DNA from: Heteronotia binoei
Taxonomy: Eukaryota
Assembly: GCF_032191835.1 (NCBI RefSeq)
Contig: NC_083237.1
Coordinates: forward strand, 10,478,001-10,542,000
Direction of reading: 5' to 3'
Length of the DNA stretch: 64,000 nucleotides
The notes under the pieces are model-generated. The model did not search any database, was not told where the DNA came from, and worked only from the letters and a program-made list of their open reading frames with translations. Position numbers and translations under genes: made by a program. Shown in pieces: positions 1-64,000 of the stretch. Position 1 is the stretch's first letter. The number at the start of each line of letters is the position of its first letter.

Positions 1-735
1 GCTTGTGGGCACTTAACAGTTTTACAGAGCCATTGAGTGCTCAGCTGAAAAGAATCCCTCAAATGACTTCATTTCTAAAAAGGATTTTGCTTTCTTCTCC
101 ATCTGGTTTACAAAAAACGGACAGGGACAAATGAAGGCTGTTCTTAGCATTCAGTATTGATAGTCTCTAGCCAATGCTTCTTCAGATTGTGCTGAAAACA
201 GGTTGAAGACCAGGTGAAGAGCACAGCATCATGCAAAAATCTGTACAATCCCAATATTGTGGTGGAATTATTTCATCATAATCACATTGTGGAAATTTCT
301 ATCCATAGTGACATGATGAAGATCACTTTTTAAAGTATCCCCACCAGCATCTTTTCCTAACCCACTCTTCAGAATCATCGAGAATAATTTCTTGCTATTG
401 GAATAAATAGGTAATTATTCTCCTTTGATGATTGAAGTGTAATGATGAATTAAGCATGTGGGAGGGGAAAATGTTGTCACATCTGCTTGAATTGCCATTT
501 ATAGGTAGTCAAGCTCTTTCATTCCAAAGTGAGTATTTGTTAACCTTTTCATCTTGTTGGTAGTAGAAAGTGCCATCAAGTAACAGCTGAGTTAGAACAA
601 CTCCTGATGGGGTTTTCAAGGCAAGAGACGGACATAGGTGCTTGGCTTATTGCCTGCCTCTTTGTAGCAATGCTGGACTTCGTCTGTGGTCTCCTACTCA
701 AGAGTTAACCCAGGCTGATCCAGCTTAGGTTATGA

Positions 736-872
736 CAGGGTGGTCAACGGTAGCTCTCCAGATGTGTTTTGCCTATAACTCCCATCAGCCCCAGTCATTG
801 GCCGTGCTGGTTGGGCCTGATGGGAGTTGTAGGCAAAAAAAAAATCTGGAGAGCTACCGTAGGCCACCCCTG
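736..872. mobile_element. hAT-type fold-back MITE
   Basis: Long TIRs; 8-bp TSD GGTTATGA (728-735, 873-880); inserted in a 5S SINE. Confidence 0.9.
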
Positions 873-989
873 GGTTATGAGATCTGATGAGCTCAGGTTG
901 AGGCACTTTCCGTCTTACTGTTCCTCAAATGGGCTCAGAGTGCTGTCCCTTTCCTTTACTCCTCAGTCATTTTATCTGTGCAGCAGCCC

Positions 990-1024
<35 letters not shown>

Positions 1025-1164
1025 TTGGCCGCTGTGTGACACAGAATGTTGGACTGGATGGGCCATTGGCCTGATCTAACATGGCTTCTCTTATGTTCTT
1101 ATGCTTTCCGTTTGAATGAAAGAAAGTGCAGGGCTCAGAGTAGCCCAAGGAGTTTAATGGATGA

Positions 1165-1376
1165 ACATATGAACATATGAAGCTGCCTTATACCAAATCA
1201 GACCTTTGGTCCTTCAAAGTCAGTATTGTCTTCTCAGACTGGCAGCGGCTCTCCAGGGTCTCAAGCTGAGGTTTTTCACACCTATTTGCCTGGACCCTTT
1301 TTTGGAGATGCCAGGGATTGAACCTGGGACCTTCTGCTTCCCAAGCAGATGCTCTACCACTGAGCCACCGTCCCTG
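1165..1376 (-). mobile_element. tRNA-derived SINE, second family (plus-strand copies near 2130, 7985, 30650, 30793, 42840, 46430, 62115)
   Basis: GTGGCTCAGTGGTAGAGCATCTGCTT..GGTTCAATCCCTGGCATCTCCA head followed by a shared body and (CATATGTT)n tail. Confidence 0.8.
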
Positions 1377-1612
1377 TGGAGTCTCAATCTCTCTCTTCCA
1401 ACTTTGTCTTCAGCATAATGACAACTTCAGCATAATGACAACTTACTGCACTATTTCATTGCATTTTTCTTTGTTGTAGTTGTTTTAAAAAGCCTATATT
1501 CTGGATATTCCAATAAATTGGAAATTATAAATTTCTTGATTATATATATTGGCCTAATACTAGGCCAATATATATATTATACTATATTATATATATTGGC
1601 CTAATACTAGGT

Positions 1613-2100
1613 AAGAACCCTGTGGCGTAGAGTTCAAGCTCTGCTCACAACCTGAGTTTGATCCCGGCAGAAGCTGGGTTCAGATAGCCAGCTCGAAGCT
1701 GACTCAGCCTGCCATCCTCCGATGTCAGTAAAATGAGTACCCAGTTTGCTTGGGTTGAAGTGTAGATGACTGGGGAAGGCAATGGCAAACCACCCCATTA
1801 AAAAGTCTGCCAAGAAAACGTCATGATGTGGCCAGTGTTCCCTCAAAGCTGAGTTGGTGTGAGCTAGCTCACAGATTTTTAGCCTCCAGCTCAAACATTT
1901 TTTTTTATTAGCTCAGGAAAAATGGCCACAGAGCATAATAATTTATGCAGCAGCTCACAACTTTAATGTCAGTAGCTCACAACATAGAATTTTTCTTCAC
2001 AAGACTCTGCAGCTTAGAGGGAACATTGGATGTGGCATCACCCCATGGATTGGTAATGACTTGGTGCTGGCACAGGGACTGCCTTTACCTTTACCTTTAA
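1613..2100 (+). mobile_element. Sauria SINE interrupted by a hAT MITE
   Basis: tRNA head, GACTCAGCCT..CCATCCT core, GGGGAAGGCAATGGCAAACCAC segment, (ACCTTT)n tail. Confidence 0.85.
1833..2028. mobile_element. hAT MITE with CAGTGTTCCCTCTAA TIRs (others at 21542-21737, 43667-43882)
   Basis: TSD GATGTGGC here and GTCCAGTG at the 43667 copy; no TSD found at the 21542 copy. Confidence 0.9.
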
Positions 2101-2563
2101 TACTAGTTATTGAACGGTAAAGATTATTACAATAGGGAGGGCTGTGGCTCGGTGAGAAAGCACCTGCTTGGCATGCACCAAGTCCCAGGTTCAGTCCCTG
2201 GCATCTCCAGTTAAAAAGGACAAGGCAATAAGTGATGCGATAGACTTGTGCTTGAGACTCACTTGAGACCCACCTCATCGACAATACGGGCCTCGATAGA
2301 CCAGTGGCCTGATTTGGTGTCATGTAACTTCATATACATGTGTGTTCTTATGTGCATAACTGAGAGATTTCCACATCCCTATTCATCATCCCTTCCTTCT
2401 GCATTGAAATGACATTGCACCCACATGTATCTGTGTAAAACTTTGAATGTGAGCAAGGTAAATATTTTATTTAAACTCTGAATGGCCATTGGTTAAGCTA
2501 AAAAACAATCAAAACCCTTGAAGATCAAACTTTGGCGAACAGGAGAACAGTTAGTGTGTTGGT

Positions 2564-2900
2564 AGATCCAAGCGGGCAGCCGTGTTGGTCTGAAGCAGTA
2601 GAACAAATTGTGAGTCAAGTAGCACCTTTGAGACCAACAAAGTTTTATTCAGAAAGTAAGCTTTCATATGCATGCATACTTCTTCAGATAGGGGATAGGG
2701 TACAGTGGGTTGAAATACATGTAGCTGGTGGGTTAAGAATGTAAAGTGATATAAATTTAGGATCAAATGACAGAATAGTGTAATAAATTGGAAGACCATT
2801 TGGTCTGGAGAGCAATAAAAGGTAATAAAAGTTGCTTGTTAATTGCTTTTGCTGCAAGTCTAGGTTAAACAAAAGGAAATGCATTTCCTAGTGATGTTCT
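2564..2900 (-). mobile_element. Penelope-like terminus
   Basis: Homologous to 12263-12520; hammerhead-like core at 2654-2690. Confidence 0.6.
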
Positions 2901-2947
2901 TATCCACCTAATTTACTTTCTAACATCATTCTATTAGAGTGTTATCC

Positions 2948-3571
2948 AAGAGTCCCATGGTGCAGAGTGGTAAAGCTCAGTACTGCAATCTTAAGCTCTG
3001 TTCACGATCTGAGTTCGATCCCAGCAGAAGTTGGGTTCAGGTAGCCAACTCGAGGTTGACTCAGCCTTCCATCCTTCCGAGGTTGGTAAAATGAGTACTG
3101 AGGGGAAAGTGTAGATGACTGGGGAAGGCAACGACAAACCACCCCATAAAAAAGTCTGCCGTGAAAACGTTGTGAAAGCAACATCGCTCCAGAGTCAGAA
3201 ACGACTGGTGCTTGCACAGGGGACTACCTTTACCTTTTTATCTGTGTGCTGGTGCGATATGATAAGAGCCACATGGCACAGAGTGGTAAAGCTGCAGTAC
3301 TGCCATCAGAACCCTCTGCTCACAACCTGAGTTCGATCCCAGTGGAAGCTGGTTCAGGTAGCCGGCTCCAGGTTGACTCAGCCTTCCATCCTTCCGAGCT
3401 TGGTAAAATGAGTACACAGCTTGCTGGGGGGAAAGCATAGATGACTGGGGAAGGCAATGGCAAACCACCCCGTAAAAAGTCTGCTGTGAAAACGTTATGA
3501 AAGCAACATGAAAAGCAATGTGAAAGAGTCAAAAACGACTGATACTTGCGCAGGGGACTACCTTTAACTTT
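2948..3571 (+). mobile_element. Two head-to-tail Sauria SINEs (2948-3240, 3264-3571)
   Basis: Same diagnostic segments; the second is flanked by TSD-like TGCTGGTG(CG/TA)ATAT. Confidence 0.87.
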
Positions 3572-3633
3572 GCTGGTGTAATATATCTGACAGAATGGGT
3601 AAATGATAAAACACTTTTTACTCTTCACCTCAG

Positions 3634-3676
3634 ATGAGCCTTGCTTTGAGCTGTTCCTCGTCCTCTGGTGACCTAG
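3634..3676 (+). other. Candidate 43-nt upstream exon of subfamily A (paralogs 8669-8711, 33004-33046)
   Basis: Acceptor CTCTTCACCTCAG and donor TAG|GTCAG(G/T) are conserved; splicing is in-frame with the OR in both intact genes. Confidence 0.5.
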
Positions 3677-3771
3677 GTCAGGTCAGTCCCTTGAACCAAT
3701 TTCCTTTCTTTCCCCCATCTTTTAATCTCAGCCAAACTAAACTGTTCGTCTTTGTAGACGTGGAGGTGACA

Positions 3772-4710
3772 ATGAATACATCAAAAGTGACTGAATTTAT
3801 TCTACTGGGTATTCCTTTTCTGCATGATCTACACCGAATATTTTTCGTTATTGGTTTGTTTGTCTACATGGTAGCCATCATGGGAAATGGATTCATCCTC
3901 ATCATCGTGACCTTTGAGCCCAGACTTCAGACTCCCATGTACATCTTCCTAAGCAACCTGGCTCTTCTGGAGATCTGCTACACCACAACTGTAGTACCCA
4001 AGCTTCTTCAGACACTTATGCAACCACGGACCAAAATCTGCTTCCATTGCTGCCTGGCCCAGAACTTTTTCTATTTCACGTTTGCTGGTTCAGAACTTTT
4101 AGTCCTTACAGCAATGTCTTTTGACCGCTATTTGGCCATCTGTAAGCCCCTTCAATATCCATTGATTATGACTAAGAATGTCTGCATCCACCTGTCCTTG
4201 GCCACTTGGTATGTGTCATTTGTACTGTTTCTTTCCCAATGTCTCGTTTTTTGGCAGATGCCTTTTTGTGGGTCCAATGTCGTCGACAATTTCTTTTGTG
4301 ATTCTGCTGCCATGTTTAGCCTTGTATGTACCGATACTAGTGTCAGTGAGTTTGTGGGATTTCTGTCTGCTATCTTAATGATAGTTGTGACCCTGATTTT
4401 CACCACCGTGTCTTATGCCTGCATCATCTCCACTGTAATGAACATTTCTTCAGCTCTTGGGCGCAAGAAGGCATTCTCTACCTGTACATCTCACCTAATT
4501 GTGGTGTGCATATTGTACGGGGCACTGATAGCTATGTATATGAGACCCACTGTGCATTCGTCTTCTCACCTAACCAGGGTACTGGCAGTCTTGAATACAG
4601 CCTTTATCCCAATGTTGAACCCTTTCATATATACAATAAGGAATGCAGAGGTCAAAAATGTCATTAGGAATGTAATACGTAAGAAACAGTTGCTGAACAA
4701 TGATTTTTAA
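3772..4710 (+). CDS. Olfactory receptor, class II family-6-like (subfamily A, copy 1), 312 aa from MNTS
   Basis: OR motifs GN (TM1), LQTPMY, MSFDRYLAICKPLQY, KAFSTCTSH, PMLNPFIYTIRN; N-glycan sequon NTS; splice acceptor TTTGTAG at 3751-3757 just upstream. The ORF-track start at 3634 runs through a probable intron. Confidence 0.95.
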   Translation: MNTSKVTEFILLGIPFLHDLHRIFFVIGLFVYMVAIMGNGFILIIVTFEPRLQTPMYIFLSNLALLEICYTTTVVPKLLQTLMQPRTKICFHCCLAQNFFYFTFAGSELLVLTAMSFDRYLAICKPLQYPLIMTKNVCIHLSLATWYVSFVLFLSQCLVFWQMPFCGSNVVDNFFCDSAAMFSLVCTDTSVSEFVGFLSAILMIVVTLIFTTVSYACIISTVMNISSALGRKKAFSTCTSHLIVVCILYGALIAMYMRPTVHSSSHLTRVLAVLNTAFIPMLNPFIYTIRNAEVKNVIRNVIRKKQLLNNDF

Positions 4711-7700
4711 CTTTTTTTTCAAATAGGTTGATATGTAAAATTGATCAAGACGCTTATGGATAGGCATCAATTCAGATAGATGAAAGGAACAGATTGAAGC
4801 AATGTTTTGCTACTACGTGTATGCAAATTTCACATGATCTGGGCAGCTGCTCTCCCCATAGCTCCAACTAAGAACGTAAGGCTGTGACCAGTTTTGAAAA
4901 TGTAGTGAAGTGATATTCAATTTAATATACTGAGAACAGCAGATCCGGCTTTGAAAAAGCTGACTTGAAACAGGATTCTGCTAACCCTCCCCCCCCAATC
5001 AGATGGGAACTGCTTTCAGTACTGATGAGTTGAGACCGGTTGTGATATCGTGTTCCAAGTTTATCCATCTCTTGTCTCTGCAAGGGCTTTTGAAATCTCC
5101 AAATTGAAAAAAAAGGTGCTGCTATGCAAGCACATTAAAGGTTCATTGAAAGTTGGGAAAACCCCAGAAAACGCAGGAGCTTGGAAAAAACACCTTAAGA
5201 TGCAATTTTGTACATATTTACAGACACAGAGCTGAAGCACTTCACACTTTCCGGATATGCCAATACTTGAAGGACTTGGTGCATTGATCTCACAGAGCTT
5301 TTTGTACTGTTTGGTGTGTAATACTTGTGTGTTTTTGAGCTCTTTTACTTCTTACATAGGTATATATAATGTGATAGACTTAGAAAACACACAAAGAATA
5401 GAATAATGAAAAGTGTGTATTAGATTCACATAATGAAAGTTTTTGGTTTAATATTGCATTATTAAAAATTTTCATGGTGATATATCACAGTCTTCCCCCC
5501 TTTCTTGGCCTCTCCCTATAGCTGCAGCAAGGCCTCTGTTTGGAAAGTGCCCTCCCAAGTTCATTGGCTCAGGAAAAATGTGAGATTAGAAAAATTGGCT
5601 CTTCAAAATCACTGGGCACTTGATATTATCCTAGCCTTGATGGAGAAGGGGGACATGTGCCTTAATTGAGCAAGAATGTTGTGTTTTCATTAATGATTCG
5701 TATTCTGAGATGTTTTATCAAGGCCAGTATGAAAGCAACACCCTCAGGGCACCAGGGTTCTTTGACTTGTGTGGCTAGCCAATTAAAGAAGAAGAAGAAG
5801 AAGATATTGGATTTATATCCCGCCCTCCACTCCGAAGAGTCTCAGAGCGGCTCACAATCTCCTTTATCTTCCTCCCCCACAACAGACACGCTGTGAGGTG
5901 GGTGGGGCTGGAGAGGGCTCTCACAGCAGCTGCCCTTTCAAGGACAACCTCTGCCAGAGCTATGGCTGACCCAAGGCCATGCTAGCAGGTGCAAGTGGAG
6001 GAGTGGGGAATCAAACCCGGTTCTCCCAGATAAGAGTCCGCACACTTAACCACTACACCAAGTCACACAGTGAGACAAAATCCAGACAGCAAAAAGAGGC
6101 AACGAAAGTTTTATTCAAATAAGGAACAACATACAGCCCAAGGTTCAGCTCAGTTGTTCACTGAGATCCAGTTGTGTTCAAACTTTTATACTCTTCATCA
6201 CTTCTTCATTTTCATTATTAATCTTTCATCAACATGCATGCACTCATGCATTTTCTTTGTCTCTAACATTCATAAATATTATATTTGAAAAACAAGACGT
6301 TCCTGGCTTATTTTCCACTTTACTGTTCTTTTCATGCACAGGTGTGTTGTCAAGACTTCCTCATTAAAAATGAAATATAACATCTTTCTAGACACTGACC
6401 TTCCTGCTACCTTCAGTTGGCTACTTTCTCATACTTTCCATCTCTCATGAACTTACAACCTTAAATTCATATCACAAGCAAAACTTAAATTTATATTGTA
6501 TAATCTTGCTTCTACATACACACAGACATATTAAAACACTTGTTCATTAAGCATTCCTACAAATATATGAAACAATTGATAATAATACCACATCAGCCAT
6601 TTCTTAGAAAAATTGAACTTTTATATGGACTTTTCAGCTTCAAATATCATATGCTGAAAGAACTAACTTACCTCTCTTGAATACATGTTCTTGTTTATTC
6701 TCTAATTGATCAGGAGGCATTTATCTGATTTTTCAAGATATTTATATTTTCTGCAAAAACTGTAAACAAAACACTTTTCTTCTTAACCACTTAAGGGTGC
6801 TCTTTGTATAGAAATCATTTCTGATGTTCTAATTACTATTTTAATTAGCCTTCAAAATTTGATTTACTTTCACCTAGTTCAAAGTGTAGTGATACAGCAC
6901 CACAAAATGGTTTTTAAATTTTAAATTGTAATTATGTTTTATTGGTTTTAACTAGTGAATATGAATGTTGTCAGCTGCCCTGAGTTCACTTGCGGAGAGG
7001 CTGGGATAGAAATTTAAAGTAATAAATAAATAATAATAAATAAATGAAGGTTCTAGACAGGAATCAAAAATATCAAAACATCTGTTCTGCTAGAAGTGTC
7101 TTAGATGGCTATCGCTTGGCTCTGATCCCAGTCTAATTGGCTGAAAATATTTTCCAATAACAAGGTTTACCTTTGCTTGCTAAAAATAATAATGCTGATT
7201 GCAACAGGTGCTACTTAATTCCTTGCTACCAACATAGAGTCTTGTGGATTAAATGATCAAACTGCTTAAACTTCATGCATTTCCTTAGCTAAATATAATA
7301 ATTCTTGAACAATTCAATTTAACACAGTATTAAACATTTAAAAGTTTTGTGATAAACATACAGTAGAGGAAAGCTATTCCACATTTGAGTGCTAATAAAT
7401 CATATTAACTAACAAAGCCTCACCTGTTGTCTGCCTATTCAGAAACTCTTTAATTGAATTATAACTTTTAAAAATCCATAATGCTCAAAACTATTTTTTA
7501 TGAACTTTCTCAGAATCTAAACTATAAGCAACAGATTTCTTAACTAATATTAAAACATTATGGGCTATAAGCAGCATAGGGGAACTTTAAACTTTAATTC
7601 ACCTTTTGAAACTGTGTTCTACCTCAAATAAAGAAGGCATTTTACCAAGTTAATTTTGTCTGTTCAGAAACTTAAATCACAATTTTCCCATTTTGAAGTA

Positions 7701-8828
7701 TGCTTCAAGGCTAAAACTGGGATGCAGTTTCCTTCTTCCATGCAGGGCTCAGGGTAACCCAAGGAGTTTAATGGATAACATGGCATCTGAATCTCCATCT
7801 TCCAAGTTCTTCTCCAGCATATTGACTACATGTTACACTATTTCATTGCAGTGTTCTTCTTTTGGTTTGTTTGTTTGTTGGTTATAAACCCCCCAGTATT
7901 CTGGATATTCCAACAGACTGGAAATTATAGATTTCTTGATTATATATTGGCCTAATACTAGCTACGGAAAGGCAAAGATGATAATAATAGGGAGAGCTGT
8001 AGCTCAGTGGAAAAGCATCTGCTTGGCATGCATGAAGTCCCAGGTTCAATCCCTGGCATCTCCAGTTAAAAAGGGCAAGGCAGTAGGTGACTTCCACTTG
8101 AGACCCCGGAGCTCCACTGACAGCCTGAATAGACAATACTGACCTCAACAGACCAATGGTCTGCTCCAGAGGTCATTTTGTAGAAAAATAGGTGGTGGAG
8201 CTCATCCAGGGATTGTTATGCAGCTGCACATTCTATTCAACAGACAAGGAGGTGGAACTCTCAGAAGGAGCTGGAACTCTTAGAAAGGTTCAGGAGCTCT
8301 GTTACTGTGAGCTCCCACTGAATCTGAGGCTTGGTCTGCTGTGGTGTAAGGCAGCTTTATATACATTTGTGCTCCTATGTGTACAGTTGAGAGATTTACA
8401 CATCTCTATTAAACATCCCTTCCTTCTGTGATGAAATGACATTGCACTCTCATGTATCTGTGAATGTGAGCAAGGTAAATATTTTATTTCAACTCTGAAT
8501 GGCCACTGGTTCAACAAAAAACAATCAGATCTTTGAAGACCAAAGTTTTTGTTTGTTTCTATATCCAGTCTTCAGTCTGTTTGGCTAGCAGGAGACCAGT
8601 TAATGTGTTGGTGTGGTACATCTGACAGAATGGGTAAATGATAAAATACTTTTTGCTCTTCACCTCAGGTGACCCCTGCTTTGAACTGCTCCTCATCCTC
8701 TGGTGACCTAGGTCAATTCAGTCCCTTGAACCCATTGCCTTTCTTTTGCCCATGAATTTTTGGATATATTTTAATCTCGGCAATTTTAGAGGATAAACTG
8801 TTCATCTTTGTAGACATGGAGGTGAGAA

Positions 8829-9767
8829 ATGAATACATCAAGAGTGACTGAATTTATTCTGCTGGGCATTCCTTTTCTACATGATCTACACCAAATATTC
8901 TTTGTTACTGGTTTGTTTGTCTACATGTTAGCCATCATGGGGAATGGATTTATCCTCATCATTGTGACCTTTGAGCCCAGACTTCAGACTCCCATGTACA
9001 TCTTCCTGAGCAACCTGGCTCTTCTGGAGATCTGCTACACCACAACTGTAGTACCCAAACTGCTTCAGACATTTGTACAACCACGGACCAAAATCTGCTT
9101 CCGCTGCTGCCTGGCCCAGAACTTTTTCTATTTCACGTTCGGTGGATCAGAACTTTTAGTCCTTACAGCAATGTCTTTTGACCATTATTTGGCCATCTGT
9201 AAACCCCTTCAATATCCACTGATTATGTCTAAGAATGTCTGCATTCACCTGTCTTTGGCCATTTGGTATGTGCCATTTGTCTTTTAGTTTCTTCAATGCT
9301 TTGTTGTTTGGCAGATGCCTTTTTGTGGGTCCAATGTTGTTGACAATTTCTTTTGTGATTCCACTGACATGTTTAGCCTTGTGTGTACTGATGCTCACAT
9401 CAGTGAGTTTGTGAGTTTTCTGTATGCTAGCTCAATGTTAGCTGTGACCCTGATCTTCACCGTAGCATCATATGCTTGTATCATCTCCACCATAATACGC
9501 ATTCCTTCAGCTCTTGGGCGCAAGAAGGCCTTTTCTACCTGTACATCTCACCTAATTGCGGTGTGCCTATTGTATGGGGCACTGATAGCTATGTATGGGA
9601 GACCCAATGTGCGTTTGTCTTCTCACCTAACCAAGGTACTAGCAGTCTTGACTACAGCCTTTATCCCAATGTTGAATCCCTTCATATATACAATAAGGAA
9701 TGCAGAGGTCAAAAATGTCATTAGGAATATAATACATAAGAAACAGTTGCTGAACAATGATTTTTAA
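8829..9767 (+). pseudogene. Olfactory receptor pseudogene (subfamily A)
   Basis: ORFs 8829-9287 and 9315-9767 are in the same frame, separated by one TAG at 9285-9287 (TTG Leu in the 33 kb paralog); DRY changed to DHY. Confidence 0.92.
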
Positions 9768-10714
9768 CTTTTTTTCAAATAGGTTGATATGTAAAATTGA
9801 TCAAGACACTTATGGATAGGCATCAATTCAGATAGATGAAAGGAACAGAGTGAAGCATTGTTTTGCTGCCATGTGCACCCAAATTTCACGTGATCTGGGC
9901 AGCTACTCTCCCCATAGTACCAATTAATAATGTAAGGGCTATGGCCAGTTTTGAATGTGGTGGGAATAGCAGATCCGACTTTGAAAAAGCTGACTTGAAA
10001 TGGGATTCAACTACCTTCCCCCACAATCAGATGGCAACTGCTTTCAGTACTGATGAGTTGAGACCGGTTATATTTTATTAATCTCTTGCCTCTATGGGGG
10101 CTTTTGAAATCTCTAAACTGAAGAAAGGTGCTGCTATGCAAACACATTAAAGGATCATTGAAAGTTGAGAAAACCCCAGAAAACGCAGGATCTTGAAAAA
10201 ACACACACCTTAAGATGCAATTTTGCACATATTTACAGAGACAGAGCTGAAGCACTTCACACTTTCAGTATATTTCAATACGTGAAGGACTTGATTAATT
10301 GTTCTTTAAGAGATTTATACGCAGGGCTTTCTTTTTTGTAGCAAGAACTTCTTTACCTATTAGGACACACACTCCTGATGTAGCCAATCGTCCTGGAGCT
10401 TACAATAGTTTCTGTATTAGGAGCCCTGTAAGCTTTTGGAGGATTGACTATATCAGGGAGGTATGGCCTTATATGCAAATGAGTTCCTGCTACGAAAAAA
10501 GCCCTGCAATAAGCTTTTTGTACTGTCTGGTGTATAATACTGGTATGTTTTTACATAGGTAGAATATACATTATATATACAAACACAACATAAAAAGAAC
10601 AGAATAATGAAAAGTGTTTATTAGATATACATAATAAAAGTTTTTTGTTTCGATATTGCATTATTAGTAATTGTCATGGTGATATGCCTTTTTTTTTCTT
10701 CTTCGACTCTCCCC

Positions 10715-10842
10715 ATAGCTGACCTTTTCAGTCCGGGCCCCCACCTGGTGGAATGAGCTCACTCTGGAGATCCAGGCTCTGCAGGACTTACCCAAGTTTT
10801 GCATGGCCTGTAAGAAGGAGCTCTTCCACCAGGCTTTTAATT
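10715..10842 (+). mobile_element. L2 3' ORF fragment
   Basis: Translates to roughly APTWWNEL..EIQALQDL..ACKKELFHQAF, homologous to the end of the 995-aa L2 ORF. Confidence 0.65.
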
Positions 10843-11336
10843 GAGTCTCAGAGCAGCTCACAATCTCCTTTACCTTCTTCCCCCACAACAGACACCCTAT
10901 GAGGTAGATGAAGATATTGGATTTATATCCTGCCCTCTACTCCGAAGAGTCTCAGAGCGGCTCACAATCTCCTTTCCCTTCCTCCCCCACAACAGACAAC
11001 CTGTGAGGTGGGTGGGGCTGGAGAGGGCTCTCACAGCAGCTGCCCTTTCAAGGACAACTTCTGCCAGGGCTATGGCTGACCCAAGGCCATGCTAGCAGGT
11101 GTAAGTGGAGGAGTGGGGAATCAAACCCGGTTCTCCCAGATAACAGTCTGCGCACTTAGCCACTACACCAAACTGGCTCCAAAGGTGTTTTGATTACTCG
11201 TTCTAGTTTCTGTATGAATGCTATTAAGAAATCTTTAATTTCAAAACAATTTTAAAAAAAACTAGTTGTAGGCATTTCCACATAGAAAAGCAATCCATGC
11301 TACTATCCTCATGTTCATAGGCAATGTTTATTCTGT

Positions 11337-11756
11337 AACTTTTTAATGAGGCTTGGAGATGGCATTTTACTTGGCATGGATATATTTTACCTTTGTTGAA
11401 GGCATTCCCATGAGATATGTTGCATTACTCACTGTACTTTTTTTTTTTTTAAAGAGAGGCTTGCATAAAAAAACTGAAATTAGAAAAAACAACCTTAACG
11501 TTAACTAAGTGGGGCGAACAGCTTCTTGAAGGAGAAATTTCTCATGAGGCCTTCAAACAAACTGGATGCTTAGCAGAGTAAAGGGATTAAGTGCCTCTGT
11601 TTCTACAAGTGCTTGGATTTATAAAAGGAAGATTCTATTTCTTTGTCCCTCTGTGCCAAGGATGTAGAATTATTTTTGTAACAATTACATCTAATTGAAT
11701 TGAATCAGTATCCGTTTTTTTTCCGCCAGGCATAGAGAAAACAGAGGAAGTGCAAG
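11337..11756 (+). promoter_or_regulatory. Candidate OR promoter/enhancer and first exon for the OR at 13846
   Basis: AACTTTTTAATGA 11337-11349; O/E-like TCCCATGAGA 11406-11415 and TCTCATGAGG 11540-11549; TATAAAAG 11620-11627; TAATTG near 11693; donor AAG|GTAAAG at 11757. Confidence 0.6.
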
Positions 11757-11827
11757 GTAAAGACTATCGTATTGTGTAAGGTTTAGTACATCCTACATAT
11801 AGGTAATTCTACCAAAAAAAGGGGGGG

Positions 11828-12025
11828 GTAAAGGTAGTCCCCTGTGCAAGCACCAGTCGTTTCTGACTCTGGGGTGACATTGCTTTCACAATGTTTTCAC
11901 GGCAGACTTTTTACGGGGTGGTTTGCCATTGCCTTCCCCAGTCATCTATGCTTTCCCCCCAGCAAGCAGGGGACTCATTTTACTGGCCTCAGAAGGATGG
12001 AAAGCTGAGTCAACCTGAATTCTAC
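11828..12025 (-). mobile_element. Sauria SINE 3' part (duplicate at 24020-24210)
   Basis: Reverse complement of the core and ACCTTT tail. Confidence 0.82.
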
Positions 12026-12144
12026 AAAATCTCAGTGTAAAAAACACCAAAAAAACCCAGTCTTTTCTAACAATCCTTGTCAGTGAATCATTCCATAATT
12101 TTTTTTTTCTATTTTTGGACCTAGTGTGTAACTAATTTTGTTTG

Positions 12145-12770
12145 AGACCACTGGCACCTTTAAGACCAACAAACTTTTATTCAAGGTATTGGCTTTTGCG
12201 TGCATGCACACTTCTTCAGATACAATGAAATGGAAATTGCCAGTTAAAATGCACAGGTAGAGGGATCCAAGTGGGCAGCCGTGTTGGCCTGAAGCAGTAG
12301 AACAAAATAGGAGTCCAGCAGCACCTTTAAGACCAGCAAAGCTTGATTCAGAATGTCAGCTTTCGTGTCCACGCACACTTCTTCAGACAAGGAATAAGGT
12401 ACAGTAAGCACAGCTACCTATAGCTTGTGGGGTTGAGAATGCAAAATGGTACAAAGTTAAAATCCAATAGCAGAATATTAAATTAACAAATTCAGAAAAC
12501 CTTTGATCTGGGTTGCGTTAGCATGGGAAACCAATGCAACAGTAACATATCAGAATGTGAAAATGTCTGTTAATTATTCTATTGCTTATAAGCCTGGGTC
12601 AAAATAAGGGCATAGGTAGAGGGTGAGCAGTTAATTAGCATACGGCATAATGAAGATATTTAACAGATTCAAGGACTAAACCGCAACAAGTTGAGTTTAT
12701 ATAGTTACCACATTTTTGAGTTTAATTCCAGGGGTACAACATAGTGAAGAAAATAAATATGTCAAAACTG
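12145..12770 (-). mobile_element. Penelope-like retroelement remnant with tandem terminal repeats (duplicate at 24345-24970)
   Basis: Two tandem copies of GCACCTTTAAGACC..TTTATTC..GCTTTC..CACACTTCTTCAGA, a pattern I recognise as reptile PLE termini, each with a hammerhead-like core on the minus strand. Confidence 0.6.
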
Positions 12771-12775
12771 GAGAT

Positions 12776-13306
12776 TAGAATCATGGAATCATAGAGTTGG
12801 AAGGGACCTCCAGGGTCATCTAGTCCAACCCCCTGCAGAATGCAGGAAACTCACAAATACCTCCCCCTAAATTCATAGCCTCTTCATTGCTGTCAGATGG
12901 CCATCTAGCCTCTGTTTAAAAACCTCCAAGGAAGGAGAGCCCACCACCTCCTGAGGAGGCCTGTTCCACTGAGGAACAGGAAGTTGAGCTGGAAACTCTT
13001 TTGATTTAATTTCAACCCATTGGTTCTGGTCCTACCTTCTGGGGCCACAGAAAACTATTCCACACCATCCTCTAGATGTCAACCCTTCAAGTACTTGAAG
13101 ATATTGATCGTATCATCTCTCAGCCACCTCCTCTCCAGGCTAAACATGCCCAGCTCCTTCAACCTTTCTTCATAGGACTTGGTCTCCAGAAACCTCACCA
13201 TCTTCGTTGCCCTCCTCTGCACCCGTTCCAGCTTGTCTATATCCTTCTTAAAATCTGGTGCCCAAAACTGAACACAATACTCCAGGTGCTGTCTTACCAG
13301 AGCAGA
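12776..13306 (-). mobile_element. CR1 3' fragment
   Basis: [11 protein letters not shown]...[11 protein letters not shown] on the minus strand; ATTCT(A)TG-type tail at the left end. Confidence 0.88.
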
Positions 13307-13444
13307 TTGATGGGCAGATGTGGATTGCCCATCCATCAGTTGTGGAATGCTGAGAGTAATTAAATGAGATCTTTCTGTTTGTTATTCTTGTTTGGCCCTA
13401 GAATCTGTTAAACACCTTCATTATGCTGCAAGCTAATTCACTAG

Positions 13445-13595
13445 TCACTCTCTACTTTATATGTATGGACTGGCAATTTCCATTTCATTGTGTCTTAGAA
13501 AACAGTGTGCATATGAAAGCTTATATTTTGTATCAAATTTTGTTGGTCTTAAAGGTGCCACTGGACTCAAACTTCATTCTGCTGCTTCAGATTAA
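13445..13595 (+). mobile_element. Inverted Penelope-like terminal repeat (duplicate at about 25660-25810)
   Basis: ACTGGCAATTTCCATTTCATTGT is the reverse complement of 12222-12244; followed by GAAAGCTTATA..TTGTTGGTCTTAAAGGTGCC. Confidence 0.6.
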
Positions 13596-13845
13596 ATGTG
13601 ACTACCCACCTGAAAGCAATTTTGTTGCTAGCACAGTGGAATTTTAAAATTGATCGATAACGGAATCTTTCCTAAAGGATTTCCCCCCCTTTCTTGATCA
13701 CTGTTTATGTGACAATTTTATTACAGGATATGTGTCTGCCCTGGGTCACCCAATAAGTTTCAAGGACAAGACTGCATTTGCATCTAAATTTCCTGCCTCT
13801 CAGCCTTTTGAGAGGGTTAGTTGGTATTTTGCAGCCACCAAGGTG

Positions 13846-14808
13846 ATGATGAATTCATCAACCATAACTGAATTTATCCTAGTGGGGATTCCATTTCTCT
13901 ACGATCTACACAGGGTTTTCTTTTTCATAGGCTTATTTATGTACATTGTAGCCATCCTAGGGAATGGATTTATCCTTGTCATTGTGGCCATTGAGCCAAG
14001 ACTTCAGACACCCATGTACTTCTTCCTGAGCAACCTGGCTTTTTTGGAGATCTGCTACACCACGACCGTGGTACCCAAGCTGCTACAAACACTGATAGAA
14101 ACAAAGACCACAATTTGTTTCCATTGCTGCATGGCCCAGAACTTCTTCCACTTCACATTTGGAAGTACAGAGCTTTTAATCCTTACAGTGATGTCCTTCG
14201 ACCGTTATTTGGCCATATGCAAACCACTCCGATATCCAATGATCATGACCAAGAATGTTTGCATGCAGTTGTCCTTGACCACTTGGTACTTCTCATTCAT
14301 AGTCGTGTTTTTTCAATGTCTCCTTGTCTGGAAGATGTCTTTCTGTGCTTCCAACATTGTTGATCATTTCTTCTGTGATTTTGCACCCCTGTTCAGTCTA
14401 GCATGTAATGACACTCGCCTCAGTGAGCTTCTGGAATTGCTCAGCGCTGTCGTAATTGTTATTTTGACCTTGATCTTTACCATAGTCTCCTATATCTACA
14501 TCATCTCCACCATAATGCACATTCCTTCAGCTGTTGGGCGCAAGAAGGCTTTCTCCACCTGTACTTCTCACATGATTGTAGTGTCGATATTGTACGGAGC
14601 ACTGATAGTCATGTACGTGAAGCCCACTCTGCATTCCTCATCTCGCTTAACCAGGGTACTAGCGGTGCTGAACACTTCCCTCATTCCAATGTTGAACCCT
14701 TTCATTTACACAATAAGGAATGCAGAAGTGAAGGCTGCTGTCAGGGATGCGATCAATAAGAAGAGACAGTCGCTGAATGAAGAGTTTTTTAAGTGTAAAG
14801 GTCGGTAA
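13846..14808 (+). CDS. Olfactory receptor, family-6-like (subfamily B, copy 1), from MMNSS
   Basis: Full OR motif set (LQTPMYFFL, MSFDRYLAICKPLRY, KAFSTCTSH, PMLNPFIY); acceptor TTTTGCAG ends 13834. The ORF-track start at 13732 is a GTG. Confidence 0.95.
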   Translation: MMNSSTITEFILVGIPFLYDLHRVFFFIGLFMYIVAILGNGFILVIVAIEPRLQTPMYFFLSNLAFLEICYTTTVVPKLLQTLIETKTTICFHCCMAQNFFHFTFGSTELLILTVMSFDRYLAICKPLRYPMIMTKNVCMQLSLTTWYFSFIVVFFQCLLVWKMSFCASNIVDHFFCDFAPLFSLACNDTRLSELLELLSAVVIVILTLIFTIVSYIYIISTIMHIPSAVGRKKAFSTCTSHMIVVSILYGALIVMYVKPTLHSSSRLTRVLAVLNTSLIPMLNPFIYTIRNAEVKAAVRDAINKKRQSLNEEFFKCKGR

Positions 14809-15894
14809 ATAATATTTGTGACGTGAGAAAGCTAAGAGCAGAACACATAAAGATACAAGCACTGTTACTGATGTAGTTGGTGGAACTGTGATTGGCGTCA
14901 TGGAACTTACAATATTCTGCTGGGGTGACCAAGAGTCTCCTGAACAAATGGAGCCTGGTTTCATCTTTGCTATGAAATTGCTTCATTTTTTTTTTTATAG
15001 ACAAGTCATCTGAAATCTAGCAGAAGGGCTTCACAAGCAAAGAACCTCATGAATTGTCTTGTTGAATTACTTTCAATTTGAAATAAGTTGTATTTAGGAT
15101 AATTTTGCATCACTGAGTTCAGTGCTGGCAGCTGAGTGTGGCACTGCTGTTGACACAAACTCACAAAATCAGTGAGCTACGTGAGCATGTGTCAACAACA
15201 GCTCCGCATTTAGCCATCAATTTGGGCAGATAATGCATAATTTCAAATCATCTAAAATGGTAGTGCTCTCTCTCTCTCTCATCACATTCTTCAGGTCAAT
15301 GCATCCCGATAATATACTGGATAGACTTATAGTTCTCATGTAACACTGAGAGAAGTCACAGAGCTGTTGTGATCCAGTGCACAGCACAGGCTTGATGCAA
15401 ACATTTTTAGGCTTTGGGCATCAGGATGGGAAAATGAAAAGGCAGGAATATTAGGAAGACCAGTTATACACCTACCACCAACCCTACCCAGTAATATCAA
15501 AACAATGAAGGAATGTGACCTTTCACTGAGGGTTTGAAATTATCCCTGACCAAATCATTAACACTGTCTTGGGGGAAATGCAGTGTACACCTCAGTGTCC
15601 TCTGAAGGTTTGTGGGTTGTAACGGTTATGATTGTCGCCACCGACTTGGGCTATATATAGGAGTCTGAGAAACTATCCAACACCACCATGTACAAAGTTC
15701 AGCATATTTTAAAATATGGGACATATTAGCTACTGGAGATTCTAGAACGTTATATATTTGTACTACAAGTAGGGGAAATTCAGTTTTCATGATCTAGATT
15801 CCAAATATTGTAGCTTCACTAACTGCATTAATGAAAGTTTCAGAGGGCAGCTGTGTTGGTCTGAACAGCTAGATCTGATGGAGAGTGTTTTGAT

Positions 15895-16320
15895 GGAGAG
15901 TTTTCAGCTAAACATTTGGAAGAACTTCCTGACAGAGTGGTTCCTCAATAGAACAGGCTTCCTCGGGAGGTGGTGGGCTCTCCTTTGAAAGTCTTTAAAC
16001 AGAGGCTAGATGGCTATCTGACTGCAATGACAATCCTGTGAACTTAGATCATGAGAAGGAGGGCAGGAAGGGTTGCATCAGTGCTTAGTTCTCTTGATCT
16101 TTTCTCACTTGCCCCGGGAAGTGCTATTCACTGATTTGGAGTCAGATAACAATTATTCTCTAGGACAATTTGGCCAGAGACCCTGGAGGCTTTTTACTAT
16201 CTTCTGGGCATGGAACAGGGGGCACTGTGTGTGTAGGGGGGGAGTATTTTTGAATTTTCTGCATTGTGAATGGATTGGACTAGATGACCCTGGAGGCCTC
16301 TTCCAACTCTATGATTCTGT
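15895..16320 (+). mobile_element. CR1 3' fragment (duplicated at about 28137-28575)
   Basis: GGAAGAACTTCCTGACAG...GGAGGTGGTGGGCTCTCC...TTCCAACTCTATGATTCT. Confidence 0.7.
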
Positions 16321-16594
16321 TACTCCCAAAAGGTCATACCTTGAAAATCTTGTTGGTTTCTAAGGTGCTACTGGACTCAAAACTAGCTGCAATGTGATTG
16401 ACAAAAGACAGGGAGCCATTATCCTATTTAGATAAAGGATATTTTCCTTTGGCATGGATATCAGATTAAAACAATGTATTCCTTCCTGTTTTGCACAGTC
16501 AGGATACATAACCAGTGAGCAGCTAGAGACAGAAATTCTCAGAAGGAATAGTCAAGAGTTATTTGATGAGGGGACTGCCTTCTCTAAATGACAC

Positions 16595-16781
16595 NNNNNN
16601 NNNNNNNNNNNNNNNNNNNNNNNNNNNNNNNNNNNNNNNNNNNNNNNNNNNNNNNNNNNNNNNNNNNNNNNNNNNNNNNNNNNNNNNNNNNNNNNNNNNN
16701 NNNNNNNNNNNNNNNNNNNNNNNNNNNNNNNNNNNNNNNNNNNNNNNNNNNNNNNNNNNNNNNNNNNNNNNNNNNNNNNNN
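16595..16781. other. Assembly gap (N); others at 28854-29064 and 38086-38244
   Basis: Runs of N; the first two lie at the same position in the duplicated units. Confidence 1.
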
Positions 16782-17515
16782 TAAAGATGATTTCTAGGCC
16801 TGCCAGTGAACCTTCTGATAGTACCTGGGTTGTGGCCACTGAGTGACACAGAGTGTTGGACTGGATGGGCCATTGGCCTGATCCAACGTGGCTTCTCTTA
16901 TGTTCTGATGTTCTTATAGACAAATGTCAAAAATTCAACATGTTAATTTTAGTTCATTTTTTTCTGAACACTCACTGTAAAGTGTGTCTTGTATTTCGAT
17001 GAATAAATGTGCGTGGAAATCTTTTCACCTAGTACTTCCTGACAAGTAATACTCAGAAACTGAAAACAGTAAAGAACATACATACAGTGATTTTTACATA
17101 CATTCCTGAGAAGAATATACCCCCCGAGTCTTCAAAATAGCTACAATCAGTTCTTGTGGCAGTGAATTACGTGTCTTAATTACTCAGTTACTCTCCCTAA
17201 CCTATATTATGTCCATGTATTTAACCTTGGAATAAATTTGCCAAATTAGTGCTTGTGTGTGGGGAGGGTCATCCTCATGAGTCTAAAGATCCTTATCAAG
17301 CAATAAATTGATGATCTCGTTGGTAATTTTATTTAAAACACTCACGAAGCATTTTCTATATGTTCAAGGGAAGAACTAAAAGCTGAAAATGAGGCATGGA
17401 AAAAAAATCAAAGCAGGCAAGACCATCTATCAATTAATGACAAACACTGTTGTGGGCCCAGGAGCACTGAGAGGACACAGATGAGGAATGACTACAGTGA
17501 TTTTGGAGTTGTAAA

Positions 17516-20500
17516 GCAGATAGATAGATAGATAGATAATTTTATTTGTATCCCGCCCTCCCCGCCGAGGCAGGCTCAGGGCGGCTAACAACATCATACA
17601 AATTTCAATTATACAAAAAGCAAAAAACACAAAATTACATTTAAGCATTAAAATTCTGATTAGGTTTAAAATTAGTTAATTAAGTTAATAAAAGTGCTAA
17701 TACTGTTCTTTAGGATGGCGGTTATCATTAACAATTTCTTCCTTCGTCAGCGAAAGCTAGTCGGAAGAGGAAGGTCTTGCAGGCCCTGCGGAATTGTTCA
17801 AGGTCCCGCAGGGCCCGCATTTCCTCTGGAAGTTGGTTCCATAGGCTCGGGGCTACAGAGGAGAAGGCCCGGTTACGGGTACATTGCAGCTTCACCTCTC
17901 TCGGTCCGGGAGTAGTCAACAAGTTTTTTCCAGCTGACCTCAGTGCTCTCTGGGGTTCATATGGGGAGAGACGGTCCCTAAGGTAGACAGGTCCTCGACC
18001 ATATAGGGCTTTAAAGGTAATGACCAGCACTTTGTAACGAACCCGGTATGTAACTGGCAGCCAGTGCAGCTCGCGCAGTCCAGGCTGTATGTGCTCCCAT
18101 TTAGGAAGCCCCAGCAACAGCCTAGCCGCCGCATTCTGCACCAGCTGCAGCTTCCGGGTTCGGTACAGAGGCAGCCCCATGTAGAGGGCATTACAGTAAT
18201 CCAGTCTCGAGGTGACCGTTGCATGAAGTACCGTTGCCAGATCTTGGCGCTCTAGGAAGGGAGCCAACTGCCTTGCCCGCCTTAGATGGAAAAAGGCTGA
18301 CTTGGCGGTGGCTGCAATCTGGGCCTCCATTGATAATGAAGGCTCCAGTAAAACTCCCAGACTCCTAACCCGGTGCGCCGCTTTCAGCGGCACCCCGTCG
18401 AAGACCGGAAGAGGTATTTCCCCTTCCCGAGCGCCCCGACCCAGACAAAGGACTTCTGTCTTCGCTGGATTCAATTTCAGCCCGCTCCTCCTCAACCAAG
18501 TTGCCATATCCTGCAAGGCCCGGTCTAAATTCTCAGGGACGCAGTCAGGCCGGCCGTCCATCAGCAGATAGAGTTGGGTGTCATCTGCGTATTGATGGCA
18601 CCCAAGTCCGTATCCCCTGGCAATCTGGGCAAGAGGGCGCATGTAGATATTGAATAACATTGGTGAGAGAACTGCCCCCTGGGGCACTCCACAGTCCAGT
18701 GTGCGCCTCCGGGACCGCTCGCCCCCAATAGCCACCCTTTGTCCCCGATCCTCGAGGAAGGAGGAGAGCCACTGTAAGGCAGACCCCCTCACCCCTATGT
18801 CGGCGAGGCGGCAGGTCAGTAGCCGATGGTCGACCGTGTCGAACGCGGCCGACAGATCTAGCAGCATCAGCACCGCCACACCACCCCGATCCAGATGCCG
18901 TTGGAGATCATCTACCAGGGCGACCAGTACTGTCTCCGTCCCATAGCCCGGGCGAAAGCCGGACTGGCAAGGGTCTAGGATGGAAGCGTCATCCAGAAAG
19001 CTCTGCAACTGCAACGCCACTGCCCTCTCTATTATTTTACCTAAAAATGGTAAATTGGAGACCGGTCGGTAGTTTGCCAATTCGGCCGGGTCTGCTGTAC
19101 TTTTTTTCAAGAGGGGTCGGACCAAAGCCTCTTTCAGAGATGATGGAAAACGCCCCTCCAAGAGGGATCTATTTATGATGTCCCGTAGAGGACAATCTAG
19201 CTCCCTCAGGCAGGATTTAATTAGCCAGGAGGGGCATGGGTCCAGATCACAAGTTGTAGGGCGTGCAGAGGAGAGGATTCCGTCAACTTCCTCCAGGCTG
19301 AGCGGGTCGAAATGATCCAGAGTTAAATCAGAAGACAGGCGTGGGGCCTCGGGCTCATGTACTGTGTCTAAGGTGATGGGCAAGTCTTGGCGGAGTGACG
19401 TGATTTTGTCTGCAAAAAATCTCGCAAAAGCCTCACAGCCTATTTCTGATTCACTAGCGTTTGGTCTGCCCTGGGGCAGCGTAGTTAAATGTCCAATTAT
19501 TTTAAACAATTGCGCCGGGCGCGAGTTTGCAGACGCAATCTTGGCCGCGAAGTACTTCTTCTTCGCGGCCTTGACTGCCATCTCATACGACCTCATAAAC
19601 GTTCTGTAGGATGTTCTCGCCGCTTCGCCACGAGTGCGCCGCCACTGCCTCTCTAGTCGTCGGAGTCCTTGTTTCAACCGGCGTAGCTCCGAGGTATACC
19701 AGGGAGCCAGCCTTGAACGAGGGCGCAGAGGACGTCGGGGTGCGATCTCGTTGATTGCCCCAGATAGCCGGTCTTGCCAGGCATCAACCAGGGCATCAAG
19801 GGAATCGCAAGGGGGCCAAGGATCCCGAAGAGCCATTTGGAACCGTTCCGGGTCCATCAGGCTCCGCGGGCGAGCCAAAATAGGCTCTCCGCCCTTACAG
19901 GGTTGAGGTAGCGTCTCCATACGGGCCTTGAGGGCCAAGTGATCCGACCATGGTATCGCCTCCGTTGCGATTTCGTTCACTTTAATCCCGGCCGCAAAGA
20001 TCAGATCTAATGTGTGCCCAGCCTGGTGCGTGGGAGTCGTGACAAATTGGGAGAGTCCTAGTGTCGCCATGGAAGACACTAGGTCCATCGCCCGAATGGA
20101 AGCCGCGTCATCGGCATGGACATTGAAGTCGCCCAGGACTACGAGCCCCGGGTACTCCAACGCCCAGCCGGACACCGCCTCCATCAGGGATGGTAAGGCG
20201 CTGGCCGGTGCGTTAGGCGGATGGTACACCAGCCAGATCGCCAACCTCTCCCCGACTTCCCACGCAAGGCCGACACACTCAATACCGTCAATCTTTGGGG
20301 CCGGGAGGGCCCGGAAGGAGTAAGCCTCCCGTATGAAAATCGCCACCCCGCCACCCCGCCCGCTAATCCGCGACTGGTGGAAGACCGAGTAACCTGGGGG
20401 AGTCATCTGGGAGAGTGCCGTCGTCTCTCCCTCTTGAACCCAGGTCTCGGTCACGCAAGCCAGGTCAGCATCCTGCCGAAGCAGGAAGTCCCTGATGGTC

Positions 20501-20975
20501 TCGGTCTTATTATTTATAGACCTGGCGTTGCATAACACCAGTGTCGGACGCGGGCAATTTCTCTTGGTCCCTCTACTTGTCACCGTTGGGATGGGAAGTA
20601 GACTAGAAGGGGGCTGAGCACTGTTTTGTCTCTGTCTCCTTCTCTCGTATCTCTGTCCATTCCCACCGTCATATCTTCCCCTCCCCAGGAGCACTGGAAT
20701 CCCCTGACCGGACATCCCAAGCCTATTCTTTGGTGGTTGTATTAAAGTTCAACTGACTAACTTGAATACACAGCACAGACCCCCAGCCCACCCCTGTCCT
20801 CAGTTCCCAATTATCCAGTTCACCAATCTTTCCAAATTGATTAGTAAATAAATAAGTCTTACTTAGCACAATACTAAAATCTAATTCCTAAAATTTAAAG
20901 TGCTAACGTTAATAAATAATTGGTTAAATATGCTTAGTCCTGTCATAGCTTAGTCCTGTCATAGCAGTCATAGCT
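17516..20975 (-). mobile_element. Young L2 LINE; 3' end with (TATC)n tail near 17516, 5' boundary approximate
   Basis: 3' UTR ends GCCGCCCTGAGCC...GGGCGGGATACAAATAAAAT plus microsatellite; CpG-rich; no ORF1 seen. Confidence 0.8.
17728..20715 (-). CDS. L2-clade LINE ORF2: APE endonuclease plus reverse transcriptase, uninterrupted 995 aa
   Basis: EN motifs CNARSI, VTETW, GGGVA, LGDFN, SDH; RT motifs LDLSAAFDTVDH, GVPQG, YADD; L2-type C-terminus SRLDYCNAL, LQLVQNAAARLL, LHWLPV. Confidence 0.93.
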   Translation of the reverse strand: MSGQGIPVLLGRGRYDGGNGQRYERRRQRQNSAQPPSSLLPIPTVTSRGTKRNCPRPTLVLCNARSINNKTETIRDFLLRQDADLACVTETWVQEGETTALSQMTPPGYSVFHQSRISGRGGGVAIFIREAYSFRALPAPKIDGIECVGLAWEVGERLAIWLVYHPPNAPASALPSLMEAVSGWALEYPGLVVLGDFNVHADDAASIRAMDLVSSMATLGLSQFVTTPTHQAGHTLDLIFAAGIKVNEIATEAIPWSDHLALKARMETLPQPCKGGEPILARPRSLMDPERFQMALRDPWPPCDSLDALVDAWQDRLSGAINEIAPRRPLRPRSRLAPWYTSELRRLKQGLRRLERQWRRTRGEAARTSYRTFMRSYEMAVKAAKKKYFAAKIASANSRPAQLFKIIGHLTTLPQGRPNASESEIGCEAFARFFADKITSLRQDLPITLDTVHEPEAPRLSSDLTLDHFDPLSLEEVDGILSSARPTTCDLDPCPSWLIKSCLRELDCPLRDIINRSLLEGRFPSSLKEALVRPLLKKSTADPAELANYRPVSNLPFLGKIIERAVALQLQSFLDDASILDPCQSGFRPGYGTETVLVALVDDLQRHLDRGGVAVLMLLDLSAAFDTVDHRLLTCRLADIGVRGSALQWLSSFLEDRGQRVAIGGERSRRRTLDCGVPQGAVLSPMLFNIYMRPLAQIARGYGLGCHQYADDTQLYLLMDGRPDCVPENLDRALQDMATWLRRSGLKLNPAKTEVLCLGRGAREGEIPLPVFDGVPLKAAHRVRSLGVLLEPSLSMEAQIAATAKSAFFHLRRARQLAPFLERQDLATVLHATVTSRLDYCNALYMGLPLYRTRKLQLVQNAAARLLLGLPKWEHIQPGLRELHWLPVTYRVRYKVLVITFKALYGRGPVYLRDRLSPYEPQRALRSAGKNLLTTPGPREVKLQCTRNRAFSSVAPSLWNQLPEEMRALRDLEQFRRACKTFLFRLAFADEGRNC

Positions 20976-22071
20976 TTTATGGGTACACCACAAGACCACT
21001 GTCACAGCAATCTGAGGCCGAGATTTGGGCTCCCCCCTTGAGAGGGGGGGGAATGGCGCCAGCAATCTCTGGTTCTATTGGTCACTGGGTGACCTTGGGT
21101 ACTCAGTGGCCAGTCCCCCACCAGATGATCCAGTGACCTTCAGCCTGGGTCGACTACCTCCAAATGGAAGTGGCATGGCTTGCCAATGATCTCTAGCTTG
21201 AAACCCCAGCATTGTTCCAACATGAAACACCTGGCAGCCTTGTCTGGAGGAGGCCACTGCCTTGGTCCTGACATGCAAATGACCTCAGACCTGGGCTGCT
21301 GCCCCCCACTTCTCTAGGTGGTGGTGGGGTTATTTCAACATCTTTCCTTCCATGATGGCTTGGGAAGTAGGGTTGCTAATCCTCAGTTGGGGGCAGGGGA
21401 TCCCCCAGTTTGGAGGCCCTTCCCTCACTTCAGGGTTATCATAAAGTGTGAGGAGAGGGAAATGTCTGCTGGGCACTCCATAATACTTCAAGATTGGTTC
21501 CCATTGAGTTTAATGGAGAATTAATCTGTGGACATCTGGGGCAGTGTTCCCTCTAAACTGAGTTAGCATGAGCTAGCTCTCAGATTTTTAGCCTCCAGCT
21601 CACACATTTTTGTCTTAGTTCAAGAAAAATGACCCCAGAGCAAACTAATTTATGCAGCAGCTTGTAACTTTAAATGCCAGTAACTCTTCAAAGTAGAATT
21701 TTTGATCACATGACTCCACATCTTAGAGGGAACATTGCAGGTCTTTGGTGGGGGGGGGGTTGCTTGTTGAAGTAGAGGCACCATTTTTTCAGCATAGATC
21801 TCGTGCCTCTCCTCAAAAAAATGTTTCAAAAACATTGAACTTGGGACTCCAATTCTATGAATCCCAAAAAATGCCCCTATCCTCCATTATTTCCAAATGG
21901 AGGGAAGGCATTAAAAAGGTCCCTTTAAATATGATGGCCAGAACTCTCTTTGGAGTTCAATCATGCTTGTCACAACCTTACTTCTGTCTCCATCCCCAAA
22001 GTCTCCTGGCTCCACCCCCAAAGTCTTCAGATATTTCTTGAGTCAGACATGGCAGCCCTACTGGGAGCGGG

Positions 22072-22404
22072 TGTCATGTTCTCAGGGTGCAGGCAGGCAG
22101 GAGTCCAGAGCCAGTCCAAGGTCAAAGTCCAGGAAGTCAAGCTGGACTCTGCTAGAACTCAGGGCTGAGAGATCTGAAGCATAGGCGTGCCTCATATCTT
22201 AGCTCTGAAAGTTCTTTCCGGAGCCTGCTTCGAACTCTTGAGATGGGAGGAGGAGAGCTTGAAGGAGATTGATCGTCAACAGCTGACACTGGTGCCTGGA
22301 GAGTGATTGATGGGCCAGCTGCTGTTTGTTCAGCTGAGGAACTGGCTGGCAGCTCTTCCAGGTCTGTTAACCATTCCAGCTCCTCCTCATCAGGGTTCAT
22401 GACA
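22072..22404. mobile_element. Probable solo LTR (duplicate at 29541-29887)
   Basis: Ends TGTCATG...CATGACA; 5-bp TSD GCGGG/GTGGG (one CpG-type transition). Confidence 0.65.
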
Positions 22405-23526
22405 GTGGGGGGCTCACAACACCCAGCTGCTTTGTGTTTTTACCCTTTGGCCAAGGCTCATAGCATTAGCAGCAAGAGTAAGCTGAGGAAGGAGTTTGCC
22501 CCCCTCCAGGCAGTGCAGAAGTGCCTGCCCATCACTACACCACTGGCTCTATGGTCTGTCCATGTGGGTTTTCTTCTGCATCCCCCCAGCCCATGGAGCC
22601 CTGCTGTGAAGACACACCAACTTGGAGCTTACTAGCTGCAGTCCTTTATTAAGGTTTTATTTCCAGGACCCGCCATTAGGTTTTATGACACACATGGCCC
22701 AGCCTGACAAAGTCATATTTATGTCAGATCAAGCCCTCAAAACAAATGAGTTTGGCATCCCTGATAGACCATTCTCAATAAAGTAGAAACTGCTCTCTCT
22801 CACGCCCCCCCCCCCCGAACAATGACATGAGGCATCATGTTTATGAGTTAAACTCAGATTTATTTATAGATTTTATTTTAGAAGAAGAAGATGATGATTT
22901 TGGATTTATATCCTGCCCTCCACTCTGAAGGGTCTCAGAGCGACTCAAAATCTCCTTTACCTTCCTCCCCCACAACAGACACCCTGTGAGGTAGATGAAG
23001 ATATTGGGTTTATATCCCGACCTCCACTCCAAAGAGTCTCAGAGCGGCTCACAATTTCCTTTACTTTCCTCTCCCAAAACAGACACCCTTTGAGGTAGAT
23101 GAAGATATTGGATTTATATCCCGCCCTCCACTATGAAGAATCTCAGAGCTGCTCACAATCTCCTTTACCTTCCTCCCCCACAACAGACACCCTGTGAGGT
23201 GGGTGGGGCTGGAGAAGGCTCTCACAGCAGCTGCCCTTTCATGGACAACTTCTGCCAGGGCTATGGCTGACCCAAGGCCATGCTAGCAGGTGCAAGTGGA
23301 GGAGTGGGGAATCAAACCCGGTTCTCCCAGATAAGAATCCACACACTTAACCCCTACAGCAAACTGGCTCCAAAGGTGTTTTGATTACTCATTCTAGTTT
23401 CTGTATGAATGCTATTAAGAAATCTTTAATTTCAAAACAATTAAAAAAAAACTAGTTTTAGGCATTTCCACATAGAAAAGCAATCCATGCTACTATCCTC
23501 ATGTTCATAGGCAATGTTTATTCTGT

Positions 23527-23943
23527 AACTTTTTAATGAGGCTTGGAGATGGCATTTTACTTGGCATGGAAATATATTACCTTTGTTGAAGTCATTCCCA
23601 TGAGATACATTGCATTACTCACTGTACTTTTTTTTTTTAAAGAGAGGCTTGCATAAAAAACTGAAATTAGAAAAACAAACTTAACGTTAACTAAGTGGGG
23701 CGAACAGCTTCTTGAAGGACAAATTTCTCATGAGGCCTTCAAACAAACTGGATGCTTAGCAGAGTAAAGGGATTAAGTGCCTCTGTTTCTACAAATGCTT
23801 GGATTTATAAAAGGAAGATTCTATTTCCCTGTCCCTTTGCGCCAAGGATGTAGAATTATTTTTGTAACAATTACATCTAATTGAATTGAATCAGTATCTG
23901 GTTTTTTTTCCACCAGGCATAGAGAAAACAGAGGAAGTGCAAG
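23527..23943 (+). promoter_or_regulatory. Duplicate candidate OR promoter for the OR at 26063
   Basis: Same motifs conserved: HD 23527-23539, O/E-like 23596-23605 and 23726-23735, TATA 23806-23813, donor at 23944. Confidence 0.6.
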
Positions 23944-24552
23944 GTAAAGACTTATCATATTGTGTAAGGTTTAGTACATCCTACATAAAGGTAATTCTAC
24001 CAAATAAGGGGGGGGGGGGGTAAAGGTAGTCCCCTGTGCAAGCACCAGTCGTTTCCGACTCTGGGGTGACATTGCTTTCACGTTTTCACGGCAGACTTTT
24101 TACAGGGTGGTTTGCCATTGCCTTCCCCAGTCATCTACGCTTTCCCCCCAGCAAGCTGGGGACTCATTTTACCGACCTCAGAAGGATGGAAGGCTGAGTC
24201 AACCTGAATTCTACAAAATCTCAGTTTAACCCCCCCCCCCCCCCCGAAAAAAAACCCAGTCTTTTCTAACAATCCTTGTCAGTGAATCATTCCATAATTT
24301 TTTTTTTTCTATTTTTGGACCAAGTGAGTGACTAATTTTGTTTGAGACCACTGGCACCTTTAAGACCAACAAACTTTTATTCAAGGTATTGGCTTTTGCG
24401 TGCATGCACACTTCTTCAGATACAATGAAATGGAAATTGCCAGTTCAAATGCATAGGCAGAGGGATCCTTGTGGGCAGCAATGGTGGCCTGAAGCAGTAG
24501 AACAAAATAGGAGAACAGCAGCACCTTTAAGACCAGCAAGCTTTATTCAGAA

Positions 24553-24588
24553 TGTAAGCTTTCATGTCCACGCACACTTCTTCAGACA
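24553..24588 (-). ncRNA. Minimal type I hammerhead ribozyme motif (best-preserved copy)
   Basis: Minus strand UGU-CUGAAGA-A-GUGU(GCGUGG)ACAU-GAAA-GC-UU/ACA: stem I UGU/ACA, stem II, core boxes, palindromic AGCU in place of helix III. Confidence 0.55.
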
Positions 24589-24973
24589 AGGAATAAGGTA
24601 CAGTAAGCAGAGCTACCTATAGCTTGTGGGGTTTAGAATGCAAAATGGTACAAAGTTAAAATCCAATAGCAGAATAGTAAATCAACAAATTCAGAAAACC
24701 TTTCATCTGGGTTGCATTAGCATGGGAAACCAATAAAACATTAACATATCAGGATGTGAGAATGTCTGTTAATTATTCTATTGCTTATAAGCCTGGGTCA
24801 AAAGAAGGGCACAGGTAGAGGGTGAGCAGTAAATTAGCATACAGCATAATGAAGATATTTAACAGATTCAAGGACTAAACCGCCACAAGTTTAGTTTATA
24901 TAGTTACCACTTGTTTGAATTTAATTCCAGGGGTACAACATAGTGAAGAAAATAAACATGTCAAAACAGGAGA

Positions 24974-25517
24974 TTAGAATGATGGAATCCTAGAGTTGGA
25001 AGGGACCTCCAGGGTCATCTAGTCCAACCCCCTGCACAATTCAGGAAACTCACAAATACCTCCCCTTAAATCCATAGCCTCTTCATTGCTGTCAGATGGC
25101 CATCTAGCCTCTGTTTAAAAACCTCCAAGGAAGGAGAGCCCACCACCTCCTGAGGAGGCCTGTTCCACTGAGGAACCGCTCTAACAGTCAGAAAGTTGAG
25201 CTGGAAACTCTTTTGATATAATTTCAACTCATTGGTTCTGGTCCTACCTTCTGGGGCCACAGAAAACTATTCCACACCATCCTCTAGATGACAACCCTTC
25301 GAGTACTTGAAGATATTGATCGTATCATCTCTCAGCCGCCTCCTCTCCAGGCTAAACATCCCCAGCTCCTTCAACCTTTCTTCATAGGACTTGGTCTCCA
25401 AACCCCTCACCATCTTCGTTGCCCTCCTTTGCACCCGTTCCAGCTTGTCTATATCCTTCTTAAAATGTGGTGCCCAAAACTGAACACAATACTCCAGGTG
25501 AGGTCTTACCAGAGCAG
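24974..25517 (-). mobile_element. CR1 3' fragment (duplicate of 12776-13306)
   Basis: Same peptide and flanks as 12776-13306. Confidence 0.88.
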
Positions 25518-26062
25518 ATTGATGGGCAGATGTGGATTGCCCATCCATCAGTTGTGGAATGCTGAGAGTAATCAAATGAGATCCTTCTGTTTGTTATTCT
25601 TGTTTGGCTCTAGAATCTGTGAAACACCTTCATTATGCTGCAAGCTAATTCACTAGTCACTCTCTACTTTATAAGTATGGACCGGTAATTTCCATTTAAT
25701 TGTGTCTTAGAAAAGAGTGTGCATACGAAAGCTTATATTTTGTATAACATTTTGTTGGTCTTAAAGGTGCCACTGGTCTCATTCTAGACTTCATTCTGCT
25801 GCTTCAGATTAAATGTGACTACCCACCTGAAAGTAATTTTGTTGATAGCACAAAGGAATTTTAAAGCTGATCGATAACAGAATCTTTCCTAAAGGATTTT
25901 TCCCCCTTCCTTGATCATTGTTTATGTGACAATTTTATTACAGGATATGTGTCTGCCCTGGGTCAGCAAACGAGTTTCAGGCACAAGACTGCATTTGCAT
26001 CTATATTTCCTGCCTTTCAGCCTTTTGAGAGGGTTAGTTGGTATTTTGCAGCCACCAAGGTG

Positions 26063-27031
26063 ATGATGAATTCATCAACCATAACTGAATTTATCCTAGT
26101 GGGGATTCCATTTCTCTACGATCTACACAGGGTTTTCTTTTTCATAGGCTTATTTATGTACATTGTAGCCATCCTAGGGAATGGATTTATCCTTGTCATT
26201 GTGGCCATTGAGCCAAGACTTCAGACACCCATGTACTTCTTCCTGAGCAACCTGGCTTTTTTGGAGATCTGCTACACCACGACCGTAGTACCCAAGCTGC
26301 TACAAACACTGATAGAAACACGGACCACGATTTGTTTCCATTGCTGCATGGCCCAGAACTTCTTCCACTTCACATTTGGAGGTACAGAGCTTTTAATCCT
26401 TACAGTGATGTCCTTCGACCGTTATTTGGCTATATGCAAACCACTCCAATATCCAATGATCATGACCAAGAATGTTTGCATGCAGTTGTCCTTGGCCACT
26501 TGGTACTCCTCATTCATAGCCATGTTTTTTCAGTGTTTCCTTGTCTGGAGGATGTCTTTCTGTGCTTCCAACATTGTTGATCATTTCTTCTGTGATGCTG
26601 CACCCCTGTTCAGTCTAGCATGTAACGACACTCGCCTCAGTGAGCTTCTGGGATTGCTCAGTGCTGTTGTAATGGTTATTTTGACCTTGATCTTTACCAT
26701 AGTCTCCTATATCTACATCATCTCCACCATAATGCGCATTCCTTCAGCTGTTGGGCGCAAGAAGGCTTTCTCCACCTGTACTTCTCACATGATTGTAGTG
26801 TCTATATTGTATGGAGCACTGATGGTCATGTACGTGAGGCCCACTCTGCATTCCTCATCTCGCTTAACCAGGGTACTAGCGGTGCTGAACACTTCCCTCA
26901 TTCCAATGTTGAACCCTTTCATTTACACAATAAGGAATGCAGAAGTGAAGATTGCTGTCAGGGGTGCAATCAATAAGAAGAGACAGTTGCTGAATGAAGA
27001 GTTTTTTAAGTGTATCCAAAAAGGTCGGTAA
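26063..27031 (+). CDS. Olfactory receptor, family-6-like (subfamily B, copy 2)
   Basis: Near-identical paralog of 13846-14808 with the full motif set; acceptor ends 26051. Confidence 0.95.
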   Translation: MMNSSTITEFILVGIPFLYDLHRVFFFIGLFMYIVAILGNGFILVIVAIEPRLQTPMYFFLSNLAFLEICYTTTVVPKLLQTLIETRTTICFHCCMAQNFFHFTFGGTELLILTVMSFDRYLAICKPLQYPMIMTKNVCMQLSLATWYSSFIAMFFQCFLVWRMSFCASNIVDHFFCDAAPLFSLACNDTRLSELLGLLSAVVMVILTLIFTIVSYIYIISTIMRIPSAVGRKKAFSTCTSHMIVVSILYGALMVMYVRPTLHSSSRLTRVLAVLNTSLIPMLNPFIYTIRNAEVKIAVRGAINKKRQLLNEEFFKCIQKGR

Positions 27032-30000
27032 ATAATATTTGTGACGTGAGAAAGCTAAGAGCAGAACACATAAAGATACAAGCACTGTTACAGATGTAGT
27101 TGGTGGAACTGGAATTGGCGTCATGGAACTTACAATATTCTGCTGGGGTGACCAAGAGTCTCCTGAATGAATGGAGCCTGGTTTCATCTTTGCTATGAAA
27201 TCACTTCATTTTTTTTATAGACAAGTCATCTGAAATCTAGTAGAAGGGCTTCACAAGCAAAGAACCTCATTTATTGTCTTGAATTACTTTTAATTTGAAA
27301 TTAGTTGTATTTAGAATAATTTTTTATCACTGAGTTCAGTGCTGGTGGCTGAGTGTGGCACTGCTGTTGACACAAACTCACAAAATCAGTCAGCTACGTG
27401 AGCATGTGTCAACAACAGCTCCGCATTTAGCCATCAATTTGGGCAGATAATGCATAATTTCAAATCATCTAAGATGGTAGTGCTCTCTCTCTTGCTCTCT
27501 CTCTCTCTCCCGCTCTCATCACATTCTTCAGGTCAGTGCATCCCAAGAAAACACTGGATAGACTTATAGTTCTCATGTAACACTGAGAGAAGTCACAGAG
27601 CTGTTGTGCTCCAGTTCACAGCACAGTCTTGATGCAAACTTTTTTAGACTTTGGGCATCAGGATGGGAAAATGAAAAGGAAGGAATATTAGAAAGACCAG
27701 TTATACACCAACCACCAACCCCACCCTGTCATATCAAAACAATGAAGGAATGTGACCTTTCACTGAGGGTTTGAAATTATCCCTGACCAAATCATTAACA
27801 CTGTCTTGGGGGGAATGCAGTGTACACCTCAGTGTCCTCGGAGGGTTTGTGGGTTGTAACGGTTATGATTGTCGCCACAGACTTGGGCTATATATAGGAG
27901 TCTGAGAAATTATCCAACACCACCATGTACAAAGTTCAGCATATTTTAAAATATGTGACATATTAGCTACTGGAGATTCTAGAACATTATATAATTGTAC
28001 TACAAGTAGGGGAAATTCAGGTTTCATGATCTAGATTCCAAATATTGTAGCTTCACTAACTGCATTAATGAAAGTTTCAGAGGGCAGCTGTGTTGGTCTG
28101 AAGTAGAACAGCTAGATCTGATGGAGAGTGTTTTGATGGAGAGTTTTCAGCTAAACATTTGGAAGAACTTCCTGACAGAGTGGTTCCTCAATAGAACAGG
28201 CTTCCTCGGGAGGTGGTGGGCTCTCCTTTGAAAGTCTTTAAACAGAGGCTAGAAAGTCTTTAGCATCTGACTGCAAAGACAATTCTGCAAACTTAGATCA
28301 TGAGAAGGAGGGCAGGAAGGGTTGCATCAGTGCTTAGTTCTCTTGATCTTTTCTCACTTGCCCCGGGAAGTGCTATTCACTGCTTTGGATTCAGATAGCA
28401 ATTAGTCTCTAGGACAATTTGTCCAGAGACCCTGGAGGCTTTTTGCTATCTTCTGGGAATGGAACAGAGGGCACTGTGTGGGGGTGGGGGGTGGGGAGTA
28501 TTTCTGAATTCTTTGCATTGTGAAGGGATTGGACTAGATGACCCTGGAGGCCTCTTCCAACTCTATGATTCTGTTACTCCCAAAAGGTCATACCTTGAAA
28601 ATCTTGTTTGTTTCTAAGGTGCTACTGGACCCAAAACTAGCTGCAATGTGATTAACAAAAGACAGGGAGTCATTATCCTTTTTAGATAAAGGATATTTTC
28701 CTTTGGCATGGATATCTGATTAAAACGATGTATTCCTTCCTATTTTGCACAGTCAGGATACATAACCAGTGAGCAGTTAGTGACAGAAATTCTCAAAATA
28801 AATAGTCAAGAGTTATTTGATGAGGGGACTGCCTTCTCTAAATGACACTGGAANNNNNNNNNNNNNNNNNNNNNNNNNNNNNNNNNNNNNNNNNNNNNNN
28901 NNNNNNNNNNNNNNNNNNNNNNNNNNNNNNNNNNNNNNNNNNNNNNNNNNNNNNNNNNNNNNNNNNNNNNNNNNNNNNNNNNNNNNNNNNNNNNNNNNNN
29001 NNNNNNNNNNNNNNNNNNNNNNNNNNNNNNNNNNNNNNNNNNNNNNNNNNNNNNNNNNNNNNNNTGTGGCCACTGAGTGACACGGAGTGTTGGACTGAAT
29101 GGGCCATTGGACTGATCCAACGTGGCTTCTCTTATGTTCTGATGTTCTTATAGACAAATGTCAAAAATTCAACATGTTAATTTTAGTTCATTGTCTTCTG
29201 AACACTCACTGTTAAGTGCGTCTTGTACTTGGATGAATAAATGTGCGTGGAACTCTTTCCACCTAGTACTTCCTGACAGAAGTAATATTCAGAAACTGAA
29301 AAGAGCATATATACAGTGATTTTTACATACATTCCTGAGAAGAATACATTATTTCCAAATGAAGGGAAGGCATTAAAAAGGTGTGTGGTCCCTTTAAATG
29401 TGATGGCCAGAACTCTCCTTGGAATTCAATCATGCTTGTCACAACCTTACTTCTGTCTCCACCCCCAAAGACTCCTGGCTCCACCCCCAAAGTCTTCAGA
29501 TAGTTCTTGAGTCAGACATGGCAACCCTACTTGGAGCGGGTGTCATGTTCTCAGGGTGCAGGCAGGCAGGAGTCCAAAGACAGTCCAAGGTCAAAGTCCA
29601 GGAAGTCAAGCAGGAGCCAGTGGCAGTGACTCTGCTAGAACTCAGGGCTGAGATATCTGAAGCATAGGCTTGCCTCATGTCTTCGCTCTGAAAGTTCTTT
29701 TCGGAGCTTGCTTCGAACTCTTGAGATGGGAGGAGGAGAGCTTGGAGGAGATTGATCGTCAACAGCTGACACTGGTACCTGTAGAGTGATTGATGGGCCA
29801 ACTGCTGTTTGTTCAGCTGAGGAACTGGCTGGCTGCTCTTCCAAGTCTGTTAACCGTTCCAGCTCCTCCTCGTCAGTGTTCATGACAGTGGGGGGCTCAC
29901 AACACCCAGCTGCTTTGTGTTTTTATCCCGCCCTCCACTCCGAAGTGTCTCAGAGCGGCTCGCAATCCCCTTTACCTTCCTCCCCCACAACAGACACCCT

Positions 30001-33000
30001 GTGAGGTAGATGAAGATATTGGATTTATATCCCGCCCTCCACTCCGAAGAGTCTCAGAGCGGCTCACAATCTCCTTTACCTTCCTCCCCCACAACAGACA
30101 CCCTATGAGGTGGGTGGGTCTGAGAGGGCTCTCACAGCAGCTGCCCTTTCAAGGACAACCTCTGCCAGAGCTATGGCTGACCCAAAGGCCATTCCAGCAG
30201 CTGCCAGTGGAGGAGTTGGGAATCAAACCCGGTTCTCCCAGATAAGAGTCCGCATAGTTCACCACTACACCAAACTGGCTTTTTACAAGAAATTACAGAT
30301 TCTCGTGTAAAGAATCAAAAAAGCTGACAGGGAGAATGTCGATTGATTTGAAATGCAGTGTTGGAGGAGTGTTGGCACATGCTGTAGACTGCCAAAGAGA
30401 CAAATTAAACTGATTCCAGTTCAAGTTAAGCCTGAACTCTCCCTAGAAGCTAAAATGACTATTTTTAAAAATTTTATTTTATCAGATTTATATCTCTCCC
30501 TCCCCTAATGGGCTCAGGGTGGCCCACAACAGTTAAAAACAAAGATAAATTTTTAAAACAAGATATACGTTATCGGATGGCATTGGGAGAAAGAACAATA
30601 ATGCTTGGAAAAGTTGAAGGTTGCAGGAAAAAAAGAAGTTCCAGGAGAGGGACGGTGGCTCATTGGTAGAGCATCTGCTTGGTAAGCAGAAGGTCCCAGG
30701 TTCAATCCCTGGCATCTCCAACTAAAAAGGGTCCAGGCAAGTATGGGTGAAAAACCTCAACTTGAGACACTGGAGAGCCACTGTCAGTCAGGTGAGGGAC
30801 GGTGGCTCAGTGGAAGAGCATCTGCTTGGTAAGCAGAAGATCCCAGGTTCAGTCTCTGGCATCTCCAACTAAAAGGGTCCAGGCAAGTAGGGGTGGAAAA
30901 CCTCAGCTTGAGACCCTGGAGAGCCCTTGCCAGTCTGAGTAGACAAGACTTTCTACAGATGAAAGATGCCACCAAAAGGACATTGTTTTATCCTATGGCT
31001 TTAGGTATCCCAGTCCTCTGCTGGGGTGAGGTTTCCCCTGATATCAGTGGCTCCATCTGCTACTGGCCAGCTGGCTGGTCAGGAAGCCCTACCCCCAAAT
31101 GTCCTCCTCCCATCTTGACATCATCATGCCAGGCACATCATGTGCGGATACTGTAGCACATTGGCCGACACTCTATGGTTACCATAGAGTTTTTGGGCAA
31201 AATGCTAGCACATCCAAGAGTGACATGCCTGGCATGATGATGTCACTTCTTGGTGACATCATTGCACCGCACACACAAAGCACACACATACCGAGAGGAA
31301 CATCCCAGAATAGGTCTGGGAGCCCCCTGCTGAAAGTCAGGTAAGATCTGGCGATCCGATACGGCTTTCAAGTTTTAGCTTTGAAGCATGCTTAGTGGTT
31401 TTGTGATTGTTCAGCTTTTTGTTGATCTCTAGGATGAAAAGTTTAAAATACATTAGGCAGACCTTTTGAAACAAAATGATCCTCCCTACTACAACTAATC
31501 TCAGGTGTGCTTGATATATCAGGCTCATAGGTTCATCATCAATCTGAATTAGCATGGGAGAAATTGACTTTTGGGAAGAAATTCCCATGAGAAACTGCTA
31601 GCAAGTGAAGAGACTGGAGACTTACTGAGTCAAACCTACTTTTAATAGCTTTGGTAATGTTAAAAGCTTTCACAGAGCAACTGAATGCTCAGCTGACATG
31701 ATCCACTCAAATGACTTCAGTTCTAAAAAAGGACTTTGCTTTCTTCTCCGTTTGGTATACAAACAACAGACAGGGACAAATGAAGGCTTTTCTTAGCATT
31801 CAGTATAGATAGTCTCTATCCAATGCTTCTTCAGATTGTGCTGAAAACAAGATGATGAGCACAGCGTCATGCAAAAATCTGTGCAATCCCAACATTGTGG
31901 TGGAATTAATTCAGCATAGTCTCATTGTGGAGATTTCTATCCATAGTGACATAGCAAAGACTGCTTTTTAAAGTATCCCCACCAGCACCTTTTCCTAACC
32001 CACTCTTCAGAATCATAGAGGATATTTTTCTGCTATTGGAATGAATAGGTAATTATTTTCCTTTGATGATTGAAATATAATGATGAATTAAGCATGTGGG
32101 AGGGGAAAGCTATGCATTCCTTTTCTGCATCATCTACACCGAATTTTCTTTGTTATTGGTTTATTTGTCTACATGGTAACCATTTATAGGTAGTCAAGCT
32201 CTTTCATTCCAAATGGAGTATTTGCTAATCTTTTCATCTTGGTGGTAGTTGAAAGTGCCATCAAGTAACAGCTAAGTTAGAAATACTCCTAATAGGGTTT
32301 TCAAGGTTCAGTCCCTGGCACCTCTAGTTAAAAAGGTGATGTGATAGACCTCCATTTGAGACTCTGGAGCTACATGGACAGTCTGAATAGGCAATACTGA
32401 CCTCAATGGACCAAGGGTCTGCTCTGGTGTAAGGCACCTTCATATACATGTGTATTCATATATGTCCTTTGGCACTGAAATGGTATTGTATCTGCATGTA
32501 TTTGTGAAAATCTATGAATGTGAGCAAGGTAAACTCTGTAAATGGCCATTGGTTGAGCTAAAAAAACCCAGACCTTTGAAGATAAGTGATAAGATAAGAT
32601 TTTGGATTTATATCCTGCCCTATACTCTGAATCTCAGAGCGGTCACAATGTCCTCTACCTCCCCCACCACCACAACAAACACCCTGTGAGTTAGGTGGGG
32701 CTGAGAGTGCATTTTACAGCAGCTGCACTTTCAAGGATAGCTTCTATGAAAGCTATGGCTGACCCAAGGCCATCTCAGCAGGTGCAAGTGGAGGAGTGGG
32801 AAATCAAACCTGGTTCTCCCAGATAAGAGTCCGTGCACTTAACCACTACACCAAACTGGCTCTCAAGATAAAGATCAAAGTTTTTATATGTTTTTATATC
32901 CAGTCTTCAGTCTATTTGGCTAGCAGGAGACCAGTTAATGTGTTGGTGTGATATATTTGAGAGAATGGGTAAATGATAAAAGATTTTGTGCTCTTCACCT

Positions 33001-33143
33001 CAGATGATCACTGCTTTGAATTGCTCCTTGTCCTACAGTGACCTAGGTCAGTTCAGTCCCTTGAACCCATTGCCTTTCTTTTTCCCATGAATTTTGGGAT
33101 ATCTTTTAATCTCAGCCAAACTAAACTATACATCTTTGTAGGC

Positions 33144-34097
33144 ATGGAAGTGACAATGAATACAACAAGAGTGACTGAGTTTATTCTAGTGGGCATTCCT
33201 TTTCTGCATCATCTACACCGGATTTTCTTTGTTATTGGTTTATTTGTCTACATGGTAGTCATCATGGGGAATGGATTTATCCTCGTCATCGTGACCTTTG
33301 AGCCCAGACTTCAGACTCCCATGTACATCTTCTTAAGCAACCTGGCTCTTCTGGAGATCTGCTACACCACAACTGTAGTACCCAAACTGCTTCAGACATT
33401 TGTACAACCACGGACCAAAATCTGCTTCCGCTGCTGCCTGGCCCAGAACTTTTTCTATTTCACGTTCGGTGGTTCAGAACTTTTAGTCCTTACAGCAATG
33501 TCTTTTGATCGTTATTTGGCCATCTGCAAGCCCCTTCAGTATCCAGTAATCATGACTAAGAATGTCTGCATTCACTTGTCCTTGGCCGCTTGGTACGTGT
33601 CATTCGTCACTTTGTTTTTTCAGTGTTTTGTTTTTTGGCAGATGCCTTTTTGTGGGTCCAATGTTGTTGACAATTTCTTTTGCGATTCTGCTGCTATGTT
33701 TGGCCTTGTATGTACTGATACTCGCATCAGTGAGTTTGTCGGATTTCTTTTTGCTGTCTTAATGATAGTTGTGACCCTGATCTTCACCGTAGCATCATAT
33801 GCTTGTATCATCTCAACCGTAATGCACATTCCTTCAGCTCTTGGGCGCAAGAAGGCCTTTTCTACCTGTACATCTCACCTAATTGCGGTGTGCCTATTGT
33901 ATGGGGCCCTGATAGCTATGTACGTGAGACCCAATGTGCATTCGTCTTCTCGCATAACCAGGGTACTGGCAGTCTTGAATACAGCCTTTATCCCAATGCT
34001 GAATCCTTTCATATATACAATAAGGAATTCAGAGGTCAGAAATGTCATTAGGAATATAATACACAAGAAGAGACAGTTGCTGAACAATGATTTTTAA
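33144..34097 (+). CDS. Olfactory receptor, family-6-like (subfamily A, copy 3); starts at MEVT (33144) or MNTT (33156)
   Basis: Full OR motif set; acceptor TTTGTAG ends 33141. Confidence 0.95.
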   Translation: MEVTMNTTRVTEFILVGIPFLHHLHRIFFVIGLFVYMVVIMGNGFILVIVTFEPRLQTPMYIFLSNLALLEICYTTTVVPKLLQTFVQPRTKICFRCCLAQNFFYFTFGGSELLVLTAMSFDRYLAICKPLQYPVIMTKNVCIHLSLAAWYVSFVTLFFQCFVFWQMPFCGSNVVDNFFCDSAAMFGLVCTDTRISEFVGFLFAVLMIVVTLIFTVASYACIISTVMHIPSALGRKKAFSTCTSHLIAVCLLYGALIAMYVRPNVHSSSRITRVLAVLNTAFIPMLNPFIYTIRNSEVRNVIRNIIHKKRQLLNNDF

Positions 34098-35232
34098 TTT
34101 TTTTTAAGTCGATATGTAAAATTAATCAAGACACTTACGCATAGGCATCCATTCAGATAGATGCAAGGAACAGAATGAAGCAATTTTTTGCTACCGTGTG
34201 CACCCAAGTTCCATGTGGTCTGGGCAGCTACTCTCCCCATAGCACCAATTAAGAATGTAAGGCTGTGGCCAGTTTTGAGACCATAATGAAGTGAGATTCA
34301 TTTTCATACACCATGAATAGCAGATCCAACTTTGAAAAAGCTGAATTGAAACTGGATTCAAGTACCCCTCCCCGACAGACGGAAACTGCTTCAGGTACTG
34401 ATGAGTTGAGACTGATTATGATATTGTGTTCCAAGTTTATCTGATTCTTGTCTCTGTAAGTTCATTTCAAATCTACAAACTAAAAAAAAGGTGCTGCTAT
34501 GCAATCCCATTAAAGGGACATTGAAATCTGGGAAGCTCCGAAAAACCCAGGATCTCGAAAAACACCTTAAGAAGCAATTTTGCACGTAGTTATAGAGACA
34601 GAGGTGAAGCACTTCACACTTTCAGAATATGCCAATACTTGGAGGACTTGGTGCATGCTTCTTAAAGAGACATTTGTTACTTGTACTTTTTGGTGTATAA
34701 TACTTGTATATTTTGTGCTCTTTTTCTTCTTATTTAAGTATATATAATGTGATATTCTTAGGCAACTTACAAAGAATAGAATAATGAAAAGTGTGTATTA
34801 GATATACATAATAAAGTTTCTGATTTTAATATTATGACTAAGTTCTTTCGTGAACTCTTCCCATAGCTTCAGCAAGGCCTCTGTTGGGGAAATGGCCTTC
34901 CTTGGCCCAGGAACAACATGAGATTAGACCAACAGGTCTCCAAAATTGCCTGACACTTGATATTATCCTAGCCTCCAAGGGGGGGGGGGGGATATGTGTC
35001 TTAATTGGCAAAAAAAAATTGTTTGCATTAATCATTCATATTCTGAGACATTTTATGGAGTCCAGTACATCATGCAAATCACCCACTCACAGACGAAATA
35101 TCCAAATAATGGATTTCTAGCAATTTAGAATGCGATCGTTTAAAAAAAAAATGTCAAAGAGAAGCAATGAATGGAGAGGCCTCTTACAGAGCCAAAGCAG
35201 AAGACCAAACTGTACAAAAGTGAATTGACCTC

Positions 35233-35430
35233 TAGATGCCCAGGCTAGCTAAGTCTCATCAGATCTCAGAAGCTAAGTAATGTCAGCCCTGATTAGTATT
35301 TGAATGGGAGACCACCAAGAAATTCCAGGGTTGCTATGCAGAGGAAGGCAATAGCAAACCACCTCCATTCCTCTCTTGCCTTGAAAACCCTATGGAGTTG
35401 CCATAAATCAGCTGTGACTTGATGGCACTT
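35233..35430 (+). mobile_element. 5S rRNA-headed SINE with Sauria/Bov-B-like tail (others at about 575-900 minus, 37250, 38340, 47385, 47635, 55195)
   Basis: Head resembles 5S (GATCTCAGAAGCTAAG..GTATTTGAATGGGAGACCACC); tail GAGGAAGGCAATAGCAAACCAC..CTTGCCTTGAAAACCCTATGG. Confidence 0.72.
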
Positions 35431-36197
35431 TCCACTTCCCCAGAATCCTAACAGGGACTAGCTTTGGAACAGTGTTGTTGCTGATGGGCCAGTTTCACTG
35501 GGCACCATATTGGTTCTGGATATAATTAAAATGGGGACATTGAAGACATTGCACAGGGGATTCTGGGATTTTTCTTTTTGCAAACTTTGTGGTTAAATTG
35601 GGCTTAAACCATAGAGTTCACCCCAAAACCAGATCATCCCCTGTGCAACATCTCCAACGCAATAACATCATTTGGGCTGATGTCATTGTATTGAGGATGT
35701 CATGCAGCAATGTCCCTGTTTAGGGGAGGGTTTTTCTGCTGGCCAGCTGGTCAGTGGTGAGGAGACGCTCCCAAAATCAGGGGATTCCCCTCCGTTACCT
35801 GGAAGCTGTAAACCCTAATTAGAACTGGATCCTACTATGGCTCGTTTTCTCCAAGAACATCTGGTGAACAAAGCATATGGAGGTTCATAAGAGAAAAGGA
35901 TCAGAAGAATAAACACTATCTGTGAGAGCAGATAAACCAATATATACATTTTGATGACAGGCATTGAAGATAGCCCTTTGCCCCTCTGGCCAACAGACAC
36001 AGATACTAAATCTGCTGCTAGATTAACCTTTGCTAAGGCATGCAAAAGATAATCCCAACAAGAAGGGCATTTGCGGATAAAGCAGAAGACTTTTGTTTGT
36101 ATGTTAAGTTGTCTGCCCTCCATAGCAGATGGATGAACGGTGAATCCTGTCACCATGGTGTCATCCACGGTGAATTCGATTTCACCTGGAACGCTAA

Positions 36198-36430
36198 GGC
36201 TGCAATGCACTTTCCATCCACTTTCAATGCACTTTCCAATTGGATTTCATTGTGCGAACGGGCAAAATACACTGTGGAAGTGGACTGAAAGTGCATTATT
36301 TGGTGTGTGTGTGATTGCACTTTCAATGCACTTTCCAACTGGATTTCATTGTGCGAACAGGCAAAATACACTTGGAAAGTGCATTGGAAGTGGATTGAAG
36401 GTGCATTATTTAGGGTGTGTGTTTGCAGCC
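36198..36430. mobile_element. PIF/Harbinger-type MITE
   Basis: TIR GGCTGCAA/TTGCAGCC; TSD TAA; internal duplicated palindromic units. Confidence 0.8.
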
Positions 36431-39339
36431 TAAACTGACTTGTCTGGACCAACTATTGTTAGGTATAGTAGAGTCTAGTATGTCATTGTCATTGTATATT
36501 TTGCTTTAAAAATAAAAGAAAGAAATCTAGTCAGTTTTAAAGGTGCTACTGGACTCAAATCTTACTCTTCCATGGTGGACCAACATTGTGATATACCTGA
36601 AACTATCTCTATTGCTGTATTAAGTGAGCCAGAGCAAACAGCAGACTATCTTGCATCAATTCACATAAAGCATATATCCACATAAAGTGTCACTACATGA
36701 GAATACAGTGAAACTTTTCATATTTCAGCACCGGTATTTCGTATGTGAGGGAGAAAAATGACAGGTACGAGGAAAATTATCCCCAAGGAAAGGAATCTCT
36801 AGATCAATTCAATCACCATCATTTTCGGTGAACATAAGAACTGTTCTCTTGATCTTCTGCTCTTTGAGAGATGGAAGAATAAAGTCTCATTCACTGGAAT
36901 ACACTCTCTGATCTTCTAGTCTTTGGATATTAATGCATAATTTTTGTTACGAATAAACAAAGAAACATGGTTCTGATCCAAACTACACAGAGTTAAGGCA
37001 CTTGGAGAACTGAACTTTTTTAAAAAAATCTTTTCAAGTCTTAATCTTCAACATGTCTACGAGAGCTTTTCTCAAGAGACATTCCTCAGGGAAATAATGG
37101 CAGATGCTTGGGTGTACCATCAAAAAGGGAGGCATAATAGCTCCTCTTCATCAGCAATGCCTTCAAAACAATACGCCAAGTATATAGAAAAGCAAGAAGG
37201 TTGGTGCCTACCATAATTGCCCTTATCTATTGGCCTATTGCTTTGATGTAGATGGCCCAGGCTAGACTGGTCTCATCAGATCTTGGGAGCTAAGCAGGTT
37301 TGTCTCTGATTGATACTTGGATGGGGAGCCACCAAGGAGTATCAGGGTAGCTATGCCAAGAAAAGCAATGGCAAACCACTTGTTTGTGTCTGCCTTAAAA
37401 ACCCTCCCTTGGTCTATCTCAGGTAGGTGAGATGAAAGTACAGATTTTTTTTTTAAAATGATGTGTCTATGTATAACATCATAAGTGCAACGTAAGAGGA
37501 CAATGAACTAATTCACTTCTTTTTTGGACAATGAACTAATTTGCATAGGATTTTGTAAGATGCTATGCATCCTCATCAAATGCTTGCCCCCCGGTATGGT
37601 TGCTTGGCAGACATTCTTTTTTATTCTAAAAATATTCCGGAGACTTACTGCACTTAACAGAAACGGTATTCGAGTAACTGAACTTACGAACAAGAGAGAA
37701 AAGGATGACAACTTCTTTTCGTTGCAGCAATAGATGTCCATTGTAAGATAGTGTCTCATTGCGTACCATTTATAATACGTTCCATCAACAAGAAAATCTC
37801 CTGTTATTTCACTGCATCCCTCTATATTCTTTTGAAAGATGAGGAACTTCTAGCTAACTTGATATCTATTTTGCATTTATGGATATTGGTTAGAATAAGT
37901 AATTTGTGAGTATGAAATTAATTACTACAGTCCATTGAAACAGGGTTTTCAGAAAGCTGCAAAAAAAAAAAAAAAAAGCTGAGTTCAGCTGTTTCGGGCT
38001 TTCTTGTGCAGTCTCCTTAAAATTTATTTTATTTTGTTTAGAGAAACTATATGCTAACTCTGCATCTTAAGGCAATTTACAATATNNNNNNNNNNNNNNN
38101 NNNNNNNNNNNNNNNNNNNNNNNNNNNNNNNNNNNNNNNNNNNNNNNNNNNNNNNNNNNNNNNNNNNNNNNNNNNNNNNNNNNNNNNNNNNNNNNNNNNN
38201 NNNNNNNNNNNNNNNNNNNNNNNNNNNNNNNNNNNNNNNNNNNNCATGTCCACTATACAAACTGAAACTTCTGCCAAAAATATAAATGAAGTTGAATAGA
38301 ATAGAGAGCATTTGCTGATTCTTAGTCAAATATTGCCCAACCTAGATGGCCCAAATGAGTCTGATTTTGTCAAGACTTTGGAAGCCAAGCAAGGTCAGTC
38401 CTGGTTAGTACTTATGAGACACCACTAAGGAAGTCCACAGCCACCATACAGGGGCTGGAAATGGTAAAGCGCCTCAGTTTCTCTTTTGACTTGAAAATCC
38501 TATGGGTGAGCATGAATTAATTGCAGTTTGATGGCACCTTCCACCACTAGTCTTAGTGTATGTATTAGTGTATGTAGATTCAGAAACAAGTGTGTGATGG
38601 GCCCAAAATCATCCAGCAAGCTTCCATGGCAGAGTGGGAATATTAAACCTGAGTCTCCCAGATCCTAATCTGACACTATAATCTGTGTACCACACTAGTT
38701 GTCAATATTTCTAGATTAATTATAGTTTTTTTGTCACTGAATCTAACTTTCATTAGTCTGTTTGGGTATTTATTAATTTTTTAATGTTCTGAAGTATTAA
38801 AAAAATCTACCCTGCCTTTTTCCTTATCTGTCCAGGATACCACAAGGAGGACTCAAGAAATCTCCCCCCCCCATCTCCTTCTTTCTCCCTTGCCCTCTTA
38901 AACTATTAATCACAGCTAAATTGTTTCAAAAAAATTCCACTTGGTTTACATGATTTGTTGAATTAATGTTTGAAATAACCCATCCTTATTCCATTTTTAA
39001 ACTGTATTTTCTATGTCATATAATGATTTACTCTTTCCATGTTCTAGGTTTTTTCCCATTAAACATTATCAATTGATGATGATGATTATACAATTACTTT
39101 GTATATTATCATATGCAACAAGTGATTTCATCCCCCCCACTTGCAGATTAAAGACTGGTGAAAATTACATGGAAGAACTTTTTTTTTTAAAGGGTTCCTG
39201 TATTGAAGGAAAAAAAAATCCTGAAATCCCCTATGGAAATCCCACCCACTATTTGACTGAAAAACTTTTTGGATGACGGTTCGCTTGGAAGTTGTCCCAC
39301 ACACTCTGATAGCTGAGGTGGCCTCGTATATTTATAGAC

Positions 39340-40305
39340 ATGATGAATATCTCAGCAGTTACTGAATTTGTCCTTTTGGGTTTCCCTTTGCTTTCCAACA
39401 CACGAATCCTTGGTTTCTTGTTGGTTCTGATGATGTACAGCCTAAGCATCCTAGGAAATGGATTCATCCTCACTATTGTTATGATTGACCAAAAACTCCA
39501 AACACCCATGTATGGCTTCTTGTGCAACCTGGCCTTTCTAGAGATCTGTTACACCAGCGTCGTATTCCCTAAATTATTGGAGACATTTATCAATACGAGG
39601 ACCACCATTTGTTACCGTTGCTGCATGGCTCAGATTTTTTTCATCTTCTCCTTTGGCGCCGTTCAACTCCTTCTCCTGACAATAATGGCCTTTGACCGCT
39701 ACATTGCCATATGTAAACCACTTCGCTACACAGTCATCATGACCAAAAATGTCTGCATCCGCTTGGCCACGGGGTGCTGGCTGGTAGGATTTCTATATAA
39801 TTTCTTCCAAGCTGTCTTGGTATGGACTCTGCCCTTCTGTGGAAAAAATGTTCTAGACCATTATATCTGTGACATTGGGCCAATGTTAAGTTTGTCCTGT
39901 GCTGACACTCATTTGCTTGAATTCATGTGTATGCTGTCAGCCATCTCCATTGTAGTCATCACTCTTTCCCTCATTGTGGTGTCCTATGTTTACATCATCT
40001 CTACCATATTACGTATCCCATCAGCGAGTGGGCGGAAGAAAGCATTTTCCACTTGCACATCTCATTTGACGGTGGTTTCCATTTTGTATGGAGCCATTGC
40101 TTTCATGTATATTCGGCCAAATGTGCACTCTTCCTTCCACTTCAATAAGGTGATAGCATTCTTGAACATGGCCCTTGCCCCCATGCTGAACCCTTTCATT
40201 TATACAATAAGGAATGTAGAAGTAAAGCAAGCCTTCTGGAGAACTGTCCATAAAACAAGCAGGTCCCTCAAAGAGAAAATGTTCTTAGAAAGGATGACTA
40301 AGTAG
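39340..40305 (+). CDS. Olfactory receptor, family-6-like (subfamily C, copy 1)
   Basis: 321 aa; MAFDRYIAICKPLRY, KAFSTCTSHL, APMLNPFIYTIRN; acceptor TTTATAG ends 39337. Confidence 0.95.
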   Translation: MMNISAVTEFVLLGFPLLSNTRILGFLLVLMMYSLSILGNGFILTIVMIDQKLQTPMYGFLCNLAFLEICYTSVVFPKLLETFINTRTTICYRCCMAQIFFIFSFGAVQLLLLTIMAFDRYIAICKPLRYTVIMTKNVCIRLATGCWLVGFLYNFFQAVLVWTLPFCGKNVLDHYICDIGPMLSLSCADTHLLEFMCMLSAISIVVITLSLIVVSYVYIISTILRIPSASGRKKAFSTCTSHLTVVSILYGAIAFMYIRPNVHSSFHFNKVIAFLNMALAPMLNPFIYTIRNVEVKQAFWRTVHKTSRSLKEKMFLERMTK

Positions 40306-40689
40306 CTATTGAATATGTGGCCAGGAAATTTCAAGGGCAAATTTTCAAAGGGCAAAGAGAAAGGTGATTCCCACGTTTCACCAAAGAACCTTAAATGTTC
40401 CCTTCACTCTTTGAGATTAGCTAGACACTATGGGTGTGTGCCAAGAAAAAAAAGTAATCATTTTCGGATCAAGGCTTGTGGGGACAGAGTTACCAGGATG
40501 CTGGAGGTGCCCAGCGGTGCCCCTCCTCTGGGCCCTGCAGGAATAAGAAGAAGCCCCCCATGACCATGCTACAGTCACCTGGGGGGTGTGACCCACAAGC
40601 AGGAACCCCCCCCCAGGCCCACCTGAAGTTGGCAGCCTCGCCTCTGCCTTGATCAATTACCCTCTAGACAGCTTTCAGAGGGGAATGGA

Positions 40690-40940
40690 TAAACATCTGG
40701 AGCAGAGGTCCATCAGTGGCTCTTAGCCACAGTGTATTGTGGGGACTCTCTGTCTGGGGCAAGTGATGCTCTGTATTCTTGGTGCTTGGGGGGCACAGTG
40801 GGAGGGCTTCTAGTGTCCTACTGGCTCCACTGATGGACCTCTTGATGGCACCTGGGTTTTTTGGCCACTGCGTGACACAGAGTGTTGGACTGGATGGGCC
40901 ATTGGCTGATTCAACATGGCTTCTCCTGTGTTCTTATGAT
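40690..40940 (+). mobile_element. CR1 3' UTR fragment (others at 985-1105, 16782-16915, 29065-29150, 52414-52548)
   Basis: GTCCATCAGTGGCT...GACACAGAGTGTTGGACTGGATGGGCC...CTTATG, shared with the 53661 element; the 52414 copy is of the 12776 type. Confidence 0.75.
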
Positions 40941-43351
40941 TACTTATTATGTAGAACATTATGGTTTTTGGATTCAAGTATGGTAGGTTGAGCGGATTCC
41001 GGTGTTTGGGGGTCAGGAAACTGTTGTCCTTGATTTTTGTATCTGTGAACGTGGCTTCCTTTCAGAACTCCCCCCATAGGGACAACATTGCTGCACACTC
41101 TTACAGACACCAGCAATTGGCCAGCCCTCTTGCTGGGCTCCAGTGGCTCAAAACCGGTGGGTGCCATGGAGCAGCCACAGAGATTGACCACACACCATTT
41201 CCTCAAATGAAACCATGAGGGGTAGGATGAGCCTATTCAGATACGGCACGGGAGATCTAGCCAATCCGGGAGGTGATTGACTGGCCTTGTAGGGTGGTAA
41301 ATGCCATTACCAGATCAGTCTTTCCCGAAGCAAGCTTCCCACCAGCCCACCCTCTTGGTAAGACCATATGAGATTAGCTAGTCGCCAGTTATGGGACTGA
41401 GCAGGAATTTTTTGGGCCTCACTCTGATTGGCCATAGAGGGGACCTTTTTTCACCTGCTCCACATGGTCAAAGAGGGTGAGGCATAAATAGGCCTGGTGT
41501 CACTGGTTAGGCCCTGACTGGGAAGGCGGGAAAAGCACAGATTAAAAGGATTTGGAACTGGCAAGCACCCTGAGATGTCAGCTATGGAGGGGGGTCCTCA
41601 ACTGGGCTGCCTAGAGGCTTGGCAGTCCGGGTGACTTGATTGGGGGCAACGTTGGGATTGGGGGAGCATACGACTGGCCCTAAGGCTTTGCAGTTGTGGA
41701 CCGGGGGTATGTGTGCCCATCCCCTCTACGCACTGGTGACGGGTAGGGTCCAGAAGTTTCCAGACCTGGCCCTGAGCTGGGGTGGATTTGCCCTGTCAGA
41801 AAGCTTGCTTTGCAAGCTCAAGGCAACCTGTGCTTTATGATGCATGTAATGGTGCAGATCAGCTTTTGTGTAAATAAAGTCCCCGTTTAACCCATAACTT
41901 GTGTGGTGTTTCATTTGAAGGGTGGGTTGGCAATCACAATAACAAGATTGCAAGGTTTTTTATATCTTTCCTTCCTGTTCCAGTCAGTTTTCTGTTGCCA
42001 AAGGAACCCGCACTAATATGAAGGAAAGAGATGATGTTGCGGTTCAACTTAGAAATGTTTAAATAAACTTTATTTTAACTCATTTTGGAGTCTTGCATCT
42101 TTATTTGGGGGGTAAGTGGCTGTAAACAAATTATTTGTTAACTTCACATGTTTTGGTGTCCTTTAGAAGAAAGGGAATTGAGCACTGTTACTGATATCTT
42201 TTAAGTGGTTGACAGAAAATTCCTTTCCAAATGTACAATTCTTTAAAGAGAAGAATAAAGAATGGCAGATTTATACCCTGCCCTTCTCTCTGAATCAGAG
42301 ACTCAGAGTGGCTCACAATCTCCTTTATCTTCTCTCCCCACAACAGACACCCTGTGAGGTAGGTGAGGCTGAGAGGGCTCTCCCAGCAGCTGCCTTTTCA
42401 AGGACAACTCCTACGAGAGCTATGGTTAACCCAAGGCCATTCCAGCAGCTGCAAGTGGAGGAGTGGGGAATGAAACCCACTTCTCCCAGATAAGAGTCTA
42501 CGCACTCAACCGCTACACCAAACTGGCGCTCTAAAAAGCAAAAAGTAAGTCCCTTTGAACTCATTGTGGCTTATTCTCTACTAAATGTATTTAAGATTTA
42601 ATCCTCAGTCTACCAGGAGCAAAGGATGTTTTGTTTGTATCTTTGTGTTGAGGGCCTCCTTTCTTCATGAAAAGTGATGGAGCTCATTGAAAAGTGATGG
42701 AGCTCATTGAAAAGTAGGCCCTAGTCAGAAGGCACTTCATCCACTTGATATGACCTAATAGCCTCTCTGCTATATCATAATGAGGTCAATTGTTTTCAGT
42801 GGATCAAACTATACTCGTTCCCCATGAGTTCTCCCTGGGAAGGTGCTATAGCTCAGTGGCAGAGTCCCAGATTCACTCATTGGATTCTCCAGTCAAAAGA
42901 AGCTGGTAGTAAGTGAGGCTATAGGTGATAAAAAAAGACCTCTGTCAAAGACCTCTGCCCAAGATTCTGCCCAGTCTGAAAAAACAATATCAGTTGTGAT
43001 GGATCAAAGATCTGATTCAGTATAAGGCACCTTTGTGTGTTCATTGTTGCTTACCACCATATTGCAGTTGCAAGTTCCATGAGGCAAGTTGTGTGCAAAA
43101 GGTACAGACGGGGTCCATTACGATCCGGACATCAATGTGGGGGGAGGTGCTCTTGACTCTCCCTTATTCCATTTTCAGCAGCTGAAGCAACCCAAGGGGC
43201 TGCAGGGGCAGATGTTATTTGCACTGTAGTGAGCTGCAAGTGCATGCTTTCAGTCTGTGTGCAGCCTCTCTACAGTGCAAATGATGCCCGTTGCCACAAC
43301 CCTTGGGCCAAAAATAGTGCAGACGTGTGCATCATTGCATAAGGCATTTGG

Positions 43352-43581
43352 TATGGAGCCATTGCTTTCATGTATATTCGGCCAAATGTCCACTCTTCCT
43401 TTCACTTCAGTAAGGCAGTAGGAGTTTTAACCTCAGTCCTTGCCCCCATGCTGAACCCTTTCATTTATACAATAAGGAATGTAGAAGTAAAGCAAGCCTT
43501 CTGGAGAGCTGCCCATAAAACATCTTTGAAAGGATTTCGCTCAATGAGAAATTATTCTTTGAAAGGATTACTGATAAGTAG
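43352..43581 (+). pseudogene. 3' fragment (TM6-C-terminus) of a subfamily C OR
   Basis: YGAIAFMYIRPNVHSSFHFSKAV...PMLNPFIYTIRNVEVKQAFW with no upstream OR sequence; the C-terminal tail is rearranged. Confidence 0.85.
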
Positions 43582-44029
43582 CTTCTGAATAGATGGCAAG
43601 GAAACTGCAAGGAAATGTTGTTTACACATTTCCTGAGAGCAATGAGAAATTGTAAAGAGTCCAGTGTAATGTTCCCTCTAAGCTGCAGAGTCTTGTGAGC
43701 AAAAATTCTAATTTGTGAGCTATTGGTATTGAAGTTGTGAGCTACTGGTATTAAAGTTGCGAGCTACTGCATACATTATTGTGCTCTGGGGCCATTTTTC
43801 CTTAGCCAAGACAAAAAAGTATGTGCTGGAGGCTAAAAAACTGTGAGCTAGCTCACACTAACTCAGCTTAGAGGGAACGCTGGTCCAGTGACACCTTTAA
43901 GACTAACACATTTTATTATAGCATAAACTTTTGAGAAATACAGTAGTCTTCAACAAATTTGAATTGAAAACCATAATGATTTATCTGCCTCTCAAAGAAA
44001 AAGGGTAGAATTTCAGATAAAGGCTTACA

Positions 44030-44710
44030 TAAAAACATAAGAGAAGCCATGTTGGATCCGGCCAATGGCCCATCCAGTCCAATACTCTGTGTCACACAGT
44101 GGCCAGAAAAAAAAGGAGGTTCACAAGTAGGGCTAGAAGACCTTCCACTTCCCCCCCCCCCCCAAGCACCAAGAATACAGAGCATCACTGCCCCAGACAG
44201 TTCCAATAATATGCTGTGGCTAATAGCCACTGATGGACCTCTGTTCCATATTTTTATCCAAACCCCTCTTGAAGCTGGCTATGCTTGTAGCCACCACCAC
44301 CTCCTGTGGCAGTGAATTCCACATGTTAATCACCCTTTGGGTGAAGAAGTACTTCCTTTTATCCCTTCTAACCCGACTGTTCAGCAATTTCATTGAATGC
44401 CCACAATTTCTTGTATTGTGAGAAAGGAACAAAAGTACTTCTTTCTCTACTTTCTCCATCTCATGCATAATCTTGTAAGCCTCTATCATGTCACCCTGCA
44501 GTCTCCAAGCTAAAGAGCCCCAAGCATTTTAACCTTTCTTTATAGGGAAAGTGTTCCGAACCTTTAATCATTCTAATTGCCCTTTTCTGGACTTTTTCCA
44601 GTGCTGTAATATCCTTTCTAATGTGCGGTGACCAGAATTGTACACAGTATTTCAAATGAGACCACACCATCAATTTATACAGGGGCATTATGATACTGGC
44701 TGATTTGTTT
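44030..44710 (-). mobile_element. CR1 3' fragment, decayed
   Basis: Two broken frames (44491-44688, 44220-44489) homologous to the 53670 RT C-terminus. Confidence 0.88.
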
Positions 44711-47342
44711 TCAATTCCTTCCTAATAATTTCCAGCATGGCTTGGTGAGGGGGGGGTCATGATTTCTTATTCCTGGGTAGGTCATCATGGTTTTGGATTC
44801 AAATCTGCAAGATTTAGGGGATTGTGGAATTTGGAGAAATATATACAAGGGTCTTGGTCAGCTTCTTATGAAGACAATGGTACCAAATTTGCACAGAACA
44901 CAATTTTTCCTGTTATCTAAAGACCCCTTTCAATTTAAGCTGATTGAACAAAGAAATATATTTTTACAGAACCACCAAAATAGGTGACTTTCTGTATAGC
45001 CATATCTTTTTTGAATCCCATAATGGGGAGCCAAATGTTAGCCTAGCATGGGAGCTCTGGCAGATAAAAACAATCTGCATTCATTTTTGTTTCCTATTCT
45101 TACAGTGACTAACAATGAAAAAAAAAACACATTAAGTGAAAATAATGTATTTTCCATCCTTCCTTGTCTTAGCCTCTCTGTTTTTTTTTCACCAAATAAA
45201 AGTGGCTTCCTTTCAGAACTGTCTCCATCCCTTCCTGTCATTCTGCAATTACTCCCTCCGGGGGAAAAATTCCTGCAGTGTGGGTGTCGTCTGTCCACTG
45301 AAGAACCCCAAGTAAACTGAACCATGGTGTTAAATTTTACCACACTCTGGACATATTGCCTTTAACTCACTATTTTCCCAGCTACAGTATCTGCAAAATA
45401 AACAACAAACTAATTAAAAGGGCCCTACAGTATCTGCAAAATAAACAACAAACTAATTAAAAGGAGAGCAGGAGTTCTCTGCACCTTGTCCCAAAAGTGA
45501 TTGGCTGGAAACACTGTGTGCTCCGCCTATCAAGGATCTCATTGGAAGGGAGAAATGCCATTGCCAAGGAAGTCAGTGGAATCAACAAAAAACAAGCTTT
45601 CATGCTGCATGATTGGCAAGTATACAAAAAAAAATTTCCCCCAGAGAGGCTTCTTTTTTGTTATACCAACAAGCCTAGATTTGTATTACTGTACTGAAAA
45701 ATCACTGTACAAACCCACACTAGCTACTTTCATGTATACCTTCAGCTCAGCAATTTCATTATGCACACCTCTACCAGACATCAGCAACTGACCAACCTTC
45801 TTGCTGGGCTCTGTTGGTTGATCACAATAACCTGTTGTCAAGGTTGTTCATATCTTTCATTCCCATTCTACTCAGTTTTCTGTTGCTAAAGGAACCCACA
45901 CTGACATGAAAGAAAGAGATGATGTTACAGTTAAACATAGAAATTTTTAAAATAAACTTTATGTTAACTTACATTGGAGTCTTGCCTCTTTATTTGCAGG
46001 GTAAGGGGTTGCAAATAAATTGTTTGTTAACTTCATGTGTTTTGGTGTCTTTTAGAAGAAAGATGATTGAGCACTGTTACTGATATCTTTTAAGTGATTG
46101 ACAGGAAATTCCTTTCCAGATATCTACAGTATAATCCTTTAAAAAAAAATTCAGAAGGAAGTTCTATTGAACTCACTGGGGCTTATTCCCTACTGAATGC
46201 ATCTAGGATTTAATACTGAGTCTACCAGGAGCAAAGGATGTTTTGTTTGTTTCTTTGTGTCGAGGCCTTCCTATCTTCATGAAAAGTGTTGTAGCTCATT
46301 GAGAAGTTGGCCCTAGTCAGAAGATACTTTGTCCACTTGATATGACCTGATAGCCTCTCTGCTATATCATAATGTGGTCAATTTTTTTTTGAAGATCAAA
46401 CTATACTCTTTCTCAATGAGTTTTCCACGGGGAGGTGCTGTGGCTCAATGGCAGAGCATCTGTTTGGCTTTCAGAGAATCCCAGGTTCAGTTACTGGAAT
46501 CTCCACTTAAAAGGAGATGGCAGGAAGTGAGGTAGCAGGTGATGAAAAAGACCTATGCCCAGGACCCTGAACTACTGCTGTCAGTCTGAGAAGACAAAGA
46601 TCTGATTCATTATAAGGCACTTTCTGAGACTTTCTTGAGACTTGCCACCATATTGCAGTGGCAGGTTCCCGTGGCAAGTTGTGTGTAAAAGGTACAGATG
46701 AGGTCCATTATGATCAAGACATCAATGTGGGGGGAAGGGGTCTTGACTCTCCCTTATTCCATTTTCAGCAGCGAAAGTAACTCAAGGGGCTCTAGGGATA
46801 GGTGTTATCTGCACTGTAGAAAGCAGCTACTGCATTTTTTGCAGTTTGAGTGCATGATGAAAACAATGCCTGTTGCCATAACCCATGGTTCATTTTGACT
46901 GCCAAAAGTGGTGTAGATGGTGCGTCATTGTTTATGGCCCAACAAGGCATCCTAAATCCATGTAAAAGATGGTCTGAGAGAATACGGCAGATATCCCAGT
47001 GTGTTCTGACAGAAGAATTTCTTTAGAGACAATATTTTAGAATGTTTCTTTGTTTGCTCAGAAAGAAATTAAAATATCACACTGATGACTGCATGTATAC
47101 TTCAATAATATAGACCAAGGTGTTCAACAGAGGGTTCAAGCACTTGGAGGAATTAACTACATTTTTTTTTTCTTGAGGCTTAATTAATGTTCTGAATAAG
47201 TCTAGGAGAACTTTTCTCAAGAGACATTCCTCTGGGAAATGATGGCAGATACTAGGATGTGCCATCAAAAAGAAAGACATAATTGCTCCACTTTATCAAA
47301 AGTGGCTTCAAAACAATATGTCAAGTACACAGGAAAGCAATA

Positions 47343-47830
47343 AAGTTGGTGTGTATGATGCATTGCCTTTATCTATTGCCCTGATGTGGATAGTCCAGGC
47401 TAGCCCAGACTCATCAGATCTTGGGAGCTAAACTACATTGTCCCTGGTTAGTAGTTGGATGGGAAACCGCCAAAGGATCTCAGGGTGGCTATGCCAAGAC
47501 AAGCCATGGTAAACCACCTGTTTGTGTCTGCCTTGAAAACCCTCCCTTGGTCTATCTCAGGTAGGTGAGATGAAAGTACCATTAAGTTGGTGTGTACCAT
47601 GCATTGCCCTTATCTATTGGCCTTTTGACTTGAGATGGATAGCCCAGGCTAGATCAGACTCATCAGATCTTGGGAGCTAAGCAGCAGCATTGTCCATACT
47701 TAGTAGTTGGACGGAAAACCACCAAGGGATCTCAGGGTTGCTATGCCAAGACAACCAATGACAAACCACTTGTTTGTGTCTGCCTTGAAAACCTTTCCTT
47801 GGTCTATCTCAGGTAGGTGAGATGAAAGTA
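47343..47830 (+). repeat. About 245-bp local tandem duplication containing a 5S SINE
   Basis: 47343-47579 is repeated at about 47585-47830. Confidence 0.8.
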
Positions 47831-49025
47831 CAGATTTTTTTTTTTTACAATGTATTTATATATAGCATCATCAGTGCAACATGGGAAGACAATGAACTAA
47901 TTTACATTGGATTTTGTAAGATGCTATGCATCATGTTCATGGTTGCTTGGTAGTCATTCTTTTTATTCTAAAAATATGCTGGAGACTGACACACTCCCTT
48001 TAATTCAACAGAAAGAGTGTCCAAGTAACTAGGCTTATGAGCAGGAGATAGGGTACAGCTTGTCTTGTTGTCAGTGCAGCAGAAGAACCCATTGTGAGAT
48101 AGTGCCTCATTGTGTACCAATCGTAATATGTCCCATGAATTTGAAGGGAACTTGTTATTGAATTGCAGCCTTTGGTATTACTTTGAAAGGTGAGGAATTT
48201 CTAGTTAACTGATATCTATGTTTGCATTTATGAATATTGGTTATCATCCTATATTAAAAGCTCTCTCTGTAGCTTAGAAAAAGTAATTGGTGAGTATGAA
48301 AATTATCATAGTCCCTTTAAGTGGGATTTGAAGAAAACCACAAAAAAATCTAACTCAGCTGTTTCACCCTTTCTTGTCCAGGCATTTAAAGTTTAAAGGG
48401 ACTGCACTAGAAATCCCAAAAATGGGGACAAGCTGCTCTCTGCAGCTCAGCTGTTGTTGGGTTTTTTGGGGGGTAGAGTGGATCTTGTTCACACTTAAAG
48501 TAGCTTCTCCCTGTTTTGGGGCTTTCTTATGAAAGCCCAAACAGCTGAGCAGCAGAAAGCACGAGTTTAAGGGGCCCTGGAGTCCCTTTAAAGCCCTGCT
48601 TTTTGCTCTGTCCATGAACCACCATGAACCTCCATAAACTGCTTTAAAAATTCATGGAAGTTTGCCATGGTAGATGCATGAAAAATTTGTATTGTGAACC
48701 ACAAATCAGGCAAAATTAATTATGACTGGACTATAGAACTTTATAGGACATACTATCAGACTGCTGCATGCATTATCCGGTTGTCTTTTCATTGTATTTT
48801 AACTGCTTTAATACCATTTTTATTCATCATATCAACAAGGATACATTGAATTATCCTGTATTGGTACTCAGATTTCCAAAAATTGGGGGAGGGGAGGTAT
48901 GATCATAGCATATTAGGCATGATATTGATAGTGTCATATTGATATTGTCAGCCATCACAGTGCTTATTAGAAGTCTCTCCAGTTGGACTGTTATCAATTT
49001 ATACTGTAGCAGCAGAAAAGAGCAA

Positions 49026-49289
49026 GACCGATTTCACACTCAGCTTGTTTCAGTCTCGGAGCCCTCCCCCCCGGACGCTTTTGTCTGATTTTGCACAAGC
49101 TGCCGTAGGACTGTGATTTGCCTTTCCTCTTTCCTGTGGCAAACAGAAATTGGTTTTCAGAGGATCTTGCTTTGCCATGGGAAAGAGGCAAAGCAATTCA
49201 CAGCCCTGCGGCAGCTTGTGCAAAATCAGACAGAAGTGCCAGGGAAAAACAGGCTCCCAGTCTAGAAAACGCCTAGCGTGAAATCTGCC
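49026..49289. mobile_element. Harbinger-type palindromic MITE
   Basis: Imperfect TIR G(AC/GC)(C/A)GATTTCAC; 3-bp TSD CAA; absent at the paralogous site near 56510. Confidence 0.7.
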
Positions 49290-49806
49290 CAAGAGTCCAG
49301 TAGCACCTTAAAGATGAAAAAAAATTATGGCAGGGTAGGAGCTTCTGTGAGTTCCTTCTGAAGCGAGCAGTAACTCACAAAATCTCATACCCTGCCACAA
49401 ATTTTGTTAGGACTCATGATGCTACTGAACTCCTTCTCCTTTCCACTGCTACAGACAGATTAACGCAGGTAACCATACTTATTTAATTAATTTGATTTGT
49501 TTCCTGAGCTCAGGGTGGTTCACAGCATGAGGTGACACAATAAACAATAATTCATAAAAACGACAACCAGTTCATCTAGACAGATGGCAGCTTAACCATT
49601 CTAAGTACGGTATTTGCTGCAACAGTGTCAGCGAGGGTGCATTCCTTTCAAAAGAAGACAGAGTCGCTGGTTCCGGTGCCCAGTTGGTCTAGGCAAAGCC
49701 ATGAGGCAAGCTGAGGCAGATTAACAGCTGGATCGCATTAAGCAGGGAAGTCCACTTTGAGTCTCAGTAAGAAAAGTGGACTATACGTACAGCAAGCCAA
49801 TACACC

Positions 49807-49974
49807 CAGGGCTTGAATTCAGCTGGAGCTCACAGGAGTATAGCTCCTGAACCTCCAACCAGGGTCTGCATGCAGTGGGGAGTTCTCTCCCCACTTCACA
49901 TAGATCCTGGGACATATGCAAATGAGATATGCTACTGATCTCCTGAACCTTTTTCCCCCTACAAACCACCCCTG
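49807..49974. mobile_element. hAT MITE (related copy at 8167-8333)
   Basis: CAGGG...CCCTG ends; TSD AATACA(C/T)C; absent at the paralogous site near 57040; the 8167 copy has TSD GTCTGCT(C/G). Confidence 0.8.
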
Positions 49975-50513
49975 AATACATCCATTATTATTATTATTAT
50001 TATTGCAAGAATTTGTGTGAAGTTTTTGAATAAATTAGTATGTAGTTGTTTCTTTTTGGGTTACTTTACTGTTTTATTGAGATTTTATACGCGCACACAC
50101 ACACTTGGGTACAGGTGCTTCTTGTCCTCTCAATAGCTCCTTGGATTTTAGAGATCCAGATTATCTGATCTAATTTCTAATAAGAAACAGATGTCTTTTA
50201 GTCTTTTTATCCAGGTAAACAGATGCAATGGGATTCTCTTCCATAGGTACTCAGGAAACACGACTTGGGCCATACTACTATCAAGACTGCAAAACAGGAA
50301 TTCTTAATTTATTTGAGCACCAAATACCTAGTATGATTTTGTTTGTCACTTGTGCAAATTGAACGTATTGTTCATTATTTTTCCATCCTTGTCTGTTTTT
50401 TTCTCATTATTATTCATTTCATTTCATTCCTTCAATTTTTGTTGTATGACAGACCTCTTGGAAGTTCTCCCAACACCTCCTGATACCTGAAGTGGCCTCA
50501 TCTATTTATAGTT

Positions 50514-51482
50514 ATGATGAATATCTCAGCAGTTACTGAATTTGTCCTTTTGGGCTTTCCATTGCTTTACAACATACGCATCCTTTGTTTCTCATTGGTT
50601 CTGGTGATGTACAGCCTAAGTATGCTGGGAAATGGATTCATCCTCGCTATAGTTATGATTGACCAGAAACTCCAAACACCCATGTATGGCTTCTTGTGCA
50701 ACTTGGCCTTTCTAGAGATCTGTTACACCAGCATCGTAATCCCTAAATTATTGGAGACATTCATCAATACAAGGACCACCATTTGTTACCGTTGCTGCAT
50801 GGCTCAGATATTTTTCATCTTCTCCTTTGGTGCCATTGAACTCCTTCTCCTGACAATAATGGCCTTTGACCGCTACATTGCCATTTGTAAACCACTTCGC
50901 TATGCAGTCATCATGACCAAAAATGTCTGCATCCAGTTGGCTATGGGGTGCTGGCTGGGAGGATTTGTACATATTTTCTTCCAAGCTGTCTTGGTATGGA
51001 CTCTGCCCTTCTGTGAAAAAACTGTTCTAGACCATTATTTCTGTGACATTGGGCCAGTGTTAAGTTTGTCCTGTGCTGACACTCGTTTGCTTGAATTCCT
51101 GGGGTTGCTGTCGGCCATCTCCATTGTGATCATCACTCTTTTCCTCATTGTGGTGTCCTATGTGTACATCATCTCTACCATATTACGTATCCCGTCAGCG
51201 AGTGGGCAGAAGAAAGCATTTTCCACTTGCACTTCTCATTTGACGGTGGTTTCCATTTTGTATGGAGCCATTGCTTTTATGTATATTCGGCCCAATGTCC
51301 ACTCTTCCTTTCACTTCAGCAAGGCAGTAGCATTCTTGAACACGGTCCTTGCCCCCATGCTGAACCCTTTCATTTATACAATAAGGAATGTAGAAGTAAA
51401 GCAAGCCTTCTGGAGAGCTGTCCATAAAACAGGAGGTCCCCTCAAAAAGAAAATATTCTTAGGAAGGAAGGCTAGTAAGTAG
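50514..51482 (+). CDS. Olfactory receptor, family-6-like (subfamily C, copy 2)
   Basis: 322 aa, full motif set; acceptor ends 50511. Confidence 0.95.
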   Translation: MMNISAVTEFVLLGFPLLYNIRILCFSLVLVMYSLSMLGNGFILAIVMIDQKLQTPMYGFLCNLAFLEICYTSIVIPKLLETFINTRTTICYRCCMAQIFFIFSFGAIELLLLTIMAFDRYIAICKPLRYAVIMTKNVCIQLAMGCWLGGFVHIFFQAVLVWTLPFCEKTVLDHYFCDIGPVLSLSCADTRLLEFLGLLSAISIVIITLFLIVVSYVYIISTILRIPSASGQKKAFSTCTSHLTVVSILYGAIAFMYIRPNVHSSFHFSKAVAFLNTVLAPMLNPFIYTIRNVEVKQAFWRAVHKTGGPLKKKIFLGRKASK

Positions 51483-52548
51483 CTTTTGATAGACCAGAAA
51501 CTCCAAACAGGAAGTTGCCAGGAAATGTTACTTCCATCTTTCCTCATGGCAAAGGGAAAGGTGATTCCCACCTTTCACCAAGGAACCTCTAAAAGATGTG
51601 TTTACTCTTCGAGTTTAACTAGACACCATGGTTGTGTTCTAAGGGGAGGGGATTTATAATTTCAGATCAAGGCATGGGGGGCAAGGTTACCATAATTGCT
51701 TATTCTCAGGTAGGACAGTATGATTCTGGATTCAAATCTGTGTTGTTTAGGAGGTTCTGGAGTTTGAGGCCATTATTTTCAATGGGGAATATATATAAGG
51801 GTCTGGGACAATTGTTTACAAAGATAATGACCACATTTACACAGAATACAATCCTTCCTGTTATCTTACCCCCTTCCCCCTTCATGTCAAGTAGATTGAA
51901 CAAAGAGGTTTAAATTTACAGAACCACCAAAGTTGGTGTGCAGCTGTATTCTTAATGATTCCCATAAGCATGGTCAAACATCAGCCTAGCAGAAGAGCTC
52001 GGGCCAGATATGATATTTTAAAAACCTTTCTGCATTCATTTTGTTTTCCTACTCTTACAGGGACTAGCAATAAAACAAAATGCCTTTTAACTGAAAAATC
52101 TCAATTTTTCATTCTTCCTTGTTGTGGTCTCTTTCCACCAAGCAAAAGTGGTTTCCTTTCAGAACCCTCCCTGTCCTTTCCTATTATTCTGCCATTATTC
52201 TGTATGGGGGATGTTTCATAGGGTACTACAATTGCTGCAGTGTGGGTATTGTCTGTCTACTGGAAAACCTCAAGTTTCAAGTAGATTGAACCAAGGCCTT
52301 GAGTTGTACAGGACCTTTGCACTCTGTTCAAAAAGAACTGTTTACATTTTTGAGTTCCACTCTCATCTAGATATGAGGAACATCTAGATATGAGGAACTT
52401 TGGCTCCAATCTTTTAGAATCATAGAATAATAGAGTTGGAAGGGACCTCCAGGGTCATCTAGTCCAACCCCTGCACAATGCAGGAAATTCACAAGCACCC
52501 CTCCCTAGATTCACAGGATCTGCATTGCTGTCAGATGTCCATCTAGCC

Positions 52549-52684
52549 CAGGGGTAGGGAACGTTGACTCTCCAGATGTTTTTGCCTACAACTCCCATCC
52601 GCCCCAGCCATTGGCCATGCTGGCTGGGGCTGATGGGAGTTGTAGGACAAAAAACATCTGGAGAGTCAACGTTCCCTCCCCCTG
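52549..52684. mobile_element. hAT-type fold-back MITE (same family as 736-872)
   Basis: Near-perfect palindrome; 8-bp TSD ATCTAGCC; inserted in a CR1 fragment. Confidence 0.92.
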
Positions 52685-53622
52685 ATCTAGCCTCTTGCCT
52701 TGACAGGGAGGGTGTTTTTAACCTAGTGATGCAATGACTGGTCTGAGCCTTCTGTCAGAAAAGGGAAGTACCTGACCATCCAGTTTCTTGATTGACAGCT
52801 AATCTGAATTCAACACCAGTGTTTGAGATGCTAAGAACCCTCTGCCAGCTTCATGGTTGGGTCTTGCCGGAGAGGCCAGAATGCATTTCCAAATAGATAA
52901 TAATTATAAATGCACTATTTGTTTCTAAGTACTGTTTTTCTTTTCCCTTCTGTAAGACGCATACTGACATTTCTTCTTGCTTGAAAACTTGTGCAATGTG
53001 GTTTTCTTTTAATAAATCGTAGATTCTTTGGGACAGGTTCTCTCTCTCTCTCTCTCTCAAATTATGGGGTTCCTGCCAATTTCAACCCCACTCCCCATCA
53101 CCGCCTTTGATGAACCAGGTGAGATGAGATTGCTAGGAAGGTTCCTATATGCCTAAATTCCCTAACAGTGTTCATTGGGGCTTCCAAGCATATTGCAGTT
53201 GCGAGATCTTGTGGCAAGTAGTGTGTAGACGATAAAGATGGGGTCCGTTATGATCAGGACATCGTTGTGGAAAAAGGGGCTCTTGACTTGCCCTTGTGTC
53301 GTTTTCAGCAGCCAAAAACCTGCAGAGGCAGATGTTATTTGCACTGTAGTGAGCTGCAAGTGCATCGTTTCTGTTTGGGTGCAGCCTGTGCACGGTGCAA
53401 ATTACACCTGTTGCCACAACCCTTTGCTTGTTTTGACTGCCAAAAATGGTGTCGATGTGTTCTTCATCGCATATGGCACAACAAGGCATCCTAAATCCGT
53501 GCAAGAGATAACCTGACTGAGTACAGTTCTGACAGAACTTCTTCAGGGGCAATATTTCAGGCTGTTCCTTATGTTTGCTCAGTAAGGAGTTAAAAAGCCA
53601 CACGAGTGACTGCATGTATTAA

Positions 53623-53657
<35 letters not shown>

Positions 53658-53660
53658 AAA

Positions 53661-54945
53661 TATCCATGCGTGTCAAATAGAGGGAGAAATGAACATGGAA
53701 GAATGAACAAACATGTGGACAAAGGAGACCCGATAGATGTTGTTTACCTTGACTTCCAGAAAGCTTTTGATAAAGTTCCTCATCAAAGGCTCCTTAGAAA
53801 GCTTGAGAATCATGGAGTAAAAGGACAGGTCCTCTTGTGGATCAAAAACTGGCTGAGTAATAGGAAGCAGAGAGTGAGTATAAATGGGCAGTCTTCGCAG
53901 TGGAGGACGGTAAGCAGTGGGGTGCCGCAGGGCTCGGTACTGGGTCCCATGCTTTTTAACTTGTTCATAAATGATTTAGAGTTCGGAGTGAGCAGTGAAG
54001 TGGCCAAGTTTGCGGATGACACTAAATTGTTCAGGGTGGTGAGAACCAGAGAGGATTGTGAGGAACTCCAAAGGGATCTGTTGAGGCTGGGTGAGTGGGC
54101 GTCAACGTGGCAGATGCGGTTCAATGTGGCCAAGTGCAAAGTAATGCACATTGGGGCTAAGAATCCCAGCTACAAATACAAGTTGATGGGGTGTGAACTG
54201 GCAGAGACTGATCAAGAGAGAGATCTTGGGGTCATGATAGATAACTCACTGAAAGTGTCAAGACAGTGTGCGTTTGCAATAAAAAAGGCCAATGCCATGC
54301 TGGGAATTATTAGGAAGGGAATTGAAAACAAATCAGCCAGTATCATAATGCCCCTGTATAAATCGATGGTGCGGTCTCATTTGGAGTACTGTGTGCAGTT
54401 CTGGTCGCCGCACGTCAAAAAGGATATTATAGCTTTAGAGAAGGTGCAGAGAAGGGCAACTAGAATGATTAAAGGGCTGGAGCACTTTCCCTATGAAGAA
54501 AGGTTGAAACGCTTGGGACTCTTTAGCTTGGAGAAACGTCGACTGCGGGGTGACATGATAGAGGTTTACAAGATAATGCATGGAATGGAGAAAGTAGAGA
54601 AAGAAGTACTTTTCTCCCTTTCTCACAATACAAGAACTCGTGGGCATTCGATGAAATTGCTGAGCAGACAGGTTAAGACGGATAAAAGGAAGCACTTCTT
54701 CACCCAAAGGGTGATTAACATGTGGAATTCACTGCCACAGGAGGTGGTGGCGGCCACAAGTATAGCCACCTTCAAGAGGGGTTTAGATAAAAATATGGAG
54801 CACAGGTCCATCAGTGGCTATTAGCCACAGTGTATGTGTGTATATAACATTTTTTGCCACTGTGTGACACAGAGTGTTGGACTTGATGGGCCGTTGGCCT
54901 GATCCAACATGGCTTCTCTTATGTTCTTATGTTCTTATGTTCTTA
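53661..54945 (+). mobile_element. 5'-truncated CR1 LINE with an open RT frame (53670-54824)
   Basis: [41 protein letters not shown]; 3' tail (TTCTTATG)n; preceded by (TAAA)n. Confidence 0.93.
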
Positions 54946-57620
54946 ACTATAAAGCAAAACAAAACAAAATATTTTTTGTGGCTTAATTAATGCTCTTAAG
55001 AAGTCTAGGAGAGTTTTTCTCAAGAGACATCCCTCTGGGAAATAATGGTTGATATTAGGATGTACCATCAAAAAGGAAGGCATAATTGCTCCATTTTATC
55101 AGAAGTGGCTTCAAAACAATATGTCAGGTACATTGGAAAGCAATAAGGTTAGTGTATACCATTCATTGCCCTTATCTATTGTCCTATTGCCCTGATGTGG
55201 ATAACCCAGGCTAGTGCAGACTCATCAGGTCTTGGGAGCTAAGCAGCATTGTCTCTGCTTAGTAGTTGGATGGGAAACCACCAAGGGATCTCAGGGTGGC
55301 TATGCCAAGACACTGTCTTGGTCTATCTGCGGTCGGTGAGACAAAAGTACAGATTACTTTTTTATAACGTATCTAAGCATAGCATCATAAGTGCAACATA
55401 AGAAGACAATGAAATACTCCACATTGAATTTTGTAAGATGCTATGCATCATGATTGTAGTTGCTTGGTAGTCATTCTTTTTTATTCTAAAAATATACCAG
55501 AAACTGACGCACACCTCTTAACTCAACAGAAACAGTGTCCAAGTAACTGGGCTTATGAGCAGGAGATAGGATACAACTCATCTTGTCGTTAGTGCAGCAG
55601 TAGAACCCATTGTGCATAACTGTGCACCAATTGTAATATGTTCCATCAATTAGAAGAGAACTCGTTGTTCCATTGCATCCCTCCATTTTCCTTAGAAAAG
55701 GTGAGGAACTTCTAGTTAACTGATATGTATTTTTGCATTAATATCATCCTATATTAAAAACTATCTCTATAGCTTAGAAAAAGTAATTGGAGAGTAGGAA
55801 ATTAATTATCACAGTCCCTTTAAAGAGGATTTGAAGAAAGTCACAAAAACATCTAAGCTGTTTCAGGCTTTCTTGTCCAAGCTCTTTAAAGTTTAGTGGG
55901 ACTGCAAAAGAAAGCCTGAAAATGGGAAGTAGGCTGCTTTATGCAGCTGGGGGGGGGGGGAGGTGGTTCCTTGTGCACACTTAAAATAGCTTCTGCCTGG
56001 TTTTGGGCTTTCTAGTGATAGCCCAAAATAGCTGAGCAGCAGAAAGCAGGGGTTTAAAGGGTCCCGGAATCCCTTCAAACCTCTCTTTTTGCTTTGCCCT
56101 TGAACCATCAGGTACCTCCACAAACTGTTTTAAAAATTCATGTAAGTTTGCAATGGTAGATGCACGACTGACTTGTTTTGTGTACCACAAACCGGTCAAA
56201 ATTCATTATGATTGGATTATAGAATGTTATAGGACATCCTATCAGACTGCTGCATGTATTATCCTGTTGTCATTCCATTGCATTTTTACTGCTTTCACGC
56301 TATTTTTTTATCCATTATATTAACGGGAACACACTGAATGAGCCTGTACTAGTAGTCAGATTTCCAGAAATCTTTTTTTTTGGGGGGGGGGAATCATAAA
56401 ATATTATGCATGATATTGATAGTGTCATATTGATATAAACCAAACGTAGTGCTTATTATATGTTCTTTTATTCGGACTGTTGCCAGTTTATACTGTAGAA
56501 GAAAAGAGCAGGAGTCCAGTAGCACCTTAAAGATTAACAAAAATTGTGGCAGAGTAGAAGCTTTTGTGAGTCCCTTCTGAAGTGAGCAGCGACTCAAAAA
56601 CAAAACAACAACCTCTTAACCTGCCATGAATTTTGTTAGGGGTCATGGTGCTACTGGACCCCTGCTCTTTCCCACTGCTACAGACAGCCCGACAGAGGTA
56701 ACCGTATTTATTTAATTAATTCAATTTGTATACCGCCCTCAGGGCAGCTCACAGCATGAGGTGAGACAATGAACAGCAATTCATAAAAACGACAACCGGC
56801 TCATCTGAGCAGATCGGTTAAAATTTCTGATGGCAGCTTAGCCACTCTAACGACAGTACTTGCTGCAAAGGTGTCAGCGAGGGCACCTTCCTTTCGAAAG
56901 AAGACAGAGTCGCTGGTTCCGGTGCCCGGTTGGTCTAGGCAAAGCCATGAGGCAGCTGAGGCAGATTAACAGCTGGATCTCATTGAGCAGGGAAGTCCAC
57001 TTTGAGTCTCAGTAAGAGAAGTGGACTATACGTACAGCAATCCAATACATCCATTTATTATTATTTTTATTGGAAGAAGTTGTGACAAGTTTTTGAATAA
57101 ATTAGTCTGTAGTTGCCTGCTTTTAGGGTTTGTTTTTACTGTTTTATTGACATTTTTAATATACTTGGATACATGTGCTTCTCATCCTTTCACACATACA
57201 CACATCCATGGGTATAGGTGCTTCTAGTCCTCTCAATAGCTCCCTGGATTTTATTTATCCATTGTTTTTTATTCTTTTTATCCAGGTAAAAAGGTGCAAT
57301 GGAATTCTCTTCCATAGGTTCTCAGGAAACACCAACTGGGCAATACTACTATCAAAACTGTGCAAAACAGGGATTCTTAATTTATTTCAGCCCCAAATTC
57401 CATGTATGATTTTGTTTGTCACTTGTGCAAATTGAACATATTGTTCATTATTTTTTCCATCCTTGTCTATTTTATCGTTTTACTTATTTCATTTCGAGAA
57501 ACTATATTCTGAATGTGCAGGTTATGGCAGTAGGCTGGATAATTTATTGTATGACAGACCATTTGGAAGTTCTCCTACACCTCCTGATACCTGAAGTAGC
57601 GTCATCCATTTATAGTTAAG

Positions 57621-58586
57621 ATGAATATCTCAGCAGTTACTGAATTTGTCCTTTTGGGCTTTCCATCGCTTTACAACATACGTATGCTTTGTTTCTTGGT
57701 GGTTCTGGTGATGTACGGCCTAAGCATACTGGGAAATGGATTCATCCTCACTATAGTTATGATTGACCAGAAACTCCAAAAACCCATGTATGGCTTCTTG
57801 TGCAATCTGGCCTTTCTAGAGATCTGTTACATCAGCATCATAATCCCTAAATTATTGGAGACATTCATCAATACAAGGACTACCATTTGTTACCTTTGCT
57901 GCATGACTCAGATATTTTTCATCTTCTCCTTTGCTGTCATTCAACTCTTGCTCCTGACAATAATGGCCTTTGACCGCTACATAGCGATATGCAAACCACT
58001 TCGTTACACAGTCATCATGACCAAAAATGTCTGCATTCGGTTGGCGATAGGGTGCTGGCTGGTAGGATTTCTATATAATTTCTTTGAAGCTGTCTTGGTA
58101 TGGTCTCTGCCCTTCTGTGGAAACAATGTTCTAGACCATTATTTCTGTGACATTGGGCCAGTGTTAAGTTTGTCCTGTGCTGACACTCAGTTCCTTGAAT
58201 TCATGTGCATGTTGTCAGCCATCTCCATTGTGGTCATCACTCTTTCCCTCATTGTGGTGTCCTATGTTTACATCATCTCTACCATATTACGTATTCCATC
58301 AGCGAGTGGGCGGAAGAAAGCATTTTCCACTTGCACTTCTCATTTGACGGTGGTTTCCATTTTGTATGGAGCCATTGCTTTTATGTATATTCGGCCCAAT
58401 GTGCACTCTTCCTTCCACTTCAGTAAGGCAGTAGCATTCTTGAACACAGTCCTTGCCCCCATGCTGAACCCTTTCATTTACACAATAAGGAATGAAGAAG
58501 TAAAGCAAGCCTTCTGGAGAGCTGTCCATAAAACAGGAGAACCCCTTAAAAAGAAAATATTCTTAGGAAGGAAGTCTGCTAAGTAG
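57621..58586 (+). CDS. Olfactory receptor, family-6-like (subfamily C, copy 3)
   Basis: 321 aa, full motif set; acceptor ends 57615. Confidence 0.95.
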   Translation: MNISAVTEFVLLGFPSLYNIRMLCFLVVLVMYGLSILGNGFILTIVMIDQKLQKPMYGFLCNLAFLEICYISIIIPKLLETFINTRTTICYLCCMTQIFFIFSFAVIQLLLLTIMAFDRYIAICKPLRYTVIMTKNVCIRLAIGCWLVGFLYNFFEAVLVWSLPFCGNNVLDHYFCDIGPVLSLSCADTQFLEFMCMLSAISIVVITLSLIVVSYVYIISTILRIPSASGRKKAFSTCTSHLTVVSILYGAIAFMYIRPNVHSSFHFSKAVAFLNTVLAPMLNPFIYTIRNEEVKQAFWRAVHKTGEPLKKKIFLGRKSAK

Positions 58587-58749
58587 CTTTTGATTTTTTT
58601 GGCCAGGAAGTTGCAATGAAATGTTGTTTCCATATTTCCTGAGGGCAAAGAGAAAAGTGATTCCCACATTTCACCAAGGAACTTTAACAGTTCCCTTCAC
58701 TCTTGAAGATTAGCTAGACATCATGGGCGTGTTCCAAGGGGGGGGGAGT

Positions 58750-59033
58750 TATAAGAACATAAGAACATAAGAGAAGCCATGTTGGATCAGGCCAACGGCC
58801 CATCAAGTCCAACTGATGTCACACAGTGTCACACTCTGTGTCACACAGTGGCAAAAAATTTTATATACACACATACACTGTGGCTAATAGCCACTGATGG
58901 ACCTGTGCTCCATATTTTTATCTAAACCCCTCTTGAAGGTGGCTATACTTGTGGCCGCCACCACCTCCTGTGGCAGTGAATTCCACATGTTAATCACCCT
59001 TTGGGTGAAGAAGTACTTCCTTTTATCCGTTTT
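58750..59033 (-). mobile_element. Short, young CR1 3' fragment
   Basis: Reverse complement of 54690-54930 with few differences. Confidence 0.85.
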
Positions 59034-59292
59034 ATAATGTCAGAGAAAGACTGGGAGGGGAAGTGTTACTTTAATTGTTCTTTCTCGGGCCAGATGTTAT
59101 GATTTTGGATTCAAATATGTGATGTTTAGGGGGTTCTGGAGTTAGAGGCCATCATTTTCAATGGAGAATATATATAAGGGTCCTGGGCAACTGTTTACAA
59201 AGATAATGGCACCAAATTTGCACAGCACACATTCCTTCCTATTATCTAACAACCCACCCACCCCTAATTTCAAGAAGATTGAACAAAGTTTC

Positions 59293-59787
59293 TTTGCCCT
59301 TCTGTGGAAAAAAATGTTCTAGACCATTATTCTGTTCTAGACCATTATTTCTGTGACATTGAACCAGTGTTAAGTTTGTCTTGTGCTCATACTCGTTTGC
59401 TTGAATTCCTGGGGTTGCTGTCGGCCATCTCCATTGTGGTCATCACTCTTTTCCTCATTATGGTGTCCTATGTGTACATCATCTCTACCATATTATGTAT
59501 CCCATCGTGGGCACAAGAAAACATTGTCCACTTGCACTTCTCATTTGACTGTGGTTTCCATTTTGTATGGAGCCATTGCTTTTGTGTATATTCGGCCAAA
59601 TGTGCACTCTTCCTTTCACTTCAGTAAGGCAGTAGCAGTCTTGAACACGGTCCTTGCCCCCATGCTGAACCCTTTCATTGATACGATAAGGAATGTAGAA
59701 GTAAAGCAAGCCTTCTGGAGAGCCATCCATAAAACAAGCAGGCCCCTCAAAGAGAAAATATTCTTAGAAAGGAAGGCTGGTAAGTAG
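59293..59787 (+). pseudogene. 5'-truncated, frameshifted subfamily C OR (ECL2 to C-terminus)
   Basis: Begins at LPFC; 18-nt tandem duplication (VLDHYS-VLDHYF); small deletion near 59505 shifts the frame before KAFSTC; ends PMLNPFIDTIRN...RKAGK. Confidence 0.88.
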
Positions 59788-62721
59788 CTTTGGTGCACGT
59801 GGCCAGGAAATTGCAAGGAAATGTTGTTTCCATCTTTCCTTATGGCAAAGAGAAAGGTGATTCCCCACCTTTCACCAAGGAACTTTAACAGTTCACCTCA
59901 CAATCTAAGATTAGCTTGACACCATATGTGTGTTCCAAGAGGGGGAGTTATAATTTCAGATCAAGACTTTGAGAGGGGGCAGGGTTACCATAATGGCTTA
60001 TTCTCCGGTAGGACATTGTGATTTTGGATTCTAATCTGTGTTTTTTGGGTGGTTCTGGCATTTGGTGCCATCAATGGGGAATATATATAAGGGTCTGGGA
60101 CAACTGTTTATAAAGATGATGGCACCAAATTTGGACAGAACACATTCCTTCCTGTTATCTAATCCCTGCTTTCATTTCAAGCAGATTGAACAAAGAGGTT
60201 TGAGTTTATAGAACCACCAAAGTTGGTGTGCAGTGGTATCCTCAATGATTCTCATAATCGTGGTCAGATGGCAGCCTAGCAGGAAAGCTATGGCCAGATA
60301 TGGTATTGGGAAAAAAAAAAACTGTTTACATTCATTTTGTTTTCCTGATCTTACAGTAACAATAAAAAAAAATACCTTTTAGTAGAAAAATCTGCATTTT
60401 CCATCCTTCCTTGTTGTGGTTACTGTTTATTTTCACAAAGTTAAAGTGACTTCCATTCAGAACTCCCCCCATTCCTTCCTATCATTCTGCCATTACTCTC
60501 TATTGGGGACAAAATTGCTGCAGAGCGGGTGTTGTATGTCCACTGAAGAACCCCAGATCTCAAGTAAATTGAACCAAGGTGTTGAATTGCCCAGGTCCTT
60601 GAACAGGTTGCCCTCAGTTCACTCTCTTCCCTGCTACAGTATTTGCAAAAACTAAAAGGGCCCTGCCCCCGATAGGAATGTGTGAAGGAGAGCAGGAGTT
60701 CACTGCAGCTTGTCCCAAAGGTGATTGGCTGGAGGCTTTCTGTGGTCCTCCTTTGCAAGGATCTCATTAGAAAGGAGAAATGCCATTGTTCAGGAAATGA
60801 GTGGAATTAAAGAAAAACAAGGGTACATGCTGCATGATTGGTAAGCACCCATTTTTTTAAAATTTATTTTTTCAGAGAGAGTTTAGTTTATAACAACAAG
60901 CCTAGATTTGTGTTGCTGTTTTTTTGGGGGGAAACACACTGTACAAACCCAAACCAGCCATTTTCATGTATACCACCAGCTCAGAAGTTTCATTATGCAC
61001 ACCCTACCAGACACTTGCGACAGGCCAACCCTCTTGTTGGGTCGATCACAATAACCAGACAGTGAATTTATTTATATGTTTCATTCCTATTCCAGTTAGT
61101 TTTCTGTTGTTAAAGGAACCCACAATAATATGAAAAAGTGATGTTACAGTTTAAATTAGAAAAAAAAAATGAACCTTATTTTAACTCATATTGGAGTCTT
61201 GCATCTTCACTGGAGGAGGGGCAGGGAACAAATTATCTGTTGTCTTCATATGTTTGGTGTCTTTTAGAAGAGAGAGGATTGAGAACTGCTACTTATTTCA
61301 TTCGAATGGTTGTCAGAAAACTCCTCTTCCAGACATCCACTGTGCAATCCTTAAAAAAGTTTAGTTAGAATTTTGAACTCAATGGGGCTAATCTATATAA
61401 CTAATTCTCAACAGCTCCCTCTGCCTGAGGATATTTATTTCCACAAACAGAGGGCATAAACTCTCACCTGACAGGTTTTTATACAGACTAAGGTCACTTT
61501 GTGGATCTGCAAAAACCTCCAAAAAGTTAAAAAAAAAACACCTCAGGGAGGGTTGAATCCCCCCTGACTCTTTTAATACCTTCTGAAATGGCCAGCACAG
61601 GAATCTACTGCAGGTCCTTCCGCATTGGCAATTAGAGATAGACTGTATGATATTGATCACCAGAGACAGAGAGAGAGAGAGAGAGAGAGCTGTGGCTGAC
61701 CCAAGGCCATTCCAGCAGCTGCAAGTGGAGGAGTGGGGAATCAAAGCCGGTTCTCCCAGATGCGTACACAGTCTGTACATTTAACCACTACACCAAATTG
61801 GCTATTGAGATGACACATTTAAAGTTACGCAACATTTTGTTGCGGGTCCCTATTTATTCCCTACTAAATGAATTTAAGATTGACCCCTCAGTATATCAGG
61901 AGCAAAAAAATATATGTTGTTTGCTTTTGTGTTTGGAGGGCCTCCATGGCAAGTGTTGTATCTTACAGAAGCCTCCTAGTCACTGAGAAGTAGGTCCTAG
62001 TCAGAAGGCACTTCATTCACTTTATATGACATAATGGCTTCAATTTCATATCATAACATGGTCAATTGTTTTCTGAGAATCAAACTATACTTTCCCCACA
62101 TTAATTCTCCATGAGGAAGGGTCAGTGGCAGAGCATATGTTTGGCATGCAGGCAGTTCCAGATTCAATCACTTACATCTTCAGTTAACAGTAGCTAGCAG
62201 TAGGTGGTGCAAAAAATCTCTGCCTAAGACCCTGGACAACTGCTGTCAATCTGAGAAGCCAATGCAGACTGATCAAAGGCAGGGGTCATTTTGTAGCAAA
62301 ATAAGTGGTGGAGCTCATTAACATAACTCATTGACATATCTCCCCCAGCCAAAAGCAACCCAATGCAAGAAAGAAGAGCCCAGGGTGAGTGAGGCCTGCT
62401 CAGGCTGGCTAGAGATCTAGCCAGTCCAAGCAGGCCTTGCTTGCTTGGGGCTCTCCTTGGCCACACACACCCCACAGTCAAAAGGCCAGCAAGCCACCCA
62501 CCACCCAAAATCACAAAACAAGTGGAGAAAGGGTGGTGTGGGCTTCTCCAGGGGTTAATGAGGGCTGCTGGGGGCATAGCAAATTCCCTGGTGGCTGGCT
62601 AGCAGCCCACTCTCCTAATCTAGGGATTGTTATGCAGCTACATCTACTATGCAGCTACATCTACTATTCAATGGACAAGGTAGGTGGGGAGGAGGAGGGA
62701 GAACCCTCAGAAAGATTCAGG

Positions 62722-62997
62722 AGCCGGTTTGGTGTAGTGGTTAAGTGTGCGGACTCTTATCTGGGAGAACTGGGTTTGATTCCCCACTCCTCCACTTGCA
62801 CCTGCTGGAATGGCCTTGGGTCAGCCATAGCTCTGGCAGAGGTTGTCCTTGAAAGGGCAGCTGCTGTGAGAGCCCTCTCCAGCCCCACCCACCTCACAGG
62901 GTGTCTGTTGTGGGGGAGGAAGGTAAAGGAGATTGTGAGCCGCTCTGAGACTCTTCAGAGTGGAGGGCGGGATATAAATCCAATATCTTCTTCTTCT
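62722..62997 (+). mobile_element. Full-length tRNA-headed SINE with L2-like 3' end (minus-strand copies at 5787-6060, 10910-11180, 23101-23370, 30012-30280, 32590-32860, 42262-42530, 61690-61802 partial)
   Basis: Pol III A box TGGTGTAGTGG and B box GGGTTTGATTCC; 3' end GAGCCGCTCTGAG..GGGCGGGATATAAAT matches the L2 3' end; (TTC)n tail. Confidence 0.85.
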
Positions 62998-63368
62998 GCT
63001 GCTGCTGCTGAATCTGAGCCCTGATCAAAGGTCTGATTCAGTATAAGGCAGCTATACATGTTCATTGGGGTTTGCAACACATTGCAGTAGCAAGTTCCTG
63101 TGGCAAGTAGTGTGTAAAACGTACAGATGGGATCCATTATGATCAGGACATAAATGTGGGGGGGAGGGACTTTTGACTCCCCCTGCTGCCATTTTCAGCA
63201 GCTGAAACAACCCAATGGGCTGTAGGGGCAGGTATTGTTTGCCCTGTAGTGAGCTGCAAGTGCATGTTTTCAGCTTGCATGCATCCTCTCCACAGTGCAA
63301 ATAATGCCTGTCACCACATCCCTGTCAGACGTTGTAACTTACCTGTTTAAAGGTGCTTTAAACTGTTC

Positions 63369-63510
63369 ATGTCCCCTTGCCCTAACTAACTGCATTTTGA
63401 ATGTCCCCTTCCCTAACTAACTCCATTTTGAATGACTAACTCCATTTTGCCCTAACTAACTCCATTTTGAATAACTAACTCCATTTTGCCCTAACTAACT
63501 CCATTTTGAG
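63369..63510. repeat. Minisatellite, six copies of CTAACT(C/G)CATTTTG
   Basis: Direct inspection. Confidence 0.9.
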
Positions 63511-63736
63511 TAAAGGGGGTGGGTATAATAAGGATTTCTAGTCCCTTCGGAGTTCTCTTTTATTTTCAGATAGACTGATAACTGTGTATGTAGACGACCA
63601 CGGCTGATTTGCTGCTGATTCCAAATACTCAAGCACCAGAGAACTTAACAGTTAACCACAGATTTTTATTTACACACAGTCTTCAGCTGGGGGGAAGGGA
63701 TGTATTTACATAGGCTATTTTGTATCTTGGATGAAT

Positions 63737-64000
63737 ATTTATTTATTTATTCCGGGATTTATATCCCGCCCTTCCCACGAGTGGCTCAGGGCAGCTTACA
63801 ACAAACAATAAAACAATAAAATCGGAACAAAATAATTACATTTAAAATCAAGCATTTAAAAACCTTAAATTATTTAGCATTAAAACTATACAGTAATCAC
63901 AGAAATCTAGAAAGCTACATTTATCCAGTCAGGCGTAAGCTAACCGGAACTTACAGGCCCTGCGGAACTGAGTAAGATCCCGCAGGGCCCTCACCTCTTC
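63737..64000 (-). mobile_element. L2 3' end, runs off the window
   Basis: (TAAA)n tail, GGGCGGGATATAAAT, and CAGGCCCTGCGGAA...CCCGCAGGGCCC shared with 17780-17820. Confidence 0.75.

What the first reader, a model, noticed from the sequence alone, without database searches (positions are those of the whole stretch)
11337..11756. Mammalian H/P-element OR-choice core motif in a reptile OR cluster, with O/E sites, TATA and a splice donor
Seen: TAACTTTTTAATGAG at 11336-11350, repeated identically at 23526-23540, in non-repeat DNA about 2.5 kb upstream of each subfamily B OR. It is followed by TCCCATGAGA, TCTCATGAGG, TATAAAAG and a strong donor. Established: the 13-mer AACTTTTTAATGA is the homeodomain (Lhx2) site shared by the mouse H enhancer, P element and P3 promoter; OR promoters and enhancers pair such sites with O/E (Ebf) sites. 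My rough chance estimate at 60% AT is about 0.01 exact 13-mer hits per 64 kb on both strands, counting the two copies as one event. Inference: this is a reptilian promoter or cluster enhancer using the same gene-choice code, implying the code is amniote-ancestral and that it was duplicated along with the gene.
Basis: partly seen in the sequence, partly recalled or inferred. Interest (0 to 1): 0.82.

Follow-up and report, generated by a model that had tools for sequence, protein, structure and literature searches.

The report
Lizard odorant-receptor upstream module with Lhx2-type site
A short DNA word that helps mouse smell neurons choose one odorant receptor gene also sits in a duplicated, promoter-like stretch upstream of reptile odorant receptor genes and is several-fold enriched in this genome's receptor clusters, but no expression or binding data could be obtained.

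Summary
The 15-mer TAACTTTTTAATGAG is at 11336-11350 and 23526-23540, followed in both copies by TCCCATGAGA, TCTCATGAGG, TATAAAAG and CAAG|GTAAAG.

The two copies are one event. They lie in a ~600-bp non-repeat module with seven copies, all in this OR cluster and each upstream of an OR on the same strand. Two more copies just outside the window keep the exact 13-mer. Three older copies have AACTTCTTAATTA.

Papers confirm the 13-mer as the extended homeodomain site of mouse H, P, P3 and the x21 enhancer.

Genome-wide the word is not over-represented (281 hits, reversed control 287). It is enriched in OR clusters: 6 independent events against 1 among 637 listed hits of two composition-matched controls (p about 0.004; 0.011 without the discovery event).

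Evidence for selective constraint is equivocal. The O/E-like sites are weak. No RNA evidence could be obtained, so the promoter and first exon remain inferred.

Best reading (about 0.5): an OR promoter-proximal module carrying an Lhx2-type site and duplicated with its gene. "Amniote-ancestral" is not shown by one genome. That the trans-acting factors are conserved was already implied by mouse enhancers working in zebrafish. Verdict: new member of a known kind, moderate interest.

The parts
11185..11800 (+). Upstream module, copy B1: a non-repeat island between two SINEs, 2.0-2.6 kb upstream of the B1 OR ATG
   Evidence: Only 7 genome matches, all local. 96% identical to 23376-23987. Homologous over about 490 bp, at about 62% identity, to the 'proximal' modules of the neighbouring ORs.
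11269..11296 (+). Most conserved block of the module family (TAGGCATTTCyAyATAGAAAAGCAATC). No known motif assigned.
   Evidence: Nearly invariant in all copies aligned.
11336..11350 (+). Extended homeodomain (Lhx2-type) site TAACTTTTTAATGAG. It contains the H/P/P3 13-mer and equals the 15-base core of the mouse x21 enhancer.
   Evidence: for the sequence. for the literature.
11406..11415 (+). O/E-like site TCCCATGAGA: one mismatch to TCCCNNGGGA, and it does not fit YYYCARRRR
   Evidence: The half-site ATTCCCAT is conserved in every full module, but the proximal copies have a 2-bp insertion.
11540..11549 (+). Weak O/E-like palindrome TCTCATGAGG (three mismatches to TCCCNNGGGA)
   Evidence: The proximal copies read TCTCATCTGG.
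11620..11627 (+). TATA box TATAAAAG
   Evidence: Degenerate (TTTCTAAAGG) in the proximal paralogues.
11650..11756 (+). Putative untranslated first exon (inferred only), ending at the donor CAAG|GTAAAG
   Evidence: Sequence only. It contains the conserved blocks CTGTGCyAAGrATGTAGA and TAACAATTACAT. There is no RNA support.
13823..13851 (+). Candidate splice acceptor (tattttgcag|CC) and start codon of the B1 OR (ATG at 13846)
   Evidence: Identical in B2 at 26040-26068.
13846..14808 (+). B1 odorant receptor coding exon.
   Evidence: Other ORs of the window are 7tm_4 by Pfam.
23376..23987 (+). Upstream module, copy B2. 15-mer 23526-23540; O/E-like 23596-23605 and 23726-23735; TATA 23806-23813; donor 23940-23949.
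26063..27031 (+). B2 odorant receptor coding exon
10843..11184 (+). SINE copy abutting the 5' end of the module (multi-copy family in the window)
11827..12016 (+). SINE copy just 3' of the putative donor, inside the putative intron

Best explanation
The stretch 11185-11800, and its duplicate 23376-23987, is most likely a gene-proximal regulatory module of an odorant receptor subfamily. The most probable form is a promoter plus a short untranslated first exon, spliced over a SINE-filled intron of about 2 kb to the single coding exon.

The module carries an extended LIM-homeodomain (Lhx2-type) site identical to the mouse H/P/P3 13-mer and to the x21 core. It also carries one O/E-like site, a TATA box and a donor. 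It was copied with its gene during tandem duplication.

**Shown:** the motifs and their coordinates; the module's paralogy and its fixed upstream, same-strand position; that it is not a dispersed repeat; and enrichment of the 13-mer in OR clusters of this genome.

**Inferred:** that Lhx2 (with or without Ebf) binds it; that transcription starts about 30 bp after the TATA; that the donor is used; and that the site raises the chance that the gene is chosen.

The letter-for-letter identity with the mouse word is better read as the same preferred extended Lhx2 site arising or persisting in a lineage-specific module. It is not orthologous conservation of an element.
For: 1. **A gene-linked module.** Seven paralogous copies exist, all in one cluster and each upstream of an OR on the same strand. 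B-type copies are 2.5 kb from the ATG and proximal copies 1.27 kb. It is not a genome-wide repeat.
2. **Surviving homology.** Between the B-type units and the 79%-class units, where the coding sequences are 85.7% identical, very little non-repeat upstream DNA still aligns. What aligns is the module, a 105-bp piece just before the coding exon, and one palindromic element. The 200-bp 5' part holding the 13-mer is an isolated island at 83% identity, while the DNA immediately 5' of it is unalignable.
3. **Lower divergence in one pair.** The B1 and B2 modules diverge half as much as their flanks: 2.35% against 4.81% at non-CpG sites, p=0.004.
4. **Enrichment in OR clusters.** 10 of 281 hits (6 independent events) lie in OR clusters. 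The reversed word gives 0 of 287. The dinucleotide-matched rotation gives 1 of 350 listed hits. Fisher p=0.0038, or 0.011 without the discovery event.
5. **O/E-like neighbours.** All 6 independent OR-cluster hits have an O/E-like site within 150 bp, against 4 of 9 non-OR hits.
6. **Rare architecture.** The ordered series of O/E-like site, TATA and donor follows only 0.3% of window positions, which is essentially just these two copies.
7. **Fits mammalian OR promoters.** Published features are 5' UTR introns, AT-rich repeat-poor DNA, O/E and homeodomain sites, and TATA boxes in a subset (PMC3247239).
8. **Function of the word in mouse.** It is documented for the 13-mer and the 21-mer (PMC7804114, PMC5638857, bioRxiv 10.1101/2021.09.28.462154).
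Against:
- **No significant motif conservation.** Between the B-type and distal copies, P is about 0.24 for a given 13-mer and 0.30 for the longest perfect run.
- **Constraint signal does not replicate.** In one proximal pair the module is more diverged than its flanks (2.08% against 0.59%). In another it equals the intron. This points to mosaic gene conversion.
- **Variant sites in older copies.** Older paralogues carry AACTTCTTAATTA, and one possible distant relative has no TAAT at all.
- **Weak O/E-like sites.** Their spacing is broken in the proximal copies.
- **TATA and donor are not conserved in position** in the proximal copies.
- **Chance abundance.** Genome-wide, the word is as frequent as its control.
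- **Mixed arrangements elsewhere.** Only L015/L016 and L022 lie upstream of an OR on the same strand. L014, L017 and L021 lie 3' of ORs, two of them antisense. L016 shows no comparable promoter anatomy.
- **Limits of the enrichment test.** It rests on 6 events and two control words. The OR map is incomplete (138 of at least 945 candidates scored). 41 hits of the second control were never listed.
Confidence: 0.5

Rival explanations
1. This is neutral intergenic DNA that was copied passively with the genes. The 13-mer is a chance AT-rich word that happens to equal a famous mouse motif, and the TATA and donor are also chance matches.
For: - The genome-wide count equals the reversed control.
- With at least 945 ORs, about 0.15-0.3 chance hits are expected within 3 kb upstream of some OR. 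That is my own arithmetic.
- The four local copies are one event.
- Motif conservation is not significant.
- The module is not consistently less diverged than its flanks.
- The O/E-like sites are weak.
Against: - There are six independent OR-cluster events, against at most 1 in 637 control hits.
- O/E-like neighbours occur at 6 of 6 OR-cluster events.
- The module is among the very few upstream stretches still alignable between old paralogous units.
- The ordered architecture is unique to these two copies in the window.
Confidence: 0.27
2. The module is an enhancer of the Greek Island type and not a promoter. It would recruit Lhx2 and Ebf and act at a distance on several ORs of the cluster.
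For: - The 13-mer is best known from the H and P enhancers and from the x21 enhancer.
- The truncated 'distal' copies keep only the 200-bp 5' part with the 13-mer, lack the TATA and exon, and sit 1.1 kb upstream of a second full module.
- Several OR-cluster hits elsewhere are not in promoter positions.
- One of them, L022, has the 13-mer two bases from TCCCTTGAGA, resembling the mouse Sfaktiria composite.
Against: - At the finding itself the nearest O/E-like site is 56 bp away, so there is no composite motif with stereotyped spacing.
- The element is repeated once per gene at a fixed distance, unlike single intergenic islands.
- It is followed by a TATA box and a donor.
- At L022 the spacing differs by one base from the published composite probe.
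Confidence: 0.15
3. The stretch is part of an unrecognised transposable element or other dispersed repeat that carries the 13-mer.
For: It is flanked on both sides by SINE copies, and the cluster is rich in SINE and LINE insertions.
Against: - The 616-bp query finds only 7 matches in 2.63 Gb, all within 55 kb.
- The contexts of the other 13-mer hits share no similarity with it.
- The word is no more frequent than its control.
Confidence: 0.03

Closest known systems
Extended homeodomain site of the mouse H and P elements and P3 promoter, and the 21-bp 'x21' gene-choice enhancer ACATAACTTTTTAATGAGTCT
   Same: The 13-mer is identical, and 15 contiguous bases are identical to the x21 core. It lies in an OR cluster, upstream of an OR and on the same strand.
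   Different: The surrounding DNA shows no homology to H, P or P3. There is one copy per module, not a multimer. No functional or binding data exist. Older paralogues of the same module carry AACTTCTTAATTA.
Mammalian OR promoters: AT-rich, repeat-poor, with O/E and homeodomain sites near the TSS, a TATA box in a subset, and a 5' UTR intron before an intronless coding exon (PMC3247239)
   Same: It is a repeat-free island between SINEs. It has a homeodomain site, an O/E-like site and a TATA box, then a donor about 130 bp further on and an acceptor just before the ATG. It lies 2-2.6 kb upstream on the coding strand.
   Different: The TSS and splicing are unverified. The homeodomain site would lie about 310 bp from the predicted TSS, further than the -200..0 window analysed in mouse. 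The O/E sites are weak, and none is an exact TCCCNNGGGA.
Greek Island composite Lhx2/Ebf motif, for example the Sfaktiria EMSA probe AAACTTTTTAATTGA-TCTCCAAGGA (PMC5608512, supplementary file 7)
   Same: It has the same AACTTTTTAAT extension 5' of the homeodomain core. Elsewhere in this genome (C15:17955216, locus L022) the 13-mer is followed after two bases by TCCCTTGAGA, inside an OR cluster.
   Different: [quoted passage not shown] At L022, TAAT and the O/E site are separated by 4 bases, against 3 in the probe. The paper reports that a 2-bp insertion already impairs binding of the fusion protein.
J element HD1 (AAACTTTTAATGA), the class I OR enhancer (PMC7804114)
   Same: It is a related extended homeodomain word in an OR regulatory element.
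   Different: It is a different word (T4 not T5, with an extra A). J is a single long-range mammalian element conserved from platypus to human and not found in frog or zebrafish.

Membership tests
Extended homeodomain (Lhx2-type) site of OR enhancers and promoters (H/P/P3/x21) | Exact sequence AACTTTTTAATGA, containing a TAATKR homeodomain core | tested here: met
   Exact at 11337-11349 and 23527-23539, plus two more copies at C15:10459166 and C15:10470499. The definition is from PMC5638857 and PMC7804114.
Extended homeodomain (Lhx2-type) site of OR enhancers and promoters (H/P/P3/x21) | Preferential location in OR clusters compared with the rest of the genome | tested here: met
   6 of 276 independent events against 1 of 637 listed control hits, p=0.0038, or 0.011 without the discovery event. 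Caveats: small counts, an incomplete OR map, and two control words only.
Extended homeodomain (Lhx2-type) site of OR enhancers and promoters (H/P/P3/x21) | Evolutionary constraint on the site | tested here: inconclusive
   The site is perfectly kept between copies that are 83% identical, but that is expected by chance (P about 0.24). It changes to AACTTCTTAATTA in the copies at about 62% identity. No orthologous genomes were available.
Extended homeodomain (Lhx2-type) site of OR enhancers and promoters (H/P/P3/x21) | Binds Lhx2 and raises the probability of OR choice | not testable with these tools
   Needs EMSA, ChIP, or a reporter or transgene test.
OR promoter with an untranslated 5' exon | Upstream of an OR coding exon, on the same strand, within a few kb | tested here: met
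   2509 and 2536 bp upstream of the ATGs. All seven module copies are upstream of an OR on the same strand.
OR promoter with an untranslated 5' exon | A transcription start, and splicing from the upstream exon to the coding exon | not testable with these tools
   No listed RNA run holds the locus. Only consensus-level donor and acceptor sequences were seen.
OR promoter with an untranslated 5' exon | An O/E (Ebf) site near the homeodomain site and the TSS | tested here: inconclusive
   TCCCATGAGA has one mismatch to TCCCNNGGGA and fails YYYCARRRR. TCTCATGAGG has three mismatches. Both carry a 2-bp insertion in the proximal paralogues. One-mismatch sites occur about once per 3.4 kb in the window.
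Greek Island (intergenic OR enhancer) | A composite Lhx2/Ebf motif with stereotyped close spacing | tested here: not met
   [quoted passage not shown] The published probe has 3 bases between TAAT and the O/E site.
Greek Island (intergenic OR enhancer) | A solitary intergenic element serving a cluster, co-bound by Lhx2 and Ebf and accessible within heterochromatin | tested here: inconclusive
   The element is repeated once per gene at a fixed distance, which argues against a solitary element. Binding and accessibility cannot be tested here.

The most novel reading that the evidence does not exclude
The extended homeodomain word AACTTTTTAATGA is a genuine OR-choice cis-element shared by reptiles and mammals. 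It would be used both in gene-proximal modules, as here, and in intergenic composite sites such as C15:17955216, where it directly precedes an O/E-like site. That would mean the Lhx2-based cis grammar of OR choice, including its 5' T-rich extension, predates the split between the mammalian and reptilian lineages.
Probability: 0.27. Interest if true: 0.65.

Novelty: new member of a known kind. Interest (0 to 1): 0.42.

Why it matters
How one odorant receptor gene is chosen per neuron has been worked out almost entirely in mouse. The only hint of deep conservation found in the papers read is that some mouse enhancers drive expression in zebrafish olfactory neurons (PMC5638857). That result speaks to the trans-acting factors, not to the native cis-elements of other vertebrates.

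A reptile OR module carrying the exact mouse gene-choice core, together with a several-fold excess of that word in the reptile's OR clusters, gives concrete candidate elements for experiments. These are the B-type module and the composite-like site at C15:17955216. They could be tested by reporter assay, Lhx2 binding and chromatin accessibility.

If confirmed, the cis grammar of OR choice would extend beyond mammals. If refuted, this becomes a cautionary case of an AT-rich word matching a well-known motif by chance.

Tried and rejected
- **RNA support.** Two searches for sequencing runs gave only four metatranscriptome runs holding 5-8% of the words, probably the SINE parts, and none for the putative exon. 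About 0.3 were expected, so this is uninformative.\n- **Relaxed 13-mer scan of the 124-kb cluster, up to 2 mismatches.** 25 hits against 10 for the control, but confounded by paralogy. Not used.\n- **Constraint from duplicate pairs.** Positive for B1 against B2, but reversed or null in the proximal pairs. Judged equivocal.\n- **Longest-run test around the motif.** Not significant.\n- **Homology of the TCCCATGAGA context at 31583 to the module.** It belongs to a separate four-copy element and is not supported by BLAST. Dropped.\n- **Promoter anatomy at the independent upstream hit L016.** None found. A dispersed repeat follows the motif.\n- **Transposable-element origin of the module.** Rejected.\n- **Earlier notes of the scan.** Nothing for this place or these words.

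Full report
**1. What is in the sequence.**
The window is G000:C15:10478001-10542000 of a 2.63-Gb genome. It holds a tandem array of odorant receptor genes, all on the + strand, with SINE and LINE insertions between them. Pfam gives 7tm_4 for the ORs tested and RVT_1 for 17728-20715(-) and 53670-54824.

| Feature | Copy 1 | Copy 2 |
|---|---|---|
| 15-mer TAACTTTTTAATGAG | 11336-11350 | 23526-23540 |
| TCCCATGAGA | 11406-11415 | 23596-23605 |
| TCTCATGAGG | 11540-11549 | 23726-23735 |
| TATAAAAG | 11620-11627 | 23806-23813 |
| CAAG|GTAAAG | 11753-11762 | 23940-23949 |

The 13-mers lie 2509 and 2536 bp upstream of the ATGs of the two B-type ORs. A candidate acceptor, tattttgcag|CC, sits 13 bp before each ATG.

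**2. The two copies are one event inside a gene-linked module.**
The stretch 11185-11800 is 96% identical to 23376-23987, within a 3-kb duplicated block that is 93.5% identical. Against the whole genome the 616-bp stretch finds only seven matches, all within 55 kb on C15. It is therefore not a dispersed repeat.

I fetched 60 kb upstream of the window and mapped the ORs. Every copy lies upstream of an OR on the same strand. There are three kinds of copy:
- **B-type.** Two full modules, 2.5 kb from the ATG.
- **Proximal.** Three full modules at window coordinates -30671, -17815 and -6561. Each is 1.27 kb from the ATG of an OR whose protein is 79% identical to B. They are about 62-69% identical to the B module over about 490 bp.
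- **Distal.** Two truncated copies at -18994 and -7665, 83% identical to the first 200 bp of the B module and then cut off by a SINE insertion.

The distal copies keep the exact 13-mer inside a perfect 35-bp block. The proximal copies read AACTTCTTAATTA at that position. That is still a TAATKR homeodomain core, and a second site (GCTAATTAGC) follows it.

**3. The literature claim is correct.**
[quoted passage not shown] They note that tandem repeats of it markedly raise transgene expression.

The multimerised "x21" gene-choice enhancer is ACATAACTTTTTAATGAGTCT. The lizard copies share its 15-base core.

The composite-motif EMSA probe from the mouse Greek Island Sfaktiria reads AAACTTTTTAATTGA followed directly by TCTCCAAGGA (PMC5608512, supplementary file 7). 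The AACTTTTTAAT extension therefore recurs in mouse OR enhancers.

**4. Is it more than chance?**
In the window, yes.

Genome-wide, the word is not over-represented: 281 hits against 287 for the reversed word.

With at least 945 OR candidates in the genome, I estimate 0.15-0.3 chance hits within 3 kb upstream of some OR. One such event alone is therefore not compelling.

- **Hit lists.** I listed all 281 positions and all 287 positions of the reversed control.
- **Fetching.** I applied one rule to both words: every hit on the OR-rich contig C15, plus hits within 3 Mb of a listed OR elsewhere. For each such hit not already in hand I fetched a 10-kb stretch; the four copies in this cluster were already covered by the window and the 60 kb fetched upstream. 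I searched all of them with OR proteins from this window.
- **Real word.** 10 hits, making 6 independent events, have an OR in the stretch.
- **Reversed control.** None of its hits does.
- **Second control.** This is the rotation AATGAACTTTTTA, with identical dinucleotides and no TAAT. It has 391 hits, of which 350 were listed. One falls in OR territory by coordinates.

Fisher's test gives 6/276 against 1/637, p=0.0038. Without the discovery event it gives 5/275, p=0.011.

The other events are:

| Place | Locus | Arrangement |
|---|---|---|
| C15:41871248 and C15:41599985 | L016, L015 | Paralogues of each other, one event. 2.1 kb upstream of an intact OR and about 3.2 kb upstream of an OR fragment, same strand. 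|
| C15:17955216 | L022 | 4.3 kb upstream of an OR, same strand |
| C15:39528965 | L014 | In an OR cluster, 3' of the OR |
| C21:171369083 | L017 | In an OR cluster, 3' of the OR, antisense |
| C13:18224394 | L021 | In an OR cluster, 3' of the OR, antisense |

Apart from the paralogous pair L015/L016, their contexts share no similarity with one another or with the B module. All six independent events have an O/E-like site within 150 bp, against 4 of 9 non-OR hits.

L022 is notable. Its sequence AACTTTTTAATGAGG is followed immediately by TCCCTTGAGA. This juxtaposition resembles the Sfaktiria composite, but with 4 bases instead of 3 between TAAT and the O/E site.

The test has limits:
- The counts are small.
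- Only two control words were used.
- The OR map is incomplete.
- 41 hits of the second control were never listed; they belong to a repeat-derived sub-class.

**5. Is the module under constraint?**
The answer is equivocal.
- **B1 against B2.** The module is half as diverged as its flanks: 2.35% against 4.81% at non-CpG sites, p=0.004.
- **Proximal pairs.** In the pair -16.5k against -5.2k the module is more diverged than its flanks (2.08% against 0.59%). In -16.5k against -29.3k it equals the intron. That pattern looks like mosaic gene conversion, not uniform selection.
- **Motif conservation.** Perfect retention of the 13-mer between the B-type and distal copies is expected by chance (P about 0.24; longest run P=0.30).
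- **A softer footprint.** Between the B-type and 79%-class units, whose coding sequences are 85.7% identical, little non-repeat upstream DNA still aligns. What aligns is the module, 105 bp before the coding exon, and a palindromic element. The 200-bp island with the 13-mer is 83% identical, while the DNA immediately 5' of it is unalignable.

**6. Promoter anatomy.**
The ordered series of an O/E-like site within 100 bp, a TATA box 150-400 bp further on, and a donor 60-200 bp after the TATA follows only 0.3% of window positions. That is essentially these two copies. The definition is post hoc, however.

The arrangement fits published mammalian OR promoters. Those have 5' UTR introns, AT-rich repeat-poor DNA, O/E and homeodomain sites, and TATA boxes in a subset (PMC3247239).

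Several points weigh against it:
- The O/E-like sites are weak (one mismatch and three).
- Both carry a CT insertion in the proximal copies, which breaks the Ebf half-site spacing.
- The TATA box is degenerate in the proximal copies.
- The donors are not at homologous positions.

No RNA evidence could be obtained.

**7. Verdict.**

The motif sits in a real, gene-linked upstream module that duplicated with its OR. The 13-mer is enriched in this genome's OR clusters. The module looks like an OR promoter with a first untranslated exon.

The following are not shown:
- Transcription from the module.
- Binding of Lhx2 or Ebf.
- Constraint on the motif.
- Ancestry of the element.

The variant in older paralogues shows that the exact word is a state of one sub-lineage. 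The identity with mouse is best read as the same preferred extended Lhx2 site, not an orthologous element.

That the trans-acting factors are conserved across vertebrates is already implied by the H and Lipsi enhancers working in zebrafish neurons (PMC5638857). I therefore rate this a new member of a known kind, of moderate interest.

Later protein and Pfam queries used other ORs of the window. My alignments of the B1 upstream region stopped at 13845.

Noticed in passing
window 37038-37100, 47179-47245, 54982-55048: The C-type ORs (ATGs at 39340, 50514 and 57621) have their own conserved upstream module, 2.3-3.3 kb from the ATG. It carries CTTAATTAATG (homeodomain), TTCTCAAGAGA (O/E-like), and a near-perfect O/E palindrome ATTCCTCTGGGAAAT directly followed by TAATGG (TGATGG in one copy). 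This is a clearer homeodomain plus O/E cluster than the one in the finding, and it is followed by a SINE that looks derived from 5S rRNA.
   Followed up: partly
G000:C15:17955216 (locus L022, minus strand): The 13-mer is followed after two bases by TCCCTTGAGA. The site is in an OR cluster, 4.3 kb upstream of one OR and 2.4 kb downstream of another. This composite-like juxtaposition resembles the mouse Sfaktiria probe, but the spacing differs by one base. It is a candidate reptilian Greek-Island-like site.
   Followed up: partly
window 11269-11296 and 23459-23486, and all other module copies: The block TAGGCATTTCyAyATAGAAAAGCAATC is the best conserved piece of the module across all seven copies, better conserved than the homeodomain site. 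I could assign no known motif to it.
   Followed up: no
window 11406-11415 and 11540-11549, compared with the proximal copies (ext -17655, -17540): Both O/E-like sites differ in the same way between module types. B-type copies have CATGAG and proximal copies have CATCTG, which is an E-box created by a 2-bp CT insertion at both sites. This could be concerted change or coincidence.
   Followed up: no
G000 small contigs C351, C271, C245, C289, C355, C297: The best 7tm_4 matches in the genome (about 350-413 bits) all lie on small unplaced contigs, while chromosomal ORs score about 185-213 bits. This could be a distinct OR class much closer to the Pfam seed sequences, or foreign or misassigned DNA.
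   Followed up: no
window 17728-20715 (-): An open 995-aa LINE ORF with endonuclease and reverse transcriptase domains lies between the B1 and B2 units. It accounts for part of their 12.2-kb spacing.
   Followed up: partly
window 10323-10505, also ext -19573..-19403 and -8235..-8074: A palindromic element of about 170 bp matches itself on both strands. It is found only upstream of the B1 and 79%-class units, at 82% identity, with unalignable DNA between it and the module.
   Followed up: no
window 31380-32000, also ext -24284, -11498, -282: A four-copy element of about 620 bp (85-86% identical) lies about 4 kb downstream of the 79%-class and B2 ORs. At 31583 it contains the same ATTCCCATGAGA as the B module. 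Homology to the module is not supported.
   Followed up: partly
G000:C1:266618760 and 266640252 (L019, L020): Two 13-mer hits 21.5 kb apart sit in 98.8%-identical, GC-rich (53%) duplicated DNA with no OR nearby. This looks like a segmental duplication unrelated to olfaction.
   Followed up: partly
genome-wide: The control word extended to AATGAACTTTTTATTR occurs 141 times, against 44 for its reversed form. It therefore belongs to some dispersed repeat family of this genome.
   Followed up: no
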